DNA of 51,024 nucleotides, filler included, from Jimgerdemannia flammicorona (GCA_003990765.1; 2 parts of 2 records of this genome joined end to end with filler, not necessarily neighbours in it); one strand, 5' to 3'. Shown: positions 1 through 51,024, counted from the first letter of the whole stretch. The notes: generated by a model from the letters alone, not told the origin. Translations and numbers: made by a program.

Positions 1-31
<31 letters not shown>
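1..31 (+). repeat. Poly(A) run, probably the tail of a non-LTR element inserted into a LINE ORF2
   Basis: 31 consecutive A, followed directly by mid-RT LINE sequence (EAVRYLG). Confidence 0.5.
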
Positions 32-35
<4 letters not shown>

Positions 36-927
36 CAGTGAGGTATTTAGGCATCTTCCTTTCTGTATATAGTTCTGTCCTGCCACAGGTATGGTGGAAA
101 AGGAGGGTGGCCATTTGGGGGGAGGTGCTTAGAGATTGGAGAGGTCACCACATCTCCCTAGCTGGCCAGATATCAATTCTGAATGTCTACTGATTCCCTA
201 AGCTGTGGTATGTTACTTATTATTTGGACTTTCTAGCTTGGGTGGTGAAGAAACTGATGAAGCTGGCTAGAGACTGGATTTGGGCAGGGAGGAGGACCCA
301 GATGGGTTGGGACACTCTGGCATCACTGGTGGTTCAGAGAGGGCTAGGTCTGGTGGATCTTTCTAAGAGGCTGCACTGTCTGCAAGTATGGTGGTTGAAG
401 AGAGCTATTGAATTGAAGGGAAGGGATTGGGTGCTGCTGATGCAGAAGGTGTAAGAGATGAGATTCTTCCCATAGGGATCCTTAGGAGATTTGCTATTAC
501 TAATGGGTCTGGATGGTAGCTGTCAGCTATGGTATAAGGGCTTCTGGTAGGGGGTGGTGGATGGAGCACACTGAATAGGCTTGTACTGGTGAAGCAATGA
601 GAGGGAAATGTTGGAGATCAGCTATGTGGTAGTGGGACAGATTGCTTCTGGGGGGTGCCCTGCTTGCTGAGTTTGATATTAGTAATGGGGTAGAGTGTCA
701 GCAGGGCCTTAGTCAGGATCTTTGACCAAGTGGTTAGCAGGTAGTGAGGATTGGTAAGAAGTGGGACTGGGCAAGAGTCTGGTCATGGAGTGCTGAGGTA
801 CAGAGGTGGCTTCCTCCAAGTTCTGGGTAGTCTGGTGGCAGATGTTACAGAGGAATATCATGTTGAATTTCCATGCTGGGCATCTGGTAGAAGGTGGCCA
901 ATTTGATTGTGAGGAGTGCTATAATGT
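32..927 (+). pseudogene. Decayed L1/Tx1-like LINE ORF2 fragment (RT thumb to start of the C-terminal zinc finger)
   Basis: Colinear with 23155-24047 (EAVRYLG, GLGLVD...RLHCL..WWLKRA, FDCEECYN). Multiple stops; ends abruptly against Gypsy LTR sequence. Confidence 0.9.
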
Positions 928-930
928 CAG

Positions 931-1454
931 TATCTGAATTACCCACATCATCCAAGTTATTCACCTGTATCCAGTGAGTCCAAGAAGAATTCGCCATCAG
1001 TATAATTCCCAGTAAGCTGCTATTTCAGAGAAGCTACAGCCAAATAGAGTTATCTGCCAAATTGTATACTTTTGGAGATTATTATACTAATAAGATTACT
1101 AGGCAGAAATCACATAAGGAAACTACCAAATTGCCAGACCATTACACATAAGGAACCCACTGTACCATATAGAGATTGTTGTGCTACATACAAAATTCTT
1201 CTAATTCCCAGTTGACCCAAGAAGGAAATCCATTCACAAATTGCTACTATATCCAGAGAACAGTTCTGATAAGAAAATCACTATATAATTGACTGCCATA
1301 TCCAGAACTTGACTATTATATCACTAAATACCAACAAGGACCTCAGGAATCTTAGAAAATTTTGTTGCTTTTTGACAAAGTAACTGGGGGCTCAAGCCAA
1401 ACTACACTAACCCCCAACCTTGTAATTTGCCTCCATTGAGCCAGACACATTACA
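931..1454 (+). repeat. 3' portion of the 5' LTR of Gypsy copy 1
   Basis: Matches ~10070-10593; ends TTACA immediately before the PBS. Confidence 0.9.
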
Positions 1455-1456
1455 TT

Positions 1457-1473
1457 TGGGGGCTCAACTGGGA
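1457..1473 (+). promoter_or_regulatory. Primer-binding site, tRNA-Pro type
   Basis: TGGGGGCTCAACTGGGA 2 nt after the LTR end. Resembles the MLV tRNA-Pro PBS TGGGGGCTCGTCCGGGAT; identical at 43584-43600. Confidence 0.75.
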
Positions 1474-1487
1474 AGATTTCAAAATCA

Positions 1488-4400
1488 ATATGACTTTTCA
1501 GCTCACAAGAACTCACAGTCAAACTGAATACATTTGATACAACACCAATCTCTGCCACCACAGAAGAATCAGTTATCACCAGCATTTGGACAGGAAGAGA
1601 AGTAATCACCTCAAGACTTGTCAACTACCCAGCATCAGAAGGATCTCAACCAGAAACCAGTACAGCCTAAAATCTCCAACCAGATTAGCCAGAAAACACA
1701 GGTGACCCTGCTAGAGACCTTGAAGAACTTGCACAAGAACTAGAAGATCTCATTACATAAGCCTGAGATCTTACAGTCAGATACTCCATATCAGTCCCAC
1801 CAATCTCACCCATTGAACCCTTACCACCAGCCCTTGCAGAATTGGAAGTAGCTTCTACAAGAATACTTAGGCTCATTCCACCTCATCCAACATCCAGAAC
1901 ACTATCCTCAGGATACCTAAGTACCCCCATCTCCAGTGACAGCTCAGAAAGTAAATCAGAATCAGAATCTGGACCAGAACCAGAATCAGAAGAAAGTGAC
2001 AACAAAATGGCCACCTCACTCCCAACTTTTGCAGGATATTCAGAGGAAGACCCCAGAGAATTCCTTGATAGAATTGAAGAAATCGTGGCTCTGAGGAATC
2101 TCTCAGATGAAAGAAAAATCGCTATTTACAAGACCCAGCTCAGAGAACCAGCCAGAGGAATTTTTCATCAAATAGCAAATAACCCACATTCAGAACTGGT
2201 GAGACAGATACAATCAGCAGCATCTTATGAGCTAGAGTATATAGCCATGGTCCACTGGCTTATTGAAAAGTATGCAGAAAATGAAACCTGCCATAAGGAT
2301 CAAGAATCTATTATGGAGATGAAGATGAACCTTGGAGAATCACCCAGAGCCTTCTTCACAAGAATCCAGAAGAGAATGTATACAGCCAGATTCAATGCTA
2401 GCTACCTGGACATCATAGGTCCAATAACCTTCATGAATAGGATTCCCCTAAACATTGCCCAGTATGTCTGCACTTTAGGCATCAGAAGGTCTAAAGAGCA
2501 AGTAGATGTAGCTCAAGGATTCTTTGATATCAGACAAGGAACTATCTGGAGTGATCATGACAAGAAAGAGGATAAAGAAGACATCCTGGTCAAAGCCCTA
2601 CAAGGACTCCTTCAAGAACAGGAGAGATCTGAAGAAAGAAGGCCAGCCAAAGAAGGAAAGAAGAACAGAAGTGAAATCCAAGACCTTAGCTCCAAGTTGG
2701 ACTGATTGGTTGGACAGATTGAAAAACTCACCATATGTGAAAATCAGAGCTACCAAGACAATAGAGGATACCCACTAGAGAGGAGCCAAGGTTATCTACT
2801 AAGAAATAACAGGAGCTATCAGGAAGAGGAAAGAAGATACTTGGTCTGAGACAGAGCCCAAGTCCAATGCTTCTACTGTGGACAATTTGGACACTATATC
2901 ACCAAATGTGATAATAAAAGAAGGGACTGAAGGGACTCAGAACCATCAAATCAAAGGAATGATACTCAGTACAAAGAGACTAAAGCCCATCCTGTTGAAG
3001 ATTTCGAGGAAGAAAGCAATAGTGAAGACTACAGTAATCTAGACTTGTACCCTACCAAGAAAACTATCTGAAAAACAGTCTACCCAGCAGAGAAAAGGAA
3101 TAGACCTGTAGGAAGTCCATCCAGGAATATCAGCAGGAGAATTATCCAAGAAGAAGATGAAGAACATGAAGAAGAACAAGTAGAAACACCTCTCTGGACT
3201 CCTTCACCTTTTGTCTCTGAGACAAATGAGCTGCCATCAGAGGATGAAGAAATGGAACAAGAAGAATAGGAACCTACTGCCCCAAAGCCCAAGAAGAAGT
3301 ACACCCCAAAGACCATACCCAGAGACATCTACAAGGAAGCCTGGCAGAAGATTTAAGAGGCCAAGATGGAAGTCCCACTCTTACAGTTCCTGCAACTAAC
3401 ACTAGCTGGAGTCTGAAACAAATTGCTGAGAACCACCAGGTCCAGCACTGGCAGAGTTCCCATCCCACAGCAAGAGCCAGCCCCCACACCTATCCAGGCT
3501 GCAGAGAGACATGTCAGCACCTATTTACATGGAGACATTGGAGGACAAAAGGCGAAAATTCTCATAGACACAGGAGCAGCTGTCTGTGTTATTGCCAAAT
3601 GGTTCCTGGATACTCCCCAATGGCCCATTGATGGACCATCCAACCTCAGTATCATAGTAGCAGATGGAGCCCGAACTCAACTCCTTGGAGAAGTGCAAAA
3701 CATCACTATCTCTCTGGGACACATTCAGTTCTCCATCCCAAAAGCTATTATCACTGAAGCTGTCACCTATAATATGATTCTTGGCACCAACTGGATGAAA
3801 GAAATGAATGCAGTTGTTGATATCAGTCAACAAGTACTCAAGTTTGACTACCAAGGCAAGAAGTACAGAGTTAAGGTGACTAGTTATGAGCAATCATAGA
3901 AGAAGAAGAAGTTCACTATTTAGGAAGAATATACCAGCAGCAAAGAGTCTACCACAGAGGAGGAAGAAGAATCTGAAGATGGAAATGATCCCAGACTCAA
4001 TCCCCAAATTAACCTAGTGGATAACAGACCAGAAGATAATGTATGAGCTAAGAATACTGTCCCCATTACCATTGGAGCTATTGCAGGAGAAATCAAAGGA
4101 TGCCCCACCTGCCTCAAGAGACACAAGTGCCCCAAGCACTCCTTTAAGATCATTGAGACAAGGAATTCGCCTGGCACAGTCTGCCCAGAGTGTAGAAAGA
4201 AATAGAAGAAATGCAGATATGTTCCAGAAATACCTGCAACCAAAGCTGCAGAAGTACAAGCAATTTAGGGTCAAGAATAATTTGAGGAAGTAGAAGTTCC
4301 TGACCAAGAAGTTCCTGACCAAGAAGTTCCTGAACAAGAAGCACTTGAAGAAGAAGAGATCCCTGAACTCATCTCCTGGAATGACCCTTGCTGGACACTA

Positions 4401-6007
4401 CCTGAAGACAATAACCCTTGGAATATGGAAGAAGGACCCAGCATAATCCCCATTGTTCCCAAGAAAGAAACTCACCAAGAAAGAGCATTTCAGCTAGGAA
4501 GATGTCCACACCAAATGGTCTTCCACTCATCCTGAGATTACTGCTATCAGTACCATCTATTAGACCAATAGGAGAGACAGAGACCCCAGAGACCAGAATC
4601 CCTAAATATAATTGCACAGTCAACCACCTTTTAAGAAGTTATCACCAAATTGCAAAGTAGATTCAGAGGACAAGGTCTCTTTACCTGAACAAAAGTATAT
4701 CCCTTATCAACACTTCCTCCAACTTATGACCAAGATGGATACCAATTCCCAAGACAATAAGAAATCATCAATCAGGAACATCATTTCTGAGCAATAGGAT
4801 ATTGTAACCATAGAAGACACCCAGACTGCCAAGACTGTAGACATCATAAGATTCACCTCAGTCATGATGTCGCAATCTACACCTTGAAGAGAGGAGATAA
4901 CAGAGGCCAGATCAAAAAAAGCCAGACCAAGAAGCCAGAAAGAAGGATCCTCAAGATCTATGATCTAGGAGAAGACATCCTAGCCCTTATTACACATGCC
5001 ACTCACTAAGAATAGGCAGAAGATGCCACCAACTTTATGGAAGCCCTAGACCCTACAGGAAGAAGAGGAATCAACTATCTCCAAGATCTCTCTACTGGTG
5101 CCAGATGGCCACACCTCAACCTCAGAGTCAAGAGGCTCTCTACTAGTGGAGCCTTAGCCCAAGAATAGTCCAAACTTAGCAAGGACGTTGCCCAGTATGC
5201 TCTGCTACACCCCAAGGCCAAACCTCCAACCAAAGCTCACCCAGAAGATAAAGGATATGATCTTCACAGTCTGGAGGATGAATCCATCAAGTCTGGAAAA
5301 ACATTCATGATTAGAACCAGACTAGCCATGCAGACACCTCAAGGAACTTACATATAATTGACCTCAAGGTCTGGACTTGCCAGACAAGGAATAACTGTAG
5401 AAGGAGGAATCATTGACCTAGGATATATAGGTGATATCAAGGTCATCCTACACAATAGCAGTACAAAATAGCACTGAATCATTAGAGGACAGAAGATTGC
5501 CCAAGCAGTCATCATGAAGGTCAAGACCCCATATTACAAGAAGTCTCTAAACTGACTGAAGGAACAAGATAAGCCAAAGAATTTGGGAGTTCAGACAAGA
5601 AGAAAGTATATCTCCTTTAAGTCAACCACCTCAAGAGGAAAATTCCCCAGCAAGTATACTGCCAACCTGTCAGACTGCACAAGAACCTCATCCTGGAGAC
5701 TGGAGAACAAACCACCTTCGAAATCTTTGCACCACCCGACCCCAGAAATCTCTTCTTTGAACCCAATGACGATATCCCACACCTGGATATAGAAGGACAT
5801 ACCTTCTTAGATAAGATGAACCCAGTACACTCATGAGCAATCAACCAAAGTTGGGAAACCATCATCCTGCCAAAAGGAGCCATCATAGGACACCTGGTGT
5901 CTTTACTCAACTGAAATAATAGGGAAGTTTATGAACTAAACCTATTGGAAAATGGCAAAAGGTCCCAGAAGAATGGAAAGGCCCCTCTGCGACCCAGGAG
6001 ACAGTGA
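1488..6007 (+). pseudogene. Gypsy copy 1 ORF1: Gag - CCHC knuckle - aspartic protease - Cys/His-rich region - dUTPase - dUTPase-like fold
   Basis: One frame from before 1842 through the dUTPase (one 1-nt deletion near 5740). LPTFAG..EDPREFL Gag; CFYCGQFGHYITKC at 2868; LIDTGA at 3561; GYDL, SRSGLA, GIID.GY.GDI at 5250-5450. Confidence 0.88.
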
Positions 6008-7430
6008 AGCCTTCCACCAATATTGGAGAAGAATTGACACCTCAACAACAGCAATAACAAGCAGAACCCCTCAACAAATATCAAGATATCTTCACCACTG
6101 ATTATGGTAACCTGCCATACAACACATCATATCACCACAGCATAAATACAGGAAATACAACACCCATTCAGCAGAAATCCTATAGAATACCCCATCACTT
6201 AAAAAAAAAAAACATTCAAAAAGGAGCACATTCTAGAACTCTTAGACAATAGAGTCATCCAACCTTCAATCAGCCCCTGGGCCAGCCCTATACTTACATA
6301 TTGTACCAAAGAAAGGAGGATGGAGACTCTGTGTAGATTACAGGATACTCAATTCAGTTACTGAAAAGGATGCCTATCCTTTGTCTAGAATCAATGACCT
6401 TTTGGATGAATTACAAGATACCAGATACTTCAGCATTATGGATCTTTTCACAGAATTCCATGAGATCCCCATGGACCCAAAAGACATTCAAAAGACAGCC
6501 TTCCTTGCTCTAGGAGAACGGTTTGAATATCTCTGAATACTCTTTGGACTTTGCAATGTACTCCCCACCTTTTAGAGGATGATGAATTCAGTCTATGCCC
6601 CTTTGATCCACTACTGTCTGATCATATATATGGATGATTCCAACATCTATTTAGCAAATTTCGAAGAACACCTATACCACCTAGAGGAATTCTTCAAGCT
6701 CACCTGCAAAAACTACCTCAGACTCAATGTAAAGAAATGCTATTTCAGGAAACAGAAACTCAAATTCCTTAGATTCATAGTTTCAAAAGAAGGAACTCAT
6801 GCAGACTCAAAGAAAACTGAGAAGATCAACAACTGGCCAGTACTCAAGACCCCAAAAGAAATATTACCATTCCTGATACTAGTATCCTACTACAGAAGGT
6901 TTATTTAGGACTTTGCCCAAATCACTGCCCCAATCTGGATCCTTCTCAAGAAAGAAGTACCATTTAAATAGACAGAATCACAACAAAAAGCCTTCAAAGA
7001 ACTCAAGAACTGCATGACTACAATATCTATCCTTGTGTACCCCTATCTACAGAAGCCATTCATCTTGTATACAGACACTTCTAAAGATGGCCTAGGAGCA
7101 GTTCTAACCTGGGAAGGACCTGACCAATAATACCATTTGATAGTTTATGCAAGTCAAGCTACCAATCAGCAGCAGATGAACTATGGCAGCACCAAATTGG
7201 AATACCTTGTAGTCATATAGACAGTCACTCTGTTAAATCATTACCTTATTGGAAAAAGGTTCACTCTGATCACAGACCATACAGCCCTCAAATGATTATT
7301 CAACCACAAGAAACCCACTAGAATCCTAGTCCACTGGATCCTTATTCTTCAGAATTACATAATCACCATCATTCAAAAAGTAGGAAAAGCTCACAACAAT
7401 ATTGATATACTTTCCCACCAGCTCCAATAA
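5947..7430 (+). pseudogene. Gypsy copy 1 RT-RNase H
   Basis: SPWASP, AYPL.RI, YMDD (6627), RNase H LYTDTSK.GLGAVL, TDH.ALK. Frameshifts and stops. Confidence 0.92.
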
Positions 7431-8497
7431 ACTAAAAAAAGAGTGTCCTGTAGAACTACACCCTAAAGAAAACACCTCAGACCATCAAGTCACAAGAAGA
7501 TCTCATCTGAAAAGAATATCAGAAAGCCCACCAAGAATAAACAAATATAGAAGAAAAGTTGTGAACAATATACCAGCATTGGCCTAATCTCAGAACACAA
7601 GTCTGGGATATACTCAAGAAATGTGACACCTGCCAGAAGTACCAAAGAAGAAAGAACTACCAAGCACCACTACAACCAATTATACCACCAGACAATATCT
7701 TTCAGAGATGGAGAATAGATGTAATTGGACCTCTACCAGTTATACCAAGAAGAAACAAGTACATTTTAATATTTGTAGAACATCTAACCAAATGGCCTGA
7801 GACTTGTCCAATAGAAATTACAGATGCCTTAACTATTGTAGGCCTTCTCTATAGACTCACACTCAGATATGGACCCCCAGAAGAACTCATCTCTGACCAA
7901 GGCACAGAATTCATCAATAACATAATCATAATTTATGTCTAAATTCACAAGATCTACCTCAAATAGACCACATCATACTACCCTCAGACCAATGGCATGA
8001 CAGAAAGAATGAACCAGACCATTAAGAAAGGACATGCCCAAGTCAATCCTACCAACTGAGACCTCTGCTTACCTGAGATTCTATGGGAGATTTGGAATAT
8101 CCCTACTATCTCTACCAAACAAAAGCCATTCGAAATGATGTTTGCTAAGAAAATCAGAACTACTGACCATGAGAATCTCAGGGACCTCCTAAAGAAGGCA
8201 GAACAGTTATGTATGTAATCAAGCCCAAGCCCAGATTATCAAGGACTAAGAAAGATAAAAGAAGTACTATAACCAGAAACAGAAGGATCAGGAGATCAAG
8301 ATTGGAGATCAAGTACTAGTTTGGAGAAGTATGATTGAAATGAATTTTGCTGCCAAACTGAAGCCCAAATAGGAACAACCTTATCTTGTACACAATATCT
8401 GAGGAACCAGCATTTATTTAATAGACAGACCCTCAGAACACCAGTACACATCAACCACCTCAAGATATACCTCTCCCATCATGAACCAGACAATTGA
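7427..8497 (+). pseudogene. Gypsy copy 1 integrase
   Basis: HHCC remnant (CDTC), IDVIGPL, ISDQGTEF, YYPQTNGMTERMN, GPY-like C-terminus ending VHINHLKIY...DN*. No chromodomain seen. Confidence 0.9.
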
Positions 8498-9059
8498 TCA
8501 GTACCTCCAGACCCTTGTTTTGAGTTCATTCCAATCACTCCCAGTTTCCCTTTCATAATTCCAACAAGTCAATAAAAACCCCCTTCAGTGAATTCAGACC
8601 CATCAAGAGAACCTCACTTTGGCCAGATGTTTACTGCAAGTCCACTAGCTGCAGGCCTATTATGCAATTGGAGAATAGTTGCAGAATCTCCCAGCAGCAG
8701 ACCTGACCTACATCAGAAACTCCACTGGCCTCACCTGAAAAAATACCACTGCTGCAGACAAATTATATACAATCTACAAATGAAACATTCCAGCATTGAT
8801 ATAAGCACAATTCCTGTTGAATAATATTCAAAACATAAATCCCACCACCTACTAGAGCATCATCAATCATGTTGAAATCCTGTTCCCAGAGGAAGAAGAA
8901 GAACCTGTTGAGTGGAGTGACTCTAATCCAAATGAAGATACTGATTCAGGTATTGATCTTATATACATTGGAATGATGACTAAGGATTGTCTGAGGACAG
9001 ACCATTCATTAGTGGGGGCTGATGTGATGAGCAACAGAATTGCACTGCCAAAATCATAA
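8481..9059 (+). pseudogene. Putative extra 3' ORF (~190 codons) of unknown function
   Basis: ATG 8481 overlaps the integrase end. Frame reads MNQTIDQYLQTL...LQAYYAIGE.LQNLPAADLTYIRN...AADKLYTIYK...EEEEEPVEWSDS. Its 8 internal stops could be CAA/CAG/CGA decay. Only one copy is available. Confidence 0.5.
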
Positions 9060-10593
9060 ATTAGCCACATACTATATCTAGTATACTAGGCAACCAAGAC
9101 TGCTTTACTGTACCAACTTGTATATTTAGCCAGAGATACCAGAAACAGTATGTTTACCTATACCCTCCAGGTACACCATACACTTATGATACACTGTATC
9201 CTCAAGGTATATTGTACCCTCAAGGAATACTTGGCATAGTTAGCAATCTACAGTTAGCAACATAGTAACCTGTAGCAACCACAACTGTATAAAATACCCC
9301 AGAGATAAGAGTGAATAAACCTCAGTTCCAAAACACAAAGCAAAAGACAAGTCTGCCTACTATACTTCAAGAGATATGCCTGCCAAAAACCACTTGATCC
9401 AGGAAGGATTGCAATACTTAGGTGAAATGCCTACTCTATAGCCACTACTAGGAGATTGTGAGCTTTGCCTCTTTCCCACTCCAGTCCACTTTCCAATATA
9501 AAGAACAAGTCTGTTTTGGTTTGCTTGTCAGATAAGCTGAGTTTGCTGCCCAAGTTCAAGGAAGAACTTTGCTGCTATTTGAGAAATCCGCCACTTAAGG
9601 AATAAGCTGCAATGTTTTGGTTCACTTGCCAGATAAGCCTGAAGATTTGCCACCCAAGTTCAAGGAAGAACTTCACCACCTTTTGAGAAACCCACTACCT
9701 AAGAGAAAGCTGCCTTGTATAAGCCAGTTTCTGATGCAACTTTGCAGTGATCCATCATGCAAATGAAGCCAGTCTTTAACGTAACTTTGCCAAGAGACCC
9801 TTTCCCAGTTGAAGCTACTGTTTTCGAGTTATCTGCATTTCCAGAGAACCCCACTGATTTAGGAAGAATCTGTGACATCTGAGTTATTTGAGTTATCTGA
9901 ATTATCTGTGCCATCTGGGTTATTTCCCAGAAGAGCCTGCCAATTCAGAAAGAATCCATGCCATCCGAGTTATTTCCCAGAAGCCCATCAATTCAGGAAG
10001 AATCTGCAACATCCGAGTTATCCGAGTTATCCGAATTCCAAGTTATCTGTGACATCCAAGTTATTCAAGTTGTCCGAATTATCCGCATTGTCTGAGTTAT
10101 TCACCTGTTCCCAGTGAGCCTGAGAAGAATCTGTCACCAGTATAATTCCCAGTAAGCTGCCGTTTCAGGGAAGCCACATCCAAATCAAGTTATCCACCAA
10201 ATCACATACTTTTAGAGATCATCACGCTACACAAGATCACCATGCTGAAATCACATAAGGAAACCACCAAATTGCCAGACCGTCATACATATGGAACCTG
10301 CCATGCCACACAGAGATCATCGTGATACACGAAATTCTACCAATTCCCAGTTGACCCAAGAAGGAAACTCATTCACAAATTGCTGCTACACCCAGAGAAT
10401 AGTCCTGATTAGGAAATCACTGTATAATTGACTGCTGTATTCAAAACTTGACTATTATACCACTAAATACCAATAAGGACCTCAGGAATCTTAGAACATT
10501 TTGTTGCTTTTTGACAAAGTAACTGGGGGCTCAAGCCAAACTACACCAACCCCCAACCTTATAATTTGCCTCTATTGAGCCAGGCATGTTATA
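9023..10593 (+). repeat. 3' LTR of Gypsy copy 1 (~1.57 kb)
   Basis: Starts TGTGATGAGCAA after the purine-rich tract AGTGGGGG (9011-9018); ends CATGTTATA. The same start is seen at the end of the minus-strand LTR (13895). TATA-like TATAAAA near 9288; internal CCGAGTTAT repeats at 9890-10100. Confidence 0.9.
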
Positions 10594-13500
10594 GTATATG
10601 CTGATATATCTTTCTGCAATCTGAATAGTGGTTGGGGCTGATTCTTGTTGTGGAATTGAGACTTGGCCAGTGCTAGACCTTATGGTTCTCAATAGTTTAT
10701 TTTAAACTCCAGCTAATATTAGTAGTAGAAACTGCAGAAAAGGAACTTCTATTTTGCCTTCTTGAATCTTTTACCAGGCTTCATTGTAGATACATATTTC
10801 TGGGTATGATCTTTAGTATGTACTTCTTCTTGAGCTTCAGAACAGTAGGCTCTTGTTCTTTTTGCTCTATTTTTTCACCCTCTGATAGTAGTTTATTTGT
10901 TTTAGGAACAAAAGGTGAGAGAGACTGAGGAGGTACTTCTATTTGCTCTTCTTCATATTCTTCATCTTCTTCCTGGATAATTCTTCTACTGGTGTTCTGA
11001 ATATTTTTTCTAAAGGTCTCTTTCTTTTCTCTACTAAGTAGACTATCTTCCTAGTAATGACCCTAGCTGGGTATAGGTCTAGATCACTATAATCTTTATT
11101 ATTACTTTTCTCTTCAAAGTCTTCAACAGGGTGGGCTTCAGTCTTCTTATACTGGGTTTCATTCTTTCAATTTAGTAGTTCTGAGTCCCTTCAGTCACCT
11201 CTTCTGTTATCAAATTCTGTAGCATAGTGTCCAAACTGTCTATAGTAAAAGCATTGAACTTAAGCTCTGTCTTAGATAGGATACCTTCTTTCTTCTTATA
11301 GCTGATAGCTTCTGTTGTCTCTGGGTGGGTAATTTTGACTTCTTTGTAGTATATACTCTCTGTCATCCTACTGATAACTCCATTTTTCATTTATAGTGAG
11401 TTTTTCAATTTACTCTACTAATTAGTCTAACTTAGAGTTGAGGTCTTAAATTTAATTTCTCTCTTCCTTTCATTTCTTGACTGACTTCCCTTCTTCAAGT
11501 TTTCTTTATTCTTGGAGGAGTCCTTGCAGAGTCTTGACCTGAAGGTCTTCTTTATCATCCTTCTTGTTATATATAATCTCAGTAGTTTCTTTTCTGATAT
11601 CAAAGTAGCTTTGGACTACATCTACTTGTTCTTCTGATTTTCTAATACTTAGAGTATGAATATACTGAGAAATGTTAGGAGAGATCCCATTTATAAAAGT
11701 CATTAGACCAATGATGTTCTGGTTAGTAAAGTTGAATCTGACAGTATGTATTCTTTTCTAGATTCTTGTAAAGAATGCTCTGAGTAATTCTTCATTATAG
11801 TGAGTCTTATTTCCTATATACTTTTTGACTAGTCAGTAGCAAATAGCTTCATTGTCTTCTATTCAGTTTGTTGTATTGATCAGACCAATTCTAAGGTCTG
11901 AGTTGAGATTATCTTTTACTTGAGTAAATATTCCTTTAGCTGGTTCTCTGAGTTGGGCCTTATAGATATTGATTTTTCTCTGAGCTAAGAGATTCTTTAG
12001 AGCAGTAATTTCTTTCATTCCATCAAGAAATTCCCTTGGATCATCTTCTGAGTATTCTGCAAAGATTGATATTGAAGTGACCATTTTATCATTACTGTCT
12101 TCTGGTTCTGATTCTGATTCTGATTCTGGTTTTGATTCAACTTCTGAAATGTTGGTGGAACTTGAGATCCTTGGATATTCTGATGATGATATCACTGATC
12201 TCAGATGAGATGTAGTGGGTGTGGATAATCTTAATGAGACTATTCTTAATTCTTCAGATTCTGTGATTGCTGGTCCTGATAGTAGTTCAATAGAGGAGAC
12301 TGGTAAGACTTCTGAGAGAAACCAGGTCTAGATAATGAGGTCTTCAAGTTCTTATACATATAAGTTTATTGAAGTTTCTTATAGAGCTATTTGTATTGTT
12401 CAGTTGATCTGGCTGATCTGATTGATCTGAGGGTAAGTCTGTTGATACTGATTGATAATTCTGTACTATACTGACTTATGGTTGAGATCCTTCTGATGCT
12501 AGATAATGGATAAGTTTTGAGATAATTACTTCTCTATCTGTCTAAATACTAGTAATGATTTATTCTCTTGTAATGGCAGAGATTGGTATTATATTAAATA
12601 TATCCAGTTTGGCTATTGGGTTCCTATGAGCTAAAAAGTCATATAGATTTATAATCTCAGTTGAGCTCTCAAATATAATGTACCAGCTCAATAGAGATAA
12701 ATTACAAGGTTGAAGTATTGTATAGATGGGCTTGAGCCCCCAGATACTTTGTCAAAAGTAACAAAATGTTCTATAATATCTGATATTGGTGTTTAGTTAT
12801 ATAATAGTCAAATCTAGATACAGCAGTTAATTTTTATATTGGGATAGTTCTTGGATATAGTAGTGATTTATAATTTCAGTGACTTTCTTCTTGAGTAGTA
12901 GACAATCTTTGTATAGTATGAGTGGAATCCTTATATAATTTCTATATAATGATCTTATGTAGTGTGAGTGGATTCCTTATGTAATTTTACATGATGATCA
13001 TATTTTCAAAAGTATGCAATATCTGTATAATGATCTTATGTAGTGTGAGTGGATTCCTTATATAATTTTACATGATGATCATATTATCAAAAGTATGCAA
13101 TATCTGTATAATGATCTTAATAGACTTCCTCATCAGGTAGCAGATTACTGGAAAATAGCAAATAATGCAAATTACTCAAAAATTATAGATAACATAGATT
13201 CTTTCTGAATTGACAGATTTCTTAAATTACTTAAATAGTATAGATACATAACTCTCTTGGTAAAGTTATGTCAAAGACTGGCTTCATTTGTACAAACTTG
13301 AGTTCACTGCAAAGTTGGGTTAAATAAACTGACTTTGTGGTAAGATAGCAGACTTCCAGGCTTATCTGGCAAGCAGATCAAAATATGGTAAACTTATTTA
13401 TATCAGAAAGTAGACTAGAGTAGAAAGTAAGCTCACAATCTCCTAGTAGTGGCTTTAAAGCAGGTGTTTCTCCTAAGTGTTATAATTCTTTCTGAATCAA

Positions 13501-13895
13501 GTGGCTTTTGATAGTTATATCCCTCAAAATATAGTAGGTAGACTTATCTTTTGCTTTAGAACTTTTTGGATGGAGGTTTTTTCACTCTTATCTCTAGAGT
13601 ATTTTATATAGTTGTGATTACTATCTGGTTACTATATAGCTAACTATAGATTGATATTTATAGGAGAAGGGGTTGATCTTCAGAGTCAAGATGACCTTTA
13701 AGGTCAGGGTGAGCTTCAGAATCAGAGTAATCTTGACTCTCAGTAATGTTTCCTTCTTTGGCTATCTGGGTTATTTATATAAGTTGTTATAGTAAGACAG
13801 TCCTAATTGTTTGATATACTTGATATAGAATATGGCTAAATTATAGTGACTAATTCAAATAGTAGATTGGTATATTTTTCTACTTGCTCATCATA
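10594..13895 (-). mobile_element. Older antisense copy of the same Gypsy family (5' LTR + gag), interrupted by copy 1
   Basis: Minus ORFs 11863-12195 and 11506-11703 are homologous to Gag. Decayed PBS at ~12655-12673. Breaks off just before the protease, exactly at the 3' LTR end of copy 1. Confidence 0.9.
12674..13895 (-). repeat. 5' LTR of the antisense Gypsy copy (~1.22 kb)
   Basis: Reverse complement starts TATGATGAGCAA and ends CATTATA before the PBS. Contains an ~80-bp tandem duplication (12949-13118). Confidence 0.85.
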
Positions 13896-13914
13896 GTATA
13901 TAAATAATAATAAC

Positions 13915-14128
13915 TCTTTATAAGTATAGTACCTTTATCTCTCATCTGAGTAACTATTACTGAAATAATTACAACTCTAATCTATGACCAAATTGATGAT
14001 ATGATATAAGAACTTAACTAGAAATATTTTAAGTATATCTGGACCATAGATAGACCCTTCTTATATCCAGATAATTATATCTTACAAATATCTCAAATTA
14101 GATATACTATGAAGAATATTTATACAGC
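13915..14128 (+). repeat. Dispersed unidentified repeat, copy a
   Basis: Colinear with 32471-32690 (AACTCTTT-ATAAGTATAG...CCAAATTGATGATAT...ATGAAGAATAT). Confidence 0.8.
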
Positions 14129-14391
14129 ACACCTTTTACTAGTAACATTCAGATAACGCAAGACTCAGACAACACTTTTCACAACATTTTTGGTGAAAGG
14201 TGACTAACAACATAGATAGCAACAAATGTACTGGTGAGTATTTTGGCCAGGGGGACAGTAGTGCCTTCAACTGGCAGCATATAGGAAGGAGGCAGGGAGA
14301 TGGTCTGGGGATGCCAGAGCCTTCTATGGTTGGCCATGGTGTTGGTGGTAGAGGGAGGGGTGGACTGAGGCAGTAAGGAGGCAGAGTGATC
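14126..14391 (+). mobile_element. LINE 5' end stub A (5' UTR plus start of ORF1)
   Basis: Decayed match to 17093-17360 (CTTT.AC..GTAACATTCAG...GGCCAGGGGG...TGGCAGCA). Confidence 0.8.
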
Positions 14392-14475
14392 TAACTCTTT
14401 TCTCCTGTATTATTCACATTATACCAACTTCAAGCAATGGTTTTCGACACAACTCAGAGAAAAGGTACTATAAAA

Positions 14476-15917
14476 ATGTCATTGAGCAAGAGTTCTGACA
14501 GGCATACTGGGTCAGGTGGACCAGGGGCATTTAGCTGGCAGTATGTGGGGAGAAGTTATGGACTGGGGATGGGGGTTTTTGGAGGGTTGAAGGGTGGAGA
14601 AGGCTCTGGAGGAGGTCTGGTGTCAGGTGGAACTGAGGGAAGGCCTGGCCCCTCCAGCTTTGTAGACAAGGTGGAGGTAAGTAGATGGCTGGCTGGGACT
14701 AGGGCGGGTGCTGCTGAGGGAAAGGGCAAGGCTAGCATCAGGAGGGGGAGTGGTGCTCAGGCAGAGGATGCAAGCATAGGTGCTGGGGGTATGTGGCTGG
14801 GAGAGTGACTGTTAATGGGAGTGTGATGGGAAATCGGAAAAAAAAAAGAGATGTGAAGGCTGATGGCCAGGTGGGGGTTCCCAATGAGGACAGGGGACCT
14901 GGCAGACAGTGTGATGGGGTTGGCAGTAACACCATTGCTCAAGAAGTCAATTTTGGAGTTTGTGGCTACTTTGTGCTTCTGGGGCTTAGTGGTGACAGTG
15001 AGGATGGTCCTGGGGCTTATCTTGAAGCAGGTGGCTGGGGCAGCCTCAGTGGAGTTCCTGAAGGGTCTGGAGGGGGTTGAGGTGGGCTTTGAGGAGGCAG
15101 GCCCATTGGAGGAGGCTTTGAGGTCTGGAGTGGCAGTAGGGGAGGTAGTGGTCCCTATGGTGAAGTGCTGAGGTGGGACCCCAGGGTGGTGCAGTTACTG
15201 GTGAAGGGAGTGCCTATAGTGATGAAGGATGAGACTAGGAGGAGGGTGGAGGAGGTAATGGTGGAGTATGGTGATGTGGTGGATATTAGTTTCCAGATGT
15301 GGGAGGGGACTACCTTCAGGACAGGTAATGTAGATATCAGGATTAGACTGGCTGAGAGAGAGGCCATGGGGAAGATGAGTGACTGGCCTTCAGTGTTAAT
15401 GTGGGGGGTCTTTGCCTGTAAGGTGTCAAGGGTGAAAGGGGGTGAAGAGGAGGAGGAGGACTTGTTGGAGGCTCTGGAGGAGTTGAGTAGTGCTGTTGAG
15501 CAGAGGACGAAGGCCTGAAAGTTATATGAGGAGTTGACACATCTGGAGATTGTAGATGAGAAATATATCTGTACAGATAAGAGATAGTGGGAGAGGGCTC
15601 AAGGACATAGGAGACAGCAGGAGATGCTGGCAAGTATAGAAGGAGGGGCGAAGATGAAGGCTGGGAGCTCTGAGAAGTCTGAGGGCATGGAGACAAGTGT
15701 CTGGGTTAGTAAGAGAGGAGGCAATGTGGCAGAGTGCCTGGAGGGGGCTGGGAAAATACTGTGTGAGGACCCATTTGATGATGACACATTTGAAGTCTGG
15801 GAACCAGTCTTGGATGACACTCCTCCACTGGTCCAGCAGGGTCCAGCTGCAAGAGGTCCAGCAGCAGAGAATGTGATGATGAAGGGTGCTCAGATACACT
15901 TTGGGGTTCCTGATGAG
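14476..15917 (+). pseudogene. LINE ORF1 paralogue B (3'-truncated)
   Basis: Own short 5' UTR (14392-14475), Gly-rich N-terminus, RRM-like core WDPRVVQLLVKGVP...EYGDVVDISF...TGNVDIRIRL. Frameshifts and stops. Confidence 0.85.
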
Positions 15918-17082
15918 AGGAGGCTGGGCCCCCCAAGTTTTGCAGATAAGGTGAAGGAGAGTGGGTGGCTGGCTGGATCTAGGGCTGGTACTGCTGTGGG
16001 AAAAGACAAGGAGAGCCTAGGGAGGGGGGGAGGTACTCAGGTGGGGGATGCAAGCATAGATGCTGGAGGGGCTGTGGCTGGGGGTGGGACTGCTGATGGT
16101 GGTATGATAGGCAATCAGGAAAAAAAAAGAGATGTGATGGTTGATAGAGGTGTGGGGCAGGGGTTCTCAATGCGGAAGGGGGATCTGGCCAATAGTATAA
16201 CAGGGCTGGTGGTGGTACTGTTACTCAGGAAATTGATCTCAGAGTTTGTGGTGACACTGTGTTTCTGAGGCTTAGCAGTGACAGCAAGAATGGTCTTGGG
16301 GCTTATCTCAAAGCAGGTGGCTGGGGCTGCCTCGGTGAAGTTCCTGAAGGGCCTGGAGGGGGTCAAGGTGGGCTTTGAGGAGGTGGGCCTACTGGAAGAG
16401 GCTCTGAAGAATAGAGTGGCAGTTGGAGAGGTGGCAGTCTCCATGATGTACTGCCTGAGGTGGGACCCCAGGGTGGTGCAGCTGTTGGTGAAGGGGGTGC
16501 CTACAGTGATGAAAGAGGAGACTAGGAGGAAGGTGGAGGCAGTGATAGCAGAGTATGGTGATGTGGTGGATGTCAGTTTCCAGGTGTGGGAGGGGACATC
16601 CATTATGACTGGTGACGTGGATGTGAGAATTAGACTGGCAGGAAGGGAGGCCACAGGGAAGGCAAGTGACTGGCCCTCAGTATTGATATGGGGGGCTTTT
16701 GTCTGTAAGGTGTCAAGGGTGAGAGGGAATGAAGAGGAGGAAGAGGACTTGCTGGAGGTGCTGGAGGAGTTGAGTGGTACTGTTGAGAGGAGGGCAAAGG
16801 CCTGGAAATTATATGAGGAGTAGACATATCTGGAGATTGTTGATGGAAAGCAGGTTCAAACTGACGAGAAGCAGTGGGAGAAGGCCCAGGGGGTGCATGA
16901 GGCAGAGAGAGCTGTTGGCAAGTAGGAGAGGAGATGCCAAGAAGAAGGTGGATAGAACTGAGGAGTCTGGAGGCATTGAAGCTAGTGTCTGGGCTAGTAA
17001 AGGAGGAGGGGAGGTGGAGGCAAACAGAGAAGGGGCTGGGAAGGTGCTAATCAAGGACCCCTATGCAGATGGTACATTCGAG
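15918..17082 (+). pseudogene. LINE ORF1 paralogue C (no 5' UTR, fused in frame to B)
   Basis: Restarts at the SFADKV motif; same core as B (ORFs 15624-16268 and 16278-16823). Confidence 0.85.
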
Positions 17083-17179
17083 GCCAATATAGGCAGCATC
17101 CTTTCACCGGTAACATTCAGGTGACACAAGATTTGGACAACACTTTTTGCAAAGTTTTTGGTGAAAAGTGACTATCAAC

Positions 17180-18730
17180 ATGGTGAGCAACGAGCTTACT
17201 GGTGAGCATGTCGGCCAGGGGGGCAGCCATGCCTTCTATTGGCAGCAGGTCGGGAGGAAACGAGGAGATGGTTTGGAGATGCCAGGGCCTTCTGTGGTTG
17301 GAAGAGGTGCTGGAGGTGGAGGAAGAGGTGGCCTGAGGCAGCGAGGTGGGGGGAGAATGACCTTTGCAGACAAGGTCCGGATGGGGAAGATGGCAGCAGG
17401 GCTGGATGGTTGGTTGGGACTGGGGAAGGTGATGCCGGTTTCAGGTGGAGGACAGGGAGGACCCCCCATGGGAGCATCGGTCAGTATGGGGGGAGGGGGA
17501 GTAGGGGTTGGAGGTGTGACTGCTGATGGGGCTGTGATGGGGAATCTGGAAAAAAATCCAGATGTGATAGTGGTTGGCGGATCAGGACAGAAGGAGGGCA
17601 CAAGGCCCGGGGACCTGGTGGATGGAGTGATGGGCATGGTGTCGGCACCGTTACCCAAAAAGTTGAGGTCGGAATTCGCTGTCTCATTGTGTTTCCAAGG
17701 CTTAGCGGTGACTGCGAGGATGATTCTGGGGCTGGTGGCGCAGGAGGTGAAGGGGGCGGCGATAGTCAAGTTTCTGAAGGGGAAAGAAGGGATTGAGGTA
17801 GGGTTTGAGGAAGAGGTGTCGATGTTGGAGGCTGTGGAGAAAGGGGTTGTAGTAGGTGGAGTGGTAGTTCCTATGGTGACAGTGCTGGATCTTCCTATGG
17901 TGTCATGGGAGAGGGCCAGGGAGTTGATTGTGGAGGTGGTCAAGGAGTATGGCGATATCATAGATATTGGGTTCAAAGTCTGGGAGGGTACAGAACTCAG
18001 GACTGGAGATATCGACATAAGGGTATGCCTGTTTGGATGGGAGAACACAGGGAAGACGAGAGACTGGCCAGCGACTCTCAAGTGGGGACTAGTTGAGTGC
18101 AAGGTCTCTCGGGTGAAAGGGACGCTGGAGGAAGAGGAGGATTTGCTGGAGGCCCTTGAGGATTTGTCAGGAGGGGTCGAGAGGAGAAGATTGGCTTGGA
18201 AGGAGTATGAGGCCAAGACAGTGGTGGAAATTGTGGAAGGGAAGAAAGTCAGGATGGACCGAGGAATCTGGGAGAAGATGCAGGGGAGGAGAATTCAGAA
18301 GGAGCTGTTGGAGAAATTGGGAGGTGGCACAGTTGGAAGTGGAGGGGGAGGAGGTGGAGTAGGATCGAGGGAGAGTGACTGGGCTGGGGAGCCCAGAGCA
18401 GCCCAAGGTGTGGCCCAAGAGGTCCTTGGCGAGGGAGGACAGGGCGGCATGGTGGAGGATGCTGAAATGAGTATGGAAGTACAAATGCAGTATAGGGTCC
18501 CTGAAGGGGCCAGAGGGGAGGAGGAACTTCTTGATGTCCTGAAGGAGGAGTGGGACGAGTCAGGGAGGAGGAGCGCATTGGTGGAAACTGCGATTGAGGT
18601 GGAAGGGAGTGCCCAGGGAGTCGAGGCAGAGGTGGATGAGGAGAAGTGGTTGTGGAAGACTCTGGAGGGGGTGGCAGCTGAGGAGCTGGGTGGTGAGGAC
18701 TTCTGGGTTATGAGTGACAGGCACTGGGAG
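17180..18730 (+). pseudogene. LINE ORF1 paralogue D (open frame, 3'-truncated)
   Basis: 5' UTR 17093-17179; uninterrupted frame (ORF 17168-18904) with the same core. Lacks the WDPRVVQLLVK segment. Confidence 0.85.
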
Positions 18731-18801
18731 ATCAACATTCAGGTTACACAACCTTTTGGCAACACCTTCGACACAGTTTCTGGAGACAAGCTACTAGTAT
18801 C

Positions 18802-20835
18802 ATGGCAACCAACATACACTCTAAGGTGCGTACTGGGCAGGGTGGCCCTGGAGCGTTTGAATGGCAGCAAGAAGGGAGAGGCCCTGGTCTGGGGGGCAGT
18901 ATGAGGGGTCTGCTGGCGGGAGGACGCGGTGGTGGAGGGGGTGGAACAGGAGGTCAAGGATCTGGCAGGGTGAGCTTCGCAGAGAAGGTGAAGGGGGGTC
19001 AGCAGGGAGCTGGTCTGGAGAGCTGGCTGAGGGGAGGGAAGGTGCTGGTGAGAGCTACAAGACAGCAACCTCATGGGGGTGCCTCTCTGGAGGGCCTTAG
19101 GGGTGGAGCTGGGGGGGTAGCAGCTGGGATGGGGACTGCTAATGGGGGTGTGATGGGCAATCTGGAAAAAAATCTAGATGGGACTGCTGATGGTAAGCTG
19201 AGCAGTGGGAAGGGCGTGAGGACTGGGGACCTGGCGGATGGTATAATGGGGCTGGCCATGGCTCCATTACTCAAAAAGTCGATCTCGGAATTTGCAGTCA
19301 CGATGTGTTTCCGGGGCTTGGCGGTGATGGTGAAAATAGTTCTGGGGCTGATCATGAAGCAGATGAGTGGTGCGGCATCTGTTAAGTTTCTGAAGGGCCT
19401 GGAAGGAGTGGAGGTGGGATTTGAGGAGGCTGGGCCACTGGAGGAGGCTTTGAATGTGGGGTTGACAGTGGGTGAGGTGTGCATACCAATGGTGAGATGT
19501 CTACGGTGGGACCCAAGAGTGGTGCAACTTCTGGTGAAAGGAGTACCCACAGTTACTACTGTAGAGATGAGGAAGAGAGTCGAGGAGATCATGGCGGAGT
19601 ATGGCAAGGTGGTTGATATTGGATTCAGAGTGTGGGAAGGAACCTCTCTCCAGACAGGGGACATGGATGTCAGGATTAGGTTGGCTGGACAGGAGGCTAC
19701 TGGGAAGGCTCGGGACTGGCTCTCAGTGATGGTGTGGGGAGCTTTCTTGTGCAAGGTGATGAGAGTGAAGGGGAGCGAGGAGGAGGAGGAGGATTTGCTG
19801 GAAGCACTGGAGGAGTTGAGTGGAGTGGTGGAGAGGAGGGCGAAGGTATGGGAGGCTTTCGAGGTGGTAATGCATCTTGAGGTGGTTGGAGGAAAGTGAG
19901 TCTGCATCAACAAGGAGGTGTGGGAGAGGTCTCAAGGGCGCAGGAGACAGAAGGAATTGTTGGTGAAAATGGAAGCAGAGGTTATGAGGAAGGCATGTGA
20001 TGATGTGACCACTGGAGGGGCTGCAGAGAGTGTCTGGGCTGCGGATAGTGGGAGGAGTATGGAGGGAAGGCAGGTGGAGGCTGAGAAGGTGCCGAGTGAG
20101 GATCCTTATGTGGATGGCACATTGGAGGTTTGGGAGGAAACCTGGGCAGATTCACCTTCACCCTCTCCCCTTATCAGAAGGGGTCCAGCGGTGAGAGGTA
20201 GGGCAGGGGAGGATGTGCTGATGTACGGTGCTCAACAAGTGCACTTTGGAGTACCAAATGTGGAGAAGGGGGGATTGGTAGAGGCGACTGGGGAAGAGGA
20301 ATTGGTAGATGTCCCAGAGGAGGGATGGAATGAGTCGGTGAGTATAGGGGCTGATACTACGATGTTGGATGGAGGGAGACTAGCGACCCCAGGAGGGAAG
20401 GAGGTGGAGAACCTGCTCTGGATATGCCAGATGATGAATAACTTGGTAGCGGAAGAGCTGGGGGAAGTCAACCTCCAGGCAATGAGCAATGAGCATTGGG
20501 CAGGGATCTTGCAGAGTGATGGAGTGGAGGCAGCATTGAAGGCAGAAATTCTGGCAGTGTACTTGGAGGAGGAGGGGTATGAGGTCGATAAGGAGAGGGA
20601 AGCTGCTCTGGCTGTGGTGGCGGGTGAGTGGGCTGCCCACTGTTGGAATAAGAGGCATGGGCTGCAGCTCTGGCAGGAGGCTTGTGTGGAGTACCGTGAG
20701 GAGTTTGAGGAGAAGGAGGATGCAGAGATGGCTGAGATTCTGGCTGAATTGGAGGCCAAGAGAGCCGAGGAAGCTGAAGTTATTGCTGAGCACGACCTAG
20801 ACAGAGCACAGGAGGAAGGGGCCATGGAGCAGTAG
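18802..20835 (+). pseudogene. LINE E ORF1 (~677 codons, one premature TGA at 19897)
   Basis: ORFs 18802-19899 and 19918-20835 are in the same frame. RRM-like core and acidic coiled-coil-like C-terminus. Confidence 0.88.
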
Positions 20836-20899
20836 AGGACTCATCTGAGACTATATAATATCTCTTATAAATAGTACAACCAACATTTTTTCTTTTAAC

Positions 20900-23800
20900 A
20901 TGAATGGGCTGTGGGGCACTTATCAGTGTAAGAACATTTTTACTTGGCTGAAGGGATTGGAGGCTGATCTCTTTCTCTTGCAGGACGTACAGTGTGAGGA
21001 TGACTTGGATAGAATGGAATGGAGGAAGAAATGGGGTAGTGAGGCAGTCTGGAAAGGCAAGGTTGGAATTCTGGTGCAGAAAGGCAGAGGGGAAATGTGG
21101 GGTGTATGGAGCTGGGGAGATAGATTGGTCTGGGGAGAGTGGATTCATGCTGGTTGGGAACCAGTCATGGTGGGCTCATGTTACTGCCCTGCAGTGCGGG
21201 GCGAGCAGGTGGATTGGGTGACAGGTCTACAGGAGAGTGGAATTCTGGTGGAAGTTGGGGTAGATGTGCTTGTTGGAGACTTCAATATGGTCCGTGATGT
21301 ACAGAGGGATAGAACTGATGGAGGATGAGGAGCTGTGGGTCAGAGTGGAGGACTGGGGGCATGGGAGGAAGTGGAAAGACTGAGTGCTCTGATGGATGCG
21401 GGTAGGGAATACTGGGGGAATAGGAGGGTATATACACACTGGGCCAGGGGCCTGGGGATAAGGATTGACTGGATTCTGACTGCCAGCTACTGGGGTTTAG
21501 ATGTTTGGAAGTCACTGGAGGTAGAATGGTGCCCTTGGTCAGATCATTGGGGGCTTTTAGGGCAGAGACATTTTGGGGGGAGTGGGGATGGGCCTGGACA
21601 TTGGTGCCTCAATTCCTCCTTATTAGATGATAAGTCCCAGTGGGATAAATGGGCTGAAGTTGTGCAACTACAGGTGGAGGGCTGGAGGCAGAAAGGTATC
21701 CCAGTTGATGTTCAGTGGCTGAAGATAAAGGAGATGGCCAGAACCTTCTGGAGAGAGGCTGTCTTGAAGGCTGGGAGACAGAGGAGGAGACAGGTGCAGT
21801 GGGCATCGAGTAGACTATCTCAACTCTTGGAGGACTGGGCAAGACTGGCGATGTTGGAGGGAGAGAAGGACTGGTGTTTAATGAGGGTGAGAATGGAGGT
21901 GGCTGAACTACAGCAGGTGCTGAGGAGTGAGGAAGAGGCAAGGGTCCAGGGTCTGGCAGCACGGCTTCATTGGCAGGGGCTAGAGGAAGGAGAGAGGCCC
22001 TCAAAGTTTCTTATGAGAGCACTTCAGGCATGAAGAGTGCAGCAGAGGTGGGAGGGGGTGATTAATGCTGATGGTATATTGGTGCATGGGGTACAAGATG
22101 TTCTTGGATCATTAAAGGAACATTGGAGTAGTTTGTGGAGTGAGGAGGAGGGTGGGGCAGATGCTGATGATATTGATCGAGCATTGGCAGATTGGCACCC
22201 TACATGAGCTGATGGGTTGGAGGACTTAGTAATGCCAGTGCTAGAGGAGGAGATCTACTAGGTTCTTGCCACGACAACCTTGGGTATAGTACCTGGGGAG
22301 GATGGTCTACTCTGGGACTTCTGGAAAAGGATGGTGGGAGTCCCTGGAGTACTGGGTGAGATGACAGCATTGTGTGACTGGATTCTACAGATAGGGAGAT
22401 GGGTGGGACAACAGAATCTTGGGCTGGTGACATTGCTTTATAAGAACAAAGGGGGCTGTGAGGACTGGAAGAACTGGAGGCCGATTATGCTGCTAGATAT
22501 GGATAGAAAGTTAGTTACCAAAGTGGTGGTCGCAAGGTTGCAAAAGGTGGCACAGCAAGTCTTGGGTGAGGAGCAGCAGGGATTTGTGGGAGGCTGGCTC
22601 ATCAGAGATGGCATGGCATGGGTGCATGGTGTGATAGAAGGGGCAAGAGCAAGTGGACTGGATGGCCATCTGGTCTTTTTAGACCAGGAGAAGGCCTATG
22701 ACTGAGTGCGACAGGTCTGGCTAGCGAAAGTGCTGGATAGGATTGGGGTCCCACAGCCATTCAGGGCCTGCATGGTCAGCCTACTGGAAGGGAGTAGGGC
22801 GGCACTCATGTGTAATGGGCATAGAGGGGTGGCATTTCCCCTGGATAGGGGGGTGCCCCAGGGGGACCTGTTGTCCCCCATTTTGTATGCTTTGTCTCTG
22901 GAACCCTTCATGGACAGAATTAGGAAGAAGATAGTGGGGCTCTCTATCTTTGGCATCGGGTGGAAAGTTGGGGCATTGCAGATGACATGGTGGTTGGTCT
23001 GAGATCAATTGCAGATGTTGAGGAGCTCAAGGAAACAGTAGAGTGGTATGAGGCGAACTCTGGGATCAGGCTTAATTGGCATAAGTGCGAAACAATGGTG
23101 TTAGGCAATGGGCTGCTGGGTGGGGAGATTATTGGAACAATTGTCCCTGCTGGGGAGGCAGTCAGATACTTGGGTATTTATCTGTCAGTATATGGATCAG
23201 TTCTGCCCAAGCTTTGGTCAGAGCAGCAAGTTGGCATTTGGGAGGAGGCCCTGTGGAGTTGGGGCCACCAATTGTCTCTAGCAGGACGTGTTTCGATTCT
23301 GAACATCTATTGGCTGCTGAAGGTGTGGTATCTGGCTTATCATCTGGATTTCCCAGCTTGGGTGGTGAGGAGGTTGATGAAGATGGCCAAGGGGTGAATT
23401 TGGGCTGGAAGGCAGAGTCAAATCAGCTGGGAGGTCTTGTTCTTACTGGTGGCAAGTGGGGGACTTGGACTGATTGACTTTCCTAAGAGGCTATACTGTT
23501 TGAGGGCATGGTGGTTGAAGAGAGCAGTAGAGTTAAGAGGGGGTGGCTGGGTTCCCCTACTGCAGAAAGTCTGGGAGAGGAGGTCCTCCCCAAGGGGTTT
23601 GATGGGTGATCTCCTTGCTCTGGTGGGCCTTCGGAACTCTGGGCAATTGCGATACAAAGGCTTCTGGTGGGGGGTGGCAGAGGGGGTGTGCTGCATTGGA
23701 ATTCGGTGGTAGGGAAATGAAGGGGAGGAGGCTTGGGACCCTGCGATGTGGCAATGGGACCAAGTGTTACTGGGCGGTATTTCTCTAATTGAGTTTGACA

Positions 23801-24350
23801 TTGGGGATGGAATTGAATTCCAATGGGGACCAGGCCAGGATCTGTGGCCTAGCAGCTGGCAGGGAGTAGAAATTGGTGAGGAGTGGGACTAGCAAAGCAT
23901 TTGGCCCTGGAGTGCCGAGGTGAGGAGGTGGCTGCCACCAAAATATTGGGTGGTCTGGTGGCGGGTGCTGTAGTGCAATGTCATGCTTAACTTCTGCTTG
24001 GGTCACCTTGTCGAGAGAGGCTGCTTTGACTGTGAAGTTATAATGTAGGGCAGGAAGGGGGATTTGTACAGATGCCTGAACATTGGCTAGGGGAGTGTGA
24101 GGTACTTAGTATCTTTTGGCAGAACATTGAGGATCATTTGGGGGTAGTGTGTAGGGGAGCTGAAGTGTGGGGGCATTGGGAGGATTTATGGGGCAGACTG
24201 GAGGGAGGGGTGGGGAAGGAATGGCTGACTTTGGGTTGGGCTCTGGTCATTTGGATGGGGATGGCCAGTCACTGATTATTTGTTTTTGAGGATGGGAGGA
24301 AACTTAGCTCTAAGGGCAGGATGTTGAGGTGGTGGAGCCTTATGGAGGAC
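20900..24350 (+). pseudogene. LINE E ORF2: APE endonuclease - reverse transcriptase - zinc finger
   Basis: NGL, GDFN, RIDW, SDH (APE). PGEDG, WRPIMLL, QQGF, LDQEKAYD, GVPQGDLLSP, ADD with a 1-nt deletion just upstream (~22976), YLG (RT). CFDC...HWLGEC zinc finger. In-frame stops. Confidence 0.93.
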
Positions 24351-25473
24351 AGCTCCTTTCTCCGCTACCTTACCGGTCACAAGGTTTGGTAGGCGATCTT
24401 CCGAGTCCCCTTTCCCCTAATATTACCCCCTCTACCTCGGGTTGGTTTGCTGTGCCTGCAGGGGCATGGTGGGAGGAGGGCAATGGTGCTGAGTTGCCTC
24501 TTTATTGGTGTCGGATCAGTGCTTCCTCCACTTTTTCGCGGATTCTGGTGCCTTCAGCTGCATCTGGGGTGTACCTGTTTTGGTGCGGCGCCTTCTTCCT
24601 TTTGCCATCGCCAACAAGGAGTTGTCTCGGTGTGTCTTGGGCTATGTAGGGAGTCGGCCGACCTTGGGCGTCAAGTGCTCAGTGTAGGTTACCTGCAGGT
24701 CCTCAGTGCCTGTGGTGGGGCCCTCTGGCTTTGGCGAGCTTCCCGGCGAGTGTGGTTCTGACGTAGGTGACTGCTTTTCGGGTGTTGTTGGGATGGGAGG
24801 GGAGATGGCCGTCACAGATAGGTGGAAGGGCGATTACGGTGAACCAGTAGGGTACCAGGCTGGGGGCGGTCGTCAGGCTGGGGCAGGTGCTGCTTCGGTG
24901 GGGCCTTTTGATTGGTACGGTGCAGTTAGGTAGTAGGTGTCACTCTCGGCTTCTTTTGGCAGGTAGCGGGGTGAGGCCCCAGTCATCAGGGGGGGTCAGG
25001 GGGCCCGAGGCTACCCATTTCAGGCATCTTGGCTGCACTCAACTGGAACTGGGAGCTGACACGGCAACGTGATCGAGGCCCGCAGGCTTGAGTAGTGGGG
25101 TATTGGGGGTTTCCTCCCGCCTCACGTGTAAGTTCTTTACTCACCTTGACTGGGAGAACCAGGCCCTATCCACCATGTTGTGCTTTGATGAGGGTTTTTT
25201 CTTTGCCTGTCATTCTCTTTGGAGTGGCAGGGGCTATTCTATTTAGCTCAGGCGTGGCCTTGTACATACGATGGGTTCTCAGGCATGCGCTTTCGGTCAT
25301 TGGCGTATGGTTGGGTTTCCCCTGGCGGTAGGGAGAGCATGGTGCACAGAATGAGGTGCAGGCTTATCAGCCCTGCTGCGCCTGGCATGGTCAAGCTGCT
25401 GGACAATAGCTAGTCTAGGTTAATGGGGGGGCAGTGCTTGGTGGGTGGTGGGGGAGGGTTTTGGCCTATATAG
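24350..25473 (+). mobile_element. Unidentified CpG-rich repeat F, copy 1 (runs into the gap)
   Basis: Colinear along its length with 49807-50929. Starts CTCCTTTCTCCGCTACCTT; no convincing ORF. Confidence 0.75.
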
Positions 25474-25573
25474 NNNNNNNNNNNNNNNNNNNNNNNNNNN
25501 NNNNNNNNNNNNNNNNNTTAATTAATTAANNNNNNNNNNNNNNNNNNNNNNNNNNNNNNNNNNNNNNNNNNNN
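25474..25573. other. Assembly gap with artificial six-frame stop linker
   Basis: 44 N + TTAATTAATTAA (25518-25529) + 44 N. Confidence 0.95.
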
Positions 25574-25703
25574 CTCCTCCCACCATGCCCCTGCAGGCAC
25601 AGCAAACCAACCCGAGGTAGAGGGGGTAATAATAGGGGAAAGGGGACTCGGAAGGTCGCCTACCAAACCTTGTGACCGGTAAGGTAGCGGAGAAAGGAGC
25701 TGT
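25574..25703 (-). mobile_element. Repeat F, copy 2 (first ~130 bp, runs into the gap)
   Basis: Reverse complement of 24349-24478 with the same start boundary. Confidence 0.8.
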
Positions 25704-25778
25704 GGCAATTCTTCCACCTCTACTAATAGATAATATGAACTCTACCTCCACCATGTATTCCCCAACCACATTACTGCC

Positions 25779-26414
25779 ATTGAGATGAGATGGACAGATG
25801 ATTGAGGTGAGATAGACAGATGATTGAGATAAGACAGACAGATAATTGAGATAAGATAGATAGATGATTGAGGCAAGACAGACAGACAGACAGATGATTG
25901 AGATGAGATGGACAGATGATTGAGATGAGATGGTTGAGACAAGATGGACAGACAATTGAGATGAGATGGATGGACAATTGAGGCAAGATGAAAGGACAAT
26001 TGAGATGAGATGGACAGATGATTGAGACCAGACAGACAGATGATTGAGATGAGATAGATGGACAATTGAGATGAGACAGACAGATGATTGAGGCAAGATA
26101 GATGGATGATTGAGATGAGATGGATAGACAATTGAGATAAGATAGATGGATGATTGAGATGAGATAGATGGACAATTGAGATGAGATGGATGGATGATTG
26201 AGGTGAGATGGATGGACAATTGAGATGAGACAGATGAACAATTGAGGCAAGATGGATGGATGATTGAGACGAGACAGATGGATGATTGAGACAAGATGGA
26301 TGGATGATTGAGACAAGATGGATAGACAATTGAGATAAGACAAGACAGACAATTGAGATGAGATGGACAATTGAGACAAGACAGAACTAGATAGACAATT
26401 GAGATGAGATGGAC
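25779..26414 (+). repeat. Degenerate ~18-22 bp minisatellite (GATTGAGATGAGATGGATGGAT-like)
   Basis: Tandem ATTGAGA(T/C)(G/A)AGA units interleaved with GATG/GACA tetramers. Confidence 0.9.
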
Positions 26415-26463
26415 CTATAGATTTTACTAAATTATTAAATTTATATTTTTTAGTTATAACAAA

Positions 26464-28603
26464 ATGCCAAGACTAGCTAAACAAAACCAGTACTTATAAG
26501 TTTTAAGATATCATAAACTTGAGAAAGAAATTATAGGTATATAAATATTATTATATAAATATTTATAATATTAATAATATATTAATTATAATTCTAATTA
26601 TGATTATAATATAGATGATGATAATAAGAGAGAAGATGAAGATAATTAAATAATGAAGATAATAAGGAAGAAGAAGATGAGAGAGAAGAAGATGATAATG
26701 AGAGAGAAGAAGATGAGAAAGAAGAAGAAGAAGATGATGATATAGATGAAGATGAGAATACAGATGAAGATGAAGATAGTGATGATGATGAAGATAATGA
26801 TGAAGAAGATGATAAAGATGATGATGAAGACAAAGATAAAAAAGTTGATAGTAGCTGGGAGCCTCACATTACTGTACTTAAAGTTCACATGAAGAGTTTA
26901 GAGAATTTATCTCTAAATTATATTCTAAAATATCATCATATATCACAATATATAGTATTTAGAAATAATAATAGGAGTGCTTCTCAAGCTAGTCAACTAA
27001 TTGCAGAAAGTATCAATAAAGGCTTATACTATGTAAAGCTTTTGAGAAGATGGATACAAGATTGGATTGACAACAGGACTCTTCCTATCTCTCAGCAAGG
27101 AAAATATACTAAGAAGAAAAGTCTTCTTAAAGATAAAAACATTAAACTTATAGTTAAAACTTACTTAGAAAAGAATAAGTTTACTGCTACTCCAAAATCT
27201 CTTAAAAAATATTTAGAAGAAGAGATTTTGTCAACATCAGTAGAATCTATAAAAATTCATGAAGATATAGCAAGAAGATGGATACTAAAGATAAGCTATA
27301 CCCACAGTAGGCACAGAAAAGAACTTTATGTTGATGGTCATGAAAGAGATGATGTCAAAGTATCTTGTGAACAATTTTTAAAGCAGATGGCTGACTGGAA
27401 ACCATTTATGGTTCAATATGATGAAGATTTTCAACCATTATAACATAATATTCCTCTTGGATAACAACATATTCTGGTGATACATAATGAGGCTTCTTTC
27501 AATTCTAATGATGATCTAAACTATAGATGGAGACCAAAAGGACAATTTCCTCTAAGAAAAAAAAGTAGAGATACTAGTATAATGGTTAGTGACTTTCTAC
27601 TAGATACTGTTGGAAGGTTGGCTATATCTGAAGAACAATATAAAGATATGAAGAGTCCAAAGCCTCCAAGAGAAGCTTATTGTCTACTTGAAATTAGAAA
27701 AGCTAAGAAAGGTTATTGGACTGGAAATGATCTAATAGATCAGATATATATATTTATAATAATAATTAAATTTAGTAAATAGATTAAATAAAAAAAAACT
27801 TAATATATAAATTAATATTATATTATTAGATTAAAGACCAAGCTATTCCAATTTTCAATACTATTCATCTCAACTGTGTAGCAGTATTTGCATTTGATCA
27901 TAGTCAAGAATATTCAATGTATATATCAGATACTTTATTTGCTCACAAGATGAACCTTAGACCTGGTAGAAAACAGCCACTTATGAGAACTACAAAGTTT
28001 AACAATATTACTCAAAAAATGATATTTTCATCAAAATATAAAATTTTTAAACTGCATGGTAAAGCAAAGGGCTTGAAACAAGTACTTGAAGAAAGAAATC
28101 TTTGAAGAGAAGATTTAAGAAGAAAATGCAAAGAAAAATGCAAGACAGAAGATTGTTGTATAGTATAAATTCTATCTCTTCAAGAAGATTTTAAAGCACA
28201 GAAGCCACTTGTTCAAAAAGTTATTGAAAACTTGGGTCATAAATGTATTTTTTATCCTAAGTTCCATTGTGAACTCAATTATATTGAATATTTTTGGAGT
28301 AGTGTAAAAAAGTATTGTAGATATATAATATATTATTAAATTATAATTATAATTTAATAATAATACTAATTATTATATTTATTAATTATAATATTTAGAA
28401 CTCATTGCAATTATACATGGACTAGACTGAAGCAGAATATTCCAAAAGCTTTGGCCTCTGTTGATCTTATTATAATTAGAAAATATGTATATCATTTATA
28501 AAAATATATGAATGCATATCAAAAAGAGCTTGTATTGGCTGATGCAGAAAATGATATTAAAAAATATCATTTATATTGCCATGTCTCTCAGAATATTATT
28601 TAG
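26464..28603 (+). pseudogene. Intron-containing DDE transposase, IS630/Tc1/mariner-like
   Basis: Acidic tract, LYVDGHERDDV, IH(N/D)EASFNSND, VFAFDHS, GLKQVLEER, FYPKFHCELNYIEYFW. Three near-pure A/T inserts ending in TAG (~26539-26614, ~27744-27829, ~28321-28398). Several stops. Confidence 0.82.
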
Positions 28604-28748
28604 CCAAGGCATGAGTTAGCTGTCTATTTATATAAATAACTCTATCAAATATATTTAGTTTTTCACTAAATTTCTCTTCAGGCCTAATAAATTTTAAAAT
28701 CATAGAGGTAGCAAATCTGGCTTTTATTTAAGGTCAAAATTGTGACCT

Positions 28749-29881
28749 GACAATTGGGATGGGATAGATAATTGAGATGGGAAGGATGATTGAGATGGGA
28801 CAGATAGTGCTCCCAAATGAGTCAAATCAATTTGAATCGAATTGAATTGAGAGTTAAATGAGTCGAATTGAATTGGGGGTCTGATTCGAACCCTAATTTT
28901 CAAAATGCAATAACTCAGCATAAACTCATCCAAATCTAACTTACTTTAGCTTGTTAGAATCACATTAATACGGTGAATCTAATAAGCTAAAATACGTTAA
29001 ATTTGGATGAGTTTTCGTCGAGTTATTACATTTTTAAAATTAAGGTTCGAATCAAACTTTGAATCAAATTGGACCTTTGATTCAATTCAAATCGAATCGA
29101 ATTGAACCCTTGATTCAATCGAATCAAATTGAGTTTGGGCCAAATTCGATTTGATTTGATTCATTGGGAGCACTAGAGACAGATGATTGAGATGAGATGG
29201 ATGGATGATTGGGATGGGATAGATGATTGAGATGAGATGGATGGATGATTGGGATGGGATGGACAATTGAGATGAGATGGACAGATGATTGGGACAGGAT
29301 GGATGATTGAGATGAGACAGATGGACAATTGGGATGAGATGGACAATTGGGACAGGATGGACAATTGAGATAAGATAGATGGATGATTGGGATGAGATGA
29401 ACGATTAGGATGGGACAGATGATTGAGATGAGACGGACAGACAATTGGGATGAGATGGATGATTGAGACAAAATGGATGGATGATTGGGATGAGATGGAT
29501 GATTGAGACAAGATGAACAGATGATTGAGACAGATGGATGATTGAGATGAGACAGATGGATAATTGAGATGAGATAGACAGACAATTGGGATGGGATGAA
29601 CAATTGGAATAGAATGGATGATTGAGATAGGATGGATGATTAGGATGAGATGGACAATTGGGACAGGATGGACAATTGAGATAGGATGGGACAGATGATT
29701 GAGACAAGATGGATGATTGAGATGAGATGGAACAGGATGGACTTTGAGATGAGATGAGACAGAATGGATGATTGAGATGAGACACAATTATCCATCCATC
29801 TTGTCTCAATCATCCATCCAGTCCCAATCATCCATCCTGTCTCAATCGTCCATCTATCTTATCTCAATCATCTGTCCCATC
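28749..29881. repeat. Second block of the GATTGAGATGA minisatellite, split by the MITE and ending in an inverted segment
   Basis: Same units at 28749-28804 and 29176-29785; reverse-complement units at 29788-29881. Confidence 0.88.
28805..29175. mobile_element. hAT-like MITE (371 bp)
   Basis: TIRs TAGTGCTCCCAA...TTGGGAGCACTA; 8-bp TSD GGGACAGA/GAGACAGA; internal ~170-bp palindrome (28884-29053). Confidence 0.85.
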
Positions 29882-30300
29882 AGATGAGACAGGGTATGGA
29901 TGGTATCTCCTCTATATTTATTACTGAATATATATATATACATACCTTAGTTTTGTAAAATATTGAGAAAGGTTGTCCAGATGAATGATAAAATGTAATA
30001 TCATATTTATAACTTGAAATTCAATCTAACTAGATGAAATAGATACAATCTAAGAGAATAAATCTGTCTATGTATATATCCAATTTGGATAAACTTTAGC
30101 TTGTTGGATCTACCTTTGGTATGGAAATCTAGCACAATAAAGATAAATAAATTTGGAAATATATTTATAAAGTTATTTACATTTATATGAAATATTTGAT
30201 TTGGCTTTGTAAAATAAGGCCAAAATTGTGACCGGCCTTTCACTAAGCTGAATTCATTCCCCTCAGTCACAATTTTTAAAGCCAAATCTATACCCATTAA

Positions 30301-30870
30301 AGGCCAGTCACAATTTCAGTTCTATATTAAAATACTAATAACTATATTATTTAAATTTATATATTATTATAACTAGAATAAAAATAAAAATAAACTCTCT
30401 ATTTGAGTAAAGTAGATAATATTTACTATACATATTTTTAATAATATATTTTTTTAATATAGTCAATACAGAGGAGAAGAGATTTATAAATTATAATATT
30501 TTAAGTTATAAAATAGTAAAAAAACCATTTTTATTAAAATATTATATATAATAATAAAACAAAACTCTCTATTTAATTAAACTCAATAAAATATTTTATC
30601 AATTTATGATTTTTATTTTTATTTTATCAAATCTATTAAAAAGGAGTAGCAAAATATTGAGTATAAGTGTTGTGCAATAATATAATATTATAATTTTTTA
30701 CTTAAAATATTATATAATTAACTTATTTCATATTAGTAAAGAAAAACTCAGTAAAGAAGATTTCAACAAAGAAGAACTTAATAAATAAAATATTCAGCTA
30801 ATATAATTTCAAATATTTGAGATTTGGCTTTATAAAAGTAACTTAGGTTTGCTGAAATTGTGACCGGCCT
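30301..30870. mobile_element. AT-rich MITE (570 bp)
   Basis: 19-bp TIRs AGGCCAGTCACAATTTCAG / CTGAAATTGTGACCGGCCT (1 mismatch). Orphan copies of the same end at ~28736, ~30221 and ~30923. Internal segment 30510-30670 is repeated at 30955-31115. Confidence 0.75.
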
Positions 30871-31139
30871 CATGAGTAGCCTTTTTGATTAATTTGGCTT
30901 TGTAAAAGTGCTTAATTTAATGCTGAAATTGTGACCAGTTATGGTATTCACTATAAAATAGCAAAAAAAACCATTTTTATTAAAATATTATATGTAATAA
31001 ATAAAAAAGCTCTCTATTTGATTAAACTTGATAGGATTTTTTATCAATTTATGATTTTTAATTTTTTTTTTATTAAATACATTAAAAAGGAGTAGTAAAA
31101 AGGTTGAGTATAAGTGACATGTACTATATATCTTAAAAA

Positions 31140-31918
31140 AATCTAGTACTATCTACAGCCTTTACTTTAAAACTGATAACTAAACTAAAAGGATGAACTA
31201 AACTCTGGAGCAAATACTAAGGAACTATATTTCCTATAAATAAGATAATTAGCATAAATATCTAACTATAGTTGAGTTTGTCTATAATAATAGTGAATGA
31301 GCTTCTCTTGAAATAAATCTATTCTTTACTAATATAGAACAAAATCCAAATATTCCCCTGACTCTTATTAGAGCTACAGATGAATCTTTCACTATTGAAG
31401 TTATTGAAGAATTTCTACTCTGAATATATAATTTAAGCCAAATTGCAATTGAGAACTTATCTCAAGCTCAAAATCAACTATCTCAATATATCAACTAGTA
31501 CTATTAAGAAGAAACTTTTGATATTAGTGAAAAAGTTCTACTAGATATTTAAGAATATTAAGTTAATAATCTCAAGTATAGACTCTCTATAAAACTGAAT
31601 AGTAAGTTTATCAGACTATTTAAAGTTATTATATAAGTTTCTCCAACATCCTACAAACTAGTACTACCAGATACTATTAAGATTTACCCAGTCTTTAATA
31701 TTTAATATCTTAAGTAATATAATGAAAATAATGATAAACTATTTCCAAATCAAACTACAAAACTACCTGTATCTGTCATTATTAATGACTATGAGGAATA
31801 TGAAGTTGAACAAATTCTCAATAAGTATAGCTATAAGAACTATATAGAATATCTTATCAAATTGAAAGATTATCAAGAAGAACTCAATAAAAATATTAAA
31901 AACTAAGAAGGAGAGAGT
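31140..31918 (+). pseudogene. Heavily decayed chromoviral Gypsy integrase C-terminus with chromodomain
   Basis: Remnants of QTDGQTERMNRTLEQIL, EFVYNN, KIYPVF and chromodomain IINDYEEYEVEQILNK...YLIK; purine tract AAGAAGGAGAGAG before the LTR. Confidence 0.7.
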
Positions 31919-32251
31919 TGTAAGTACATAATTTCTAAGTTACTGAAATTATATATTACTCTCAGAATAAATTCAGAAATCATATGTAAGATTATGAAGC
32001 TGAGTCAAACTGAAGTCACAGATTATAAAGCTGAGTCAATTCAAAGTTACAGAATATAAGATATATAAAAACAGAACCTTACTAATCAAGACTGAAAGTA
32101 TATATTCTAAATATATAGTATATTAAAATAGAGAACTATAATAAAACAAACAAATTACAACTCTCAAACATATATCTAGCTAAGACTACTAAAGTTTACA
32201 ACTGCATTTATACTAATATTTGGAATACTATTATATATCAACTAAGTTACA
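31919..32251 (+). repeat. Putative 3' LTR of the chromoviral remnant
   Basis: Begins TGTAA right after the purine tract and ends TTACA; internal TATATAAAA and AATAAA. Confidence 0.55.
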
Positions 32252-32470
32252 GTGTTCCTGCCTCTTATAAATATTCATAGCTTAGCACTCTTCTACTTTA
32301 TAGAAGTCTGATAAAATACTCTGAACATATTTATAAGGTCTACCAAATTGGACAAATCTTAAGCTACTATCAGATCAGTTATCTCCTAGAAGATATAGTT
32401 AACTACTACTATAATATAGATATTACTGAAATATCTCAATACCAGAAACTTATCATATATAAATACCAAG

Positions 32471-32690
32471 AACTCTTTTATAAGTATAGCATCTTTATTT
32501 TCTACCTCTGAGTTACTATTACTGAAATAGTTGCTATTCTAATCTATAGCCAAATTGATGATATAGTGTAAGAACTCAACCAGAAATATATCAAGTATAT
32601 CTAAACTATAGACAGATCCTTTCTAAACTTAGATTACTATATTCTACAAATACCATAAGTAGAATATGCCATGAAGAATATCTATAATAT
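32471..32690 (+). repeat. Dispersed unidentified repeat, copy b
   Basis: Colinear with 13915-14128. Confidence 0.8.
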
Positions 32691-34690
32691 AATTCAGTTT
32701 AATAATGATAAAGCAGAAGACAATGACTCCTTTGACATTGAGATGACTTCTAGCTAAGGATTTCTGCCAACTCTAATTACTCTACTAATCTATTCCTATT
32801 TAACTACTTTAACTATAATAAAAAAATAGAAGAATATAATCTGTATCTCCAGACAACTCTTGAGATAGAATCAATAACCCCACCTCCTGAGTATGAGTGA
32901 TATAAAGAATAACTATTAGCCTACTACAACTTTACAATATATAGTGCTATAACTTACTGAAGATATATTGATAATAAATCTGATGAAAGTAAAGATAATA
33001 TATCTCTTCTCTGTTTACCAATACCATACTCAGTATATGAAACAGACAATGCCATTCTATAAGATAATAACTTTATTTCAATATACTATTATATAAATAA
33101 ACAAAGAGATATAATCCAAGAACCACTCTTTCTAGATAACTACTTTATTAGAAATAATATCATCAATAGTAATCTTATTAAAGAGTATTTAGATATATAG
33201 TATCTAAATCTATAAATAGCTTAGTAGTTATTAGTATAGTTAGATTAGCCTTATACTATAACTATAATCTGACTTATCAGTCAGTTGATCTTTTGATATA
33301 TTAGTTCACACTTTATACTATATGACTGTTTTCTAACTTATTAAGTACTAAAGTACTATATCTATATTTAGCCTAGTCCTGATAGCCTCTTATTAGTATA
33401 AATACTCCCTTCTCCAGATCTCAGAAACTCAGACAAAAATTGAGACAAGAATCAAATGAATACTTCTCTATACAAATATTTCTTTACATACTACTCCTAG
33501 TATTAGCCAATAATAATATCATAAATAGTTAATAAACCTATTAATAACCCATAAACTATTCTTAAGTAAACTCATACTATATTAGATCCTACTTCTAACT
33601 AGATTTAGAAATTTCCTAATTAGATATTATCTATAGTGATATACTAATTCAATTAAACTGATCTTAGTTTCTTAAACTTTCTAAAATAAGAAAAATTCTG
33701 AACATTCAGAATAAGTTTGAGAAAAGACTTTAGTTGAGATATTAACTCAATTTTGATATCAATAAGTATAGAGAATATACTCTATATAAAATTGATCTTA
33801 ATCTTAAGAAAATAATCTTTTAGAATATCCAGAACTTTTTAAAAACTCTTTCAGAACTATATAATAATACTCTAACAAAATACTCTCTTACTTCTTATGA
33901 TCTAGAGAACTTATATAGTAAGACTCATTCAACATCTCCTCTCAGGTCTCATACTATAGTATTGTCTTTCACCCTAATATTCTTAACTCAACCCACATTA
34001 CTCTCACTCTTCCTACCTCTAAAATAGATCTCTTCCATCAAGGTATATCTCTCTCTATTGTGAAGATATACTCTATATAGTCTCTCTATTGTGTCTCCTC
34101 TTTCTTGCTTACTCAGCTCTATCTAGTATACTCTTCTTTATGCCCTCTGCTAGTTACTCATTCTCTCACTAATATCTTATCTACTACCTGCATTCTCTCC
34201 TCTCTTGTATCAGACTAAACCCATATCTCTATACTAGATATAGCTTCTACATTAGTGCAATATCTGATACTACTACTACTAGCCTCTCTGACTATAAGAT
34301 CCAACTCCTTGACCATTGGTTGAGCACAATATACAAAGGCTAGTTAATATACCTGTCTCTTATTTGTTATATTTACAGACTTTCCTCACTTGTACTCATG
34401 GTGCTCATATCACCAGTGATATATTCCCTCTCTTATCTCAATACTATTCATTTCTTCCCACCTCTTCTTTATATACAGCATGCATTACCATCTCTGGTTC
34501 ACATCACCAACTATCTCTGCATAGCTCACATTACCAGCCTCTCTCTTCTTCCACTCATGTGATCCATATCACCAGCCTCTTTTTATCTCTTCTCCTCTCA
34601 CATACCACCTACCTTTCCATTTAAGCTATACCTGATCTCTACACCTCACTCTCTCTACAACTACCTCATGCTCTCTATAACCCTTTTATT

Positions 34691-35376
34691 TGGGCCAGTT
34701 TTGTTCATTGCATCCACCCTTCTTACACCTTTTTCTCTTTTCAAATATATGAATATTGAACTTCAATTGTGGTTTTTCTCTTTATTGTGGTTCTGATATC
34801 TGCAAGTTAGGTTCAAGTGGTTCTTCATAATATAACTTTACTTGAGGAGAAGTGTAGGGTTCAAACATTATAGCTAGATATTGAATGAGGGGTTTTATTA
34901 GAAATTGCAGAACAATAGTTATAGGAATATTTCAGATACCATATAGACAGTATAAGGGTTTCGATGTGGCATAGGTCTTTGGCACCAACATGCTCTCTTT
35001 TGTATTAGCTAGGAAATGCCTCTCTATCATACTGTCCAACATACATATCTGTATTGTATCTGGTTTTACTCAAACACTTCATACATATGCTTTATATATA
35101 TACTCAGCACATATACTCATTTTTGCCACCTCTCTCTCTCTGTCTTCAGTACATCTCGATTTTTGTTTTATATACCATTGGTTCTGGGCCAGTTTTGTTC
35201 ATTGCATCCACTCTTCTCATACCTTTTTCTCTTTTCAAATATATGAACATTGAACTTCAATCATGGTTTTTCTCTTTGCTGTAGTTCTGATATCTATGAG
35301 GTGAGTTCAAGTGATTCTTCATGATGTAACTTTACTTATGGAGAAGTGTAGAGTTCAAACATTATAGCTAGACATT
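34691..35376. repeat. Pair of ~190-bp direct repeats (34691-34882 and 35185-35376)
   Basis: TGGGCCAGTTTTGTTCATTGCATCCAC...TTCAAACATTATAGCTAGA occurs twice, ~300 bp apart. Confidence 0.85.
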
Positions 35377-35869
35377 AAACACAATTTACTGATAAAGATT
35401 ATTCTACATGCCAGTATGATATTGGCTATCCAACAATGATAATGACTGTAATTCTGAAGGATAAACTCAACATTAGACTCCTAAAATTGTTCTAGTTAGT
35501 GTTCAGGCAAATTAGTGAGGAAGAATTGTTCATATGTCTGTTTATTTCAGAGTAAACCCCACCTTTTCAGGTGTAAAATATATCCCTTTATCTGTAGATA
35601 AGATTGTCTTTTAAAATCATTTAGCAGACAAATCAAAGTTTGAAAAAATGATTTTTTGAAACATTGTTTTTCTGTTAAAAATATATCTCAATTTGTTTAA
35701 AACCAATTTTTTTTTTTTTTGTAAAATTTTTACCAAAGGTAGAATTATTATATAAAAAATTATTGGTAAATTTTTTTTTAAAAGCTATTATGATTTTAAA
35801 ATTTAAAATCTTGCCTCTAAATATAGATGCAAAACAGTCAAAGGAATATCTTCAAGTAGTTAGAAATAT

Positions 35870-37560
35870 ATAGTGAGTATTTGAGGAATTGTAGGATCAT
35901 CTGATCCAGGCTTCCATTCTGGTATATCTATATAATAGAGCTCTCTCTATCTTGCAAATAGATGTCTTAGACTATATTATTAGCTGTATGCTCACACAGA
36001 TAGAAGTTGACAGTCTTGAGTATTCTATTACTTATATAAGCCAAACTCTAACCAGTATAGAGCAGAAGTATATAATGACAGAAAAGAAAGAATTGGTAGT
36101 TATTGAGATATATATCAGTTCTACTATTATTTAGATACTGGTCAGCTCTTTGTTATATAGACTGATCACATAGCATTCAAGTCTATTCTTATTACTAAAG
36201 AATCTAAAGGATATATAGCTCAGTGAATAGTCAAGCTAATGACTTATCAATATACTGTCAAACTCCACTCAGATCAAGTATACTTAAATACTGATATACT
36301 ATCCTGACTAATAGAATCAGAAGAGCCAGTAGAGATCTATATAGCAAAGAAAAGAGTAGATAATATAAGTACTAAGTGGACTCTGGAGATATATGATCAG
36401 CTCTCTATCCAGCCTATTTCTTACTACCCCAATTCAGAGAAAAATAAGAGAAATAGTCCAGAAGCTCAAACTAGACCAGTAGACCCTCTACTATATCAAA
36501 GATAAGTATGTCTTATCTCATCTCAACCAGATATCTTTCCCAATAGACCAATTCTACAGGATGGTATATTTTGGACTCAATAATATCTTATAGATACTAC
36601 AATATAAATACTAGTGGCCAGGAATATTTCAAGATATATAACAGTGCATAGCCTCTTGTAAAGCTTGCTAGATATATTAGCCCAAAAAGGTATGAGAACT
36701 TGATGCTTATCAAGATAATGAGCCTCTTTGATAGGATCAGAGTAGACTTCATTAAACTCTTGCTACAAACAGACTATATGAATATATATATCATTATTGG
36801 CATAGACTACCTTATGAAGTAGATAGAGACATATACTACTATTAATGCTACTACTACTACTGCTGCTAGGTTTACATATAAAGATATAGTTTACTGATAT
36901 AGTTGTCTTATAATTCTGCAGAGTGATTAGAAAAGCCATTTTATTGAGAATATTATTGGCAAGCTAACTGCTCATTTCAGAATTACCTATAAGTTTACTA
37001 TGCTGTATTACTCTTAGTCTAATACCCTTGTAAAGAGATTCAACTGAACCCTAAAAGGAGCATTAAAAAGGCTAGTATTAGAGCATGACAATGATTAAAA
37101 TCTACATCTTCCCACTATTTTCTTTATATACTAAACTATAATCCAGATAACTACTTAGTATGTATTCTCTATTTATACTTATCTATAGGCAGGAGGCCCA
37201 GCACTCCTTTGAATCTACCATCAGTCTGGTTGATGAGTCCCCAGAGGATAACTTGGTAAAAGCCATCCTTAGATAAGCTGAAGAGGTCATCTATCTTAAT
37301 AAAAAGGCTTATAAGTAAGCTCTGGAGTAAATTAGAAATAAGCAGATAAAACAAAAGGCCCAGTATAATGCTCAGAGAGTTTAGGGCCTCATTCCTCTAT
37401 TGGTGGAGGGAGATCTGGTGATACTATATAAAGAAACTATTAAGGTATAAAAATCTCAGTAGGTGGGACCATATACAGTTAAGATTATCTATGGAAATAT
37501 TATTTATTCACTGACAGAGTCTAGTAGAGTAGACCTAGAGACTCCCCAATACAGAAACAT
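35870..37560 (+). pseudogene. Ancient Gypsy RNase H-integrase remnant (different family)
   Basis: Decayed LQ(T)D(AS)DY.I.C.LTQ, TEK(E)L.V, TDH.A.K, DRI.VDFI, LQSD, SN.LV.RFN.TLK and WVGPY motifs. Very TpA-rich. Confidence 0.75.
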
Positions 37561-39626
37561 ATATTTCAAGAATATAGAGACTAGATGTAGATAGATGCAG
37601 ATAGAATAGAGTATGAGAAAGAACTTAAAAATAGGTAGCTGAGTGGTGAGAAGTAAAAATTACATACTTATAAGACTGGCAAAAGCTGTTATTGAAGAAA
37701 GTCCTCTGGAATCATTATAGATTACTACTGAAGAGATATTTATAGACTTATAGCAGTCTAAGGAGTAGGCCAAAATAGATAAGAATAATGTAGTAGTATA
37801 GAGTAGACTGAACCCTATTGAATAAGCTTTTTAGAAGAAAAATTAAATATCAATTAGTCCAAATAACTCTTGGTAAAGAATAGCCCACTATGATATAAAT
37901 ATTTCATTATTCTTTTTGAGTTAAATTAGTATAAATATATATCAAATATGTGATAAATCCTTCTCTAACCTTTTCTCCTTTTTTCTCTTATTTTTTTTAT
38001 TATTATTTTATTATAACTAACTCATAAGTATAAGTACTTTCTCATTTCTCTTCCACTATTATACTATCAATCCTACCTATCTATGATACAACCTCAATCT
38101 AAAGCTCTGCAGCCCTAGCATCCTCTTCAATACTATACTCAGCTTTTGCTATCTCAGAATCTGAAAATAATAACTTCTCAATAGATCAATTGAGCCACTA
38201 TAGATTTTCTCTTTTTGATTTTTATAAAAAAAGAGAGAAAGGAGAAAGAGAAGTGCAATGACCTCTCTTGATAGAATCTCATACTCTACCTTCTGAGAAG
38301 TATCTCTATTAGTAATTTTGGTTGACTTCTGGTCACCTATATGGTATATATTATCAATTGATAAGAAAGATATATATATTAGCAGAAATATAGATAAAGA
38401 CTAGAGGATGAGACAAAGAGTGTCTAAGCCAACATTGGAATAATATTAGAATATAACTCCTATGCTTAGTATTAGCAAGAGGAAATATTTCTATAGTTGC
38501 TAATTTTGGTATCTATATAGTATAGATTAGTAAATAGTAATAGCTTTTATAGCTCTAAATCTCTTAGATCAATTTATGACAAGAAGTCCATTAGAAGGAA
38601 CCCACTATTAAATTATCAGCATAGTGTACTTTGGACTAGTATATAAGGCAATAATACTTTATCTAGACTACTATTAGTTCTCAGAATAAGCTAAGAGACT
38701 ATATAATAAGTGATATAAGGAACAAGAAAATGAGGAGGTCTTCTATTAACTAGAATATAAGATCCTATATCAACTAGAATAGTATTTAGTATCTAAGGCA
38801 TCTGCAGAAAGCATCCTTTAGTTTCTGGAAATGAGTAAGAAATATAACTAGAAGAGAGACTATATATCAGAAAATTAAATGAACTGACAATCTTTGATAA
38901 AAGTCTGGCTGAATTTGATATATGAACACTAGTGTCATCTAGCCTATATATTACCAGAGAAGGAAACACAGGGCCCCTGATACTAGATGACCCTCATTTT
39001 CCATACCTTTACCATTTCACATAATATCTGGCTTCTCAGTGTCTCTTATGGTCCATTGGTGCTACCTGTAGTTATTCTTGTAAGGAAGAATGCATCCAAA
39101 GAAGAGGAGGTAGATATAAGGGCATGGTCAAAAACAGGATACATCCAAAACAGACAAAATCCTGGATTCTGAAATATATATATAATTAGAAAAAGTACAT
39201 TTCCATTTCTATCTCTAAAGTACTCTAATTACTCAGTAGAGTATTCCAGATACTTCTTGCAGTTTCATAGAGGCATTACTAGTATTCTAGTAGGTTTGAG
39301 GGGATAGGGATCTCCATGTATAAATAGCATAGGATTCAAGTATGTAATAAAGGACAGAGTTGGTTCAGATAATCAGAATTTATTAGGAAATTGACAACTA
39401 GAGTGCATATCCTGAGGATTCATAGATCTAAGGATTAGGTGTGCAAGCAGTCATTTTTTAAACCTTCTGAGAGGTTCTTCAGACACTTTACTTAGTGAAT
39501 TCCTTAGCAAACCCATCACAACTACCACATGCCCTTTCAGTCTACATCCAGACCAATTACCGCCCTTTGACTGTCAAGCGATTCCGGTGGAGACTGCCAA
39601 ATTCCACATTGACCCAAGCCCCATCG

Positions 39627-41468
39627 ATGCTCGCAAAATCACTCTTCTTGGCCGTGGTTGCCACACTCATCGCTCTCGGCCGAGCTAAAGAGGATAATAT
39701 TATCGCTCCCGTCGATAGCGATGTCATCATCCTCACCAAAAACACGTTCGAGGCCGTCATGAGGCCCGAGGAGCTCATCATGATCGAGTTCTACACTCCG
39801 TGGTACGGGCACAGCAAGGCGCTGGGTGCGTAGGGGCTCAGTCATATATAATTGCTCTAAAGATTTCAATGTCATCTTCCAATATTGATCCCGTTCCGCT
39901 TGCTCGAAACAAAATATCAACCCCTCAGCTCCCGAGTACGAGAGCGCCGCCACGACACTCAAGGAGGACAACCTCAAGCTCGCCAAGGTTGATTGTGACG
40001 CAGAGAAGGATCTGTGCCAAGAGCACGGAATTGATGAATATCCTACCATCAAGATCTTTAAGTCCGGCAGACCCACCAACTATGGCGGTACCCAGAAGGC
40101 GGATGACCTCGTCAACTACATGAGGAGGTACATAAGTTGATATTTGAGTGGTTCACCACGGATGAACGACACATCATCTACTGACACCTCGATCTCCTTC
40201 CAGACACTCCCTCCCCGCCCTCTCCGAGGTCACCGACGTGGAAGCATTTCGAGCCGCCGCCGACATAGCCGTACTCGCCTTTCTCTCGGAATCCGACAAA
40301 GCCTGGTATGACATCTTTCACAATGTAGCTTCTGACCTCCGCGACGACTACCTTTTCGGTGTGGCGACGTCAGAGGAACTCGCGCAGGAGTACAATGCCA
40401 GCCACCCGTCGGTGCTTCTCTTTAAGATGTTTGATGACGATATAATCCGGTACGACGGCGACTTCTTGGAGGATGACCTATCGCTATTCGTGCACATGAA
40501 CGCCGTTCCGGTCTTCGGCGAGATAGATACTGCCAACTTCGCCAGCTACGCTGAGGCCGGCCTGCCGCTCGCATACCTGTTCGTCGATGACGAGGAAGAG
40601 CGCGATCGCCTGGTAGAGGGGCTCAAGCCTATTGCGAGGGAGTATAAGGAGAGGATATACTTTGTGTATATTAATGCGAGTGTCTACGGCGAGTACGCAT
40701 TAACCTTGAACCTCATGGCGGAGTGGCCCGCGTTCGGGATACAGCAGCCTGAGAATGGGGCCAAGTTTCCGTATGATCAGAGTAAGAATATTACTGTCGA
40801 GGGCGTCAAGGAGTTTGTTGCTATGTATATGGCAGGTGAAATTGCGCCCAGTGTCAAGTCGCAGCCGGTTCCGGAGAAGAACGATAATCCGGTAAAGGTT
40901 TTGGTTTACCACAATTTTGACGAAATCGTCTATGATACTGAGAAGGACGTGTTCGTCGAGTTCTATGCTCCTTGTAAGTGATCTCACTTGCTCTCTTTCC
41001 CAAACGTCATATATTTATTTCGGTACGTGTAGTGATTCCCGACCCTCTGCTTCTCCATTTTTCTTTTTTTTTTTTTTTTCTTTTCCCACCCAAGGGTGTA
41101 GTCGCTGCAAGGAGCTCGCCCCTACGTGGGACAACCTAGCAACGAAGCTTCACGCCAACCCGGCCAACGCCAACATTATGATCGCGAAGATAGATCTGAC
41201 GGCGAACGATCTCCCGTTGCGCCTGCCCTTCCGGGTGCAGGGCCTCCCGACGTTCAAGCTGTTCAAGGCAGGAGAAAAGGAGATCATCGACTTTGATGAC
41301 GGGGAGCACAGCCTCGCCGCCCTCGTAGAGTTCCTCGAGGAGAACGCCGTCAACACACCCGTCCTGCCGAGAGAGGCAGGGTTCGTCGTGCAGCCACACC
41401 AGGTCGTAGTTAAGGTTGGGGAGAAGGTGGTTGAGCTGGAGGAGGGCGGTTGGCATGACGAGTTGTAG
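39627..41468 (+). CDS. Protein disulfide isomerase family protein (a-b-b'-a', ER lumen), 513 aa; exons 39627-39825, 39929-40127, 40204-40973, 41095-41468
   Basis: Signal peptide MLAKSLFLAVVATLIALGRA. Three GT-AG introns restore a continuous frame (KALAPEYESAATTLK, AKVDC, FYAPWCSRCKELAPTW, GLPTFKLF). C-terminal HDEL; no stops; CpG-rich. Confidence 0.92.
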
Positions 41469-41595
41469 ATAGTTAGATTTCTTTCCTTTCTTTCGGTCCT
41501 TTCGACACTTTTTTTTAGTCTATGGTATATCTTGGTTCATGGGACGGGTTAAAGCGACGAAAACATTTCTGGTTCAAATGACCAATGTTCTTTAA

Positions 41596-41979
41596 TTGCG
41601 TACATACATATTAGCCATTTGCAGCAAGAAAGAGTCCTCCAAACCCAATGACTCTCAAAACTGCAAAAGTAGTGATAAACCTGATAAACCTGACGGCATA
41701 ACTGAGCAGCTGGGATACATGCCAAAAATGGTCATCGACGTGACCACGCTCATCCAGCGGGGCTCTATCAACCCGAGCAACACGACAGATCCGACAACAT
41801 GGCACTTCCCGCAGAGCGCGCCGATAGCCGGCGCTCGTGGCATGCGGGCGTGTGCTGCTGGATCGGTAGCAGAGGTTCCGGACAAACGTCGTGGCGATTA
41901 CGATAGCATGGAAAGGGACAACTTGGAGGAGCCTCCGCCGCCGCCATATATGGAGGTTGTTACGTTGGAGCCGGTGTAG
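41596..41979 (+). CDS. Hypothetical ORF or orphan terminal exon ending in a PPPY (PY) motif
   Basis: 127-codon open frame inside the CpG-retaining island. Possible acceptor TTGCAG at 41619-41624; in-frame ATG at 41719; ends EEPPPPPYMEVVTLEPV. Confidence 0.3.
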   Translation: MRTYILAICSKKESSKPNDSQNCKSSDKPDKPDGITEQLGYMPKMVIDVTTLIQRGSINPSNTTDPTTWHFPQSAPIAGARGMRACAAGSVAEVPDKRRGDYDSMERDNLEEPPPPPYMEVVTLEPV

Positions 41980-42212
41980 GTGCGGGGGTCGTGGATTTGA
42001 GAAAAAGGTGGAGCCGGGAGATCTTCAATGTAGAAGGCCAAATATAGCACTGTAATATTTTCGGCCAATGTATGTGTAATTATAACTATGTCGAGGAGTT
42101 TTCGGATCTTAATGCATATGGAGTATATATCGGCTCGCTTTCCCCCGACCCATTACCCCCAAAGGACGATATACTATGTGATTGTCTGAAGGGAACGGTC
42201 GTTCTTTGATAC

Positions 42213-43581
42213 TGTGACAGACCAAAACGTACCACCTGAATTATAACTTAGCCAGATGACGTGAACAATTAGCATACATACCCAGCATGATGTGACTTCC
42301 AGTGTATCATAGTTACTCATGCCCACCACACTTATAATTAGCCAAGACACCAGATCAGGATTGTTTACCTGTGTCCTGTGGACACACTCATGTCCTGTGG
42401 ACACACTCATGTCCGGCGGACACACTTATGTCCTGCAGACACACTCATGTCCTGTGGATACACCTGTATCCAGAGGACACACCCAAACATTACCAAAGAT
42501 AGCAAATCTATAGTTAGCCACATAGTAACCAGATAGCAACCAACTTGTATAAATTACCCAGAGGTGCAAGTGAATAAAACCTCAGTCCGAAAAGTCCGAA
42601 ATTGAAGCAAAAGACAAGTCTGCCTACCACACTTCGAGAGGAACTCTACAGTCACTGTTAGGAGATTGTGAGCTTATTTCCCCTTTCCACTCCAGTCCAC
42701 TTTCCAATATAAAGAATGAGTTCATTTTTGGTACGCTTGCCAGATAAGCCTGAAGAATTCCAGTTTTCCGCCAAGTTCAAGGAAGAACTTCGCTGCATTC
42801 CCAGAGAGCCCACCTTTCTTGCCACAAGCCAGTTTCTGATGCAACTTCGCAGTGATCTGTTCATGCAAACGAAGCCAGTCCTTGACACAACTTTGCCAAG
42901 AGCCCCTCTCCAAGCCGCCATCCTGTTTCCCAGTTAAAGCCCACCATTTATAAGCTATCCACCATATTTCCAGTTGAAGCCGCTGATTTAGAAGAATCTG
43001 CGCCACCCAAGTTAATTTCCAGTTAAAGCCACCAACTTAGAAGAATCCATGTCACCCACCATTTTCAAGTTATCCACCTTCCCAGAGAACCTGCGCCATC
43101 TGAGTTATTTATTATTCCCAGTGAGCCTAGGAAGAATCTATGCCATACAATTCCCAGTGAGTCAAATCGAGTTATCCACCAAATTATCAGAACATCCTGT
43201 ATAAGGAACCTGCCGCGCTACACAAGAGATCGTCGTGCTACACAGAGATCATCATGCAGGAACCATATAAGGAGAACCACTAAATTGCCAGATCGTCATG
43301 CAGAAATCAGAGATCATCACTCAAGAAGAAAACCACTCACGCTACATACAAATTCTGTCATTCCCAGTTGACCCAGAAAGGAAACCCATTCACACAAATT
43401 GCTGCTACACCCAGAGAACTGTCCCAATAAGGAAATCGCTTGCAGATATCCAGCTTTTGACTATTATACCACTAAATACCAAGAACATTTTGTTGCTTTT
43501 TGACAAAGTAACTGGGGGCTCAAGCCAAACTACAATAACCCCCAACCTTGTAATTTGCCTCCATTGAGCCGGCATGTTATA
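42213..43581 (+). repeat. 5' LTR of Gypsy copy 2 (~1.37 kb)
   Basis: Starts TGTGAC at the edge of the CpG-rich island and ends CATGTTATA before the PBS. 19-bp tandem repeat at 42372-42482; TATAAA near 42548. The left boundary is less certain because U3 differs from copy 1. Confidence 0.82.
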
Positions 43582-43583
43582 TT

Positions 43584-43600
43584 TGGGGGCTCAACTGGGA
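43584..43600 (+). promoter_or_regulatory. Primer-binding site, tRNA-Pro type
   Basis: TGGGGGCTCAACTGGGA directly after the LTR end. Confidence 0.75.
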
Positions 43601-43614
43601 AGATTTCAAAATCA

Positions 43615-46600
43615 ACGTGACTTTTCAGCTCACAGGAACCTACAATCAAACTGGATACATTTGATACAACACCAACCTCTGCCACTACAGGAGAACCAGT
43701 CATCACTAGCATTTGGACAGGAAGAGAAGTAATCATCTCAAGACTTGCCAACTACCCAGCATCAGAAGGATCCCAACCAGAAGCAGGAGGCAGTACAGTC
43801 TGAAATCCCCAACCAGATCAACCAGATCAACCAGATCAACCAGACAATACAGGCAGCCCTGCTGGAATTTTTGGAGAACTTGCACAAGAACTAGAAGACC
43901 TTATTACTCGGACCCAATATCTTACAGCCAGACACCCTCCACCAGTCCCACCAATCTCACCAATAGAACCTCTACTACAATCTCTTAGAGAACCAGAAGT
44001 AGCTCCTACAAGAATACCTAGGTCTACTCCACCTCACCCAAGGACCAGAACACCATTTTCAAGATACCCAAGTACTCCTGTCTCTAGTGACAGTTCGGAA
44101 AGTGAATCAGAATCAGAATCTGAATTTGAACCAGAATCAGAAGAAAGTGACGAAGGAATGGCCACCTCATTACCAATCTTTGCAGGATACCTGGAGGAAG
44201 ACCCCAGAGAATTCCTTAATAGAATTGAAGGAATTGCAGTCTTGAGGAACCTCTCAGATGAAAGGAAAATCGCCATCTACAAAGCTCAGCTCAGAGAACC
44301 AGCCAGAGGGATTTTCCATCGAACAACAAACAGCCCAGATTCAGAACTAGCAAGACAGATACAAGCAGCAGTCTCCTATGAGCTAGAATATCAGACCATG
44401 GTCTACTGGCTCATAGAAAAGTATGCAGGAAATGAAATCCGCCATAAGGCTCAGGAATCCATTATGGGAATGAAGATGAATCTTGGAGAATCACCCCAAG
44501 CTTTCTTCATAAGAATCCAGAAGAGAATGCACTCTGCCAGGTTCAATGCCACCAACCAAGATATCATAGGTCCAATGACCTTCATGAATGGAATTCCTCC
44601 AAACATTGCTCAGCATGTTCACACCCTAGGCATCAGAAGGTCTGAAGAGCAAGTAGATGCAGCCTAAGGATTCTTTGATGTCAGGCAAGGAACTATCTGG
44701 AGCGACCATGACAAGAAGGAAGATAAAGAAGATATTCTGGTCAAAGCCCTGCAAGGACTCTTTCAAGGACATAAAAGGTCTGAAGAAAGAAGGCCAGCCA
44801 AGGAAGGAAAGAAGGACAGAAGTGAAATTCAAGACCTCAGCTCCAAGTTAGACTGATTGGTGGGACAGATTGAAAAACTCACCACACGTGAAAATCAGGA
44901 CTACCAAAATAACAGAGGGTACCCACCACAGAGGAACCAAGGTTATCTACCAAGAGATAATAGAAATTACCAGCAAGAAGAAAGAAGGTACCCTGTCCAA
45001 GATAGAACCCAAGTCCAATGCTTTTACTGTAGACAATTCAGACACTATACTACTGAATGTGACAACAAAAGAAGTGACCAAAGGGACTCAGAACCACCAA
45101 ACCAAAGGAGTGACACTCAGTACAAGAAGACTGAAGCCCATCCTGTTGAAGATTTCGAAGAAGCAAGCAACAGTAAAGACTACAGTGATCTAGACTTGTA
45201 TCCTACCAAGGTTACCACCCGAAAGACAGTCTACCCAGCAGAAAAAAGAAAGAGACCCATGGGAAGACCATCCAGGAACATCAGCAGGAGAATCATTCAA
45301 GAAGAAGATGAAGAACATGAGGAGGAACAAGTTGAAACACCTCCCCGAACCCCCTCACCCTTTATGCCTGAGACAAATGAATTGCCACCAGAAGATGAGG
45401 AAATGGAATAAGAAGAATGGGAACCTGTTGCTCCAAAGTCCAAGAAGAAGTACACTCTAAAGACCATGCCTAGAGACATTTACAATGAAGTCTGGCAGAA
45501 GATTCAAGAAGCCAAGATGGAAGTTCCTCTCCTACAGTTCTTGCAATTGATACCAGCTGGAGTTCGAAACAAATTGCTGAGAACCACAAGGTCTAGTACT
45601 GGCTGAGTTCCAATCCCACAGCAAGAACCAGTCTCCATCCCTGTCCAAGCAGCTGAAAGACATGTTAGCACTTACTTACATGGAGACATCAGAGGACAAA
45701 AAGCAAAAATCCTCATAGATACAGGAGCAGCTGTCTGTGTCATTGCCAAACAATTCTTGGACATCCTCCAATGGCCCATTGATGGACCATCCAACCTCAG
45801 CATCATAGTAGCAGATGGAGCCCGAACTCAACCCCTTGGAGAAGTACGAAATATCACTATCTCTCTTGGACACATTCAGTTCTCCATCCCCAAAGCTGTT
45901 ATCACTGAAGCTGTCACCTATGATATGATTCTTGGCACCAACTGGATGAAGGAAATGAATGCAGTTGTTGATATTGGCCAACAAGTACTCAAGTTTGACT
46001 ACCAAGACAAGAAGTATAGAGTTAAGGTAACCAGCTATGAACAATCAAAGAAGAAGAAGAAGGTCACTATCCAAGAAGAATATGCCAGCAGTGAGGAGTC
46101 TACTATAGAGGAGGAAGAAGAATCTGAAGATGGAAATGATCCCAGACTCAATCCTTGAATTAACCTGGTGGATGACAGACCAGAAGACAACGTGTGGGCC
46201 AAGAACACCATTCCCATCACCATTGGAGCCATTGCAGGAGAAGCCAAAGGATGCCCTATATGCCTCAAGAGATACAAGTGTCCTGAGCACTCCTCCAAGA
46301 TCATGGGAAAAAGGAAATCGCCTGGTGCAGTCTGCCCAGAATGCAGAAGAAAGAAGAAGGCTGCAGACACATTCCAGAAACACCTGCAACTGAAGCTGCA
46401 GAGGTACAAGCAATTTGGGGTCAAGAATTATCTGAGGAAGAAGAAACTTCTGACCAAGAAGTCCCTGAACAAGAAACACCTGATGAAGAAGAAGTCCCTG
46501 AACTCATTCCTTGAAATGATCCACGTTGGACACCACCTGAAGACAATGACCCCTGGAATACAGAGGAAGGACCTAGTACTATCACCATTATCCCAAAGAA

Positions 46601-48149
46601 AGAAACCCACCAAGAGAAAGCTTTCCGGCTAGGAAGATGTCCACATCAAATGGTCTTCCACTCTCCCCGAGACTATTGCTATTAGTGTCATCTGCTGGAC
46701 CAACAAGAAAGACAGAGACCCCAGAGACCAGAACCCCCAACTACTCTTGCACAGTCTACCACCTTTCAGGAAGTTACCACAAGATTACAAAGTCGATTTA
46801 GAGGACAAGGCTTCTTTATCCAAACAGAAATATATCCCTTGTCTACCCTTCCCCCAACCTATGATCAAGATGGGTACTGATTCCCAAGACAACAAGAGAT
46901 AAATAGCCAAGAACATCATTTCCAAGCAATGGGATATTGCAACCATGGGAGACACCCTGATTGCCAAGACTGCAGACATCAGAAGATTCACCTCAGTCAT
47001 GATGTTGCAGTGCACACCTTAAAGAAAGGAGATAACTGAAGCCAGATCCGGAAAAGTCAGATTCGAAAAAGCCAGACCAAGAAGCCTGGAAAAAGAATTC
47101 TCAAGATCTATGATTTGGGAGAAGATATCCTAGCTCTCATCAGACATATAACCCACCAAGGATGGGCAGAAGATGCTACCAACTTCATGGAAGCCCTTGA
47201 CCCTACAGGAAGAAGGAGAATAAATTACCTCTGAGACCCCTCTACTGGAGCCAGATGGCCACACCTCAACCTTAGAGCTTGAAGGCTTTCCGCTAGTGGA
47301 GCTTCAGCCTTAGGAAAGCTTGAACTCAGCAAGGACATCACCCAGTATGCCCCCAAGGCCAAACCCCTGACCAAAGCCCACCCAGAGGATATAGGATATG
47401 ATCTTCACAGCTTAGAGGATGAATCCATCAAGCCTGGAAAAACCTTCATGGTCAGAACCGGATTAGCCATGCAGCCACCTCAAGGAGCTTATATTCAACT
47501 GACCTCAAGGTCTGGACTTGCCAGACAAGGAATAACTATAGAAGGAGGAACCATTGACCCTGGATATACAGGCGAAATCAAGGTTATCCTACACAACAGC
47601 AGTGCAGAATGGCACCGAATCATTAGAGGACAGAAGATTGCCCAAGCAGTCTTCATGAAGGTCAAGACCCCACAGTTACAGGAAGTCTCTGAACTAACCA
47701 AAGGAATAAGACAAGCTAAGGGATTTGGAAGTTCAGACAGAAAAGAGGTGCACCTCCTTCAAGTCAACCGCCTCAAGAAGAATGTTCCCCAGCAAGTATA
47801 CTGGCAACCAGTCAGACTGCACAAGAATCTCATCTTGGAGCCTGGAGAACAAACCACTTTCGAAATATTTGTACCACCTGACCTCAGAAACCTCTTCTTT
47901 GAACCTAAGGAAGATATCCCACACCTAGACATAGAGGGGCACACATTTCCTGACAAGATGAATCCAGTACACTCCCAAGCAACCAACCAAAGTTGGGAGA
48001 CCATCATCCTGCCAAGAGGAACCATCATAGGACATCTGGTGCCTTTTCTCAACCGAACTCATAGAGAAGTTTATGAACTAAACCTATCGGGAAATGGCAA
48101 AAGGTCCCAGAAGAAAGGAAAGGCCCCTCTGCGACCCAGGAGACAGTGA
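43615..48149 (+). pseudogene. Gypsy copy 2 ORF1: Gag - CCHC - protease - Cys/His region - dUTPase - dUTPase-like fold
   Basis: ORFs 44158, 44857, 45757 and 46168 share a frame; a 1-nt deletion near 46355 shifts to the frame of 47448. CFYCRQFRHYTTEC, LIDTGA and all five dUTPase motifs are present. Confidence 0.9.
47350..47740 (+). other. dut: Trimeric dUTPase domain within Gypsy ORF1
   Basis: GYDL (47394), SRSGLA, GTIDPGYTGEIKV, KIAQ, RQAKGFGSS (47721-47735). Confidence 0.92.
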
Positions 48150-48157
48150 AGCCTTCC
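48089..48157 (+). promoter_or_regulatory. Predicted -1 ribosomal frameshift signal (slippery heptamer + pseudoknot)
   Basis: In-frame G GGA AAT and 7-nt spacer. Stem GGTCCCAGAAG/CCTCTGCGACC; loop GGAAAGGC complementary to GCCTTCC. Stems conserved in copy 1 (5947-6015). Confidence 0.7.
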
Positions 48158-49561
48158 ACCAACATTGGAGAAGAATTGACACCCCAACAACAGCAACAAC
48201 TAGTAGAACTTCTCAATAAATATCAAGATATCTTCATCACCGATTATGGCAACCTGCCATACAACCCATCATATCTTTACAGCATAAATACAGGAAGTGC
48301 AACACCCATCTGGCAGAAACCCTATAGAATACCCCATCACTTGAAAATATTCGAAAAGGAGCACATCCAAGAACTCTTAGACAATGGAGTCATCCGACCC
48401 TCTACCAGCCCCTGGGCCAGCCCTATACTTATTGTACCAAAGAAAGGAGGATGGAGACTCTGCATGGATTACAGAAAACTCAACTCAGTTACTGAAAAGG
48501 ATGCTTATCCTTTGCCCAGAATCAATGACCTTTTGGACCAGTTACAAGATGCCAGATACTTCAGCAGTATGGATCTCTTCGCAGGGTTCCATGAGATCCC
48601 CATGGACCCCAAGGACATTCAAAAGACAGCCTTCCTTGCTCTAGGAAAACTGTTTGAATACCTCCAAATGTCCTTTGGACTTTGCAATGCACCCCCCACC
48701 TTCCAGAGAATGATGAATTCGGTCTATGCCCCCTTGATCCACCACTGCCTGATTGTATACATGGATGATTCCAACATTTACTCAGCAAATTTCGAAGAAC
48801 ACCCACATCACCTAGAGGAATTCTTCAAGCTCACCTGCAAGAATCACTTGAGACTGAATGCAAAGAAATGCTACTTTGGAAAACAGAAACTTGAATTCCT
48901 AGGATTTGTGGTCTCAAAAGAAGGAACTCATGCAGACCCAAAGAAAACCAAGAAGATCAACAATTGGCCAGTACCCAAGACCCCAAAGGAAACACTATCA
49001 TTCCTGATGCTGGTATCCTACTACAGAAGGTTCATCAAGGATTTCACCCAAATTGCTGCCCCAATCCGAATCCTTCTCAAGAAAGGAATGATATTCAAAT
49101 GGACAGAATTACAGGAAAAAGCCTTCAGAGAACTCAAGAACCGCATGACTACAGCACCAATCCTTATGCGCCCCAATCTACAGAAGCCATTCATCTTGTA
49201 TACAGATGCTTCCAAAGATGGCTTGGGAGCAGTTCTAGCCCAAGAAGGACCTGACCAACAGCACCATATGATAGCTTATGCAAGCAGAGCTACCAATCAG
49301 CAGCAGACGAACTATGGTAGCACCAAACTGAAATGCCTTGCAGTCATATGGGCAGTCACCCTGTTCAAGCATTACCTCATTGGAAAAAGGTTCACCCTAA
49401 TCACAGACCATGCAGCCCTCAAATGGCTATTTAACTGCAAGGAACCTGCTGGAATTCTAGCCCGCTGGATCCTTATCCTTCAGGATTACAAAATCACCAT
49501 CATTCATAAAGCAGGGAAAGCCTACAACAATGTTGATGTACTTTCCCACCAGCCCCAATGA
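48146..49561 (+). CDS. Gypsy reverse transcriptase-RNase H (open frame, probably expressed by -1 frameshift from ORF1)
   Basis: 471-aa uninterrupted frame: SPWASP, YPLPRI, FGLCNAP.TFQR, YMDD, LYTDAS, TDHAALKW. Confidence 0.9.
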   Translation: MKPSTNIGEELTPQQQQQLVELLNKYQDIFITDYGNLPYNPSYLYSINTGSATPIWQKPYRIPHHLKIFEKEHIQELLDNGVIRPSTSPWASPILIVPKKGGWRLCMDYRKLNSVTEKDAYPLPRINDLLDQLQDARYFSSMDLFAGFHEIPMDPKDIQKTAFLALGKLFEYLQMSFGLCNAPPTFQRMMNSVYAPLIHHCLIVYMDDSNIYSANFEEHPHHLEEFFKLTCKNHLRLNAKKCYFGKQKLEFLGFVVSKEGTHADPKKTKKINNWPVPKTPKETLSFLMLVSYYRRFIKDFTQIAAPIRILLKKGMIFKWTELQEKAFRELKNRMTTAPILMRPNLQKPFILYTDASKDGLGAVLAQEGPDQQHHMIAYASRATNQQQTNYGSTKLKCLAVIWAVTLFKHYLIGKRFTLITDHAALKWLFNCKEPAGILARWILILQDYKITIIHKAGKAYNNVDVLSHQPQ

Positions 49562-49795
49562 ATCAGAGGAAGGGTGTCCTGAGGAACCACACCCTAAAGG
49601 AAGCTCCTCAGACTATCAAAGCACAAGAAGATCTTATCCAAAAAGAACATCAGAAAGCCCACCAAGGACAGACAAGCATAGAAGATAGGATTCGAGAACA
49701 GTATCAACATTGGCCCCACCTCAGAACTCAAGTTCGGGACATCATCCAGAAATGTGACATTTGTCAGAAGTACTAAGGAAAGAAGAATTATCCAG
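49558..49795 (+). pseudogene. Integrase N-terminal HHCC domain (separate -1 ORF), truncated by insertion
   Basis: ATG overlapping the RNase H TGA; EHQKAHQG...HWP.LR..V...I.KCDICQK. Confidence 0.85.
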
Positions 49796-49806
49796 TGAAC
49801 TGGTCA

Positions 49807-50985
49807 CTCCTTTCTTCGCTACCTTATCGGTCACAAGGTTTGGTAGGCAACCTTCTGAGTCCCCTTTCCCCTAATATTGCCCCCTCTACCTTGGGTTGGT
49901 TTGCTGTGCCTGCAGGGGCATGGTGGGAGGAGGGCAATGGTGTTGAGTTGTCCCTTTATCAGTATCAGATCGGTGCTTCCTCCACTTTTTCGTGGATTCT
50001 GGTGCCTTCAGCTGTGTCTGGGGTGTACCCGTTTTGGTGCAGCACCTTCTTCCTTTTGCTGTCGCCAACAAGGAGTTGTCTTGGTGTGTCTCGGGCTACG
50101 TAGGGAGTCGGCCGACCTTGGGCATCAAGTGCCCAGTGTAGGTTACCTGCAGGTCTTCAGTGCCTGTAGTGGGGCCCTCTGGCTTTGGCAAGCTTCCTGG
50201 CAAGTGCAGTTCTGGCGTAGGTGACTGCTTTTCAGGTGTTGTCGGGTTGGGAGGGGAGATGGCTATCATAGATAGGAGAAAGGGCGATAACAGTGGACCA
50301 GTAGGGTGCCAGACTGGGGGCGGTCGTCGGGGTTGGGGCAGGTACTGCTTCAGTGGAGCCTTTTGATTGGTGCAGCGTGGTTAGGTGGTAGGTGTCACTC
50401 TCGGCTTCTTTTGGTGGGTAGCGGGGTGAGGCCCCAGTCATCAGGGGGGGTCGGGGGGCCCGAGGCTACCCATTTCAGGCGTCTTGGCTACACTTAACTG
50501 GAACCAGGAGCTGACATAGCAATGTGATCGAGGCCCACAGGCTTGAGTAGTGGGGTATTAGGGGTTTCCTCTCACCTTATATGTAAGTCCTTTACTCATC
50601 TCAACTGGGAGAACCAGGCCCTATCCACTGTGTTGTACTTTGATGAGGGTTTTTTCTTTGCTTGTTATTCTCTTTGGGGTGGCAGGGGCTATTCTATTCA
50701 GCTCAGGTGTAGCCTTGTACATATGTTGGGTTCTCGGGCATGTGCTTTTGGTCGTTAGTGTATGGCTGGGTTTCCCCTGGTGGTAGGGAGAGCATGGTGT
50801 GCAGAATGAGGTGTGGGCTTATTTGCCCTGCTGCACCTGGCATGGTCGAGCTACTGGACAATAGCTAGCCTAGGTTAATGGGGGGGCAGTGCTTGGTGGG
50901 TGGTGGGAGAGGGTTTTGGCCTATACAGTCTAGATTCCCTTCCAATAAAATTCCGCGAGACATAGAGTCCATTAAACAAAAAAAA
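49807..50985 (+). mobile_element. Repeat F, copy 3
   Basis: Same start boundary and colinear with 24353-25473. Continues to AATAAA (50944) and A8 (50978-50985); true end uncertain. Confidence 0.75.
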
Positions 50986-51024
50986 GAGATATGAATGGTG
51001 GTGAAGGGTCTGGAAAAGAGCTGG

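Follow-up and report, generated by a model that had tools for sequence, protein, structure and literature searches.

How a Ty3/gypsy retrotransposon might express its integrase (IN) when the Pol reading frame ends directly after RNase H (RH) is the question raised by a locus of Jimgerdemannia flammicorona (GCA_003990765.1). The window, i.e., the whole stretch of DNA that was analysed, is 51,024 nt long with filler included and joins two parts of two records of this genome, not necessarily neighbours in it, end to end; it is repeat-rich eukaryotic DNA. Two copies of one element lie on its + strand, copy 1 at 1183-7659 and onward, and copy 2 at 43341-49790. Identity between them is 83.5-84.8%, a range that includes the global alignment, and the differences counted in the copy alignment are mostly transitions (C>T 282, G>A 213, T>C 195, A>G 124). 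Its domain order, LTRs and IN motifs place the element among the Ty3/gypsy (Metaviridae) LTR retrotransposons, from which it departs in its lack of a one-frame pol. Pfam matches along copy 2 run in the order protease (PR), reverse transcriptase (RT), RH and IN, and the rve domain is seen in copy 1; this order, an IN with HHCC and rve, and the LTRs are features held in common with Ty3 and canonical Ty3/gypsy elements.

In copy 2, a gag region with a CCHC knuckle (43804..45408, + strand, frame 1, with stops at 44665 and 44854) is followed by an aspartic protease segment identified by Pfam (45607..46155, + strand, frame 1) and a dUTPase-containing ORF (47283..48149, + strand, frame 0), which overlaps the RT frame over 48077-48149. 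The gag-PR frame holds seven stops, five private and two (44854 and 46630) common to copy 1. The RT-RH ORF (48077..49561, + strand, frame 2, 494 codons) has no internal stop, matches RVT_1 (1.4e-31) and RT_RNaseH (4.3e-37, ending at residue 471) and terminates at TGA 49559-61. The first 72 codons of the IN ORF follow at 49558..49776 (+ strand, frame 1, i.e., -1 relative to RT-RH), ending at TAA 49774, a private nonsense change for which copy 1 has CAA. The element is broken at about 49790 by another repeat, beyond which loose contig ends continue like copy 1; the window includes only the 5' LTR side of copy 2. Copy 1 carries parts of both LTRs (5', 933..1447; 3', 10073..10586; both + strand), which are 84% identical over 516 nt. 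Its RT-RH region (5935..7430, + strand) has decayed, with eight private stops and insertions of 7 and 4 nt, and ends at TAA 7428-30. Its IN region (7427..8497, + strand) has ATA for the ATG of copy 2 and many stops, five of them private within the first 73 codons, although a remnant HHCC, the rve core and the D, D, E motifs can still be read. Both copies in the window are dead, and so on their own they say nothing about function.

At the RT-RH/IN junction of copy 2, the RH frame reads NNVDVLSHQPQ and stops three residues past the last conserved RH motif (DVLSH). The putative IN start, ATG 49558-49560, overlaps this stop, TGA 49559-49561, in the sequence CAATGA (ATGA at 49558..49561, + strand, context GCCCCAATGAA). 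The -1 frame is open over 49537-49773, matches Integrase_H2C2 in Pfam (1.9e-10) and contains the HHCC zinc finger of IN (His31, His35, Cys66 and Cys69, numbered from the ATG); RH and IN frames overlap over 49537-49561 only, or 8 codons. Further RH-frame stops are found downstream at TGA 49580 and, within CCC TAA, at 49595. The corresponding codons of copy 1 are ATA 7427-29 and TAA 7428-30, and the frame offset is shared because the global alignment of the two copies (84.8% identity) contains no indel over 48430-49790. The reading of the junction in the original prediction, namely an RH frame ending after DVLSHQPQ, an IN in the -1 frame from ATG 49558, the same spacing and offset in copy 1 and a further RH-frame stop in CCC TAA, thus stands at each of these points. 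In canonical Ty3/gypsy elements IN is the C-terminal part of the Pol polyprotein, whereas here Pol stops after RH and IN has an AUG of its own; the usual single RT-RH-IN frame is replaced by a stop at 49559 and an IN in the -1 frame, and its absence is common to the family and to the clade described below.

One explanation for this offset is that a dead, non-autonomous lineage has passed on a 1-nt deletion and no longer uses the IN frame. The decay of both window copies, the two extra gag-PR stops that they have in common and the predominance of transitions between them would be expected on this account, but the wider family argues against it. The run search pointed to soil and root samples (best DNA share 0.26), and together with the relatives described below this would make a Glomeromycotina-like soil fungus the most likely kind of host for the family. 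Contigs of four public runs were placed on 48600-49790 at 80% likeness, yielding 565 from run X1, 27 from X8, 24 from X4 and 17 from X3. The indels listed for these contigs amount to 12 rows, all within 48747-49121, with every row confined to one X4 or X8 contig. None was found in 49122-49790 among the contigs placed, with the junction itself (49520-49599) covered by X1 at a depth of 342-409 and by X4 at about 5-6, and with no usable cover from X8 or X3; assembled contigs drop rare variants.

Protein searches with the 72 IN residues of copy 2 also recovered intact members of the family, P0241 (354 aa, 79% identical to these residues) and P0242. P0241 has H2C2 and rve above the Pfam cut-offs, and its D, D, E motifs (DVIGPL, SDRGTEF and TERMN) are also read in the IN of copy 1. 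Among the 15 listed members of the 19-member P0241 cluster, 12 begin with M[NS][QK]RKGV, the Met of which corresponds to ATG 49558, as placed by the gene-caller start calls from which metagenome proteins take their first residue. Six of the 15 are full length (354-355 aa), and these lie on separate metagenome contigs.

The variants among family contigs bear on selection in both frames. The codon-position test used 40 of 243 variant places, at which 26 changes are synonymous and 14 nonsynonymous. In the RT-RH frame, 19 of 32 variant places fall at third codon positions (p=0.002), as do 6 of 8 in the IN frame (p=0.02); when the latter stretch is read in the RH frame, only 1 of 8 falls at a third position. 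The IN-frame variant sites fit purifying selection, and constraint has therefore acted on the family while IN lay in the -1 frame. Together, the absence of junction indels, the full-length IN ORFs with the same Met and the IN-frame variant pattern indicate that the offset is not merely an inherited deletion, and it is not a 1-nt deletion private to the window copies. The original prediction had named a single RH-IN frame in the youngest copies or the consensus as the observation that would speak against a split; the family copies do not show it. The nearest relatives also have the same architecture (see below). Descent from a dead lineage is already largely refuted, and we assign it only a very slight probability.

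Stand-alone integrases were found well beyond the family. The IN of a metagenome locus, L001, used as a query returned 1516 matches, and of the best 120 of these, 92 measure 405-460 aa. The start M-x4-[YF]-x5-[YFH] is present in 90 of the same best 120, at identities to the query of 42-88%, and retention of the first-residue Met across such divergence points to it as a real initiation codon. Where a species is named for a stand-alone IN, it is Rhizophagus irregularis, R. clarus or Entrophospora candida. At the position of this Met, the fused INs P0050 and P0063, which belong to other clades, have a different residue. With the IN of copy 1 as the query (X at stops), all 40 of the 40 best matches belong to the stand-alone set.

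A metagenome scan gave DNA for 80 loci, of which 65 carry both domains and 47 of those are fused. By IN similarity, the split clade is represented among the 80 by L001 and L014 alone; most of the remaining unfused loci have additional stops and seem to be decayed. Three ORFs are open in L001: gag, a PR-RT-RH ORF ending in ALSRRPPCLKTGTSI and a stop and, after a second stop, a 429-aa IN, the ATG of which lies 33 nt past the first stop in the same frame. The IN ORF of L014 starts at an ATG in the -1 frame, 77 nt past the stop. Scans of viral contigs and of genome contigs found no DNA of the family or clade. Taken with the RT-RH relatives described next, and with clade DNA consisting of two loci besides the window, the split-pol architecture is real and clade-wide, and the split is older than the family.

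The RT-RH side of the junction was approached through its own relatives. The RT-RH search among longer proteins gave no match above 48% identity, and an exhaustive representative search, dominated by multi-copy giant proteins, likewise returned none closer than 48%. Among the 120 RT-RH relatives listed, 27 stop 0-27 residues past the RH D.LSR motif, including proteins of Rhizophagus clarus (ending SLSRIQY), Rhizopus delemar and R. arrhizus (Rhizopus ending FLSRLGY). The dUTPase-bearing P0039 and P0080 also stop early, and in these, gag to RH forms one ORF of 1499 and 1445 aa, respectively; the Rhizopus, P0039 and P0080 elements are known here from proteins alone. A FastTree tree built on 112 RT-RH rows includes 30 with the early stop, 29 of which fall within two adjacent clades (34 rows); at least four state changes are needed on the tree. 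The window RT-RH is joined first by P0039 and P0080 (support 91) and next by the Rhizopus clade (96), although FastTree supports are soft and the window branch is long. The original prediction of a separately encoded integrase in an unusual split pol is thereby borne out from several sides, by the family copies, the intact IN ORFs, the codon-position bias, the RT-RH relatives and the stand-alone INs.

RT, RH and IN could still be made as one fusion, either by a non-canonical -1 frameshift within 49537-49561 or by removal of a short intron. The 8-codon overlap of RH and IN frames would permit a frameshift, and a canonical in-frame heptamer, G GGA AAT, is present at another junction of the element (48089-95), such that the family may use recoding; the fold downstream of this GGGAAAT is no better than shuffles. 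At the IN junction, however, the overlap GTA CTT TCC CAC CAG CCC CAA TGA (49537-49561) contains no X XXY YYZ, in keeping with the lack of an in-frame slippery heptamer reported in the original prediction, and no downstream structure scores above shuffles (z -0.45). Seven GT..AG pairs of the right length class would leave the frame open, but all seven candidates (35-80 nt) remove the conserved RH VLSH motif, and their donors (GTTGAT and GTACTT) are poor and both lost in copy 1. These seven introns were rejected, and an intron joining the frames is disfavoured because the only GT..AG candidates delete VLSH. The Met that opens most listed family ORFs and clade INs, as counted above, and is missing from the fused INs of other clades, is a further argument against a fusion, and in L001 a fusion would need readthrough of two in-frame stops. 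Production of RT-RH-IN as one protein is accordingly rated improbable, and IN is very probably a separate cistron with its own start.

The family IN is also distinguished by its N terminus, which is about 40 residues shorter than those of other stand-alone INs: H2C2 starts at residue 21, compared to residues 57-59 in L001 and P0172. Residues 21-246 of P0241 align to residues 55-280 of IN from the foamy virus PFV (E 5e-28), the best match among solved structures; an alignment to Ty3 Gag-Pol in PDB 7q5b spans residues 20-334 (E 1.3e-18). Relative to Ty3/gypsy-type INs, most of the N-terminal extension is missing. Given the position of H2C2 and the PFV IN alignment, little of the N-terminal extension domain would be left in this family, and the ATGA overlap would be a compact form derived from the two-ORF junction of the clade.

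A separate IN cistron requires a route by which it is translated, and coupled termination-reinitiation is judged the most likely one, with about an even chance of being that route. In such a scheme, one ORF, (gag-PR-dUTPase-)RT-RH, would terminate directly after RH, and ribosomes, or 40S subunits, ending Pol would restart on the overlapping AUG (AUGA). IN would then be the product of a separate downstream cistron with its own AUG, a free protein of ~354 aa and not a Pol fusion, and restart on AUGA would yield it in sub-stoichiometric amounts. AUGA or UAAUG restart is used in fungal hosts by victoriviruses and a hypovirus, as described in the parts consulted of PMC6631646 and PMC10275272. The junction resembles the victorivirus-type AUGA restart, a likeness only: the CP/RdRp junction of victorivirus HvV190S, in the portion of PMC6631646 drawn on here, has the fungal host, the AUGA, the start overlapping the stop and the -1 offset in common with it. 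The downstream product of HvV190S is separate (same portion of PMC6631646), whereas here a free IN is predicted from sequence. An H-type pseudoknot immediately upstream, within a 38-nt element, is required for the victorivirus restart according to the same portion of PMC6631646. The upstream ORF is far longer here than in the victorivirus, and the overlap is absent in the relatives of the element, L001 and L014. The hypovirus CHV1 uses UAAUG for its stop-restart.

Several features of the sequence around the junction speak against stop-restart. No UGGGA (TURBS) motif, sought as TGGGA, occurs in 49400-49561, and the region 49470-49640 folds no more stably than shuffled sequence (z -0.45), by a method that is blind to pseudoknots. 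A hairpin formed by GGGAAAG and CUUUCCC (49514-49547) is present in both the MFE and centroid folds of this region, for which the same z of -0.45 applies and pseudoknots are not predictable. Rfam searches gave no match in 47900-49800 at E up to 1, and the context of the IN AUG is weak, with C at -3.

Alternatively, IN could be a separate cistron translated from its own mRNA, either spliced or an internally initiated subgenomic RNA, or from an IRES, with the AUGA a by-product of a compact junction. The start of IN is conserved, yet neither its spacing from the Pol stop nor its frame is constant, with -1 nt here, +33 nt in the same frame in L001 and +77 nt in the -1 frame in L014; such variable spacing fits a start independent of the upstream stop. 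The lack of a TURBS motif and of a significant fold at the junction is likewise in favour of this alternative. Spliced subgenomic RNAs are known in retroelements, and foamy virus pol and errantivirus env are made from them. The plant element Ogre uses splicing, as set out in the part of PMC6317226 consulted. Set against an independent start is the position of the IN ORF no more than 77 nt from the Pol stop in all three cases for which DNA is at hand, which coupling predicts likewise. TURBS-type restart declines beyond about 30 nt (from the review PMC10275272, in part), and with starts 33 and 77 nt past the stop in L001 and L014, one overlap-dependent mechanism cannot serve the whole clade. The variable spacing fits a subgenomic or spliced IN mRNA or an IRES equally well, although overall a transcript or entry site dedicated to IN is considered rather unlikely.

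Several retroelements offer partial precedents for a divided coding region. In the non-LTR retrotransposon SART1, the downstream ORF is reached by reinitiation at an overlapping stop-start, UAAUG, but there the split is between the gag-like ORF1 and ORF2 and needs a downstream RNA structure, whereas here it falls inside pol (PMC10275272, in the part consulted). A Polysphondylium non-LTR element has separate APE, RT and RH ORFs, as given in a portion of PMC5911963. Among plant LTR retrotransposons, Ogre and Bianca have the polyprotein region in two ORFs as a lineage feature and not as decay, and in Ogre an intron spliced from part of the transcripts restores one polyprotein, both as described in the part of PMC6317226 drawn on. 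By comparison with Ogre and Bianca, the break here lies between RH and IN, with a gap of no more than 77 nt and a conserved initiator Met. In foamy viruses, Pol is made from its own spliced mRNA such that the enzyme is not fused to the upstream protein; there it is the whole of Pol that is set apart from Gag, and IN remains fused to RT-RH. No description of a stand-alone IN ORF in Ty3/gypsy was found in the literature searched, which lay outside Repbase, subscription journals and supplements, nor was anything found there that joins LTR retrotransposons, integrase and termination-reinitiation. The available portions of PMC3248453, PMC13465315 and PMC5911963, supplements aside, yielded no separate Ty3/gypsy IN ORF.

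By the usual view, the IN of LTR retroelements and retroviruses reaches the particle at the tail end of Gag-Pol, and an upstream frameshift or readthrough determines how much of it is made. A lineage with IN as a separate conserved cistron would break this rule. Tentatively, and with less confidence than is placed in the separate cistron itself, a whole Ty3/gypsy clade of early-diverging fungi (Glomeromycotina, perhaps Mucorales) may have given up the Pol-IN fusion, producing free IN by restart after a Gag-Pol ORF of 1,000-1,500 codons. If so, their bicistronic pol would be a first among LTR retroelements, and IN would reach the cDNA without polyprotein packaging and could act in trans on other copies. 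This raises the questions of how, in a fungus, a ribosome or transcript gets to an AUG that follows so long an ORF, how free IN finds the particle or cDNA, and whether IN can work in trans to mobilise copies that lack it. For annotation, stand-alone IN ORFs in AM-fungal genomes currently go under the label 'DDE-type integrase/transposase' as single genes, and a pol ORF that lacks IN may be taken for a defective one. The family described here has the most compact junction, AUGA, and would be suited to a reporter test of how such an integrase is made.

A dUTPase domain was identified between the protease and RT of copy 2 (47283–48146; Pfam, 4.5e-27). This domain is also carried by protein matches P0039 and P0080, the two nearest relatives of the window element on the RT-RNase H tree, and the three together look like a dUTPase-bearing sub-lineage within the split-pol clade, in which the pol ORF mostly stops after RNase H and the integrase is probably a separate ORF. 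In P0039 and P0080 the dUTPase and RT domains lie within one ORF, whereas in copy 2 they are divided between two overlapping ORFs: that of the dUTPase is in frame 0, that of the RT in frame 2 (a −1 offset), and the two share 73 nt at 48077–48149. A canonical slippery heptamer, G GGA AAT, is located in-frame inside this overlap at 48089–48095, making the junction a candidate for a programmed −1 frameshift. Copy 1 has GGAAAAT at the same site (a G>A change), and no significant fold was detected downstream of the copy 2 heptamer (z 0.13).

Upstream of the dUTPase, moving from the protease reading frame into that of the dUTPase (46900–47283) takes another −1 change, and in copy 2 all three frames contain stops there. 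Because no indel separates copy 2 from copy 1 across this interval, this third frame change is common to both copies. Two stops in the gag-protease frame are likewise common to both, a TGA at 44854–44856 and a TAG at 46630–46632, and each of the remaining internal stops is private to one copy. Either the common ancestor of the copies was already defective, or the two common stops are readthrough sites.

Metagenome locus L001, an intact split-clade relative with a stand-alone integrase ORF, has a gag ORF (1–2919) and a PR-RT-RH ORF (2898–4964) that overlap by 22 nt (2898–2919) with a −1 offset; this is the usual gag/pol frameshift layout, after which the separate integrase ORF follows. Inside the split group, the pol ORF of a sub-clade comprising P0046, P0065, P0066 and P0095 extends 233–329 residues past RNase H as an acidic, Cys-containing tail, in which no Pfam integrase domain was recorded. 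In metagenome loci L005 and L013, pol stops after RNase H, next to a purine tract and what resembles the start of an LTR, and the integrase (L005 3873–4871; L013 72–1202) is located upstream of RT-RH (5001–6446 and 1302–2678, respectively), a Gmr1-like domain order. Therefore, the end of an ORF after RNase H is not on its own sufficient evidence of an integrase downstream.

Copy 2 is interrupted within its integrase by a repeat (49790–50928) that is 90% identical to 24353–25473; past this break point, loose contig ends show other family copies running on like copy 1. The gag region occurs a third time, as a partial and more diverged copy (10593–12869, minus strand; 70% identical to 43396–45676) that stands head to head with the 3' LTR of copy 1. 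The 12 kb at 14000–26000 has a GC content of 0.50–0.56 with a strong GC skew of 0.27–0.50, and is flanked by AT-rich DNA (GC 0.23–0.33 at 26–34 kb); the two short N runs within it (25474–25517 and 25530–25573) fall in the filler between the two records.

In P0146 and P0155, eukaryotic gene models from Entrophospora sp., predicted introns connect the RNase H and integrase pieces. The two-ORF layout may be hidden in genome records by automated annotation.
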